The notes: generated by a model from the letters alone, not told the origin. Counted from the first letter of the stretch, positions 1 through 64,000 are shown. The stretch: 64,000 nt of DNA from Squalus acanthias (GCA_030390025.1 CM059431.1:125056001-125120000); one strand, 5' to 3'. Numbers and translations are program-made.

Positions 1-1351
1 GTTAGCACCTGAACACGCTGCCAAAAATTGCCACCCTGATCTGGAAGAAATAACCAGGTTCAGTCAAAGTCGTCAGGTGCTTCCTGATTTACTTTGGGGT
101 GAGGAGGGGAGGAAACTTGAGGCTATATTCTCTTGTGCATTCTTTCTATTCACTTCAAAATTACTAATTCACCTGGCATTTCTGCGATGGTTCTATCGAT
201 CTCCCACCGTAACTTCAGCGGTAGATCGGTAGACTCCCCAGACAAAAGGTGCACATAGTTGTTTACACCATTTTTTTGGGGTTCCCACCGAAGTTGCAGT
301 GGGAGATCGGGAGAACTCCCATGAAAATTTGTTTGCTGCATGCCTGGTGTTATCCTATTACACTTTATTTATAAGAGATTTTTAGCTTTCAGCTGATCAA
401 TGATTTAACTTTATTATAGCAGAGAACACTCCTTGACAGCATAAAGATGAGTCAAGCGAATGAAAAAGATTATATTGTGCCACAAAAAATTATGACTGCC
501 ATTAAAATATATAAGATCAATCCAATAAATCAAATTATTATTCAGATAAGCTAGTGACCTAAATCTTCTTTTCCACAGATTAAAGTGTAGAAACAAGAGA
601 ACACAGATATAACTGCAAGTATGCCAGAAACCTTTACTCATGTAATTTTGAATTATAAAGCCAAGGGGATTTTTCTATCAGAAAAAAATGGTAGTTGTCA
701 AATCTTTGGTATTTTGCATAATATATACAGACTCTGCTTCAACATATAACATTAAGGATGGATATGTTCTTGTGGTTTGATCATTAGCCATCTGCCTATA
801 CTTGGCTGTGTATTCATGTTCAGACATTTACCATATGTTGTCTTCTCATTTATGTGACAGAATTTTCCGTGACTGCAGTTTTATATGACTCTTCTTCTAA
901 CCTAGTCGGTCCTCTCTCAGATGTATATATTGATGAGTTGGAAGTGATCTTCCAGATGCTGGCCACCTTTGCTCTTGGCACAAGCAATGATTTTGCACGG
1001 TCCAGTGGATCAGTAAACTCTGATGGGTAGTCAAGCATACAGTGAATCAAAATGATTTCCAACTTCTGGCCAACATTTAGGGAAACTGCAATAAAAATAA
1101 AGACAATTCATTGTCACCAAGAATTTGCATAATTAAAGCATCTCAGAAATTAGAGTTGATAGCTAAAGAGCTAACTCTTTCATGATATCTTTGGTCCTCA
1201 TGCAGATATCTAACCAGGACTGTGAAATCTTCTGCAGAAAAAATCATCTTACAAATCATAACATGTTGCATATTGTAAAAGAAAGTTAAACTTTGTACAG
1301 AAATATAACAAAACTGACAAACTATATTAACTTTGAGTTAAAGTAAGTCTA

Positions 1352-2622
1352 TTTTTTTTATTCATTCACGGGATGTGGGCACCGCTGGCAAGGTCAGCAT
1401 TTATTGCCCATCCCTAATTGCCCTTCAGAAGGTGGTGGTGAGCTGCCTTCTTGAACCGCTGCAGTCCATGTGGTGAAAGTACTCCCACAGTGCTGTTAGG
1501 GAGGGAATTCCAGGATTTTGACCCAGCAACGATGACGGAACAGCAATATATTTCCAAGTCAGGATGGTGTGTGACTTGGACAGGAGCTTGGAGGTGGTGG
1601 TGTTCCCATGCACCTGCTGCCCTTGTCCTTCTAGGTGGTAGAGGTCGCGGATTTGGGAGGTGTTGTCGAAGAAGCCTTGGTGAGTTGTTGCAGTACATCT
1701 TGTAGATGGTACACACTGCACACTGCAAACACGGTGTGCCGGTGGTGGAGAGAGTGAATGTTTAAGGTAGTGGATGGGGTGCCAATTCTGCTTTTCCCTG
1801 GATGGTGTCGAGCTTCTTGAGTGTTGTTGGAGCTGCACTCATCCAGGCAAGTGGAGAGTATTCCATCACACACCTGACTTATGCCTTGCAGATGGTGGAA
1901 AGGCTTTGGGGTGTCAGGAGGTGAGTCACTTGCCGTAGAATGTCCTGCCTCTGACCTGCTCTTGTAGCCACAGTATTTATGTGGCTGGTCCAGTTATGTT
2001 ACTGGTCAATGGTGACCCCCCAGGATGTTGACGGTGGGGGAATTTGATGATAGTAATGCCGTTGAATGTAAAGGGGAGGTTGTAGACTTTCTCTTGTTGC
2101 AGATAGTCATTGCCTGGCACTTGTATGACGCGGATGTTACTTGCCACTTATCAGCCCAAGCCTGAATGTTGTCCAGGTCTTGTTGCATGCGGGCACGGAA
2201 TGCCTCATTATCTGAGGAGTTGAGAATGGAACTGAACACTGTGCAATCATCAGCGAACATCCCCACTTTTGACCTTATGATAGAGAGAAGGTCATTGGTG
2301 AAGCAGCTGAAGATGGTTAGGCCTAGGACACTGCCCTGAGGAACTCCTGCAGCGATGTCCTGGGGCTGTGATGATTGACCTCCAACAACCACAACCATCT
2401 TCCTCTGTGCTAGGTATGACTCCAGCCAGTGGAGAGTTTTTCCCCTGATTCCCATTGACTTCAATTTTACTAGGGCTCCTTGATGCCACACTCGGTCAAA
2501 TGCTGCCTTGATGTCAAGGGCAGTCACTCTCACCTCACCTCTGGAATTCAGATCATTTGTCCATGTTTGGACCAAGGCTATAATGAGTTCTGGAACGAGT
2601 GGTCCTGGCGGAAACCAAACTG
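1352..2622 (-). mobile_element. 5'-truncated CR1/Zenon-like non-LTR retrotransposon, copy A (RT and 3' end)
   Basis: ORF 2006-2575 has the RT motifs ALDIKAAFDRVWH, GVPQGSVLG and MFADD. The A-rich 3' tail is shared with copies B, C and D. Confidence 0.9.
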
Positions 2623-4036
2623 AAGTTCATAATAGCAATTGGTAGTTTCACACATTGCTGCTCCTGCTTGAGAAAAATTTACCACTATGGGTAGAACTAT
2701 TCTGGTCACAATGTGTAGCAACACTGAACATGCCTTCAAAAAGAATGTCTATAATTTCACTACATGTTGTAGCCAGGACAGTAATCCTCTTCAGAAGATC
2801 CTTAGGCTGAATGGGTAGAGGTGGAGTAGCAGAACATTGCGGTTTCTTTGGTGAGGAGGTGCTCGGCTGAAATGCGGAGGAATTTTGCCGGGATGAGTGG
2901 GTGCCCATTTCTACCGCTGTGGTATGAATTAGGTATCACAGCATTACGCTATGGGAAATTTTTGACTTGCCTTAATGCACTCAAGTACAACATCTCCAAT
3001 GTCTCTAAGCATTTCTCTACTCCAGAAACCAGCAAGATCAAAGTTGTGAGTCATCTGCCCAGTTGCCGGCTGTATAATGCCTTCAACTACGATCTATCAT
3101 TTAGCCACTTAGAAGGAAGATTTCATTTGTTTGCCATTTTCAGCAAAGTTCTAATTTTGTGCACAAAGAACACGTTTATAATTTTTGGTACAAATATCAA
3201 AACAAAATATCGTACCAAAAAATTTGAAGTTCGGAAAATTCTGTTGACTTTATATTGTGAGGGTCATGTCATCAAACTATAAACTAACCATAAAATTGTG
3301 AACATTTGCTGAGCAATCATATTTTGACCATATTTTATCAGATCCTGATGCAAGTAAAGGATCCCTGGTGTGCTATTGTATAGGAGTGGGCAAAACCAAT
3401 TGACTGCTTCATCCTTGTCCATATAAAATTTACTTATTTCTCAATTTAAATACAGGTTCTTTGAAAAAAATATTTTGAACATTTTATTATATCTGTTACC
3501 AAATCAATGTTGCTATTGCCAACTAATTCATTTTAGTGTGCAGTAGACTCCTCTAGGTACTGCGACCAGGCAATTCAGCAGTGATAAACAACTCCCCATG
3601 CAGAGTCAGTGAAATAAGGATAGCCAAGTTGATGTAAAGGGCCTGACTGTATGTAATTCTTCAATTCACTTGTTACACGCAATGTTCTGTTACAGTACAG
3701 ATGGAGTTCAATTTTTTCCTGTTTGATTATATTTTCACTGAAAATTTCACAATAATTTTTTCAGCATTTTCCACTGAATTTTCTGATATCACCATTTGAT
3801 TCTCACTCAGTCCTTCTCTGTGAGGAAACACTCCTGATTGGTTACTCCACTTTGAGCGCACAGTACCAACTCATGATGCGAGTGCAACTCCATGTCCCAT
3901 CACTACAGCTGAAATGGGCTGATATGACAATGAGCTATGCAACCCAGCTGTGGGATGGCGATTTAGTTTTTGACGCCCAGTTTTGTGACCCTTATAACCT
4001 CCTTTCCTGGAAACTATGTCTAATGCTGAGGTAGAG

Positions 4037-7000
4037 CATAAGAACATAAGAAATAAGAGCAGGAGTAGGCCATTTGGCCTTTTGAGCCTGCTCCGACATT
4101 CAATAAGATCATGGCTGATTTTCTACCTCATCTCCACTTTCCTGCACTATCCCCATATCCATTGATTCCCTTAAAATCCAAAAATCTATCGATCTCTGTC
4201 TTGAATATACTCAATGACTGAGCCTCTACAACCCTCTGTGGTAGAAAATGCCAAAGATTCACCACCCTCTGAGTGAAGAAATTTCTCCTCATCTCAGTCC
4301 TAAATGGCTTACCCCTTATTCTGAGGCTGTGACCCCTGGTTCTAGACTCCCCAGCCAGGGGAAACATCCTCCCTGCATCTACACTGTCAAGCCCTGTAAG
4401 AATTGTGTATGTTTCAATGAGATCACCTCTCATTCTTCTAAACTCCAGAAAATATAGGCCTAGTCTACTCAATCTCTCCTGATAGGACAACCCCCCCATC
4501 CCAGGAATAAATCTGGTGAACCTTTGTTGTACTCCCTATATGGCAAGTATATCCTTCCTTAGGTAAGGAGACCAAAACTGTACACAAGGGCCCTATATAA
4601 TTGCAGTAAGATGTCTTTACTCTTATACTCAAATCCTCTTGTAATAAAGGCCAACATACCATTTGCTTTCCTAATTGCTTGCTGTACCTGCATGTTAACC
4701 TTCAGTTATTTGTGTTACAAGGACAGTCAGGTCCCTCTGAACACCAACATGTCCCAATCTCTCACCATTTAAAAATTACTCTGCTTTTCTATTTTTCCTA
4801 CCAAAGTGGATGACTTCACATTTCTCCACATTATATTCCATTTGCCATGATCTTGTCCACTCACTTAGCTTGTCTATATCCCCTTGAAGCCTCCTTGCAT
4901 CCTCCTCACCACTTACATTCCCACCCAGCTTTGTATCATCAGCAAACCTGGATATATTACATTTGGTCCCCTCATCCAAATCATTGATATAGTACCCCAC
5001 TAGTTACAGTCTGCCAACCTGAAAATGACCCGTTTATTCCTAATCTCTGTTTTCTTTCAGTTAACCAATCCTCAATCCATGCTAGTATATTACTCCCAAT
5101 CCCATGAGCCCTAATTTTGTTTAAGGTGTCTGGCACCTTATCGACTGCCTTCTGAAAATCCAAATACACCACATCCACTGGTTCCCCCTTATCTATTCTG
5201 TTAGTTACAACCTCAAAAAACTCTAACAGATTCATCAACGCGATTTCCTATTCATAAATCCGTGCTGACTCTGCCCAATCCTATTATTATTTTCTAAGTT
5301 CCCTGCTACCACGTCCTTAATAATAGATTCTAGCATTTTCCCTACTACTGATGCCAGGCTAACTGGTCTATAGTTCCCCGTTTCTCTCTCCCTCCTTTCT
5401 TAAATAGTGGGGTTACATTTGCTGCCTTCCAATCCACGGGAACCATTCTAGAATCTATGGAATTTTGGAAAATGACAACCAATGCATTCACTATCTCTAT
5501 AGCCACCTTTTTCAAAACCCTAGGATGTAGGCCATCAGGTCCAGGGGATTTATCGGCTTTCAGTCCCACTAATTTCTCCAGCACTATTTTTTTACTAATA
5601 CTAATTTCTTTCAATTCCTCATTCTCGCTAGAACCTTGGTTCTCCACTAGTTCCAGGAAGCTTTTTGTGTCTTCTTCCGTGAAGACAGACACAAAGGGCT
5701 GGATTTTCTTTGCGGAGGCGGGATGACGGCGGGATAGCTGGTTGCCGGGTTTCGGTCCCGCTCACAGCTGCAGCCACTCTGTCAACGGAATTTTCCCTTG
5801 ATTGGCCTTGTTAAGCCCGTCCTGCGGGCTTCCTGGCCAATTAACAGGAAGCGTGTCTGATGACGTCATCTGATGACGCATCATCAGCTGGTTTCCTTAA
5901 AGGGACCATGTTCACAATCATTTTGACAGTTGTGCTGTCAGTGTTCTGCAGCATTGAGGTGCTGCAAACACTGACAAGCACTGCACAAAGGTGCACGTCT
6001 GCACCCCGGCTCACGCATGACTCCCTCCATATGCTTATGGAGGGAGTCACAGCCCGCAGGGAGATTCTCTTCCCTTCCCATGGGCGGAAGAGAATCTTCG
6101 TAGGAGATCAATGAAGTCTGGTTGCACATTGCACAGCAGGACACAAGCAGGGATGTCGTCAGGAGTGCCAGGCTGCAGTGGCACAGGCCTTTCAATGATT
6201 TCAGTAGATCACAAAATATTACTGCCAAGCCACACTCAAACTCACCCTGCTGTGCCACTCATCACATCCCCATCACTCTGCCTTCCCTACCCTACTCCTG
6301 CACATCTTACTCACACCAACTTACCTTGCCCCTCCAACCCTCCCTCTCTATCTACATTGTCACTTCCCCATCTCATTAGCCACCCCTCACACTCACCCTC
6401 ATCCTACTGCAAGCATACCAACTAACAACACACAAGGGTAGACACTTGAGAGGTTTAGCCAATGTTCATGTGAAGTTTCTGGTAATGTGTTGTCATACAG
6501 TGAAATCTATATTTTCAACACTTCACCCTACTGGCAGATCTGTGCGCACCTTGAGAATTGTCTTACTGAGTTCTAGTAAATGTTGAGACATAACTTCCTC
6601 CCCACCACCCGCACCCCCCACCTCCCCACGCCCCCCCCCCCCCCCCAACTATAGTGATGAGTGTGAATGGAATGGCTTGGACATTAAAGGGATGCTTTAT
6701 GGTGCTGGTGTGGGATGGTGTCAACCTGGCGCATCATGTGTCAGCCAGGGTTTACAATGCAATATGTATAATAAATGCAGTAACCAACATTTTCTGCACT
6801 CTGAAACTGAACATCTGCAACATGGCATCCTTTACACCACTTCTGCAGCTGTCAGCTTATCAGATACATCAAAGCAGACTCAACTCACGACAGAGTGAGC
6901 TGGCATGTTCCCCGAGCAGCGGGTAACTCATGGGGGAGCACGTAAAATTGGAAGGTAGCTTCAAAATAGCATTAAATTGGCTGTTAACAAGCCCTTTAAT

Positions 7001-7950
7001 GAATTGAATTGTCTCCCCCGCCACTTGGTGTCGGGTCAGTTCTCCGCAGACAGACCCGACACCTGGGAGACTCATGTGGAGGTGGGTTGACAGCAGGTTT
7101 CCTACCCGTTGTCAATCTTTGCTATTTTCACAGCAGACTGCCTCCATACCCCCCCTCTGATCTCTGGCAAAATCCAGCCCAAAGTATTTGTTTAATTTCC
7201 CTGCCATTTCATTATTCCCCATTAAAATTTCTCCTGTCTCAGCCTGTAAGGGACCCACATTTATTTTCACTAATCTTTTCCTTTTTACATACCTATAGAA
7301 GCTTTTACAGTCTGTTTTTATGTTTCTCGCTAGTTTACTCTCATATTCTATTTTCCCTTTCTTTATTCATTTCTTCGTCCTCCTTTTCCTGAATTCTAAA
7401 ACCTCCCAATCCTCAGACTTACTACTCTTTTTGGCAGCATTATAAGCCTCTTCTTTTGATCCAATAACTTCTCTTGTTAACCACGGTTGGACCACTTTTC
7501 CTGTAGGGTTTTTGTGCCTTATAGGAATGTATATTTGTTGTAAATTAGGTTTTAATTCTTTAAATGCTAGCCTTTGCTTCTCTACTGTCATACCTTTTAA
7601 TGTAGTTTCCCAATCTACCTTAGCCAACTCACCCCTCATAGTTACGTCATTTGCTTTGTTTAGATTTAAGACCCTAGTTTTGGAATTAACTAAATCACTT
7701 TCAAACTCAATATAATATTCTATTATATCATGGTCACTCTTCCCTAAAGTCCCCTTTACTACAAGGTTATTAATTAACCCTTTCTCGTTGCATAACACTA
7801 GATCCAAAATAGCCTGTTCCCTAGTTGGTTCCTCAACATACTGATCTAGAAAACTATCTTGCATACATTCCATGAATTCGTCCTCCACACTATAACTGCA
7901 AATTTGGTTTGCCCAGTCTATATGTAGATTAAAGTCCCCCATGATTACTG
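4037..7950 (-). mobile_element. Decayed CR1 LINE ORF2 (endonuclease and RT), interrupted by a Harbinger derivative
   Basis: EN motifs GDFN, LDLVL and SDH in ORF 7367-7942; KSPGPDG, YLDFQKA and FADDTK; C-terminal RRMRGDLIETY...NFFTQRVVNLW; (CATAAGAA)n tail at about 4037. Frameshifts and a deletion near 4990. Confidence 0.9.
5696..7180 (+). mobile_element. Non-autonomous PIF/Harbinger element retaining part of the Myb/SANT gene
   Basis: Perfect 12-bp TIR GGGCTGGATTTT/AAAATCCAGCCC; AAA TSD (5693-5695 and 7181-7183); the CR1 rejoins when it is removed. Encodes APRLTHDSLHMLMEGVTARREILFPSHGRKR, homologous to the exon at 57185. Confidence 0.88.
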
Positions 7951-8290
7951 TGTGAAGGAATAAGCCATATAACCTATTCAGAAAAATACACTATCTTATG
8001 AAAGAATTCTGGTCTTTTTAAAACATGACAAAGTGGGTTTGGAAATTTAGAAACCTAACAATGAAATAGCTATGAAAGAATTCTGGCTATTGAGATAAGA
8101 CAGTTGTTGACCCTGAATAAATAATCTTATTGAAACAGAAGGTGCATTGGTCCGACAGGCTGACCTTTGGGAACAAAAAAAAGGTTCACCCTAGATAAGG
8201 TGTTCTAATTTAAACTTTGTAAAGATGGCACATAAGATAAGGAACATCTGCCCTCATAAAGATGACATAAAATAAGGAACACCTGCCTTT
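7951..8290. mobile_element. Possible LTR fragment
   Basis: Starts with TGTG where the CR1 ends abruptly and contains a direct repeat of about 30 bp (8221-8251 and 8258-8288). No second end or TSD seen. Confidence 0.25.
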
Positions 8291-8302
8291 CAAGCCTTTG
8301 GA

Positions 8303-8365
8303 GTGGGAATTAAACCCACACCTTCTGACTCAGAGGCTAGAGAGCGATCTCTGAGCCACGGCTGA
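8303..8365 (-). mobile_element. tRNA-derived head of a Deu-domain SINE (fragment)
   Basis: The reverse complement matches the 5' heads of the SINEs at 20400 and 41475. Confidence 0.6.
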
Positions 8366-9377
8366 CACATTGACATAGCAGTAGCACAGACTTTCACTTT
8401 AACCACTACATCCACATTTTAGACGTGTGCTGATCATTTGAAAAACCTTTAGCCTTTCTCAAAAATACACAAGGTAGCCCATATTCATGCATGAAGCTTC
8501 TAAATTCCAAGGAAATCTTTCAGTGATTGTGGGCGGAGCCAGAAAAAAGACTGCACCAATACATTTGCAAGCTGCGTGTTCTCACATTCTTATTTTGAAA
8601 GGCCGACTAACCAATTACATAGTAATGGCAGCGATCATGAAACATTTACCATTTCACTAATTTCCTTATAAGTAAACCCACAACCGAAGGGAGAGGTGAA
8701 CAGTTGTTAGCAGTTTCCCAACCTAAATCGGCTAACCTAACTCGAGGAAAGGATCCCAGTGTTCATGCATGTGGTCAATTTGTATCTCTAGGTTAGTACC
8801 CACCATTGCTGGTTTTTCTTCCCTCCATGCATTTGTCACACACTTGGGCATTCTATCAATAGGAAACATAACAGGCACCAGAATATGATAGCACATGTTG
8901 GCAAGTAACATTTATTACAAGGAACGTGTTGCTGATACGAAGGAATCCTTGTTATTATTTTACTTCAGTAGGTATGGCTGACGTACAGTAAGCTGTCAGG
9001 CCTGAAGATGCAATGCCTTCCACCTAATAACACATGCTGGCACACACTTCAGCTCAGTAATCAGAAGACCTGGAACATGCACTCCTGGGGATTCTGAGTC
9101 AAAGTTAGAGCAGGGAGCACTGAGTGAAACACATAGCAGGAGTGAGGAAGTACAAATGCAGTTGGCATCAGATGAGTGGGAAGGAGTTGCCCAGATGGCA
9201 AGTGCAAGTCTACCCTCAGCTGTCGAGTTCTGGGATTGGTGCCATCCAGAGCCTATAAACAAAAGAATGCTGCTTTCTGAACATTGCCAATTCATTGGGT
9301 CCATTCAATAAGTTTTACTAGCATGGACAGAGCCACCCTAGTCATGTATAAGACTCAACAAAATTCTGAGTTGCAGT

Positions 9378-10640
9378 CAACAACAACTTGTATTTATATA
9401 GCGCCTTTAACATAGTAAAATGTCCCAAGCAGTTTCACAGGAGTGTGACAAAGCAAAATTTGACACCAAGCCACATAAGGAGAAATTAGGGCAGATGACC
9501 AAAAGCTTGGTCAAAGAGGTAGGTTTTAAGGAACATCTTAAAGGAGGAAAGAGAGGTAGAGAGGCAGAAAGGTTTAGGGAGGGAATTCCAGAGCACAGCC
9601 TAGGCAGCTGAAGGCACGGCTGCCAATAGTTGAGCGATTAATATCAGGGATGCTCAAGAGGCCAGAATTAGAGGAGCGCAGATATCTTGGAGGGTTATGG
9701 GGCTGGAGGAGATTATAGAGATAGGGAGGGATTTGAAAACAAGGATGAGAATTTTAAAATCGAGGCGTTGCTTAACCGGGAGCCAATGTAGGTCAGCGAG
9801 CACAGGGGTGATGGGTGAATGGGACTTGGTGCGAGTTAGGACATGGGCAGCTGAGTTTTGGATGACCTCAAGTTTACATAGGGTAGTACGTGGGAGGCCA
9901 GCCAGGGGTGCATTGGAATAGTCAAGTCTAGAGGAAACAAGGGCATGGATGAGGATTTCAGCAGCAGATGAGCTGAAGCAGGGGCGGAGACTGGCAATGT
10001 TACGGAGGTGGAAATAGGCAGTCTTAGTTATGGCGCGGATATGTGATCCGAAGCTCACTTCAGAGTCAAATATAACACCAAAGTTTCGAAATGTCTGGTT
10101 CAGCCTCAGACAGATGCTAGGGAGAGGGATGGAGTTGGTGGCTACGGAACTGAGTGTGTGGCAGGGACCAAAGACAATGCCTTCGGTCTTCATAATATTT
10201 AGTTGAAGTAAATTTCTGCTCATCCAGTACTGGATGTCGGACAAGCAGTCTGACAATTTAGAGACCGTGGGGGGATTGAGAGAAGTGGTGAGGTAAAGCT
10301 GGGTGTCGTCAGTGTACGTGTGGAAACTGATGCTGTGTTTTCGGATGATGTCGCCGAGGGGCAACATGTAGATGAGAGATAGGAGAGGGCCAAGGATAGA
10401 TCCTTGAGGGACACCAGAGGTAACGATGCGGGAAGAGAAGCCATTGCAGGTGCTTCTCTGGCTATGATTAGATAAATAAGAATGGAACCAAGCGAGTGCA
10501 GTCCCACCCAGCTGGACCACGGTGGAGAGATGTTGGAGGAGGATGGAGTGGTCAACCGTGTCAGAGGCTGCAGACAGGTCGAGAAGGATGAGGAGGGATC
10601 GTTTACCTTTGCCACAGTCACATAGGATGTCATTCGAGTC
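9378..10640 (-). mobile_element. L2-clade LINE, 5'-truncated
   Basis: ORF 9654-10520 has GVPQGSILGP, YTDDTQLY, SRLDYSN and LHWLPVKQR; (CAA)n-type tail at about 9378. Confidence 0.9.
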
Positions 10641-10856
10641 TCTAGAGTTCTGTTTACAATTTTGGTCACCATAATACAGGCATTAGCAGGCTCCCATCCA
10701 GAGAAATGCCATCAAGAAGGATCCCAGCGGTGCTCAGGAGGGAGATGCAGCAGTGATGCAGTGGGACACCTGCTGCAGCAAAAGAAGAGGAGTGAACCTA
10801 TTCAAAGGGGGCCTAAGTCCTCCAAAAACTGCATCAAATTCTTCACTGAAGACTTC

Positions 10857-10985
10857 AGAACATAAGAACATAAGAAATAGAAGCAGGAGTAGGCCATTCG
10901 GCCCTTCGAGCCTACTCCACCTTCAATAAGATCATGGCTGATCTTCTACCTCAACTCCACCTTCCCTCACTATCCCCATAGTCCT
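10857..10985 (-). mobile_element. CR1 3' tail fragment
   Basis: Near-identical to 4037-4160, including the CATAAGAA repeats. Confidence 0.8.
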
Positions 10986-13680
10986 TGGTCAGACTGAACG
11001 AAAGCCTTAGAGAGGTGGGACTTTAATGGACGGCAAGGAGGCTACTACTAGACCCTCTCCCTCCAATCAATGACTTAGGAGGCTTTTAGCTGATACCCAG
11101 GGCTAATTGCCACTTATCTCCTGGTGACCTTTGGAGTTGGCAGTATGAGCGCTGGTAAGTAGGGAAATCAGGCAGCTTGCTGGACCCCGCATCCCAGCTA
11201 TCATGTACATGCACCGGGGCAGTGTAGGGGTGGCCAGTAGCCTGCCCGGCTGGGGTGTGGGGAGGAAGTTAGAGCTTAAGGCAAGGATGAGCAGTAGTCC
11301 CCTCCACCAAATCTTCCCACACTTTCTGCTCCTATATTGCTCAATTTGGAGTATTAAAGCAGAGGAAAATACAACTCTTAGTCTAAAAAATATGAACAAA
11401 AATATGAATCTCCATAACTACAAAGGTGACTATACTCTTGTACTATTGGGTACTTGTTTTGATTATCATTCAAATAAACATTAAGCATTATGCTATGAAA
11501 CTCAGCCACCCAGGAGTGGAAAAAATGCATTTGCAAGGGATTCTAAATTGAAAGGTCTGGGAATAAAGAGCAAATGTTTTATTTATTCCACCCCACAAAA
11601 ATCTTCTGCTTTCATCCACTGCATTGAAGAGATTAATTTTCTAATTTCCTGATGTTGTGCAAATCTACCGTGAAAAAAACAATTTTATCGTACAATTGCA
11701 AGCTTCTAATTACCATTTGCTTTTTGTTTTATGTCTTATATTATGTTTATTAACATTCTGCGCTGCAGAGCTTTAACCAATGGAGCAGATATGAAATTTT
11801 GTTTGAGATTATCACTGCTCACAGCCAGGATTGTGACATGCTCAATGTGTCATTGGTGTGACTAAGCTAAATCAGCTTATATTGGAACATGTTCTCTGTT
11901 TAGTTCCAAGTCACCGTTCAAGGCTTTGCAGCACTATGATTTGATGGTATGTCTGCAATGAGCTAGTTAGCATTTGATTGCTTAAAATATGCAAGCCAAG
12001 TCTGTCTCAGATATGGTTAACAAAATTGATTTTTAGGTAAACTAATTTTTCTTTATAACTCAATTTCAACAGACAGTGAACTTGTCCTGAGTAAGATTAA
12101 GTATAACCTTAATTAAATAAATTCCTACCAGATTGAAACAGGCAGAAGCCTCATTAATCTATGCAAATTGTATGATGTACATAAGACCTCCCCCCCCGCC
12201 ATAGAACTTTAAAGTTCCAGTGTGTGGTGTGTGCACTGCTTAAGCTCCACTCAGTGGAACTCAATGCTTAACCAGCGGCCGCTCTGAAAACACTCCAGTT
12301 AAGTTCATTTAACAGTTTTTGTGGGGCCAGAGATGCATGAATGCTCTTTCTGGCCCCACAAAATTCATCAAGCCTGCTGCTAGACCCTCCGTGCCCTCCC
12401 CTCATCGTGATCGCCTTCCACCTTCATTTAAATACTGTTGGCTTGGCTCCACGGTGGAGCCATTGGATTTACCATCCCCCAACACCCCATTCCCGATCGG
12501 CAAGCTGCCTGTCAGCGCTCCAAGCATATGGGCATTTTGCTGAGAATATTTCAACGCGCCCCCAACCACCAAATTGGTTCAGGCCTCTGGCAAAGTTCAT
12601 CAGCCGGATGGTGAGCCTGATGGATGAGGTCACATGACAGTCGACCCCATTGTACTTACAAGCAGTAGTAAAAAGCTTAATGGATGTCGAAGAATGGAGA
12701 AGGTCGGTTTGTTCGGAAATTATCTATCACTAACAGCAATCTTGAAAATATGTTGTGTACTGAAATGAAGCCCAATTACATCCTGGAAAAGTTAAAGCCG
12801 CCAATATAAGTTGTTCGAGAGATCAGCGTGAAACTCAGTGAAATCTTTTGGCTTTCTTTCATGCTTATCAGTCTGTCATGCATTTCATATTACTCCAGGG
12901 ATCAATTATTCATAAATAGAAGAAGAACGTACAGCATTTCTAACCTTTCCGAATCAGTCAGTGTGAATGTGTAAGATCACTGTTCCATTTTAACATGGCT
13001 CTGTAGACACTGGGCTGGGGGAGTCCCTTGTTTTTGCTAAATTACCAATCTATTCTGCAAGTTCTAATATTGCTATGATCTATTTATTGTGTCACACTGT
13101 ACCAAGCACCTTCAAGATTCCCTAGTTAACATTATTATTCAACTTAGCATTCATTAATCAAAATCTAAAAGCACCATGTAACAGATATCAACAGAAGAAC
13201 TATACTGTAGAATAGCTCGCAATATTTACTATTTCTTCAGTTACTGAAAACCGATGGCAAATTAACCAAATTAACCATTAAATGTATGTCGGCATAGCAC
13301 AATACCATGTAACAACTGGACTATTAATCAAAATTGGCCCATTTCAGGTTAATTTTAGGTCACTTACATCATCACCACCTCTGCCCCCATTTCCAACATC
13401 AACCACAACCATTTATATTGCACTGTTAATGGAACGGACATCCCAAGGCATTTACAGATAGCCGTATGGAAAATGGATACAGAGCCAAAAGGGAAAGGTT
13501 GATGGGGGTGTGCTGGAAAGGTTGGTCAAAGAGATGAGTTTTGAGAAGATTTTTAAAGGAGGACAGGCAGAGAGGTGCAGGCAAGAAATTCCAGAAAGTC
13601 AGACTCAGGCAGTTGAAAGGTCTGCTGTCAATGATGGTGTAAAGGGCAGGGGGTGCACGAAAAACAGTCAGAGGAACAAG

Positions 13681-14142
13681 GGGCTAGAAATTCGATCGGG
13701 CTGCCCCCCATTTTACAGGCTTAAAGCTGGTGCGTAAGGGTCCAATATGGCAGACAACTATGCCAGAAGTGCGTCGTCCGTGATATTGGATTGGGCTGCT
13801 CAGTAGGCATCCGGGGTGCATATTTGAAACTGTCATTGGGCCCAAAGCATGTTTAACCCCCCTTGGAGAAATTGGTTTGCAACTGCAACCGTGCATGCTG
13901 CGATCAGTTTGTTCAGGTGCTTAGCAGCCAAACCAATGGTCTTAAAAGGGACCGCTGGAGACTAGCACCAAAAAGATAAGTTTCATGTTCTTTACTTATT
14001 TCCCAGTTCCACATTAAAGCCGTGGAGCAGTGAATGGCGACTTAATGAGGCCGGTGGGCCAATTTACCGTGGCCTCATTAGGTGCGTGCAGCGAGCACTG
14101 CAACAGGATCACGTCCCAATTCAAGCATGATCAAATTTCTAG
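13681..14142. mobile_element. MITE, probably Harbinger-derived
   Basis: Terminal inverted repeat GCTAGAAATTCGATC / GATCAAATTTCTAGC; interrupts the L2. Confidence 0.65.
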
Positions 14143-14957
14143 CTAATGTTTGGGGAATGGAATATAGGGCTGGAGGAGATTAAAGAGAAAGGGAGGGGTG
14201 GAGGGTTTTAAAGATGAGGACAATGATATTAAATTTAATGTGTTGATCGATGGGGAGCCAAAGGAGGTCAGTGGAGATAGGGGCAATGGGTGATTGGAGC
14301 ATAGTGTGGGACAAGATGTGTGCGGCAGAGGGAGGGAAGTAGGGAGAGCATTAGAGTATTCGTCTGGAGGGGTTGATGGAATATAACAGTTTCAACAGTG
14401 AAGGGACAAAGGGGCTGAGGTGAGCAATGTCTAGGAAGTAGGTGGTTTTGTAGGATATATGAAACTAACATCAGAATCTGGTTGTGCCTGAGGCAGAGAC
14501 TGGCGAGTGAGTGAAATTTGTGGCAAGGAAGCGAAGTTTGCAGCAGTGTCGTTTCGCTCTTCCGGATGTTAAGATGGAGAAAATTGTGACTCCTCCAAGA
14601 CTGGATGTCAGACAAACAACACAGAGATAGCTTGTAGCTGAGGGAAGCAGTGAAAAGTTAAAGCTGAGTTTTATTGGCACATGTTTGGAAACTGGCCCCA
14701 TGCCTGCAGATGATCAGTGACCGTTAGAATGTAGACAAGGAAGAGGAAGGGGCCAAGGATAAATCCTTGGTAGACTCCAGAAGTGAAAGTGAAGAGGAGG
14801 GAAGATAAGTCATTGCTGGGGTTGAGCTGGTTTTGTTTAGATAGGTAGGAACAGGAACCAGCAAGGGCAGTCCCATGAAGCTGGATGACAGAGCAGAGGC
14901 ATTGGAGGTGAATGGCAGAGTGAACTGTGTTAAACATTGCAGTGAGTTCAAGGAGGA

Positions 14958-17698
14958 TTTTTTAAAATTCATTCAAGGGATGTGGGCGTCGCTGGCAAGG
15001 CCAACATTTATTGCCCATCCCTAATTGCCCCACAGAAGGTGGTGGTGAGCCGCTTTCTTGAACTGCTGCAGTCCGTGTGGTGATGGTACCAGTGCTGTTA
15101 GGGAGGGAATTCCAGGATTTTGACCCAGCGACGATGAAGGAACAGCGATATACTTCCAAGGCAGGATGGTGTGTGACTTGGAGGGGAACTTGGAGGTGGT
15201 GGTGTTCCCAAGCGCCTGCTGCACTTGTCCTTCTAGGTGGAAGAGGTCGCGGGTTTGGGAGGTGCTGCCGAAGAAGCCTTGGCGAGTTGCTGCAGTGCAT
15301 CTTGTAAATGGTACACACTGCAGCCATGGTACGCCGGTGGTGGAGGGAGTGAATGTTTAAGGTGATGAATGGGGTGCCAATCAAGCGGGCTGCATTGTCC
15401 TGGATGGTGTCGAGTTCATGAGTGTTGTTGGAGCTGCATTCATCAAGGCAAGTGGAGAGTATTCCATCACAGTCCTTACTTGTGCCTTGTAGATGGTGGA
15501 AAGGATTGGGGAGTCAGGAGGTGAGACACTTGCCGCAGAATACCTAGCCTCTGACCTGCTCTTGTTGCTACAGTATTTATGTGGCTTGTCCAGTTAAGTT
15601 TCTGGTCAATGGTGACCCCCAGGATGTTGATTGTGGGAGATTCAGCGATAGTAATGCCGTTGAATGTCAAGCGGCGGTGGTTAGATGCTCGCTTGCTGGA
15701 GATAGTCATTGCCTGACACTTGTGAGGCGCGAATGTTACCTGCCATTTATCAGCCCAAGCCTGAACGTCATCCAGGTCTTGTTGCATGCGGGCATGGACT
15801 GCTTCATTATCTGAGGAGTTGTGAATGGCACTGAACACTGTGCAGTCAGCAGTGAACATCCACATTTCTGACCTTATGTTGGAGGGAAGGTCATTGATAA
15901 AGCAGCTGAAGATCTTTGGGCCTACGACACTGCCCTGAGGAACTCCTGCAGCGATGTCCTGGGGCTGTGATGATTGACCTCCAACCACCACAACCATCTT
16001 TCTTTGTGCTAGGTATGACTCCAGCCAGTGGAGAGTATTCCCCCCGATTCCCATTGACTTCAGTTTTACTAGGGCTCCTTGATGCCACACTCGGTCAAAT
16101 GCTGCCTTGATGTCAAGGGCAGTCACTATCCTCTGGAATTCAGCTCCTTTATCCATGTTTGGACCATTGCTGTTCTGAGGTTGGGAGCCGAGTGGTCTTG
16201 GCAGAACCCAAACTGGGCATCAGTGAGCAAGTTATTGGTGAGTAAGTGCCGCTTGAATGCACTGTCGATGACACCTTCCATCACTTTGTTGATGATTGAG
16301 AGTAGACTGATGGGGCAGTAATTGTCCGGATTGGATTTGTCCTGCTTTTTGTGGACAGGACATACCTGGGCAGTTTTCCACATTGTTGAATAGATGCCAA
16401 TGTTGCAGCTGTACTGGATCAACTTCGCCAGATGCGTGGCTAGTTCTGGAGCACAAGTCTTCAGCACGACAGCCGGGATGTTGTCGGGGCCCATAGCCTT
16501 TGCTGTATCCAGTGCGCTCAGCCATTTCTTGATATCACGTGGAGTGAATCGAATTGGCTGAAGACTGGCTTCTGTGATGATGGGGACGTCAGGAGGAGGC
16601 TGATATGGATCATCCACTCGGCACTTCTGGCTGAAGATGGTTGCAAATGCTTCAGCCTTGTCTTTTACACTCACGTGCTGGGCTCCACCATCATTGAGGG
16701 TGGGGATATTCTTGGAGCCTCCTCCTCCCGTTAGTTGTTTAATGGTCCACCACCATTCACGACTGGATGTGGCAGGACTGCAGAGCTATGATCTGATCCA
16801 TTGATTATGGGATCTCTTAGCTCTGTCTATAGCATGCTGCTTCCGCTTTTTAGCATGCATGTAGTCCTGTGTTGCAGCTTTCCCAGGTTGGCACCTCATT
16901 TTTAGGTACACCTGGTGCTGCTCCTGGCATGCTCTTCTAAACTCCTTATTGAACCAGAGTTGGTCCCCTGGCTTGATGGTAATGGTAGAGTGAGGAATAT
17001 GTCAGGCCATGAGGTTACAGATCGTGGTGAATACAATAGTGCTGCTGTTGATGGCCCACAGTGCCTCATGGATGCCCAGTTTTGAGCTGCTAGATCTGTT
17101 CTGAATCTATCCCATTTAGCACGGTGGTAGTGACACACAACACGATGGAGGGTATCCTCAGTGTGAAGACGGTACTTCGTCTCCACAATGACTGTGCGGT
17201 GGTCACTGCTACCAATACTGTCATGGACAGATGCATCTGTGACAGGTAGATTGGTGAGGACAAGATCAAGTAGGTTTTTCCCTCATGTTGGTTCTCTCAC
17301 CACCTGTCGCAGGCCCAGACTGGCAGCTATGTCCTTTAGAACTCGGCCAGCTCGGTCAATAGTGGTGCTACTGAGCCACTCTTGGTGATGGACATTGAAG
17401 TCCCCCACCCAGACTGCACTCTGTGCCCTTGCTACTCTCAGTTCTTCTTCCAAGTGGTGTTCAACATGGAGGAGTACTGATTCATCAGCTGAGGGAGGGC
17501 GGTAGGTGGTAATCAGCAGGAGGTTTCCTTGCCCATGTTTGACCTGAAGCCATGAGACTTCATGGGATCCGGAGTCAATGTTGAGGACTCCCAGGGCTAC
17601 TCCTTCCCAACTGTATACCACTGTGCCACCACATCTGGTGGGTCTGTCCTGCCGGTGGGACAGGACATACCCAGGGATGGTGATGGAGGAGTTTGGGA
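14958..17698 (-). mobile_element. CR1/Zenon-like LINE, copy B (EN and RT, slightly 5'-truncated)
   Basis: ORFs 17283-17825 (YRPP, WVGDFN), 16126-16674 (KAMGPDNIP, PISLL) and 15476-16156 (RT); colinear with copy D. Confidence 0.92.
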
Positions 17699-18161
17699 AT
17701 AAAGCAAAGTTACAAAGGATGTTGTTGATGACTATGTTTACGACAGTTTCGGTGTGTGAGAAAGGCAGAGGTTTGATATACAGTTTGCATCGATTCAAAG
17801 AGGTTTGGAGTTCACATTGATGCAAACTATGTGGTGTAATTCAGGTGTGAAGTCATCTAAATCAAATTTGTGGAGGCTATTTGAGACTACCCCAAGGCTT
17901 TGGCATTGCACTGACTATGTAAGTGCACAAATGCAGAGCTCCATTTTCCCTAACTAGAGAATAGTGTGGAGCCGATAGTATAACTTGGGTGCAGTTTGTT
18001 AACTGTATTAAGAAAAAGAATTCAGCAATCTGGGAAGTTACATGCCCCAAATTGAAAAATTTAGAAATCTATAGTTTACATTTTATAAATATCTCAGTTT
18101 ATGAAGCTGAAAGTGAACTCCACCCTCACCAATAAGCGTTAATCCCCAGCTGCAAATCTTT

Positions 18162-20050
18162 TGTAAGGGGTTTTGTGGCCTGTGCTTCTTTGCTATTGCT
18201 TGCTCTGGTCTCCGGCCAGACCTCTTGCAATAATCACCCGTGAGTGGTTCGACCCACTCGCCCTTACGGTTCTGACACCTGGACTTAGATGCAAAGGAGC
18301 AGTAATGCAGAGAAGGACTCAAATAGACCTGGTTGAATAATACGAAATGAATGCCTTTATTGTACGGTGTCCAAAATAATGAAATACATGTCATATGCGC
18401 AGATCAAAGAAATTACAAGTATACACACGTCTATAAATCTTGTTCTATACAAACGGGGAACACACGGCACATCGTAAAGGGGATAACACATTACAAATTA
18501 CCCTTAAAAACCACCCTCCCCTATAATACCTAAACTAAGTCTGGATTTGTAGGATCGGGAAACATGCTCACCACTCGGGTTATTTCGGAATTTAAAATGA
18601 GGCTCGCAGCTTTTCGTTGCAACCCCTGGCTGCCACGTGGCTGTGGAAGCTTCTGGGCACGACTTGTTTACTCTCGCTGCCGCGATGGACCCACCCGGGT
18701 CAGCCCTGATGAACATTCGTCGCGGATGGCCCAGGCTATTCGCTCAAATAACCAGAAGAAAAGGCCTGTCTTTCCTGATGTCATGAAGTAGTCTGTAGGA
18801 TTCAAAGAGTGGGTTTGAACCTACTTCGTCGTTTATCTTCGGGCGCGGTCGGGGTTTGACTGACCGTGCCGGCTCCTACGTGGAATTCTTCTCATCGCTC
18901 GGGCCTCGTTTGGCTGAAGTTCCTGCCTTCTTGACTGACAGCGGCTGGTCGTTCGGGAACACACCGCTGCGTTGCCCTGATGGATCCGGACACCGATTAC
19001 CGACGATCGGGATGGCGTGCCCTGCTGCCTGCCGTGTCGAGGTGACTCGTCCTGAGGTTCCGTTCCTGACCGAATGTGAGCCTCTGCCCAAGACGAGCAA
19101 ACCTGATGGACATTCTTAGTCTATAGTTATACTGTTGGAACGGGCCTTATCTCCCGCCCAAATCAAGATGCTGTCTTTGTTTAATTTTGGCGCCCAAAGT
19201 TTTCGGTATGGGGTAATTGTCTCTTCAACTGGTTTCGCGATCACTCGAAAACTGGCCCAACTACCCGCTAATGTCTTTCTCTTTGTTGGGCTGGGTGGAA
19301 TTTGTATAATGATGCGTCTGGATGGGCCTTGATTGCCCGGTGCAACGACTCTTCATTGTGCATTTAAAACGAGTCAAGCACTTAGTTTATTGTTATGTCC
19401 AAAATGTAAATGGGTTGCATACTGCCTTCCCAATCTGTACTGTGCATGATCTCATTATAATTGTATTTCCAGCGCCTTCTTGTCTGAGCCACTGCGACTG
19501 TTTTTTGCGGGGTTTTTTTTTTCAAAACGATCCACAATACAATGTCTGAGTGGCTGAGTGCTCACACTGTTCTGGAAAGCCTGCCACGATGCCCGGCGGC
19601 CATTTTGTTCAATAAAATGTTCAATTAAACTTGCTTCTCTCCTTATTATAATTGCGAAATCTACACTTTGAAGCTGCTTTTACAAGAAAAATGCCACCAC
19701 AAAATATTCTCCTTAAAATTAGGATAGTGCCAGAAAACTACGGGCATCCCAGATGCAGCTAACCAGTTGCAGATGGGGAAGAAATACAGTCGGCTCAGAC
19801 GCCAGCCTAGACCCTCAGGAGAGTCCGGTACGGGTGGGGGGTAATCGGTAGGGAGTGAGCCGTGGCCACATGTGGCCCACAATTTTAACAGATCCACAAG
19901 TAAAGAAGGGGTCGTTTTGTAAAATGAACACTTTGAAAGGATAGGCCTCTTTGTTTTACTGGATAATGTTTTGTTCGATGAATTATTTAAGGTCAGAAAC
20001 TTTGATTTATGAGCGAAAATCTGCTGCATAGTTTTTCTCTTTGCTGTACA
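18162..20050. mobile_element. Candidate long LTR-like or unclassified CpG-rich repeat
   Basis: Begins TGTAAG like the solo LTR at 61627, with a possible end at TGTACA (20045-20050). Minus-strand AATAAA at 18356-18361, a CpG-rich core and a YY1-like GCGGCCATTTTG. Boundaries are uncertain. Confidence 0.3.
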
Positions 20051-20399
20051 TTTTACCTGCTGAATTCACATTCACACTGCATGAAGTATTTGGAGCCAAT
20101 TGTTGTAGTGGAGCGATAGTGCATTCACGTAATAAGCCGACTGAATCCAGTGCTGGGTTGCTACACAATGTAAGGAGGAGCAGAGCTCAGCAAATCCACC
20201 TTGACAGAAGGATTGGGCCAGTTGTGGCATCCCTTGTGTGCCCTGGCTGATAACGTCTAACTCAGCACAGACCAGCAATTCAAACTGGGACCTTCCTGTA
20301 TGGCTCTGTTACACGCTGGGCAGCTGGAATCCTAATAAATCCACCCTGCTACTGACTTAGGCCAGTTTATTAAATGTCAGAAGTTACATTTTAAAGATA

Positions 20400-20828
20400 A
20401 CTGTTGCTCAGTGGGTAGCACTCTCACCTCTGAGTTAAAAGGTTGTGGGTTGACTTGAGCACAAACATCTAGGCTGACACTCCAGTGCAGTACTGAGGGA
20501 GTGCTGCTCTGTCTTTCGGATGAGACATTAAACTATGGCCCCATCTGCTCTCTCAGGTGGATGTAAAAGATCTCATGGCACTATCTCGAAGAAGTGCAGG
20601 GGAGTTATCCCTGGTGTCCTGGCCAATATTTATCCCTCAATCAACATAACAAAAATAGATTATCTGGTCATTATCACATTGCTGTTTGTGGGAGCTTGCT
20701 GTGTGCAAATTGGCTGCCGCGTTTCCCACATTACAACAGTGACTGTACTTCATTGACTGTAAAGCACTTTGAGACGTCTGGTGGTCGTGAAAGGCGCTAT
20801 ATAAATGCAAGTCTTTCTTTCTTTCTTT
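20400..20828 (+). mobile_element. Deu-domain SINE (SacSINE1/AmnSINE1-like)
   Basis: tRNA-like head (GCTCAGTGG), Deu-domain-like core ATGGCACTAT...GGTGTCCTGGCCAATATTTATCCCTCAA, and an L2-like tail ending in (CTTT)n. Confidence 0.82.
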
Positions 20829-21196
20829 CACATTCCGGTAAGTAAGAACTTGAAGCTTACCATTTAGGTGGCTGCGTGACTTTAAGGACCACTGGTTCAG
20901 CTGCAATGTGACTAAAAATACTGACCGCAGCTCATGGCTCATGTTGCGGCCAGTCGAAATTACATTTCAAAAAGGGGCCTGAAACATATGTTAGACCCCC
21001 GATTTGCTTAAGTAATGGGCCTAATGCCAGTTTCAGGTTGATGCCCTGGACGACTACAGGGGGCCCTAACCAAAAGGGCATGTGGTACACTTTTTATCTG
21101 TTCATTAAGGGGTGGAAAACTATGTGGAGCATGCACCTGAATTCCCGATATGCACTCCCAGTGTGCAAAGGTCTTAGGAGCACATTCTTAGATATT

Positions 21197-21939
21197 GGCC
21201 CAAAAATTCGTGAGGGAGCCTTCGTGCGAGGGTAAGGCCTCCCCGCGATCTCTCACTGCGCGCTGGCTTTTTCAGTCCGAGCTCGCACGAACTTGATGTT
21301 CTGGACAGCAGCTGTGCAGGGCTTCCGTATCCCACAGGCGTAGTTAATTCGTGCGAGCTGTGGGATCACGTGACTCAGTTAGAGCCAATGGCAGCACACC
21401 ATCTTTCATTCATAGCTTTCACATAAGTGCTGTGAAAGCTATGAATCTATACCCCCCGAAAAGAACAGCTAAACCTCAATTAAATTTAAAAAAAAAACCA
21501 TCACATTAATAAAATAAGTATAGTTAAATAAATTAACCATTTTAAACAAAAAATTAAATTTTTGAAAAAATTTAAAATCTTTTAAAAAGTTATAAAAATA
21601 AACTTACCTGTCTTTAAAGTCTCTAAAAAAGATATACCTGTTAAAAAAAAATCTAAATAATACTTAATTAACTACTTACCTTGTTAAAAGAGGGTCTTAC
21701 GCCTCCTTTCTTTATGTCTAAAATATTCCATGCTTACCTGCGCGTCCAAAGCACTAAGTGCACTGCGTGCGCGCAGCCTGTAGCGCGCACGCAGTTCACC
21801 TAGGATCCGCCCCCTTTTGAATTCACCAAGTGCCGGTTTTCAGCGCATGCGCAGTGCATGCAGAAAACCGGCAATTGGAGACAGAATACACGAGAGTACA
21901 CAGTGCGTACTCTCGCGTAGTGGCACTAATTTTTGGGCC
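21197..21939. mobile_element. MITE with internal hairpins (same family as 50178-50923)
   Basis: TIR GGCCCAAAAATT(C/A)GTG with 15/16 match; flanks ATT/ATA; A-rich core. Confidence 0.8.
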
Positions 21940-22711
21940 ATATATACAAAAGAGTGGAACAAATAGTGAAAATATTTTTATGGCAATAACCTCCTCTCTC
22001 TAAAGCTTTGTGGTTTGTTTATGATCTCAGCTGAAAAACTAGATGAGACTTTATCTCCTCCCCATCTATTATCCACCGCACTTTTTCCCATTTCCTCCCC
22101 TTTGTAATGATCCACGCAACACAGGGGACTGAAATCACAGGCAGGAAACAGAGGATGCCTTGTCACTTCCACCATTGTTACTTTATGACTAGCCAGTAGA
22201 GGGTGCTGAAGTGTGACCTGAGGTGGAAATTCAGGATGAACTTTCTCTCACAATTTTTGATTCGATCCTTCTCCTCTACTTGATGCTGTGCATGGCTATA
22301 CAGCAAAGAATGATTCTTCGCCAAACCATGTGGGATAAACTTAATCCTCAAAACACTCCTGTGGAGTAGTCTCATTTTGCCGCACTCCAAGGCCACCAAT
22401 ATGTTTCTGTGTTCTTCGAAACAGACAATAAAGAAGGAAAAGTCAATGCACAGGACAAGATTAATGATTTTATAAATTAGGAGCAATTCTGTCTTTATGC
22501 AATACCATTGGAAAGCATGAATTTTGTTAATGTCATTTGACCCTTTATAATCTTGCCAATCTTATCCTGAGGGAGAAAAAAAATAATTACCATAGTGTAA
22601 CAGAGGTCAGACAAGCTATATTAGACACTTAGCATTCCTGAGCATCATAAAACTTTCTATTGTTTTGAACGGAATGCAAAACGCAGCTGCAGGAAGCAAA
22701 ACAACTTGTTG

Positions 22712-23440
22712 GACCGGATATTGCTGGAGTGGGGCAACTTGTGCTTTGCCCCGTTAGTCAGGCTATTTTCTGCACCCGTAAGGTCAAAGTCTTTTTGCAC
22801 CGTAACTTGCTGGAAGTGCGAGCTGATAGCGGTGTGGCAAGTACAACAGGGTATCTTGGATCTCAGCAAACGGCGGGACCAACAGCGTATCTCCCTAAAC
22901 AATGAGATTTAAAGATTGAGAATGAAACAGAAGAACACTGAGAAGGAGGGTTAATTAGAGTCAAATCAGGTACAGAAAGAGAAGTAGAGAGAGAAAGAAA
23001 GATTGGATTAAGAGAGAGAGAAAAAAGAGACAGAAAAGAAAAGTATGAAAAAAAATGACCTTTTTAAAATCTCTAAGAATAATTTACTACCTGTAAGAAT
23101 GGGGCTCCATTGTTAAAATTATTCAATTTCTGGGCCAGAGAGGTTGATTGGCATTGCATTGACAATTAACACATCATTAAAAATGTACTTATGTTCTTAA
23201 TTACCAGACTTATCTTTCTGTGGCGAGTTTAATGGGCAATTCATGTGCAAATCCAGCAAGTTCTTAAAAATAACAGGGAGGCTAAGGGCGAGATGCCATT
23301 TGTGCAAAGCAAATGGTGGAGCGACATAAATCGACCAACAAGTTCTGGAGATTCACAATTCACGGCGCATCTCTTAATCCCCTGAACTTGCTGGCCGATT
23401 TGCACATTAATAATGCTGTGCATTGCAACGTTATTTTACC
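22712..23440. mobile_element. Degenerate MITE-like repeat
   Basis: GC-rich ends around a purine-rich core, with repeated and inverted AACTTGCTGG/CCAGCAAGTT motifs. Termini are unclear. Confidence 0.35.
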
Positions 23441-23561
23441 ACATGCCCTTATCACACAAACCTAAAACCTAGTAGATCATTCATTCTTCATTTAACACAT
23501 TCTGTGAACAATTCATTCTTTACATGATTCTTTGCATCACCTGATAAGTTGTAGATACATT

Positions 23562-24464
23562 GGCCTCAAAATTGGTTTGCGCCAGCAGGCCGGCTTGATC
23601 TTGGCACAGGGAATGATGGCTGCGCCAGAACTGGTAGGCCTGAGGCATGCCCGATATCGTGCCTCAGGCCTCATTCAGTCCCCAGGCAGCTTGCCAGCAA
23701 AGAAGGTTTCAATTTGGGGCCACTGCATTGATGATAGGTTGGGTAGGTCTTGGAAGAAGGGGGTGACTGGGAGATGGGGGTGACTGGGAGATAGAGGTAA
23801 CTGGGAGATGGGGGTGACTGGGAGATAGAGGTAACTGGGAGATGGGGGTGACTGGGAGATAGAGGTAACTGGGAGATGGGGGTGACTGGGAGATAGAGGT
23901 AACTGGGAGATGGGGGTGACTGGGAGATAGAGGTAACTGGGAGATGGGGGTGACTGGGAGATAGAGGTAACTGGGAGATGGGGGTGACCGGAAGAGGGAG
24001 GTAACCGGGAGATGGGGGTGACCGGGAGAGGGAGGTGATCAGGAAGGGGCGATCGGGAGAGGAAGAGGTCAACGTGCCGAGCGAGGGGGGTAAGCGGTGC
24101 TCAGAAACGGCCTGTGGTTTTAATGTGGAACCCGGAGGAGCACGTAAGTTTTTTTTAATAACTTACATTTTTGGTGGCGCCCTGCAGTGGTCCCTTTAAG
24201 GACAGCTGGTTTGACTGCATATAGGCCTGGTTTACCTGGCGCCGGCTGCATTTAAGTAAAACAATTTGGTAAAGGAGGCATCAGCCATGCATTAGGACCC
24301 CTATTTGCATATACAAAAGGCCTAAAGCCTGTTTCAGTTGTGAACCCTGGATGCCTCTTTTGATGCCTATACGAATATGGTGGGCAGCGCACTGCCAGTG
24401 CAGAATTAGCGCGTGTACGTGGATGCTTTGGTGCTCGTTTGCAGCATCATCGAATTTCTAGGCC
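23562..24464. mobile_element. Harbinger-type MITE carrying a minisatellite
   Basis: TIR GGCCTCAAAATT / AATTTCTAGGCC; ATT TSD at 23559-23561 and 24465-24467. Confidence 0.78.
23760..24030 (+). repeat. 34-bp minisatellite made of alternating 17-mers
   Basis: GGGGGTGACTGGGAGAT alternates with AGAGGTAACTGGGAGAT, about 15-16 monomers, degenerating to the right. Confidence 0.95.
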
Positions 24465-24625
24465 ATTCTACCAGGTAGAGCCTATCAAGTAGCAGGCACC
24501 TAACTTTTCTACATTCATTACGTAATGTTATGATTTATTTTCAGCAACAGTGAAAAGAATTGTTTGTTATCTCTTCTCTTTCCCAAGTTTGTCTTTAATC
24601 AGGCAAACGCATCTCATTTAAATAA

Positions 24626-24732
24626 GAAAGGACTTGCATTTATGTAGCGTCTTTCTTGACCTCAGGACATCCCAAAACACATTCCAACCAATGAAGTACT
24701 GTTGAAGTGTGGTCACTGTTGTAATGTAGGAA
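24626..24732 (-). mobile_element. Deu-SINE 3' fragment
   Basis: Reverse complement of the SINE tail at 20725-20825. Confidence 0.7.
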
Positions 24733-26394
24733 GGGCTATATTTTGGAGACAGAATCCTAATTTTCATATCAGTAACAATCTCGATATGTTTGCATCAGTT
24801 CCAATGTCCCACGTGCACTACATCAAGCAATGCATTATTAGGAGCAATTCTGAGATGGGTGCGAGTAGGCAGTCATGGTTATACTACCTGCATTCATTGC
24901 TCTTGTGTTGGGGAGCATAAAGCTCCACGCATGTGCATTCAGACACATGCACAGAGTTTTGCTCATTGACCCAAGGCAGATGGTGACATTTCGAAAAGGT
25001 GAAAATAGCTAATAGAATAGTCAGCTATTTTCTGCTGATAGTTATTTAAAGGTGGTACAACAGCCTGAGCTATTCTTTAGCTTTAAACAAACATTATTTA
25101 CACAAATTGCTGGGACCAATCACTGTTAATAACCCATGCCTGATAATGCCAATTATAGTTCAGTGAGAAATTGCACTGCATGCAACATTACTGAACCATA
25201 ATGATGGAAAAGGGCCTAGGCTAATCTTTGGTCTTTGCTATGTTACTCATCTCAGCTGAGATGACAGTAGGGGGTACTTTAGTTGCACTTAGCATGCAGT
25301 GTTATATGAATAAAAGAGAAGAAACTGGTCATTATCTGCAACTAATGTTAATCAAGGATGCATGGGGGCAATGGGTGAGGAATGGGCTCAGTGATGATGC
25401 CCTCTTCAATGGTTGAGGACACACCAGTGCTTACTGATCTATCCAGCAGTCTTGTGAGGTGGTGTTGAGTAGATTTATAGTGATTACACACTGTCACATC
25501 CTTAATAGTCCAGTTCCAGGAGGGTGGTTATTTTATTGTGGTAGCATTGCAAATGTCAGCTCTTTACAATCCATTCATGATGACCATATTTCTCAGAAGC
25601 GACAAAACGGCTCTGAAATATTCCATGGTGGAAAGCAGTGTTAAGAATTGCTGTCATTTGATTGGTATGCTACAGCATTCAGTTTCAGATGCAAAAGAGC
25701 TGAATGTCATATTTGTCATGATGGTATCACGAGGAATTAATACAATTATATGCTTTAATGTATTTATGTGACTAGTTTCTAAATATCAGATATAGTCAGA
25801 TATATTTTTCAGGTAATTTTGGCCCTAATATTTTTGCTGACATTCTTAAATAATTTTACTACTGAAATTAAGCTGCTGATAACTGGGGCTAATTTAGCTG
25901 AAATAATACTAATGGAAACCACCTTGGAAATATTCTGGGAATATTTTAGTGCATACTGTCTTGACTGTAATATTGACCAATCAGAACAGCAAATTCCCTG
26001 ATCAGACTGTTAACAGCCAGCCTCTCCGTTTTCTATTGTAATTTGCTGGCTGCATTTCTACAGGTGGGCGAAAGGAGCTCCATGATTTGCCTCATTTGCA
26101 TCATTCACAACTGAACCCGCTGAGATCAACATTGGAACTCACTTTGCACCAGTCAGACGTTGCATATATGGCAGATATAAAAGAGTTGACTATTTTGCTT
26201 TCTTCACCATAATATTGGAAGGATATGGAACGTAATGACTTTTGGGCTACACACAAGTGAAACCATTTAGTGTTCATTTGAGAGCCAATTTTACAAATAT
26301 GTTCTCCCAACAGGGAGCTTTGCCCAGTGGGATAGTATATTGAGAAATTGTGGGCCGCTCTCAGTAAAATTTCAATCTTAAACTTGGAAAATGT

Positions 26395-26800
26395 TTGGTT
26401 CAGTGGCAGCACTCTCACCTCTGAGTCAGAAGTTATCGGTGCAAACCCTACTCCAGGAATCAAGCACATAATCAGTGCAGGAATGCTGCATTGTCTGAGG
26501 TGCTGTCCTTTGAATAAGATACTAAGCAAATGTTGAACCTGCCTTTTCAGGTGGTTGTAAAAGATCCCATGGCACTATTCTAAGAACACCAGGGAGTTCT
26601 GGTGTCCTGGTCAATATTCATCCATCAACCAACAACACTGAAACAGATTAACTGGTAATTTACCTTACTGTAAGACTTGGCTTTCATGTTTGCTTACAAA
26701 ACCACAGTGACTACACTTCAAAATAATTCACTGGCTATGGAGCACTTTGGGCCATCTTGAGGACATTAAAAACACCATATAAATGCAAGTTTTTACATTC
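26395..26800 (+). mobile_element. Deu-domain SINE, diverged
   Basis: Colinear with 20400-20828 (AAAGATCCCATGGCACTATT...GGTGTCCTGGTCAATATT). Confidence 0.78.
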
Positions 26801-28319
26801 TTTGTGTGGTGCTGACTCCTATGCACATGAAAATATTTAAGTTGTTAGGGATATTTAATATTATCCAGAATTAAATCAGTTTTACTAAATTGATGCCAGA
26901 AATAATTATGTACAATCCAGTTTATCTACTTAGCTCTGATATTTGCTGTTGGAGAGTATTTATTTTACATTTATTTATTTTATTTGTGTATCTGGACCGC
27001 AGAGGGAAAATTTTCTTTTAATTTTGTGTCTCCTAATCCTTACTTATTATAAAGTGAGAATCAGGGTTTTGTGTGTGCAACAAGGCTTCTGAAGATACAC
27101 TACTCCTGATTGCCTCTGTAGTTATTCCTATTCACTCAGCACATTGAGCTTACTCAATGAATGACAGAATTACCTCCATGACTAGTTCCCCTGCTGCACA
27201 TATATACAATTACATAGTATAGTCTCAACCATTGCATTCTTCCTTTCCTTCAAAAGTACAATGTTCAAAATGACAACGTTAACTGAAAAACAATGTTTAC
27301 TTATCTAGTACTTGACAATTGACAATAGCAATTGAAAGTCGTTATCAAAATAGCATGCTCATATTCTTTTAAATAATAAATGGAATACACTAAATACCAG
27401 AAACAATAAAACGAATACTAGCTGAACTGTAGCATGCCCTGGAGGTGTGCTCTTACAGAATAAATGCTCATGTTATTCTTCTGGTTTGGTGGACACATGA
27501 ACAATCTGCCCAGGACTGAAAGCTGTCTGCCATAGGTCAATGCTGATTCAGTTATTGCTTACTGAATGACAACAAAATAATCAAAGCATTTATTTAATGA
27601 AAGCCAGTGCATGTCATCACACTCTAAACAAAGGTTTTATCAATAATGCTAATGTCTTACTTCCAGTTGGCTCAATATTAGCTCATACCTCAAAATAATT
27701 TGAAGAAACCCAGTGACCTGACAGAATCCAATGTAATTGAACTTGCTTTGATCTAGATGATTCAGAGGGTGTTTTGTGATTCAAATGTTGTATGTCATAA
27801 GATATTTAATGGCATATTATAAAACATAACTAGTTATAATCTCAATAAATATTTAACATATGAACTTAATTTATCTAAAAGTGCAATAGTAATCACAACA
27901 TTAAGAAGGCTAATGGTCATGATCATTGTAATTCTAATCATCATTAAAAACATCCATTGGTTTGACCTGATCCTTCAGTCTGGGCAGCTGCCAGTTACAC
28001 TAATTCCTTCAGAGTCCTTTTTACTGTGCCCATTCTTTGTATATTTCAGTCAATGCACTTGCCTAACTATTTTCAAAACGTAACTGGATTTTACATTTTG
28101 TAAATATGGTGTACAGTAACTTTTCTTTCACCTGAAATCAGCAAAAACAGTCAAAGTTTCTGTTTGAGAAGATTATAGCCTGCGAATTGCTGTCAGTGAT
28201 AACATGATGCAAACATTGAACACAATCAAATTCCTCCCTCTGCTCTCTTGACAGCACTTTTGTTAAACTAGCAGAGAGAGGAATCTTAAGCAGGCAACAT
28301 CACTGACAGTAATTTCTAG

Positions 28320-28368
<49 letters not shown>
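28320..28368. repeat. Compound microsatellite (CT)n(AT)n
   Basis: Read directly from the sequence. Confidence 0.97.
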
Positions 28369-28371
<3 letters not shown>

Positions 28372-29088
28372 GAGGAGGTGGAGAGGCACAGCTGCCAATG
28401 GTGGGGTAATGGATTTTGTGTTACACAAAAGGCCAGAGTTGGAAGAACGCTGAGTTCTTGGAAGGTTGTAGGGCTGGAAAAGGCTACAGAAATAGGGAGG
28501 GGCAAGACATGAAGGGGTTTGGATATGAGGATCAGAATTTTAAATTGGAGGCGTAGGGGACTGAGAGCCAAAGTAGGCCAGCGAGCACAGGGGTGAAGGG
28601 TGAGCAAGACTTGATGCGGGATAGGATACAGGCAACACAATTTTATATCAGCTGGTTTATGGAGGATGGGAGGCCAGCCAGGAGAGCACTAGAATAGTCA
28701 ATTCTAGAGATGACAAATACATGGATTTTGGTAGCAGATGCACTGAGGCAGAGGCAGAGACAGATGGTGTTGTGGAGGTGGAAGTAGGCAGTCTTTGTGA
28801 TGAAGGGAATAGGGGGTTGGAAACTCATTTAAGGGTCAAATAAGATGCTGAGGTAGCAAACAGCCTGATTCAACCTGAGATAACAGCCAAGGAGGGGGAT
28901 GGAGCTTGTCGCAGGGGCCAAAGATGGTGGTTTCAGCTTTCCTAAGGATTAACTTGAGGAAATTGCGACTGATTCAGGACTGGATGTTGGACAAGCAGTC
29001 TGACAACACAGAGGTAGTGCAGGGGTCGAGGGAGGTGGTGGCAAGTTAGTGCTGGGTGTTGTCAGCCTACATGTGCAACCTGACCCCA
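28372..29088 (-). mobile_element. Decayed L2 LINE fragment
   Basis: ITKTAYFHLHN, SRIDYS and FKILIL; colinear with 9600-10320. Confidence 0.8.
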
Positions 29089-29269
29089 TTAAATCTTTAA
29101 TTGTCAAAGAGAAATTTTAAACCAAATAAAAACAAAATACATATTTCACAATAATATGATAAATTATCAATTGAATTATTTTTGCATTTAAATATTATAA
29201 TGAGGCTTCCTACCTTCATGTTGACAGTCATTCTATTTTTAATTCATGTCGATCGTGTTTCCCACACCT

Positions 29270-29995
29270 CGGGAAACCCGGCAGGTGAAAGAAGATGAGA
29301 AGGGCTGAATCCATGAGGTAATTACCTTTACAGCACTGCTTGTGGACCAGGAGAAGCAGGAGTGTTTTCACCAGGCCAACTAGCTACCCAGTAAAGTACC
29401 CCCCCGCGATCTGTCTGCTCCCACCCAACCACCATCGGACCTGCTGCCCATCATCGGACCCCATCTAGATCACCATCGGACCCCCGACTACCATCTGCTC
29501 CACCCGACCACCATCGGAACCCTCCACCCCCGTGATTGGACCACCTCCTGACCACCCTCTAGTTCACCCCCACCACCATGATCGGACCCCCCCCCCCCCC
29601 GACCACCATCATACCCCACAAATCATCAGAATCCCCCAACCACCATCGGACACCCTCCCCCTGCGATCGGAGCCCCCGAACCCCATTGAACACCCCCCTG
29701 CGATCGGGACTCCCCATCGCGATCGTAACTTCCACTGTGATCGGGAACCCCCCCAGCGATCTAGACACCTCCCCCTGTGATTGGAACACCCCTCCACCCG
29801 CCAGAATCTCTCCCCCCCCCCCACCCTGCCCCACTAGACCTACCTACTCTCCTTGGCTGCAGCCTTGTGCTGTAGGCTTCCCCGCCCAACAGGCCTCCAG
29901 CCTGTCAATCAGGCTGCGTGTAGGCAGGAAACTGACAGAAAACAATTTAAAGGAGTCCTGCAGTTAAAAACTACAGGACATTCGGGAAACCCATA
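29270..29995. mobile_element. MITE-like repeat with C-rich (GATCGG-CCCC) low-complexity core
   Basis: CGGGAAACCC near both ends and many short ATCGG-plus-poly-C units at 29400-29830. Confidence 0.4.
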
Positions 29996-30225
29996 CTTCC
30001 ATGGTGACTTTGACAGCATGACCACCAGATCCAGTTGGCAGTAGGTCTTGTTCCAGCAGGCTGCAAATGTCTGCCACCACCTGACTCGACACCCTGAGCC
30101 TCCTGAGACACTGGTGTTCAAACATGTCAAGGAGGCTTATCCTCTGCCTGTAGATCCCGTGTGCCGGTTATGGCCTCCTGCGACCTGCACCTCGCTCCTC
30201 TGGAGCTGCAGATCTGTGAGCAGCA

Positions 30226-30715
30226 GGCTGCTGCTGGTGCTGCTGCTTCTGCTGGAGCTGCTGCTGGTGCTGCTGCTTCTGCTGGAGCTGCTGCTGGTGC
30301 TGCTGCTTCTGCTGGAGCTGCTGCTGGTGCTGCTGCTTCTGCTGGAGCTGCTGCTGGTGCTGCTGCTTCTGCTGGAGCTGCTGCTGGTGCTGCTGCTTCT
30401 GCTGGAGCTGCTGCTGGTGCTGCTGCTTCTGCTGGAGCTGGAGCTGGTGCTGCTGCTTCTGCTGGAGCTGCTGCTGGTGTTGCTGCTCCTGCTGGTGCTG
30501 CTGCTGGTGCTGCTGCTTCTGCTGGAGCTGCTGCTGGAGCTACTGCTGGTGCTGCTGCTTCTGCTGGAGCTGGAGCTGGTGCTGCTGCTTCTGCTGGAGC
30601 TGCTGCTGGTGTTGCTGCTCCTGCTGGTGCTGCTGCTGGTGCTGCTGCTTCTGCTGGAGCTGCTGCTGGAGCTACTGCTGGTGTTGCTGCTTCTGCTGGT
30701 GCTGGTACTACTGCT
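30226..30715. repeat. CTG/CAG-based 30-bp tandem repeat with a 132-bp higher-order duplication
   Basis: Unit CTGCTGGTGCTGCTGCTTCTGCTGGAGCTG; variant positions recur 132 bp apart (30486/30618 and 30540/30672). Confidence 0.95.
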
Positions 30716-30984
30716 GGTCACCTTGGTCCTCATCTGAGGTCCAATCTGTCAGAGTGTAAGTGGCACCCATGCTGATCTGATAGATCAGAGCTCCACAGTG
30801 CAGATCAGACTTACAAACCTCCAAATGCAGAAGACAACTCTAAAGTGTGTAAAGTAACCTCTCAGCACAAGTACTGTGAAGGTAAGAAAGCAGCTGGGAG
30901 TACGTATTGTCATTTTGCCCCTGTCATTGCCCTCTCAATTGCTGCTGTGTTCTTGCCTTGATTTCGCTGTCAAGTTCCAGGAAA

Positions 30985-31132
30985 TTGAGAGGTCGCACAA
31001 CACCAGGTTATAGTCCAACAGTTTTATTTGAAATCACAAGCTTTCGGAGCTATCGATTGCCCCTTCCTCAGGTGAAGTAAATAGATACAGAATCGCCAAA
31101 GCATATATAGATAGAGAACAAAGCTGTCCGCA
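30985..31132 (-). mobile_element. Short insertion carrying a hammerhead motif, probably a Penelope-like terminal fragment
   Basis: 15-bp TSD TCAAGTTCCAGGAAA (30970-30984 and 31133-31147); second copy at 61197-61281. Confidence 0.7.
31034..31075 (-). ncRNA. Minimal type I hammerhead ribozyme motif
   Basis: Minus strand reads tcac-CTGAGGA-a-ggggc(aatcgata)gctcc-GAAA-gc-TT-gtga. Confidence 0.72.
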
Positions 31133-32559
31133 TCAAGTTCCAGGAAACCTGTGGATCCAAAGTCCCGATGCACTTGCATTTTTGCCAGATTTAACCCCCA
31201 CCCTCACCCAGACTCACGCACTCCTCCAGGTTGAAATTGTTTTTAAAAGAATACAATCTAGTGCTGCTAAACCTGGCATTTACCCCCCACCAGACTGTCA
31301 GGTGCATGCCCTCTCCTCACTGTTAACAGGCACCAAAGTCTACCAGTGAGCCCAACCCCACATTCCATCCTCATGACCTCAATATTAACGAGAGGAAGGG
31401 GTGTGATGGAACCTGGTAGCGGGCAATGAACCCAGGAAGGCCAGGGACATGGAGGCCCTGACGATTTTAAAGGCAGGGGCTTATTTAAATAACTCTTTGC
31501 TGACTCCCGTCCGACACCCAGTGAGATTTACTGCCTGGCCGGCAGACGGGGGTGAGACTTTAGAGGCGGGGGGGCGCAGCCGGGTATCCGTGGGGACCGT
31601 CTCTGGCAGTCAGTAGAAGGAGGGCTTTGCAGAAGATCAGGAATTGGGGGTTCCAGCGAGATTGGGGTGGGGGTGGTGGCGAGGCCGGAGCTGGTGGGGG
31701 GAGAGGCCGGGGCTGGGGAGGGCCAAATGACACCTTGAAGGGTTTGGGGACAGCACTCCTGCTCCTGCCATGCAACATTCGCTCTTCAGAAATTCTATGT
31801 CGTCAGGTCACATTCTGCACGGTAATTAAACGACAGTGGGGCACCTGTAAATGCTTGTGTTTGTAAATGTCTGTTTATATTTGTAAAGGCTTAATAATTG
31901 TCTTTACTTTTCAAATATCGACCACCAACTCTGTGTTCAAGTAGATATTTGTGAGATTGCTTGTTTTGAGCCAGTCTAGGGGCAAGAATCATAAGTCCCC
32001 TTGATAGCTGCTGGAGTTACTTGTCAGGCTTTCTGTGGAGCCACTAATAACTGCTTCCGTACCACAGGGCAAGAGTGTGGCACTGTAGTGCCAAGCATTA
32101 GTTGCAAGAACAGCGAAAACATGCATATGTGTGCAGAATGATAACGTGGGAATAGGTGAAGGATGCTAGTTCGACTGTGAGGCTTCTCTTGTTGTTCAAG
32201 GTGGGTGGGAGCAGTTGTGTGGTCAGGGTTGGGGGTATTCTTACCCTGTGGTAGGGAACAGGTTTTAGCAGTTCAAGTGAAGGCCAGGTAAATAACTCCA
32301 ACAATTGTCAAGTGGATTTATGGCTGCCTCTCACTAAGCCATCTCACAAACTTGTTAATTAATGAGCATACAGATGATTGGATTTAAAAAAAGATTGAAG
32401 CAATTATTGAGCCTTTACTTCAATAAACAGACACACACAAATATTTGCAGGTGCTCTTCTATCAATTAATTACAGAAGAAAATGTGACTTGACAACATAA
32501 AGAGAGGAATTCCAAATTACTTTCACAAGGTTTTCGAGCATAAAATGGTCGCTGATCCT

Positions 32560-33065
32560 GCAAATTTTGGTTGGCAACTACCCATGCCCAATCAGCCCTA
32601 CAAGTGAGCTGGTCCCTATAATGGAACAAAGTGCCTTTTAGGAGTCCAGGGCATCTACCTGAAACAGGTGCCTTGCATATGCAAATTGGGACCTAACGCT
32701 GGTTGTCGAACCCTGATTGAAATTCAAATAAAAATGGGCAGAGCGTATGCCATGTAAGCTCCGCCTAGTTGTACCGGGTCTTGAGCATTCCAACCAGTGG
32801 TCCTTAAAGGGACCACTGGAAGACCTCAAAAAATGAATCCACAAAAATACTTCCTGTTGCTGCCGTTTCAGGTTGCCCCCACGCCCCCCCCCCGCCCACC
32901 CCTCCGCTTTGCCTTCCACTTCTCCGACGACCTACCTGCGGGCTGGCGCAGCATCAGAGCCGGCTGGAATTGGTCAGACATCGACCGGCAAGCTGCATCG
33001 GGGCATATGTTTCGCATTTGCAGCTCGCTGGTATAACTCAAATGAAGTCCAACGCCAAATTTCGA
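32560..33065. mobile_element. Degenerate Harbinger-type MITE
   Basis: CAAATTTTGG...CCAAATTTCG ends; shares CCTTAAAGGGACC and ATGCAAAT motifs with other MITEs in the window. Confidence 0.45.
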
Positions 33066-33349
33066 TGGGGCTTCAGTCTGGTGTGCGAAGCAATCGCTTT
33101 GTCAACTTGCCACCAGTTTTGGGCTCAAGTCCAATTACTTGACCAAAATTTCTCAAGTGCACAATAGCGGGTGTGAAGCGAATAGGATATCATAATGTTA
33201 AATAACCCTAACAATGAAAATAATCTTCAGAAGTAATGTTGTAGAAATTATAGAAATTACAGAAATTGCTTGCATGCTTTAGTAAAGCATGTCTTGTAAT
33301 AGAAATACAAAAGCAAAATACTGCAGATGCTGGAAATCTGAAATAAAAC

Positions 33350-33703
33350 GGCTAAAGCCCCCCACGATTATTGTATTACCTTTGTTACAAGCTCCTATTG
33401 TGTGTTGATTAATACTCTGTCCAATGTATAAGCCATTGTTTGGGGGCCGATACACTACTCCCACCAGTGTTTTCTGCCGTTTGTTATTTCTTATCTCCAC
33501 CTATACTGATTCTACTTCTTGCTCTTCCAAGCCAAGATCCTTTCTCACTACGGTCCTTATGTCATCCTTTATTATCAGGGCTACCCACTCCACCCCCACC
33601 ACATTTTCCATTCTGCCTGTCTTTTCGAAACATCAAGTACCTTGGAATATTTAGTTCCCAACCTTGGTCACCTTGCAACCACATATCTGTAATGGCTATT
33701 AGA
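33350..33703 (-). mobile_element. CR1 endonuclease-domain fragment
   Basis: TLVGVVYRPPN...TIIVG in ORF 33279-33500. Confidence 0.75.
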
Positions 33704-34953
33704 TGAATTCTGGACTCAACATTGAGTTCAATAATTTCACATCATAACATCTGCCCCCATTTTTTCAGATGGCAGCAGTTGATGATTCAGCCATTCCCAT
33801 TTGCACCTCTTCTAGATGCATCTTTTGTTTCTTTACTTGTCCCATTACCACCTCCTTTCGCCTTGCACCATCATCCCTTTTGTCATTTAATCTCTCCTGC
33901 CTTCCACCCTATCACAGACCTTCCCTTTTGTTCTTTCCTCCCCTCCCCCCTTTCCCTGCCTCTGCACTTGCTTAAAATCTGTTATGTCTCTAACCTTTTC
34001 CAGTTCTGATGAAAGGTCATCGAGCTGAAATGTTGGCAGGAATCTTTACCTTGGAGTTGGGTCGGGTGCGTGCCGGCCGCATAGCGGGTCGGGAACCCAA
34101 AGATTTGAAAAGCACTGCACTGCATGTTTAACTCAGTGCCCCCAATTAAAACAGACATGCACGTTTCCCGGCCCAATTAAATGGAGCGGGTCTGATGATG
34201 TCACCAATAACTCATTTTCAGTGCGGCTATTTAAAGCAGCCTTGCACACATCTCATTTGAAGGTTGATATAGGACTGTAGAAGGTGGTTTCAGAGATCTA
34301 AATAACGGAATAAACCTGACAAAACTGTGGGTCATGGAGACAAGACAGCACCAAGATTCACAGATGCCTCCCTGGAAGTTCTGGTGCAGGCAGTACGAGC
34401 ATGCAGGGAGGTCCTCTTCCCTGACGATAGATGAAAATGACCACTTAAAGAGACAAAAAGGTCATGGCTGGAGATCGAAGAGGAGGTCAATATCAGGGAT
34501 GTGAGGAGGACGTGGATCCAGTGCTAGAAAAGATTCAATAATCTCCTGAGGTCAGGAAAGGTGAGTGCAATGCCACACTCACCTACATCCTGATGTGCCT
34601 GTCACCACAACCCCATCACTCTGCCTTCCCAAGCCTACTCCTGCACATCATTCCTCACACCAACCTACCTTGCAGGTCCACCCATCCCTCTCTGTCTATG
34701 TACCTACTCACATCCCCCTCTGACCAACCACCACAGACACCCTCTTCTTAATGCAATCATAGCAAGTAACACCACAGGAGGCCATTTGGCAATCCCACAC
34801 CACTCCCTCATAGTCACCCTCTTCAGATGTACCCATCCATTCCTTACACTCAGTCCATCACTCTGACTCAAAGTTCTCTTCTTACCCTCCTTGCAGAAGA
34901 AGAGAGCGCACAACAACAGGGAGAATAAAAGAACCGGAGGTGGTCCTCCAGTC

Positions 34954-36052
34954 TTCAGGGGGAAAACTCTCCACTGGCTGGAGTCATACCTAGCACGAAG
35001 GAAGATGGTTGTGGTGGTTGAAGGTCAATCATCACAGCCCCAGGACATCACTGCAGGAGTTCCTCAGGGCAGTGTCCTAAGCCAAACCATCTTCAGTTGC
35101 TTCATCAATGACCTTCCCTCCAACATAAGGTCAGAAATGGGGATGTTCGCTGATGACTGCACAGTTTTCAGCGCCATTCACAACTCCTCAGATAATGAAG
35201 CAGTCCATGCCCGCAGGCAACAAGACCTGGACTGCATTCAGGTTTAGGCTGATAAGTGGCAGGTAACATTCGCACCACACAAGTGCCAGGCAATGACTAT
35301 CTCCAACAAGCGAGAGTCTAACCACCGCCCCATGACATTCAACGACATTACCATCGCCGAATCACCCACCACCAACATCCTGGGGAGGTCACCATTGACC
35401 AGAAACTTAACTGGACCAGCCACATAAATACTCTGGCAACAAGATCAGATCAGAGGCTAGGTATTCTGCGGTGAGTGTCTCACCTCCTGATGCCACAAAG
35501 CCCTTCCACCATCTACAAGGCACAAGTCAGGAGTGTGCTGGAATACTCTCCACTTGCCTGGATGAGTGCAGCTCCAACAACACTCAAGAAGCTCAACACC
35601 ATCCAGGACAAAGCAGTCCGCTTGATTGGCACCCCATCCACCACCTTAAACATTCACTCCCTCCACCACCGGCGTACCGTGGATGCAATGTGTATCATCT
35701 ACAAAATGCACTGCAGCAACTCGCCAAGGCTTCTTCGGCAGCACCTCCCGAACCCGCAACCTCTTCCACCTAGAAGGACAAGGGCAGCAGGCACATGGGA
35801 ACACCACCACCATCAAGTTCCCCTTCAAGTCACACACCATCCTGACTTAGAAGTATATCGCCGATCCTTCATCGTCGCTGGGTCAAAATCCTGGAACTCC
35901 CTCCCTAACAGCACTGTGGAAGTACCTTCACCACATGGACTGCAGCGGTTCAAGAAAGCGGCTCACCACCACCTTCTCAGTGGCAATTAGGGATGGGCAA
36001 TAAATGCTGGCCTTGCCAGCGACACCCACATCCCATAAACATTAAAAAAAAA
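34954..36052 (+). mobile_element. CR1/Zenon-like LINE, copy C (5'-truncated), inserted in Myb exon 2
   Basis: GVPQGSVL and MFADD; near-identical to 46520-47608; A-tail at about 36044-36052. Confidence 0.92.
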
Positions 36053-36720
36053 TTGATTCCAGCAGAGGAACAAGCCTTCGAAATCTCTGGAGTTACAGAT
36101 CTGCTGGCGGTGGGAGACGGAGAGCGGGCGACCTCCCAGCAAACAGGTGACAGAATTAAATCTCATGCAGCCACATGGCATACAACAGTCATCCATATGG
36201 TGACTGATGTCAGCATCCAGTTAAATGTCATCAAGTGCATAATGGTATTGTTACCCATTCTTATCATAACACTTCTAATTCATCTCTTTACTTTCCCACA
36301 GGTCCATCAAGTGTCCTCGCACTGTCCATCCGCAGGAGGAAGATGACACCTCAGAGGAAGCTCCATTCTCTGAGGGTGCACTGTCAGCAGACCCATGCAC
36401 AGCCTGCACCAGCGCAGATACACACACCTCGGTGGGTCCTGTGCAAGATAGAGTAGTGTTGTCACCTAGTGCCTCTCACCTGGTGTCTCTCACATCACAA
36501 GTGAACAAGAGCAGCTGGTGTTAACAGGGACAGCAGTGGAGACTCCTCGCTGGAGGGCGCAGGACGCTCCAAGATCTGCTGAGCTGCATGCAGATGCCGA
36601 ACTTCGGGGGCCATTGAGAAAGAGGGTGATTTTAGAGGGGCAGCAACAATTGCATGAGGCTCTGGCAGCTTTTGCAGCCGTGATGTCTGCAAATCTCCAG
36701 AGAATGGAGGCCAGAGGACG

Positions 36721-37377
36721 AGGAGATGCCAATGACTGCAATGGAGGAGGTGCAGCAACCAGACTCCGTCCTTCCTTCAGCGGAGATGTTCCTGGATGGA
36801 ATGACCTTGGCCGATCCGAAGGGGTCGGAGTTTGGACGGGTTTCCATGGACGGGACGAGGCGTTTCAGCTGCTCCAAGTGTGGGAAGGGCTTTAACCGAA
36901 ACTACCGGCTGAAACTGCACCTGCTCGTCCACACGGGGGAGAAGCCCCTGAAGTATCCGGACTGTGGGAGGGGATTCATTGACCCCCTCCAACCTCCGCA
37001 AGCACCGGCGCACGCACACGGGGGAGGATGAGGTAATTGACCTGGTGGTCCGGTGACACCAAGCTTGGCTTTTTAAAGGTCTCGACTTTGGGAGGAAGGG
37101 AGGGGCGGAGTTGTTCAGTCTGAGATCTCGGAAAAGAACGAGATAGAGTAGGAGACGGCGCGATGAGGCTTCATTGCAACACGGTGAGGAGGCGGGAGAC
37201 AGTAGTGTGTAGGAGATGCCAATGACTGCAATGGAGGAGGTGCAGCAACCAGACTCCATCCTTCCTTCAGCGGAGATGTTCCCGGATGGAATAACCTTGG
37301 CCGATCCGAAGGGGTCGGAGTTTGGACGGGTTTCCACAGACGGGACAAGGCGTTTTAGCTGCTCCAAGTGTGGGAAG
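36721..37377 (+). repeat. 167-bp direct duplication (36721-36887 and 37211-37377), 490-bp period
   Basis: About 7 mismatches by eye, all transitions. Confidence 0.95.
36726..37056 (+). pseudogene. Small two-finger C2H2 zinc-finger ORF (about 109 aa after one frameshift correction)
   Basis: FSCSKCGKGFNRNYRLKLHLLVH-TGEKP-LKYPDCGRGFIDP/SNLRKHRRTHTGEDEVIDLVVR*; +1 frameshift in a C run near 36985; the first Cys of finger 2 is Tyr. Confidence 0.8.
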
Positions 37378-37876
37378 TCCCATGGAAGGAGTTCAGCGAA
37401 GATTCACAAGGCTGATACCTGGGATGGCAGGAATGACATATGAGGAGAGATTGGGTCGATTGGGCTTATACTCGCTGGAGTATAGAAGAATGAGAGGGGA
37501 TCTCATCGAAACATATAAAATTCTGACAGGTCTGGACAAACTAGATGCAGGAAGAATGTTCCCGATGGTCGGAGAGTCCAGAATCAGGGGTCATAATCTA
37601 AGGATAAGGGGTAAGCCATTTAGGACAGAAATTAGGAAGAATTTCTTCACCCAGAGAGTGGTGAACCTGTGGAATTCTCTACCACAGAAGGTAGTTGAGG
37701 CCAAGTCATTAAATATATTCAAGAATGAGTTAGATATATTTCTTAAAGCTAAAGGTATCAAGGGATATGGGGAGAAGGCAGGTACAGGGTACTGAGTTTG
37801 GATGATCAGCCATGATCTCATCGAATGGTGGAGCAGGCTCGAGGGGCCGAATGGCCTACTCCTGCTCCTATCTTCC
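37378..37876 (+). mobile_element. CR1 3' end
   Basis: VQRRFTRLIPG...RRMRGDLIETYK...FFTQRVVNLWN; the tail matches the reverse complement of 4050-4130. Confidence 0.9.
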
Positions 37877-38029
37877 ATGTAGGACAGGGGAATTTGAAGC
37901 CGAGGAGGAGCAGGAGAAGGACATTCAGAGGGAGCACTGATGATGCGAGTGATGACCGGGATGGGAAAGCTAGTGATGAGATGAGAATTTGGCTTCTGTT
38001 TTGAGAGTCACAGCTGATGACTGTGTATA

Positions 38030-38575
38030 ACTCTGGTCGCCATATTATTAAAAGGATATAGAGGCACTGGAGAGGGTGCAAAATGATTTACTAGGTTGAT
38101 ACCAGAAGTGCGAGGTTATACCTATCAGGAAAGGATGAACAGGCTGGGTCTTCATTTCTCTTGAAAAGAGAAGGCTGAGGGGGTGACCTAATAGAGGTCT
38201 TTAAAATTATGAAAGGTTTTGATAGTGTAGATACAAAGAGAGTGTTTCCACTTGTGGAGAAGAGCAAAACTAGAGGCCATCAATAGAAGATAGTCACCAA
38301 GAAGTCAAATAGGGAATTCAGAAGAAACTTCTTTACCCAGAGAGTGGTGAGAATGTGGAACTCGCTACCACAGGGAGTAGTTGAGGTGAATAGTACAGAT
38401 GCATTAAAGGGAGGCTAGATAAGCATATGAGGGAGAAGGGAATAGAGGGTTATGATGATAGAGTTAGATGAGGAAAGACGGGAGAAGGCTCGAGTGGAGC
38501 ATAAACGCCAGCATGGACTGGTTGGGCCGGAGGGCCTGTTTCTGTGCTGTATATCCTATGTAATCTTATGTAATG
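38030..38575 (+). mobile_element. CR1 3' end, different subfamily
   Basis: DIEALERV, GDLIEVFKIMKG and NFFTQRVVRMWN; repeated TATGTAAT tail at about 38556-38575. Confidence 0.85.
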
Positions 38576-39424
38576 AATCCATCTCCAACATGAGCACCAC
38601 CATGTCGCAGGCAATGACGACAATGTGCTGTTCCATGGAAACGATGGCGACCTGCATGGAGCGGCAAATGCGCCAGTCCAACGAGAACATGCTTGCTGTG
38701 AACAGATGGCAGATGCTCATTGACCTCATCTTGAGGAGGGATAGAAACATAGAATTGGGCCTTCATCGCCCCACTGACGTACAGCAAGGTGCTCTCCAGC
38801 TCCTTCCTAGCAGGGAAATGTGGGTGGCCCATGAGAGGGATGATGTTGAGAGGGGACATGGAAGTGGGCGCTCTTCTCAAAGTACTCACACTTCTCCCCT
38901 GTTGCCTCCCCCTCAGTCAGAGGCCCACATGCTTCCTCGGATCCCGATGGCCGAGTCTGCCCCTCCACAGGTGCAGGAGGAGCAGTCTTTGGCGGGGCCC
39001 TCACAGGCTCCAAAACTCAGAGGACGTCTGCCAAAAGTGTCAAAGCAGTCACAGCAGGGAAGTGTGCAGCCTGCCTCTACCTCTGCTCTAGCCACAGGGG
39101 TTGCACTTCGTCGAAGCACACGGAAAAGAAAAAAGACACAATCGTAGATACAAGGGTATGCACATGGGTGTATGAAAAAATTTTAATGTTAAGTTTCAGT
39201 TCTATTTCTGATGCACATAAATTTATTTCTTTGCACCACTTTCCTGTCTTGTCCATTTTGCCTGCTACCTGGGAGTGAATGGTGAGACATTACTTAACTT
39301 CGAGCTATGGGGGTTTGGATGAGAGGACAGGCTTGGTCATTGTAGGGCTGCTTTGTGGTGTTATTTGGTGGGGGGGGGGATGTTAGTACAGCATGTGACA
39401 GCCATGTGGGTGCACTGGAGCAAG

Positions 39425-40649
39425 TTAAGTAAATCTGGCCATCATGAGGTCATCCCCGGCCTCCGGGTCAGCAATGGGCGCCACTGCTGGTGCCATCTCC
39501 ACGTCAGGTTTGTCGTCCTCTTCCTCCTCATTTTCCACCTGTTCCTCCTCCTCCCCTGAAGAGGATGTGCGGTCTGTGCCCTGCTCTTCATGCAGCTCCA
39601 ATTCTCGCTGTGCTATGTTGTGCAGTGCGCAGCAAACGATGATGATTGTGGCAACCCTGGCTGGTGCATACTGAAGAGCTCCTCCAGATCTGTCAAGGCA
39701 TCTGAAGCGCATCATGCCTATTGCTTGCTGTATGACACATCTGATGGACATGTGGCTCTCATTATAATGCTCCTCGGCCTCATTACTTGGCATCCTCAAG
39801 GGTGTCATCAGCCACGTCTTCAGTGGATAGCCCTTGTCTCCAAGCAGCCAGCCGGTAAGTCTGTTTGGAGGTGTGAAGAGCTGAGGAAGGGTGGACTGGG
39901 GCAGCACAAAAGACTCATGGCAGCTGCCAGGGAATCTGGCACACACATGCATGATGATCTTTTTATGATTGCAGATGAGCTGCACATTGAGGGAGTGGAA
40001 GCCCTTGCAGTTCACAAACACTCCTGGGTGATCTGGGGGTGCCTTGACCGCCACATGTGTGCAGTCGATGACGCCCTGCACTTGTGGGAAGCCAGTCAGA
40101 GCCGCAAAGCCGAGCACCCACTCAGTAACACTGGCTTCATCAGTGGCAAAGTTCACATAATTGACTGACTTGTGAAACATGGCATCGGTCACCTGGGTGA
40201 TGCATCTGAGTACGGCCGATAGCGAGATCCCACAAATTTCTGCTGCAGATCCCTGGAAGGAGCCTGAGGTGAAGAAGTTGAGGGTGGTGGTGACTTTGAC
40301 AGCCACTGGTAAGGCGTGTCCACCAGGTCCTGTGGGCAGCAGGTACTTGGTCCAGCAAGCTACGAATGTCTGTGACGACCTATCACTGCTGCTCAGTCAT
40401 GTCCAGGAAGCTAATCCTCTGCCTGTATACCCTGTGTTGGGAGTATCGCCTTTGGCATGGTGCAGCCCTGTGCTGACCCCCTCTCTCCTGTGGAGCACCA
40501 TGTCATTGAGGAGAAGGTTGCTGTTGTGGTTGCTGCTGGTGTTGTTACTGCTGCTGGTGTTGTGACTGCTGTGGCTGGTGTTGTTGGTGCTGGGGCTCAT
40601 CTTGGTCCGATTCTGAGGTCCAAGGTGAAAGAGCATAAGTGGCACCCAT
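39425..40649 (-). pseudogene. Harbinger DDE transposase (HARBI1-like), decayed
   Basis: [26 protein letters not shown] and CCALHN. The third catalytic position reads IQQAIG where the 59907 copy has IEQTIG. Stops and a deletion in the N-terminal part. Confidence 0.9.
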
Positions 40650-41474
40650 GCTGATCTGATAGATGCCAGGTAAAGTAGAGATCAGAGAGCCAATCCCTCA
40701 ATGTTCTAATCGTGACTAGCAATGTGGTGAGAGTGGCTTCCGAGGTTGCAGCAATCATCTGCAAACTCCTGCCAGCTGAACCTCTGCACAAAATGGAGTC
40801 AGCAAGAACCTTTCCATTAGGCAAGGAAGCAGGTGTAATGTGTGCATATTTATGTGTTTTTCCCAGCTGTCACTTAATGGACTCGCAAAATGGCCACTGA
40901 GCTTCCGCCTGCCCTTCACAGGAGAGCTTCCCGAGGTGCGTGAATCCCATGATCAAGAAGTTAAAGCTAAATCCTGGTGTTAAAAACCCCCTTAAAGGTC
41001 TCTCAACAAGCATTTAAGTACTTCAATGAGGTTGCCCACCTCTCCCGAGCGGGTCCGCGGCACGCTGGGAAACACGCCCGAGTTAAATGCGAAAGTCAGC
41101 GGGATGACGGCGGTTTTCCGACGCACTGGCAATTTCCGTGAATTTCCTGCTGACCCGCCCCCGAACCGGCATGCTCGGCTCTGGGGAAATTCCAGCCATT
41201 AACTCTGTTTCTCTCTCCACAGATGCTGCCTGACCTGCTGAGTATTTCTAGCATTTTCTCTTTTTATTTCTTGTAAGTACGGAATTCTTTTCAGAAAATT
41301 GTGTTTCAAAAGGATTATTGCCTCAATAACCTACTATGAATTTAGCAACAAGCCAGAAATCTAACCTCCAAATTTGAATCAGAACTGAAAGTTAGAATTG
41401 ACGCAAATGTAGATCCCCAATTTCTATGGAGTTGATATTGTTATGGATAGATAGTAAGGACTTACTATGTGTTA

Positions 41475-41915
41475 GCCATTGCTCAGTGGTAGCGATCTTG
41501 CCTTTGAATCAGAAGGCTGTGGGTTCATAGTCCCATTCCAGAGACTTCAGCATATAATCTAGGCTGACACCCCAGTGCAGTGCTGAGGGCGTGCTGCACT
41601 GCTATAGGTGCCATCTTTCAGATGAAATATTAAACCAAGGTCCTGTCTGCCCTCTCAGGTGGATGTAAACGATCCCATGGTACTATTTTGATAAAGAGCA
41701 AGGGAGTTCTCCCCAGTGTGCTGGCCAAATTTTATCCCTCAACCAACACATAAAAACAAATTATCTGGTCATTATCACATTGCTGTTTGTGCGACCTTTC
41801 TGTGCGTATTGTTGGCTGCCACATTTCTTATATTACATGAGTGACTTACTTCAAAAAAGCATTTTGGGGCATCCTGAGGTTGTGAAAGACACTATATAGA
41901 TGCAAGTCTTTCTTT
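41475..41915 (+). mobile_element. Deu-domain SINE, near full length
   Basis: A-box TGCTCAGTGG, B-box-like GGTTCATAGTCC, Deu core and (CTTT)n tail. Confidence 0.82.
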
Positions 41916-42771
41916 CTAAAATAAATATTAGTGCTTTTTACAGAAAGCTGAAGGAGGATGCCTGACCAAGCAATTAAGTTGCAATTGGATGGAAAACTGA
42001 ATAATTTTTAAAATGCCCTTCAAATGCAGTGAAAAAGGCTGCTTCATTTTCAACATTGATTCAAAAAGGATAGGAAATAAACCCAGTAATTTCACCACCA
42101 AGCCTTTAATTATTGATTTTATCCAAATGAGCGGCAAACCATTTCTGCCAGTGGGGGTCCTGTCAAGACAATTGTCTCCTATTATTATTGGCATTATAAT
42201 TCCTGTTACTGACATTAAATAATTAGAAAATAATTTGTTAGCAATTCAGGCAGACTGGAGAACCCAATTACAGTATTGCTTTAAAAGTGTGACTGATCCT
42301 TTGGAAATCTGTTGTGTTTGAATCTCTAACTCTTTGGAGATCAAAAAAAAACAGTTTTTCCCAATCAATGTAGTTAAATTTGAATGGAACGAACACATGC
42401 TGATATATTAGTCTTTAATGAGTTTCAATTAAAAGTCCACCAGGGGATCCATGTAGCAGCCTTCCTAGGGTATTGATCTAAATTGTCTCTATTGCCCCAG
42501 TTATATTAAACTAAGAAGTACAATATCAGCTGCATGTTTAACAGTTATGTAGATGGATAATCATGTTTCTTGAGATTTCAATGTGAAGGACCAGGTCTCC
42601 TAGTGCAGGGCACAACCAAGTTGATGTCTAGCTTGAGTTTGTAGGGAAATATTGTAGGGAAATAATAGGAAACTTCTCCAGTTTTGAGGTACTGGGAAAT
42701 AATACGTTAAGCAGACTGTGAAATTAATCTTGTAAAGCCTCCCTCACCACTAACCTCCAACCTTTCTCCCC

Positions 42772-43465
42772 TGTAAGACGTGCGGAATTACCCCTCGCCC
42801 CGTCCAACAGGTTATCGAGTTCGGACTTGAGACTTATGAGAAATTACACCAGACACACGGGTTCTGTCTTTAACCTTTTATTGTTCCCAAGACAGATTTA
42901 AAACCCCAACCACTATACAAGCAGTTCACCAATAATGTTACAGCAAATCATACATACAACCACCCGCCGATGATCGGTCCAGCGTTGATTGTAGGTCCTC
43001 GTAAGCGAAAAGACTGGCCAGGCCCCTTCTTCTGACTGAAGCCTGATCCTCGTAGGCGCGATGACTGGCCAAACCACTTTCTTCCAACTGCAGTGCTGAT
43101 ATTCTTTAGCCACTGTGTTTTATACAGTTTTCCTTGCCTTTTGCAGTAAACCAATCATTCGGAGACAGTGAAATGTTCCTTTAATGTTCGACCTGAGCTG
43201 TTTGAGCAGTCAAACGTTCACATTAACACATCCTGTGTGGCTATCCATTAGATGTCTTTATTAAAGCCCAAAACTGTTCATTCACTCCTAAAGTTTACAA
43301 AAGTGTCAGAAAACCATTTGGTTGCGGTTCATGGGTTACGTCGAATTCTGCATTTCAAAACTTCAAAGGTTTGACTCCTCCCCTTTAACCTCCGAAAAGT
43401 CATTAGAGACACGATATCTGCAAAATCTAAGGATTTTTTTTTAATCTCTGTTGTCTATGACTACC
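42772..43465 (-). mobile_element. Candidate solo LTR
   Basis: Starts TGTAAG; minus-strand AATAAA (about 42877-42882) and TATAAAA (about 43118-43124); internal direct repeat of about 26 bp. The right end is not clean. Confidence 0.4.
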
Positions 43466-45177
43466 CCAAGTAATCACAACCATGTTTCCTGCCTTATCAG
43501 TGAAAGATTGCTTGTTACTTTCACCAATTTTATTTCACTTTGAAAAATCTTTTTGCCTGGCAAAGCATTTAAAGAAATATTAAAAATTAAGGGTACTTTC
43601 TACCCTCTCCATCTCAACCTGTATTTTCTCTGTATATTCCATCATTACTACTATGGTTGTTGCTTCTCCTAACTTTCCACTCATTTTGCTTATATACTCC
43701 AAATACAGTGCTCGACATCCTCTTTCTCCTCCCTGCATTCTCACTGTGTTGAAACCAAGAAACAGACTTGACTCAACTCAATACATCACTCCATGTACTT
43801 GCAGCAAACAGGTTTGAACCATGACTGGACCAGCAGTGCCTTTCTGGCATCAAGGAGTTTTAGATCAATGGCATTTAATCTGAGTGTAACCAAGTGCTAC
43901 AGTCTTTATCACAGTGAAAGCAGTAAGTGGAATGAAATGGCTGCATCTTCTTTAGGATTGATCTTATCTGAACACATCAATGCGATAACCTACTAAATAC
44001 CCTATGAAACATTTGTACCTGTAAAAAGATGATCAAAAATATTTTTAAGGAATGACATCAGGGAACGGTAGCGTAGTGGTAATGTCACTGGGCTAGTAAT
44101 CCAGAGGCCTGGACTAATGATCCCACCACGGCAGCTGGGGAATTTAAATTCAGTTAATTAAATAAATCCGGAATAATTACTAGTATCAGAAATGGTAACC
44201 ATGAAACTATTGGATTGTCATCAAGGAGTTTTAGATCAATGGCATTTAAAAACCCATCTGGTTCACTAATGTCCTTTAGGGAAGGAAATCTGCCGATCCT
44301 TATCTGGTCTGGCCTATATGTGACTCCAGACCCACAGCAATGTGGTTGACTCTTAACTGCCCTCTGAAATGGCCGAGCAAGTCACTCAGTTGTAATAAAC
44401 CGCTACGAAAAACAATAAAAAGAATGAAACCGGACGGTACGCCCGGCATCGACCTCGGCACCGGCTACGGACACGGCAACGGCACACCCAGCCCAGTCGA
44501 CCCTGCAAAGTCCTCCTCACCAACATCTGTGCCAAAATTGGGAGAGCTGTCCCACAGACTAGTCAAGCAACAGCCTGACATAGTCATACTCACAGAATCA
44601 TACCTTTCAGCCAATGTCCCAAATTCCGCCATCACCATCCCTGGGTATGTCCTGTCCCACCGGCAGGACAGACCCACCAGTGGTGGCGGCACAGTGGTAT
44701 ACAGTCGGGAAGGAGTGGCCCTGGGAGTCCTCAACATTGACTCTGGACCCCATGAAGTCTCATGGCTTCAGGTCAAGCATGGGCAAGGAAACCTCCTGCT
44801 GATTATCACCTACCGCCCTCCCTCAGCTGATGAATCAGTACTCCTCCATGTTGAAAACCACTTGGAAGAAGCACTGAGAGTAGCAAGGGCACAGAATGTA
44901 CTCTGGGTGGGGGACTTCAATGTCCATCACCAAGAGTGGCTTGGTAGCACCACTACTGACCGAGCTGGCCGAGTCCTAGAGGGCATAACTGCCAGTCTGG
45001 GCCTGCGACAGGTGGTGAGAGAACCAACATGAGGGAAAAACTACTTGACCTCGTCCTCACCAATCTACCTGTCGCAGATGCATCTGTCCATGACAACATT
45101 GGTAGCAGTGACCACCGCACAGTCATTGTGGAGACGAAGTCCCGTCTTCAAACTGAGGACACCCTCTATTATGATGA

Positions 45178-45397
45178 TAGCAAAATACTGCGGATGCTGG
45201 AAATCAGAAATAACAACAGAAAACGCTGGAAAAACTCAGCAGGCCAGGCAACATCCGTGGAGAGAGAAAGAGAGTTAACGTTTCAGGTCGAAACCCTTCG
45301 TCGGAACTGAGAGAGCAAGAAATAAACAGATAAAAATGCAAGGGGGAGGCTGGGGGGAGGAATAAAAGAACAAAAGGGATGGTCTTTAGTGAGTAGA
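45178..45397 (-). mobile_element. Penelope-like terminal fragment inserted in LINE D
   Basis: Flanked by GACACCCTCTAT (45158-45169 and 45398-45409); homologous to 53728-53920. Confidence 0.85.
45273..45308 (-). ncRNA. Minimal hammerhead motif (CCGACGA core variant)
   Basis: Minus strand reads agtt-CCGACGA-a-gggt(ttcg)acct-GAAA-cg-TT-aact. Confidence 0.6.
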
Positions 45398-48300
45398 GAC
45401 ACCCTCTATCATGTTGTGAGGCACTACCACCGGGCTAAATGGGATAGATTCAGAACTGATCTAGCAGCTCAAAACTGGCCATCCATGAGGCGCTGTGGGC
45501 CATCAGCAGCAGCAGAATTTTATTTCACCACAATCTGTAACCTCATGGCTCAGCATATCCCTCATTCTACCATTACCATCAAGCCATGGGACCAACCCTG
45601 GTTCAATAAGGAGTGTAGAAGAGCATGCCAGGAGCAGCACCAGGCGTACCTAAAAATGAGGTGCCAACCTGGGGAAGCTGCAACACAGGACTACATGCAT
45701 GCTAAAAAGCGGAAGCAGCATGCTATAGACAGGGCTAAGCGATCCCACAATCAATGGATCAGATCAAAGCTCTGCAGTCCTGCCACATCCAGTCGTGAAT
45801 AGTTGTGGACCATTAAACTACTAACGGGAGGAGGAGGCTCCATGAATATCCCCATCCTCAATGATGGTGAAGCCCAGCACGTGAATGCAAAAGACAAGGC
45901 TAAAGCGTTTGCAACCATCTTAAGCCAGAAGTGCTGAGTGGATGATCCATATTGCCTCCTCCTGAGGTCCCCACCATCACATAAGCCAGTCTTCAGCCAA
46001 TTCGATTCACTCCATGTGATATCAAGAAACAGCTGAGCGCATTGGATACAGCAAAGGCTATGGGGCCCCAACAACATCCCGGCTATCGTGCTGAAGACTT
46101 GTGCTCCAGAACTAGCCACGCCTTTAGCCAAGCTGTTCCAGTACAGCTACAACACTGGTATCTATCCGACAATGTGGACACCTGCCCAGGTATGTCCTGT
46201 CCACAAAAAGCAGGAGAAATCCAAACCGGCCAATTATCGCCCCATCAGTCTACTCTCAATCAACAGCAAAGTGATGGAAGGTGTCATCGACAGTGCTATC
46301 AAGTGGCACTTGCTCACCAATAACCTGATCACTGATGCCCAGTTTGGGTTCTGCCAAGACCACTCGGCTGCCAAGCTCTTTACAGCCTTTGTCCAAACAT
46401 GAACAAAGGAGCTGAATTCCAGAGGAGAGGTGAGAGTGACTACCCTTGACACCAAGGCAGCATTTGACCGAGTGTGGCATGATGGAGCACTAATAAAACT
46501 GAAATCAATGGAAATCGGGGGGAAAACTCTCCACTGGCTGGAGTCATACCTAGCACGAAGGAAGATGGTTGTGGTGGTTGAAGGTCAATCATCACAGCCG
46601 CAGGACATCACTGCAGGAGTTCCTCAGGGCAGTGTCCTAGGCCCAACCATCTTCAGCTGCTTCATCAATGACCTTCCTTCCAACATAAGGTCAGAAATGG
46701 GGATGTTCGCTGCTGACTGCACAGTGTTCAGTGCCATTCACAACTCCTCAGATAATGAAGCAGTCCATGCTCGCATGCAACAAGACCTGGACGACATTCA
46801 GGCTTAGGCTGATAAGTGGCAGGTAACATTCGCGCCACAGAAGTGCCAGGCAATGACTGTCTCCAACAAGCGAGAGTCTAACCACTGCCCCTTGACATTC
46901 AATGGCATTACCATCGCCAAATCCCCCACCATCAACATCCTGGGGGTCACCATTGACCAGATGCTTAACTGGACCAGCCATATAAATACTGTGGCAACAA
47001 GAGCCGGTCAGAGGCTAGTTATTCTGTGATGAGTGTCTCACCTCCTGACTCCCCAAAGCCTTTCTACCATCTGCAAGGCACAAGTCAGGAGTGTGATGGA
47101 ATACTCTCCACTTGCCTGGATGAGTGCAGCTCCAACAACACTCAAGAAGCTCAACACCATCCAGGACAAAGCAGCCTGCTTTATTGGCACCCCATCTACC
47201 ACCTTAAACATTCACTCCCTCCACCACCGGCGTACCGTGGCTGCAGTGTGTACCATCTACAAGATGCACTGCAGCAACTCGCTAAGGCTTCTTCAGCAGC
47301 ACCTCCCAAACCCGCGACCTCTTCCACCTAGAAGGACAAGGGCAGCAGGCACATGGGAGCACCACCACCTCCAAGTTCCCCTCAAGTCACACATCATCCT
47401 GACTTAGAAGTATATCGCCGATCCTTCATCGTCGCTGGGTCAAAATCCTGGAACTCCCTCCCTAACAGCACTGTGGGAGTACCTTCACCAGATGGACTGC
47501 AGTGATTCAAGAAGGCGGCTCACCACCACATTCTCAAGGGCAATTAGGGTTGGGAAATAAATGCTGGCCTTGCCAGTGACACCCAGATCGCATAAACAAA
47601 TTTAAAAAACATCAGGGACCTGTCTCTGCAAAAATTACTACATAAATCCAAGTGAAGCATATGCTTACACGAATTAAAAGTCAAAAATACTACACATCTC
47701 TCAAATGTACTTTATTTTAAAACAATAATATTATAATTTTAAATATACATTAATGCACTCACACTCTCCAGAGGACTTTGTATTTTTAAATAGTGATAAT
47801 AAAAAGGTTTTAAATGAAAGATAAAGGCACAAAAATTCAAAAAAGAAATCTTAGCCAGCATACATAAGGCAGGATTGTTTTGCAAGATTTTTTTTTAAAG
47901 AAAGCAACTATTCCGTGTTTTAATGATTTATTCTGAATTTTCTCAGCCTTGTATTACTGTAATATAGAGAAATATAGGGTCTATTATTGTATATTTTCCG
48001 CCACTGGATATTTCAGTTTTTGATTTGCATGCTGGACCAAACGATAAGCTATGAGAAAAGATGGATTTGCTGTTATAATAATGACTGCACATTACAATTT
48101 GTCATGAGGCACTTTGTGATGTCTTGAGGACATGATAAGGATTCTTATAAATGCGAGTTCTTTTTCTAGCATGGATAGATGTCTATTTCGCTATGCAATG
48201 TATAATTCTGTGGGTAGTAATGGGTTTATATCTTTATTGTTTAGATCAGTGCAGTACTGTGCAGACAGCAAAGCCAGTATTGTGATGGGTCAGGACAGGA

Positions 48301-48699
48301 AATGGGGTGGAGATCCGTTACGGCAGATCCCAGTCTATTTTGTTGCCCACCCAGTTTCCCACCAATTAGTTCCAGCCAGCGCCAGAAGCCCTCATCCTGA
48401 AATGGGCAGGCATATTCAAATGAGATGGTAATGACACGGTGATGCCACATGTCCCATTTTTCATCATTACTGCCTCTTTATTGGTCAGTGCACTTTATAA
48501 AACTGTTAAGTGGCAATGCAACGGTGGGTTTAAGGGGTCCAACGGCTTTTAGGAATTAATTCTTAATAAATTTGATTCCCAGATGTTTTTTGAAAGTTCT
48601 TATCGCTCTTGAGCTGCTGAAAATGGTTCCACTTTTGTGCCTTATCCAAAGAACTGACAATGGGTTTTCCATTGGAAATTCTCCAGTATCTTCCTTTTT

Positions 48700-49055
48700 T
48701 GGAGGAAGAAAAGAGCAGGAATGGAGGGAGGGCAGACAGGTCAGGCATCACAGGAAGTGTATGGAACCCATTTGCCAGTTCCCTCACTCTGGAGTATAAA
48801 GACTAAAGCTGCAATTATTACAGAGTGGAAGGATTCTCCAGTTTCCAAGGAATCATAGATTGCACCCATGTGGCCATACAAGCTCTCTTGCTCAATCCCA
48901 TCACCTACAACAACCGGAACAAATTCCACTCTTTGAATGTCCAGCTTGTTTGTGACGAGGATGTGAATGCTCGGTTTCCTGACTGCTGCCACAATGTATT
49001 TATTTTAGGGCAGTCCACTTTGCCTGCACTGTTTGACCCAAACAGGGACATCTTG
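48700..49055 (+). pseudogene. Harbinger transposase fragment
   Basis: FQGIIDCTHV...[11 protein letters not shown]...ARFP in ORF 48825-49058. Confidence 0.8.
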
Positions 49056-49489
49056 TGAGATCAAAGCTAGTGTATTATCTGTCAGAGAAATTTGTGCAAT
49101 GTGATATGGGAGACCTCCTCTTGGCTACCATATTTGCCACTGCATCAACAATCATGTCTGCATCTTTCTTCTCAACACAAAGATGCCATGATCTACAAAC
49201 ACTTTCCTTGTGTGCACCTAGTAATATGGCTCCTATTCATGCCACTTCATCACTGTCACTTCCAAACCTTGCCAAAACCAATGTCTGCATGCATAGCACC
49301 TTTAGTGCAACCTTAAATTTACTGAAAACCTAGAATATTTGTCTGCCCAGTGTGTCTTTCCACCAGTTTCCCCTTGTTTCCTGTGTGTGATGTATGATTA
49401 CTTAAACCTAACCTAGTACTCCTCCTAGATGTTACTTGAATGGTAGGAACAGGTGACGCGGATGGCTCTTATTTTGTCCACAAGGTCAA

Positions 49490-49730
49490 TAGATTTTTCC
49501 CATAAGATCATTAAACTTTTTTTGGCACTGAGTTGCCACCTGTGAGGTGATGGAGTACGTACTAACTCCCCTGGATAGCCAATTCTACTGTACCTGGGCA
49601 GTATCTTTTGAGAAGCATTTCCCTCTGAGGAGCTTCTCTCAATAGTCCCAAACAAGCCATCACTACTCTCCCTTGTTTGGACCAGTAGCACTTCCATTGT
49701 CGCCTCTGAAAACCTGGCAGTTCTGTGCTC
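49490..49730 (-). pseudogene. Harbinger Myb/SANT exon-1 remnant, convergent on the 48700 transposase fragment
   Basis: Minus-strand frame reads RTARFSEATMEVLL..., similar to APRFDEASLQALL. Confidence 0.5.
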
Positions 49731-49770
49731 TGCAGTTGACCTCTCAGATTTATAATCAAACTACCAAAAA

Positions 49771-49900
49771 CCTGACGAAAGGTCATCAACCTGAAACGTT
49801 AACTCTGTTTCTCTCTTCACAGATGCTGCCTGACCTATTGAGTATCTCCAGCATTTTCTGTTTTTATTTCAGATTTCCAGCATCTGCAGTATTTTCTTTT
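49771..49900 (+). mobile_element. Penelope-like terminal fragment beginning at the hammerhead core
   Basis: CTGACGAAAGGTCATCAACCTGAAACGTTAACT..., the reverse complement of 53728-53830. Confidence 0.8.
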
Positions 49901-50177
49901 TGTACCAAAAACCTCTTTTCAATATTGATGCCTGGCCATTTAAACTACTGCTAAAATTTAAATTCTGTAGCAGTACACCATTTCCTGCCTCCAAATGAGC
50001 AAGCTGCTAATCAGAGGCATTGATAATGTGGGGGCCCACCCTGAATAGTCAAATTAGGCTGACCCCAGACAATGTGCAGGGTCAGTCAAGAGGGTGCAAG
50101 CCCTGCCCTAGTACCAGTGATGATCACATTGAAGAGGAATATCCAGGTTCAAGTGTCTTAAGCCATTGAATAATATT

Positions 50178-50923
50178 GGGGCAGAAATTCGGCTGTTGTC
50201 GGGTGAGTACGCACTGTGTACTCACCCGTGGATGGAACGAAAGTGCCGGTTTCTTGCATGCACTGCGCATGCACGGGAAACCGGCACTTCCGTTCCCCTG
50301 AGGAAAGGGGTTCAGAGATCGAACGCGCACGCCGGAGGGCCAGCGCGTTCGCCTCGCACTTCGGATTTTTTTACAGGTTCCTCCGTGAGGGTAAGCACGG
50401 AGAAGATACACTTTTAAAAAGGATGCGCAAGGCCTTCTTTTAACAAGGTAAATGTTGATTTTATTAAAATTTAAACATTTTTTTCACAGATTTATCTTTT
50501 TTAATTACTTTAAAGAAAGGTAAGTTTAGTTTTAGCCCCGTTAAAAAATGTAATTAATTTTTTCAAAAATTTAAATTTTTGTTTAAAATAGTTAATTAAT
50601 GTAATTTATAGTTATTTTAAAAATGTGATGTAGTTTTAGGGATGTTTTGGGGCCGATCTGTATTCATAGATTTGACAGGTCTTCCTGTCAAATCTATGAA
50701 TGAAAGATGGTCTGCTGCCATTGGCTCTCCATGGCCCACGTGATCCCAGGGGACGCATCGCACTAACTACGCCCCTGGGTTACACAAGCACTGCGCGCCG
50801 GCAGCTGCAGGAGGTCCAGGAGCCGAAGTCCCCGTGGGCCCAGAGGTCAACGGCAGTCACGGTAGGTAGATGCGCGCGGGATCCTTGCACCCGCGGGAAG
50901 CCAGGGAGCCAAATTTCTGGCCC
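50178..50923. mobile_element. MITE, inverted and diverged homolog of 21197-21939
   Basis: TIR GGGGCAGAAATT / AATTTCTGGCCC; 50702-50728 is the reverse complement of 21381-21407 with one mismatch. Confidence 0.8.
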
Positions 50924-51453
50924 AATATGATTCTGATTGGATATTGTCAGATGAGGTGTGAAGATTATTACACTTTGATACACTCCTTGGCTGACCACTC
51001 TTAGCATAAAATCTGGTCAGGAGATAATTTATCTTCACTTCATTCTGAAGTTACATTGAAGCAGAAATCAGTAAATTGAGTTTTAACTGTTCTTGGCAAA
51101 TGCTCCAGAGATGCTGTAAGTATGTAAATCAATAAATGAAACCTGAAATGTTAATAAATTCATGCTAATCTGCACATTGGAAATGTTAATGTCGGATGAG
51201 AGTGTTCAAATACTGAAAGCTACTTAGTGATTGACAAGCTTTAAGGCATTTTGGACAGCTTTACAGTGATAGCTGGGAATTTATGTTTCGGTGATCAATC
51301 TCATTTTCAGTTCCTCTAGTTTAATTCATGTTATTGACAGGAAGAGAGTATGGCTGATATTTGTTAGTTTACCTAAAACAAATTGAACACAGTTAGCTTT
51401 ATAAAGAAGCCAAGATGTGATGTGACTTACTGTGCTGGTGGCAGCAGACAATA

Positions 51454-52365
51454 GGGGCAATTTCAACTGGCAGCTGCCCGTCTCTTGCCCGAAAAACAGA
51501 CGGCCACAGTCGAAAATTGGAGGGCAGCTCAGCCGCCTCATTGACACCCAAAACCTGCCTTGCCCAAATATTCAGGTGGGCCTGTAAATTGTCGAGCAGC
51601 TTGCCCACCTGTTTCCAGTGGCAGGCTGCTTAAATATGCAGATTGAGGTTGTATGAGCCCAATTGCAATTTTTGGGCACAAATGGGTGGAGCACGCGCTG
51701 TTCATTTGTACCGGGCTTTGAACAGCCTAATCAGCAGTCCTTAAACAGACAACTGAAGGCAGCTCAAAAAATGGCCGAGGAAATTTTTCCTTTTTATTTT
51801 TTGTAGGGCCAGGAGGAACAGGAATGCAGTCGGGTGTCATATTTTTATGAGCACAGTAGCAGCTCCTCCTGGGCCCATAAAAAACTTGCAACTTACTTTG
51901 AGCCTTGCGAGTCCATTTATCTCATAAAACTTCTTCCTTGTACCGATCATGTGCAATTTACTCTATCATGGACCCTACCAAAGAAAGTTCCACAAAGATT
52001 CTCCTTGTCCTCCAAAAAGTAAATTTAAAAAAATGGAAACAACCTTGTGCCCCCTTCCCCCGCCCAGCCACCACTGCCCCCACCCCCCCGCCCCGCCCCG
52101 CCCCTGCCACCCTCCCCACTCCCACCTCCTGCCCCCACATTCTCAACCTGCCAGCCAGCTCAGCATGGGAGCTGGCCAATTTCCTGCCCTCCCACAAACA
52201 GCAATCTACAGCGGGGCACCAGTTTGGTGCCCACAGCTTACTGGCAGCACCTAAATAAACCAAGCTGGAAATGATTTTGTCCTTCAGATGCTGGCTTAGG
52301 GTGGGCAGCACATTTGCTCCGCCAACTGCTCGCCCATTTCGGGCTAAAGTTGAAGATTACCCCCC
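51454..52365. mobile_element. Harbinger-type MITE
   Basis: TIR GGGGCAATTTCAACT / AGTTGAAGATTACCCC; ATA TSD (51451-51453 and 52366-52368). Confidence 0.72.
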
Positions 52366-53073
52366 ATATTTCAAGACAACATTTTAGACACTTGTCATAA
52401 AATACACATAAAGGAAAGAATCATTTCTAAGCAGCCAAGCCATTCCATTTACATTTTGTGACCATGATGACTGATGGGTCGGCATTATTAAAAGTGTGAA
52501 TCATTGCTCCAAATGCCTAAGATTATCATAGAAGAATCAAATGCCTTCAATGTTTCAAAGCTAGAAGTTCAAATACAACAAAAATATCAAACACAGTCCA
52601 TCTGGCAAAGGGCATCATGAAATTGTCAACAAGGCTAGCAAAAGTCAAATATTTATCTCAAGTGTAACAATCGTTCCTCCCCAGGGCTTAACTTCCATGA
52701 CACTTGCAATCATAAATACATAAGGGCTTATTTTGGTGAAAGGATGAAAACAGGCACTCAATGGTGTCGAGTTCACGGCACCAAAGGACAAGTTCACGGC
52801 ACCAAATGTTAAGCAACCTCCTTTCTCCTTTGGTTCACAACAACATGTTTCGAGTAAGCATGAGACTTCATAGTGGAGTATACGGAACAGACTTTACTGA
52901 TACACAGTGAAGGTGATCAGCCTTGAACTGTATACAGCGAGTGACTTTACCGGTTTCTGTATCTTTCGAGTACACTCTGACAAACTGTTGAAAACCATGC
53001 TCCATATTTTGACCACATCAAAGGAAAACATCATATTGGTGTCTCTATTTACCAAATCCTTTGAAAACAGATA

Positions 53074-53673
53074 GGCCTAAAAATTTGGTTGCTTTGCGCC
53101 TCCCGTTAGCACCCTAAGAGGGCGCTAACGGGGCGCAAAGCAACTAGCGCCCGGGTGCGGCGCCGCCAACGCCTCCCGCGAAATTTAGCGGGAGGTTAGC
53201 AGCAGCAGTAACCATTAGCAGCCTGCGGCGCTGCGCCACCGGCGATTACATCATCGCTGTGCGCAGCGTCCCGGCCGCGATCTTCGGTAACGCCCCCTGA
53301 CCAGGGCGGCACTAATTAAAGGGGAGGTGCCAGCTGTGCTCCGTGAGCCCGGCACTTCTTTTGAGTGCCGGGCTCTTTTGCCGGCACTCCGATCCCTGGT
53401 GGCCCAGCTGGGCCCCGGGTCATGCTGTGCAAGGCCCCTCCCCTTTAAGAAGGGGAGGAAGACCTGCAGTACCGCGGCTTGTAGTGCCATGATATTCCCT
53501 TGCAGCGCCCCAAGAGGGAGGCGGGGCGCTTCCAGTAGCTCCCCGCTTCCCTCTTGGGGCGCTACCGATGAATTTCGGCCACGGGGGCTCTAATTTTTTC
53601 GGGGCGCTAATTTTTTTGGGGCGCTATGGCAAAGTTACCGCCCCCAAAGGGGGCGCGACTCAATTTCCCCCCC
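53074..53673. mobile_element. CpG-rich Harbinger-type MITE
   Basis: ATA flanks (53071-53073 and 53674-53676); TIR-like ends; many GGGGCGCT/AGCGCCCC motifs. Confidence 0.72.
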
Positions 53674-53727
53674 ATAATCTATGTAAGCAGTTTGCAATTG
53701 TTTACCTCAAAACCATGTCCCTTAAAC

Positions 53728-55500
53728 TAGAAATAAAACCAGAAAATGCTGGAGATACTCAGCAGGTCAGGCAGCATCTGTGAAGAGAGAAACAGAGTTA
53801 ACGTTTCAGGTCGATGACCTTTTGTCAGAACTGGAAAAAAGCAGGAAATGGAACAGATTTTTAAGCAAGTGTAGGAGCTGGGAAAGGCGGGAGGGGATGA
53901 AAGAACAAAAGGGAAGGTCTGTGATAGGATAGAAGACAGGAGAGGTTAAGAGACATTAAGAGACATTAAGAGATATTCAGGGCAAAAGGAGATGGTAATG
54001 GGACAGGTTAAGAAACAAAAGATGGCTCTAGATGAAGTGTAAATTGCGCTGGCAGAATGAAAGACAGCTGCCATGTGGGAGAGAAGAAAAGAAAACACAA
54101 ACAAAAAAAAAACACAAAAAAAAAGTGTGGAAAAAATATATATATGATAGGGGCCGAGGTTATGATCTGAAATTGTTGAACTCTATGTTGAGTCCAGAAG
54201 GCTGTAAAGTGCCTAATCGAAAGATGAGGTGCTGTTCCTCGAGCTTACGTTGAGCTTAAGTGGAACAATGTAAGAGGCCGAGGACGGTGAGGTCTGAGTG
54301 GGAGTGCAGCGGAGAATTAAAGTGACAGGTGACCGGAAGCTCGGGGTCCCCCTTACAGACTGAACGGAGGTGTTCCGCAAAGCGGTCACCCAATTTGCGT
54401 TTGGTCTCCCCAATGTAGAGGAGACCGCATCGAGAGCAGCGAATACAGTATACTAAATTGCAAGAAGTACAACTAAATCGCTGTTTCACCTGGAATGGGT
54501 GTTTGGAGCCCTGGACAGTGGGAAGGGGGGAGGTATAAGGGCATGTGTTGCATCTCCTGCGCTTGCACGGGAAGGTGCCGGGCGAAGGGGAAGGGGTGTT
54601 GGGGGTGATAGAGGAGTGGACCAGGGTGTCGCGGAGGGAGCGGTCCCTTCAGAATGCTGAAAGGGGAGGTGAGGGGAAGATGTGTTTGGTGGTGGGATCA
54701 CGCTGGAGGTGGCGGAAATGGTGGAGGATGATCTGTTGAATGTGGAGGCTGGTGGGGTGAAAGGTGAGGACAAGGGGAACCCTATCGTGGTTCCAGGAGG
54801 GAGGGGCAGGGGTGAGGGCAGAAGTGCGGGAGATAGAACGGACACGGTCAAGGACTGTGTCAACCACAGTAGAGGGGAATCCTCGGTTGAGGAAAAAGGA
54901 AGACATGTCGGAAGCACTGGTATGGAAGGTGGCATCGTCAGAGCAGATGCGGCGGAGACGGAGAAACTGGGAGAATGGAATAGAGTCCTTACAGGAGGAG
55001 GAACACTACAGTGGGAGGAAGTGTAGTCCAGGTAGCTGTGGGAGTCAGTGGGCTTGTAGTGAATGTTTGTCAATAACCTAACCCCAGAGATGGAGATGGA
55101 GAAGTCGAGGAAGGGAAGGGAAGAGTCGGAGATGGACCATGTGAAGTTGAGGGAAGGGTGGAAATTGGAAGCAAAGTGAATGAAATTTTCTAGTTCAGGG
55201 CGAGAGCAGGAAACGGCACTGATACAGTCATCAATGTACCGGAAAAAGAGGTGAGGGAGGGGACCTGAGTAGGATTGGAACAAAGAATGTTCCACATATC
55301 CCACGAAAAGACAGGCATAGCTAGGACCCATGCGGGTTCCCATAGCAACAACTTTGATTTGGAGGAAGTGAGTGTAGTCAAAGGAGAAGTTGTTCAATGT
55401 GAGAACAAGTTCAGCCAGGCGGAGGAGGGTGGTGATGGATGGGAACTGGTTGGGCCTCTGTTCAAGGAAGAAGCGGAGCGCCCTCAGGCCATCCTGGTGG
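53728..55500 (-). mobile_element. Penelope-like element: RT, GIY-YIG endonuclease and terminal repeat, 5'-truncated
   Basis: AMGTRMGPSYACLFVG and FFRYIDD in ORF 54486-55397; LVYCIRCSRCGLLYIGETKRKLGDRFAEH in ORF 54256-54489; frameshifted. Confidence 0.93.
53796..53832 (-). ncRNA. Minimal hammerhead motif with a mutated core (CTGACAA)
   Basis: Minus strand reads agtt-CTGACAA-a-aggtc(atc)gacct-GAAA-cg-TT-aact. Confidence 0.55.
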
Positions 55501-55929
55501 GACTTCCTTTACCTACTCTTATCTTTAGCTAAAGGACTCACTACCCCTGTTTTATTACCCCACAGTTATTTCCTTACACAAGCAGTTTACATATCAGAAG
55601 ACAAGCTATGGTTTCTCCTCACGGGACTTCAAAGTCATCAAGTATATATCGGAAAGCCTGACAATGCATTCCTTTTACGACACTTCAATGTCATCATGTT
55701 TAAAAAAGAAGTTCCACTGTTAAACTTTTAACTCCCCAAGATGTCCAACATACATCTCTCCAGGATATGCTAATAAGACACGCCTGTTTGAAAATCTGGT
55801 TTCAGCACGCAATTTTGTTCCTAATTGCTGATAACCATAATTTGAAATTGCCTGCAGGTACTAAAACAGAGACAGCCGCAGGTTTAGCACTCAAGTGCTG
55901 ATTAGATGTAATTTTTGTGGAGCAGGATA

Positions 55930-56450
55930 TGTGGGCTTCACTCACCCACTTCCACTGAAGATATGGAGTGGGCTGGCTGACACATGGCGGAAGGTTTCAG
56001 GATGGCTCAGGGACTGAGTGAAAGGGTGCACAGGTTTTTGGACCTGGCACTGGAGATCCTGGTGGAGGCGGTCCAGAGGAGAGGGATTCACTGTACCCAC
56101 AGGGGGAAGGAGTCCACCTCGCCCTCCTGACCCTCTTTCCTCCACATCTTCCTCTTCCTCCTCATCTTGTGGCTCCAGAGCTGGACCCTCTGGCACAGTT
56201 GCTGGTGGTAACAGCTGATCTCTTAGGATCGCCAGATTGTGGAGCATGCAGCAAACCACCATGGATCTGGAGCCCTCCCTGCCCTCCTGTCCCTCCTGTC
56301 ACTCTCTCCTCCTGCAGCTGGTGCTGCTCTGCTTGGCCTCCTCCCATTCCTCCTGCAGTCCAAGGGGGACCCCTAGCAAGATGCCGATGATCAAGCACTC
56401 CCTTTCTCCTGGTCAGTCCTATAAGGTGCACAATAAGGTAGAGCAGCACA
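55930..56450 (-). pseudogene. Internally deleted Harbinger transposase (N-terminus joined to C-terminus)
   Basis: VVCCMLHNLA plus the acidic tail lies directly downstream of a Q/E-rich N-terminal segment; the catalytic core is absent. Confidence 0.65.
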
Positions 56451-56904
56451 GCATTTACTCTTTTTAGATGAAGTCCTCAGAGAATTTCCAGAATAAATGT
56501 TGATAGAGTGTTGGTGAAGTGTTCACAAAGTGTCCCAGCAGTCTCCAGATGTGTTTCAAAAGTCTTCTTCAAACCTCCAGCAGCAAGTGAACAGTATAAA
56601 GTAATATACCTTTAAGTAGTGCTCGAAATCCTCAGCAATGAGGAGTTTACTCCCAATCAGCTGGTCGTTGTAAGGAGAGCTCTTTAATCAAGTGCTAGCC
56701 ACCAAAATGCCATGCAGCCTCCTCAATGAGCGCTAGCAGGCAATTTAAGTGGCAATCAGCTGCTTAACGATCCTCCAGGCAGCTGTTAAAAGGGCAAGCT
56801 TCAACTCCTTTATCAAGATGGCGTCTTGCGCTAAACGTGGGCTAAGCCCCCGTTTAAGCTTAAGACCCTATCTTGGCCACCACGGAGGCTCTTTCACACC
56901 TAAA

Positions 56905-59100
56905 GGGCTCGATATTGCCAGTGTGGGCGGGCTGGGGCGTGTCAGGTGGTTTTCGTGTCAGGACCCCGACTCCGATGTGAAATGGCAAAAAAGTGCAATT
57001 TTGCGCTAATTGGGCACTTGATTTCCAGCGTGTGGAAACCCCTGGCCCAATGAGTCTTTTCATACAGAAAGTCGCCTCCGATGACGTCATCAATGCTGCT
57101 GGATTTAAGGCCTGCAAGCCGCCTTGCTTCTTTTGGAGACTTTAAACTTTATGCCCATTGTTGTGATCGCTTCATTCAGCAACTATGTCCAGCAGTAGGC
57201 CAAAGTGTGCTCCAAGATTCGATGAGGCCTCCCTCCAAGCTCTGCTGGAGGGAGCAAGATCAAATAAAGAGGTGCTCTTCCCTTCCTCAGGGAGGAAAAA
57301 GTCTCCCCAGCAGATTAAAGTTATGTGGCTGCAAGTGGCCCAGGAGGTCAACTCAATGTCTATGTGCTGCAGAACCTTGCTGCAGTGCATGAAGAGGTTT
57401 CATGACCTTCTTCGCACAGGAAAAGTGAGTATGACATTCCCATCACTCTCAATCTGATCCCCATTGCCTCTCCTCACCAGCACTCTGCTTTGCCAACCTC
57501 TTCCTCCACATCCCACTTGACACTTACATCCCTGCACACTTACCATTCCCTCTCTCTCTATGGTCACATTCACTTAACTATTCGACCATGCAACCCTCAC
57601 ACTCCCTGTCACTGTGATGCAATGACAACAACTTACAACACACAGGGAGGGCCCTTTGTCTCCTTCTAAGCATCTATGCTATGGATTCTCTACACTCACT
57701 CCTTCATTCTCACTCAAACTCCACTTGTGTCCCTCATCGCAGGAAAAGAGAGCCCACAATAAGAGGGAAAGAGCGAGGACAGAAGGAGGGCCACCCTCAG
57801 TAGCCCAGCTCACCACTTCGGAGGAGGCGGCCCTGGAAATCACCGGTGTGGAGGACGATTTGCAAGTGGGCGACGGACAGACGGGCGCATCACAGCAAAT
57901 TGGTGACAGAATAGTTTGGCATCTCTCTCATTGACATTGCATGAGTGACTGATAATGATTCTGATGCTCCAACAGATTGACTTATGATCATCTGCACAAT
58001 TCAATGTGCATGTAACCTTGGCCTTACATCTCTAACTCTTTCCTTTACTCCCCCACAGGACCATCGAGAGCCCCTGTCCCCACTGTCCAGGAGGAACAGC
58101 CTGAGCCTCAAGACTCCTCAGAGGAAGCTGCAACCTCTGAGGGCGCAGCGTCAGCAGAATTCAGCGCACCCAGCACCCAAACAGACACTCACACCTCGGT
58201 GGGACCTTCGTGAGATAGAGTAGTGTTGTCACCTGGTGTATCACAGCTCACAAGTGAGCTTCAGCAGATGGTGGAGACAGGGACAGCAGTGGAGAGTCCT
58301 CGTCGGAGGGCGCAGGACTCTGCCAGCTCAGCTAAGCTGCATGTCGACCCTGTGCCTCCGGGTCCATCCAGAAGGAGAGCGGTGCTGGAACTCCAGGAAC
58401 AGGTGCAGGAGTCTCTGGCAGGTTTTGTCTCCAGGGTCGCTACAAATGCGGAGCGAATGGAGGAGTCAGTTGCGAACATGAGTCGAGCCTTTGTGGAGGC
58501 ATTGGCGCATGAATGCATCACCACAAAAGGATTACAACCTCCGTGGAAAGGATGGCTATGGTAGTGGAGAGGATGGCTATGGCCATGGAGGAGCTAAGTG
58601 ACCAGAGTGTTGAAAACATGGTCCTTGTTCAGAATAAACTGACATCTCTTGAGGAGTGATGGTCAGCTATTGAGCATAGAAACCAGTCCTTCATGGAAGT
58701 CCTCTGGAGTAGGACTTCCAGCGCAGAAACGGGTCCTCATGGCCCCCCTGAAGTGCAGCAAGGTGCTGTCAATCCACTTGCTTGCTCTGAAGTGGGGCTG
58801 ACCCATGAGATGGATGTTGGTGGCAGACAACAAGGAAGTGGGGGCTCCTCTCCAAGCGCTCACATGACCATGCCACTGTAAAGATGGGCGTCTCAGCCCC
58901 TGCACAGCTGCAGGAGCAGCAGACTGATACCGAGCCCTCACAGGTTCGCAACCCCAGAGGACGGCCGCCAAAGGTGTTGAGACAGGAGCAGCAAGAAAGT
59001 GAGCAAGGGGCCTCCACATCTGCTGAAGCCACAGGGGAAGCACCACGTACAAGCATGCGTAAGAGGAAGATAAAGCACAAAACTAAAGGATTCATTGTCC
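56905..59100 (+). mobile_element. Harbinger left half (terminus, promoter and Myb gene)
   Basis: Terminus GGGCTCGATATT, repeated at 63932, followed by the Myb gene. Confidence 0.8.
57185..59095 (+). pseudogene. Harbinger Myb/SANT-like gene, 3 exons (57185-57424, 57743-57902, 58059-about 59095)
   Basis: Exons 1 and 2 are open and in phase (MSSSRPKCAPRFDEASLQALLEG...CMKRFHDLLRTGK|EKRAHN); GT-AG sites; exon 3 has stops and frameshifts; basic C-terminus RKRK. Confidence 0.85.
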
Positions 59101-59889
59101 AAAAAAATTACTGCGCTGTGTCTTGCGACAGATGTGAATTGAGGGAGGATACTTCACCTATGGTTGGTTCCTCCATTGAGCATTTTCTGGGTTGTGCAAT
59201 GCTAGCCAAAGGTTTCCATGAGGAACAACTGGAGATACATCAGCTTTGGTGCGGATTTTACTACACCCCCACCTCACACCAAAAGTATGCTTCCTGGAGA
59301 AGGCAAAGCTAAATGTCTATGGTATTGTGTAGTTTAAGAACATTGTTAGGCAATAAAGCTGAGCCCATCTGCGAAAGCAGGTTTGTCCTCTAATCAGCCT
59401 GCTCCTTTCTGGTGAGAAACCAGTATGTCTCCTCTGTGAAGTTCCAAGGTCTTTTGGCAACCAGTCAGTATAGGACCAGCACTGAATTCTATGGTGCAGT
59501 CCTCAGGCTGATGTGCACCACTGTGTGGAGGATTCTCTGAGTGGTGACCCATCCCAGAGTTGGGTACTAGTCACTGGAGATAGCTACAAAAAGAAAAAAC
59601 AAACATAGTTTATATGCATAATTACTTACAATATACCAAGCACAATTAACATTGCAGAAACACATTTTTGACATGTGGTTGTTTTTACAATCTATTCTAC
59701 AATGAGGAAAATAAGTGTAGAGAAATATTTAATTTTGAAGTTTATTTCTCCACGTAAATTTAAGAAAACAATATGCAGTGAAGTTACTAAACATTATGGC
59801 TTCAACTGGGGACATAGCGAATATCTCCCAGATCACTGTCCGTTGATGCATCCGGGAAGTCACAAAGGTTCTGTACAAAAGGAGAAGGG

Positions 59890-60652
59890 AGTACATCTCT
59901 TTCCCCATGACCTGGGACAAACAGCATGAACGCACATGTGGCTTCGCTAGGATAGCAGGTTTCCCCATGGGTCAGGGCGCCATTGACTGCGCGCATGTGG
60001 CATTGCGGGCACCTCATGAAAATGCAGAGGCGTTCCAAAACCACAAGGGCTTCCACTCTCTGAACGTCCAGTTGGTTTGCGACCATAGACAGTGCATCTT
60101 CGCCATCAATGCCCGCTATCCTGGTAGCAGCCATGATGCTTTTATCCTGCGCCAGACTGGTATCCCAGACCTCTTCCAAGCACCGCGTCAACCTCGTGGC
60201 TGGCTCCTCGGGAACAAGGGTTATCCACTCTGCACCTGGCTGATGACACCGCTCCATAACCTCAACACTCCTGCTGAGCTCACATACAATGATAGCCATA
60301 GCGCCACCAGGAACCTCATTGAGCAGACGATCGGCGTCTTGAAACAACGGTTCCGGTGTCTTGACCACTCTGGAGGAGCCCTGCAGTACTCTCTCAAGTG
60401 AGTCTCGCTTTTCATTGTTGTGTGCTGCATGCTTCACAACCTTGCAATTATGAAGTCCCAGCCATTGCCACCAGGGATTTATGCACCACCTGACGAAGAG
60501 GAGGAGGAGGAGGCGGAGGAGGAGGAGGAGGAGGAGGAGGAGGCGGAGGAGGAGGATGAAGAGGAGGATCAGTAGCACCATCGTGGGAGGGAGTTGCACA
60601 ATGTTGCCTCTGCAAGGGCCATCCATGAACGCCTGATAAGACACCGCTTCTG
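59890..60652 (+). pseudogene. Harbinger DDE transposase, C-terminal two-thirds
   Basis: [30 protein letters not shown] (catalytic D reads N), IEQTIGVLKQRFRCL; in-frame stop at 60399-60401; poly-Glu tail. Confidence 0.9.
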
Positions 60653-61244
60653 ACGAATGACAGAGAAGATGGCTTCTAGGATGAAGAAGCACATCATTGC
60701 AAGCATCCTGCAGCCCCTATTGCCGGGCAAAGCTTCAATGAATCAAATGAGCAAAGTTGTAAAATTCCAATACAATTTTTATTTATATGACAAACTGTGT
60801 CTTATTCATTCAGGACAAACAATTAGAAACAAACCCAACAATTCATAAACTACCAAAACTCGTTCTTACCACATCGAGATAAGCGTCAACCCAGTAAACA
60901 AATATATCAAGATGAACATCAAACTTTCCCACAAGCATTTCCCCCCATTTATTGCATAATTTTTACTTTTCAGCCTTTGAGAGTGACATCCATCCTCTGC
61001 GCACTTCCCCCATTCCCACCCTACTACTCCTCTGTAATGTGGCCCCACTGGCTGCACCAACTCTGAATGGGCGGCAGCAGTCTGGGCAGGCAGGGTTACA
61101 GGCTGTAGCAAGTGCAATGGCGAAGTGGCAGTGGTGGGAGCAGGAATGCTGTCATCCTGAGAGAGGCCATGATGTGGAGACTGGGGTGGACAAATGTGAG
61201 AAGTTGCACAACACCAGGTTATAGTCCAACAGCTTTATTTGAAA

Positions 61245-61281
61245 TCACAAGCTTTCGGAGCGCTGCTCCTTCGTCAGGTGA
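61245..61281 (-). ncRNA. Minimal type I hammerhead ribozyme motif with intact core, within a repeat fragment at 61197-61281
   Basis: Minus strand reads tcac-CTGACGA-a-ggagc(agc)gctcc-GAAA-gc-TT-gtga. Confidence 0.78.
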
Positions 61282-62798
61282 CTCCATCCCTCCTCTACAT
61301 AGCATCTGCCTGAGGCTGAACCAAACTCTTCACAACCAGAAGTGTGCTTTCAGCCACATATCTGTGGCATAACTAAGACAGCCTATTTCCACCTCCGTAA
61401 CATTGCCCAACTCTGCCCCTGCCTCAGCTCATCTGCTGCTGAAACCCTCATCCATGCCTTTGTTACCTCTAGACTTGACTATTACAATGCACTCCTGGCT
61501 GGCCTCCCACGTTCTACCCTACGTAAACTTGAGGTCATCCAAAACTCAGCTGCCCGTGTCCTAACTCGCATCAATTGCCATTCACCCATCACCCCCCATG
61601 CTCTCTGGCCTACATTGGCTCCTGGTTGTAAGATTCCAATAAAACCGCTGCTACCGTGTGCAGATCGAAGTTCAGAATGAATTGTGAAATGGTTACAGAC
61701 GGATTCAAAATGTAGGAATTCAGCATGTGTTCTTTGTTTGTGAAGACACAAAATGGCAGAAGTCAGCAGGGGTTCCTTTGCCTGGTGGTCAGCATGGTCC
61801 TTTGTTTGAGAGGCCACATGGACAGGAAGGAGGAACATGAGTGACAAGGAAGTCCAGCCCCCACACACCTCACAGGAACAGGAACATGTCATGCGGAAGG
61901 AACTCCAATCAAGGAAGGTTTGGAGTGAAACTGACCTATCAGAGGGAGGCAGACAGTGATATACGAGGGAGGTCAGCAGAAAGGCCATATAAAGAGTGAC
62001 CCGGGGGGTGGGGGTGGGGGAAATTCAGAACACAGAAGGGACAAAGAAGACAGAACGGAAGAACAGACGAACAGAGGAAGCTGGCCAGTCTAAGTTTCGA
62101 CCTACAACTTTTCTGCATTGATCACCCAGAGATAAAGGAGATTGTATGAAAATCGGACATAGAGCTTAGATATTGTTAAAGGGGTACTTTTATGGACGGT
62201 TGACTTGGAATATAAATCACCCAGAGGTAGCGTGTAGATTGCTGGGAAGTATTTTTAATACGGGTAAATTGGGCGCATATTGATTGCGACGTACACTTGA
62301 ATTTTGAACTGTAGTGTGAATAAAAACCAATTTTATTGATCACATACTTGTCTGTCATTGTTACGCTTATTCGTAATTCTCAAGGTCCGAACAGTAGTAA
62401 GAGAAATGCTTACATGGTTAAGCAATGCCTCAATATTAAAATTCTCATCCTTGTTTTCAAATCCCTCCATGGCCTCACCCCTCCCCATCTCTGTAATCTC
62501 CTCCAGCCCCACAAACCCCCGAGATATCTGTGCTCCTCTAATTCTGGCTTCTAGAGCAATCTGATTTTAATCGCTCAACCATTGGTGGCTATGCCTTCAG
62601 CTGCCAAGTCCCTAAGCTCTGGAATTCCCTCCCTAAATCTCTCCATCTCTACCTCTTTGACTAAGCTTTTGATCATCTGACCTAATTTCTCCCTGTGTGG
62701 CTCGGTGTTAAATTTAGTTTTATAAAACTCCTGTGAAGCGCCTTGTGACGTTCTACTGCTTTAAAGATGCTATGTTAATATAAGTTGTTGTGGTTGTT
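61280..62798 (+). mobile_element. L2 LINE 3' part, split by a solo LTR
   Basis: ITKTAYFHLRNIA...SRLDYYN; resumes at 62415 (VKQCLNIKIL); (TTG)n tail at about 62783-62798. Confidence 0.88.
61627..62414 (+). mobile_element. Solo LTR, 788 bp
   Basis: TGTAAG...CTTACA termini; 4-bp TSD TGGT (61623-61626 and 62415-62418); TATAAA at 61988; AATAAA at 62319. Confidence 0.92.
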
Positions 62799-62894
62799 GC
62801 TGAGTGAGTGGAGAGCTACATGAATAGGTGTTGCATAATGGTGCGACATCAATCGTTGATCAGTGAAATCAGACTGATGGATTTTTGTTGGGTT

Positions 62895-63015
62895 AGGTTA
62901 TGAAGGCATATGGAGCAATGGCAGGTGAATGGAGTTGAGGCACAGATCAACCAGGATCTCATTGAATGGCGGAGCATACCCGAGAGGCTGAATGGCCTCT
63001 TCTGTTCCTATATTC
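62895..63015 (+). mobile_element. CR1 3' tail fragment
   Basis: Similar to 37755-37876. Confidence 0.65.
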
Positions 63016-63019
63016 CTGT

Positions 63020-63385
63020 GAAAGTTTTTTGCAGGGGTGGACGCAGATGGAAATAGGTTGGAAGGTGGTGGGGGGTTACGGGTGATAAAATGAATGGTCA
63101 GAGATGGCCTTGTCAATGATTGCGACCATGCAAGCAGTGAGGAAAGGAGAGACGGCAACATAGAGGGGTGGACGTGATAGGTAGGGGAGTTTAAGGGACA
63201 ACAGGAGGGCAGTAAAATCGGAGGAGAAAGGACAAGGGGAGTTGAAATGCAAATTGAAATGACAAGGATGAGGAGTCACTGAGTGCAGAGGCTGAAGGAG
63301 CAAAGCAGGGAGGATATGTAGGTGAGAAATCTGAGGTGGTGGGCAATAGACAACAAAAATTTTAAAGGAGACAAGAGTGGAACAA
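63020..63385 (-). mobile_element. Decayed LINE endonuclease fragment (L2-like)
   Basis: VVYCPPP, HFNLH and ISDH in ORF 63076-63402. Confidence 0.55.
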
Positions 63386-63478
63386 ATGTCACAATGTGCC
63401 ACTCTGATGTCACAACAGACCGCTCTGATGTCATAACGGGCCTCTCTGATGTCACAATGGGCTGCTCTGATGTCACAG
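63386..63478. repeat. 21-bp tandem repeat, about 4.5 copies, core CTCTGATGTCA
   Basis: Read directly from the sequence. Confidence 0.9.
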
Positions 63479-63931
63479 CAATTTCCTGATTACATCATTA
63501 AGCAGCTTCAATCCCTGACACATGAAGATCCCAATTTGGGGCAATTTTGCGAGAAATGTTTGTCCTACACCCCCATTTCCACATCTTTTGTCACAAGTAC
63601 TTTGAGTGTCTGTGGTGCGATGGGTTCTTTATTAGGAACAAACAGCTGCTCAATCCAATATGGCTGCCAAGGGTTGGGAATGTTGCCTTGTCCGTATGGT
63701 CTGTATCTCAGGTCTGGGCCTTTACCCCCAGCACCCACCTTAAAGTGCCACAGAGAGCTGGCAGGGCTTATATGGGCACATGACCCAGGGCCACATCACA
63801 ACTGAGGGCTAATGTAACCTGGCCTCACAATGGAAACCATGATGACACAGAAACCCAGGGCTGGACAAAATACAGCAAAATGCTACAAACTGTGCATTTC
63901 TGCATGAAATGGATGTTGTGACAGAGATATC

Positions 63932-64000
63932 GGGCTCGATGTTGCCAGTGTGGGCAGGCTGGGGTGTGTTAGGTGGCATTTGTGTCAGGACCCCGACTCC
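63932..64000 (+). mobile_element. Start of a second copy of the 56905 Harbinger terminus (runs off the window)
   Basis: Colinear with 56905-56973. Confidence 0.85.

Follow-up and report, generated by a model that had tools for sequence, protein, structure and literature searches.

Elasmobranch Zenon LINEs normally begin with a tRNA-derived head that carries A and B boxes

In the textbook division of retroelements, a LINE is coding and transcribed by Pol II, and a SINE is non-coding and transcribed by Pol III (PMC10886601). One LINE on a 64,000-nt stretch of the Squalus acanthias genome (GCA_030390025.1 CM059431.1:125056001-125120000; hereafter, the window) opens with a tRNA-like, SINE-type sequence, and raises the question of whether such a head is an accident of one insertion, a relic of an old one, or a working promoter that belongs to the element. 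An initial annotation, made from the sequence alone, had proposed that LINE and head were inserted as one unit and that the family may use a tRNA-derived internal promoter. We find that the family is a known one, and that its well-conserved SINE-type promoter head has apparently gone unremarked.

The sequence from 44061 to 47609 on the + strand is a full-length, decayed and dead copy of an elasmobranch CR1-Zenon LINE, with a clade placement that follows PMC13343379. This focal copy measures about 3.3 kb without a nested insert and about 3.5 kb with it, and its features are as follows (positions in the window):

44055..44064, + strand: left target-site duplication (TSD), the last 4 nt of which double as the element's 5' end (microhomology)
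44061..44135, + strand: tRNA-derived head, the same in 7/7 elasmobranch Zenon consensuses over the first 400 nt of each
44069..44079, + strand: A box that fits the consensus at 11/11 positions and begins at +9
44088..44104, + strand: anticodon-arm-like hairpin, with a 5-bp stem, a 7-nt loop and AGT at the anticodon position
44120..44127, + strand: site of the B-box deletion, 20 nt lost between ATCC repeats
44222..44247, + strand: copy-specific 26-nt insertion, templated from the upstream flank at 43845-43878
44248..44394, + strand: conserved non-coding block of about 150 nt, from a comparison of sharks and a ray by eye
44424..44527, + strand: putative conserved AUG and short frame of about 50 codons, overlapping the APE start out of frame; predicted for the family
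44510..45157, + strand: APE endonuclease domain of ORF2, broken
45158..45409 (insert 45170-45397), - strand: nested later insertion, the 3' end of another repeat, with a 12-bp TSD
45410..47547, + strand: remainder of ORF2, RT core at about 46200-46800, with several stops and frameshifts
47548..47608, + strand: short 3' UTR, with AATAAA at 47556 and an A tail
47609..47618, + strand: right TSD, exact repeat of the 10-mer

The window contains the 10-mer of the TSD at 44055 and 47609 and nowhere else, which bears out the claim that it encloses a single unit. In the 5' part of the published SquAca_Zenon-1 consensus, the first 4 nt are those that end the left TSD (44061-44064); because the end of the duplication overlaps the start of the consensus, the element starts at 44061 and its 5' joint has 4 nt of microhomology. 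The insertion took place as one unit, by target-primed reverse transcription. Pfam profiles match both APE (E 3e-09) and RT (E 8e-19), and ORF2 ends at a TAG read from the sequence (47545-47547). The APE motif begins at about 44510, about 450 nt from the 5' end, and a full-size ORF1 is absent, as the initial annotation had maintained in seeing no room for one; this absence is already known for Zenon, where ORF1 is always missing and the tail is poly-A (PMC13343379), and it is not unusual. Decay is evident in the APE domain, in which an 8-nt deletion near 44528, at the domain start, is seen against both the available part of the SquAca_Zenon-1 consensus and DNA run X1, and a stop and a frameshift lie near 45030-45040. 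The source of the 26-nt insertion in the 5' region is a flank 370 bp upstream. The nested 240-nt insert has its 12-bp TSD at 45158 and 45398, and the empty site is present in another copy in the window (14959-17698) and in runs X1 and X16. The window holds three further copies of the same LINE altogether, at 1352-2622 (-), 14959-17698 (-) and 34955-36049 (+), which are 87-94% alike and all 5'-truncated, none extending to the head; A tails are found in all four copies.

The supplement of PMC13343379 offers a family-wide view of the head, with 10 Zenon consensus rows, seven from elasmobranchs (Carcharodon, Hypanus, Rhincodon, Scyliorhinus and three from Squalus; 2,886-3,314 nt), two from hagfish and one from coelacanth. 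In Table S3, the denominators for six of the elasmobranch rows span 59-2,313, and we take them to be numbers of near-full-length insertions. The first 400 nt of each row were compared by eye. Over this length, the focal copy is about 95% alike to SquAca_Zenon-1, its own indels aside. The tRNA-like head opens the consensus in 7/7 elasmobranch rows (5 species), and is absent from the first 400 nt of 3/3 hagfish and coelacanth rows (PMC13343379). Members of the family thus normally open with a tRNA-derived head bearing A and B boxes, which four shark orders and a ray have in common. This head sits in the supplementary sequences of PMC13343379, apparently unremarked there, and the words 'tRNA' and 'promoter' have 0 occurrences in the main text. 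In the literature that we covered, which excluded Repbase, Dfam and most subscription papers, no paper describes a shark Zenon as having a tRNA head or as using Pol III.

Template switching produces U6/L1 chimeras in human, and a head like this one could in principle be of the same making, either a SINE or tRNA template-switched onto one LINE copy or two insertions that happen to adjoin. In human, 21 tRNA/L1 loci exist (PMC13174262), and the three other copies in the window have no head, being 5'-truncated. This account is refuted by the recurrence of the same junction in 7/7 elasmobranch consensuses, over the part compared, and in proteins encoded elsewhere in shark genomes. The alignments of P0006 and P0014 begin inside the head (44298-44325) and continue into LINE sequence; continuity is weaker in P0011, which has separate matches to head and APE, and in P0004, which begins, by eye, at an AUG in the end of the head. 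The depth of DNA run X1, expressed as sums that are not copy numbers, is 0.52-0.74M over the head, rises to 0.72-0.88M in the first bins of ORF2 and reaches 4-12M towards the 3' end. Head depth thus comes near that of the 5' ORF, and the profile is a normal 5'-truncation gradient with no surplus of free heads. In all, 14 proteins matched the 5' frame, including two that carry the name Heterodontus francisci; when long homologues were sought, only 3 proteins emerged, all distant. Neither viral nor metagenome contigs matched the exact head patterns, and viral contigs contained no relative by the RT profile.

If the head belongs to the family, are its promoter boxes kept? The A-box consensus, TRGCNNARYGG, has two occurrences on the + strand of the window and one on the - strand. 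Each of the seven elasmobranch consensuses, compared by eye over the first 400 nt, has an initial G 5-10 nt ahead of an A box matching 11/11; the B box is exact in 6/7, the ray row being one base short. Differences among the boxes are confined to degenerate positions, and the bases before the A box and between the anticodon arm and the B box vary by species. The prospect that the family's head might lack its boxes is thereby set aside, and the loss of the B box in the focal copy, which the initial annotation had recognised, proves to be its own: a stretch of 20 nt flanked by ATCC direct repeats has dropped out after 44123, and a B box is present at the corresponding site in the part of the consensus consulted and in another copy in run X1.

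An anticodon-like arm is kept and the acceptor stem is gone; the hairpin at 44088-44104 is not significant by itself (z -1.2). Identity as a tRNA gene was rejected, ARAGORN and Rfam making no tRNA call in the focal copy and the predicted fold of 44061-44150 not being a cloverleaf with an acceptor stem; Rfam gave no tRNA or ribozyme match on 43900-44700 at E up to 10. Downstream, the block at 44248-44394 surpasses the rest of the 5' region in conservation among sharks and ray, by eye over the 5' parts compared. Its folding energy in the focal copy is ordinary compared to shuffles (z -0.05), and the tail likewise folds no better than shuffles. An HDV-like ribozyme was considered for the conserved block and discarded, as the spacing does not fit by eye. 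Further on, one consensus row and one loose-end consensus weakly suggest an AUG at 44424, opening a short frame that may overlap the start of APE out of frame. No Met occurs in the examined frames of the APE region (two copies). Initiation of ORF2 would itself be unusual, because the conserved AUG frame is out of frame with the APE start.

Pol III terminates at runs of at least four T, and a transcript of the whole element would have to be free of them. Leaving out tails and copy-specific inserts, the sense strands of the four copies in the window have 2 TTTT in 8,322 nt; each occurs in a single copy, and no TTTT is shared among the four. Of two such runs in the complete focal copy, one is contained in the 26-nt insertion at 44222-44247; at 45520, run X1 has G in 289k of a depth of 302k. 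Other LINE fragments in the window have 24 TTTT in 5,747 nt, against a background of about 6 per kb for the window. Published consensuses, in which the counts cover the first 400 nt and not the element bodies, have TTTT in 3/3 hagfish and coelacanth Zenons versus 0/7 elasmobranch ones. As controls, we took 80 related RT loci from metagenomes, distant (29-43% identity) and of unverified clade; the 45 with a stop-free frame of at least 1.5 kb were used and 35 were dropped. None of the 45 control frames is without TTTT, and their longest free stretch is 1,296 nt, compared to one of 2,731 nt in the copy at 14959-17698. Eleven controls of matched T content have 71 TTTT in 25.6 kb (1.0-4.8 per kb). 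ARAGORN, run on 46 of the 80 loci, made one call, inside the ORF on the opposite strand of locus L023, and no tRNA-headed relative outside sharks was seen among these 46, many of which lack 5' ends.

Shuffling of synonymous codons gives a more measured view. In the copy at 14959-17698, T4 runs number 0 versus 2.8 expected (P 0.022) and T3 runs 7 versus 13.7 (P 0.001); runs of A, C and G are normal, so the deficit is T-specific, and the T3 ratio is below those of all 45 controls (minimum 0.66). The focal copy gives 1 T4 run versus 3.2 (P 0.11) and a T3 P value of 0.07, and neither short copy reaches significance (P 0.27 and 0.80). With dinucleotide shuffles, 2.2 runs are expected in the focal copy (P 0.32). 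These tests cover 8 run types per copy, in four copies that share an ancestor and are not independent. The T-run deficit is therefore real-looking but moderate (codon shuffles P 0.02-0.1).

Both the boxes and the T runs bear on a second explanation, in which the head is a relic: an old SINE-LINE fusion was fixed by chance, TTTT is missing as a consequence of a strand poor in T and in TT, and the boxes seem conserved through slow shark evolution or through the swapping of ends between LINEs and SINEs. Shark Zenon consensuses are more than 84% alike overall (PMC13343379), a TT odds ratio of 0.75 leaves only about 2 runs expected, and the B box is damaged in the focal copy and in one of the published consensuses compared. 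Such damage is, however, expected in a dead copy; over the 5' parts compared, the bases before and between the boxes diverge and the boxes do not; and no control frame is TTTT-free, the 11 of matched T content included. We therefore consider a relic head unlikely.

The initial annotation had further suggested that a partner SINE could be an internal-deletion derivative, in which the head runs directly into a tail beginning at 47535. Forms joining head to tail do exist in public contigs, with the joint at 47474-47512 rather than 47535. Of the raw-read runs, X22 contributed 151 reads, a number insufficient to reveal joints, and X23 contributed 0. Among the joints listed, run X1 connects 44366 to 47506 and 47508, and 44394 to 47512; run X16, which is RNA by guess, connects 44366 to 47505, 44394 to 47510 and 44406 to 47474. 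The 5' and 3' parts of the LINE are thus directly joined in both runs, as in a SIDE, in units of about 400-480 nt (about 0.4-0.5 kb). The tail-side joints (47474-47512) fall within the last ORF2 codons and one head-side joint lies beyond 44394, as expected from deletion in a LINE; these positions therefore fit deletions of the LINE. Depths of 169-577 at the joints listed, versus 6-85 for single pieces, suggest several copies of each short form. Among the joints listed, which stand beside 1,668 others, short forms make up a small share of head copies. In run X16, the summed depth, again not a copy number, is 4-10x greater over the head than in the first ORF2 bins (11.8-22.9k versus 2.3-2.9k), an excess that fits transcribed short forms and could include DNA or read-through. 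SacSINE1, the CmiSINEs and HE1 were ruled out as the partner SINE on their described bodies and tails.

What would the head do in a living element? On balance, and judging from sequence, we favour the view that Pol III transcribes the whole 3.3-kb element from the internal A and B boxes. The head would go back to a single capture, from a tRNA or a SINE, by an ancestral Zenon early in the elasmobranchs. The boxes would recruit TFIIIC and Pol III, with a start at the G 5-10 nt ahead of the A box, and because the promoter is internal, every full-length copy would retain it. Pol III could pass through 3.3 kb because TTTT would have been purged from the sense strand, and transcription would stop where the flank offers its first T run (47715 here). 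The resulting RNA would be both template and ORF2 message, its translation proceeding by cap-independent initiation, possibly with use of the conserved 150-nt block, and internal deletions joining head to tail would give ready-made SINE-like elements. Taken as a whole, the picture of Zenon as an autonomous, protein-coding element with a 3.3-kb Pol III RNA, a captured tRNA promoter, selection for freedom from terminators, translation of an uncapped RNA, persistence since before the shark/ray split, and SINEs born by internal deletion is one that we advance tentatively, as falling a little short of probable.

On the side of a Pol III reading stand the conservation of the boxes, the depletion of T runs, a head depth near that of ORF2 and the head-to-tail joints. 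Against it, slow shark evolution alone preserves much sequence, and among the 5' consensus parts compared one B box in seven is short of a base. AATAAA near the tail fits Pol II equally. An uncapped RNA is a poor message, and the conserved block has no unusual fold. Weak Pol III processivity has been argued to preclude Pol III use by autonomous LTR elements (PMC10886601).

Several of these observations are accommodated if labour is split, the head being functional and the protein coming from a capped Pol II RNA, made from a promoter in the 150-nt block or by host read-through. Pol III would then make only the copied template or short derivatives, or TFIIIC would only keep chromatin open. This arrangement solves the cap problem and gives a place to the AATAAA at 47556; the head excess in X16 (RNA by guess), unlike the DNA profile, suggests that much head RNA is short, and many whale shark Zenon copies are intronic (10.1101/443036). 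A pure Pol II version, however, leaves unexplained both the sense-strand deficit of T runs and the fixed position of the 5' ends, immediately ahead of the A box, and a version with a Pol III template still requires Pol III to read through 3.3 kb. We regard split labour as possible, though doubtful.

If the whole element is indeed transcribed by Pol III, the LINE/SINE split would be broken by an abundant element of vertebrates that is a LINE, yet combines a conserved type-2 Pol III promoter with a coding strand free of terminators. It would be a natural test case for the distance over which Pol III reads and for the translation of uncapped RNA, and would add a route of SINE birth, by deletion of a LINE that already has a tRNA head. 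In practice, repeat libraries will divide the tRNA-headed Zenons of shark genomes into a 'SINE next to LINE'.

Among known systems, the elasmobranch Zenons of PMC13343379 (SquAca_Zenon-1/2/3 and Zenon-1 of CarCar, RhiTyp, ScyCan and HypSab) are the same family, of about 3.3 kb, with APE-RT, no ORF1 and an A tail, and the consensus parts compared reveal no structural difference from the focal copy. The tRNA-derived SINEs (SINE2), such as shark HE1/HER1, SacSINE1 and the CmiSINEs, likewise have a tRNA head with A and B boxes, a body and a LINE-type tail (PMC3747384, PMC5499810). Shark SINEs are non-coding, with V, Deu or CORE bodies and HER1-, CR1- or L2-type tails, and have only the tail in common with a LINE (PMC3747384, PMC5499810), whereas in Zenon the autonomous element itself carries the head. 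SINE2 elements are short and non-coding; the full Zenon element is not a SINE, because it is 3.3 kb long with APE-RT. A LINE containing a tRNA-like sequence is described in the part of PMC5786205 consulted, namely RTE-1_DAn and related elements, but these belong to the RTE clade; RTE-1_DAn is the only precedent found, and limits any claim to be first. The TRIMp3 elements Cassandra, Helenus and Ajax resemble Zenon as retroelements with Pol III promoters derived from small RNAs, and differ in being short, non-coding LTR elements whose autonomous partners are assumed to use Pol II (PMC10886601). In tRNA/L1 chimeric insertions, a single TSD also encloses a LINE with tRNA sequence at its 5' end, but these are single events, mostly antisense half tRNAs, that do not propagate (PMC13174262). 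The short forms have counterparts of their own: the Persaeus SIDE of lepidopteran Zenon is short and arose by internal deletion of a LINE, without tRNA homology or a Pol III promoter (PMC6740152), and bipartite RTE/Vingi derivatives and Bov-tA are, in the part of PMC5786205 consulted, short elements of the same origin. According to that part, SINEs of the Bov-tA type received their tRNA head after the deletion, whereas in the short forms of Zenon the deletion alone gives a SINE2-like structure.

Upstream of the APE motif of the focal Zenon copy, an AUG at 44424 appears to open a short frame (44424-44530) and is kept in the published consensus rows from 5/5 species. When codons 2-15 of this frame were compared by eye, third positions held 8 of the 13 differences, and 5 of 9 with CpG sites excluded. 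Because this AUG seems to lie in a different frame from the APE motif, 44424-44530 is possibly a very small ORF1-like frame, in which case a frameshift or reinitiation would lead on to ORF2. Within the conserved non-coding block that precedes it, 44278-44305 may form a stem: by eye, the candidate stays paired in the whale shark row, where two bases have changed, and in the ray row, which has a G-U change.

The Zenon head also carries a 26-nt insertion (44222-44247) that copies flanking sequence 370 bp upstream (43845-43878; 33 of 34 identical), a pattern typical of post-insertion break repair. The later insertion nested inside the Zenon copy is a member of another repeat, probably the 3' end of a LINE or SINE, with several copies in the window:

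45170-45397 (-), nested insert
53729-53920, copy
49774-49895, copy
41199-41271, copy
33312-33346, copy

Self-BLAST identified a tandem repeat at 23751-24097 (period about 68 nt); 36721-36887 and 37211-37377 (96% identical), and 56905-56973 and 63932-64000 (90%), are locally duplicated pairs.

Window fragments of two other LINE types, named CR1-like and L2-like solely from tblastn matches and composition, served as T-run controls:

4185-7948 (-), old LINE fragment, one type
37382-37871 (+), same type
38022-38412 (+), same type
9501-10643 (-), old LINE fragment, second type
28384-29083 (-), second type
61281-62791 (+), second type

Among the metagenome control loci, ARAGORN called a tRNA-Ile at L023:1965-2039 (-), on the opposite strand within an RT-bearing ORF; this call is probably spurious. 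T4 deficits can arise in other elements too, as in the control RT frame L078:99-3050 (2 T4 runs versus 9.0 expected), from a locus whose sequence stops short of the 5' end.
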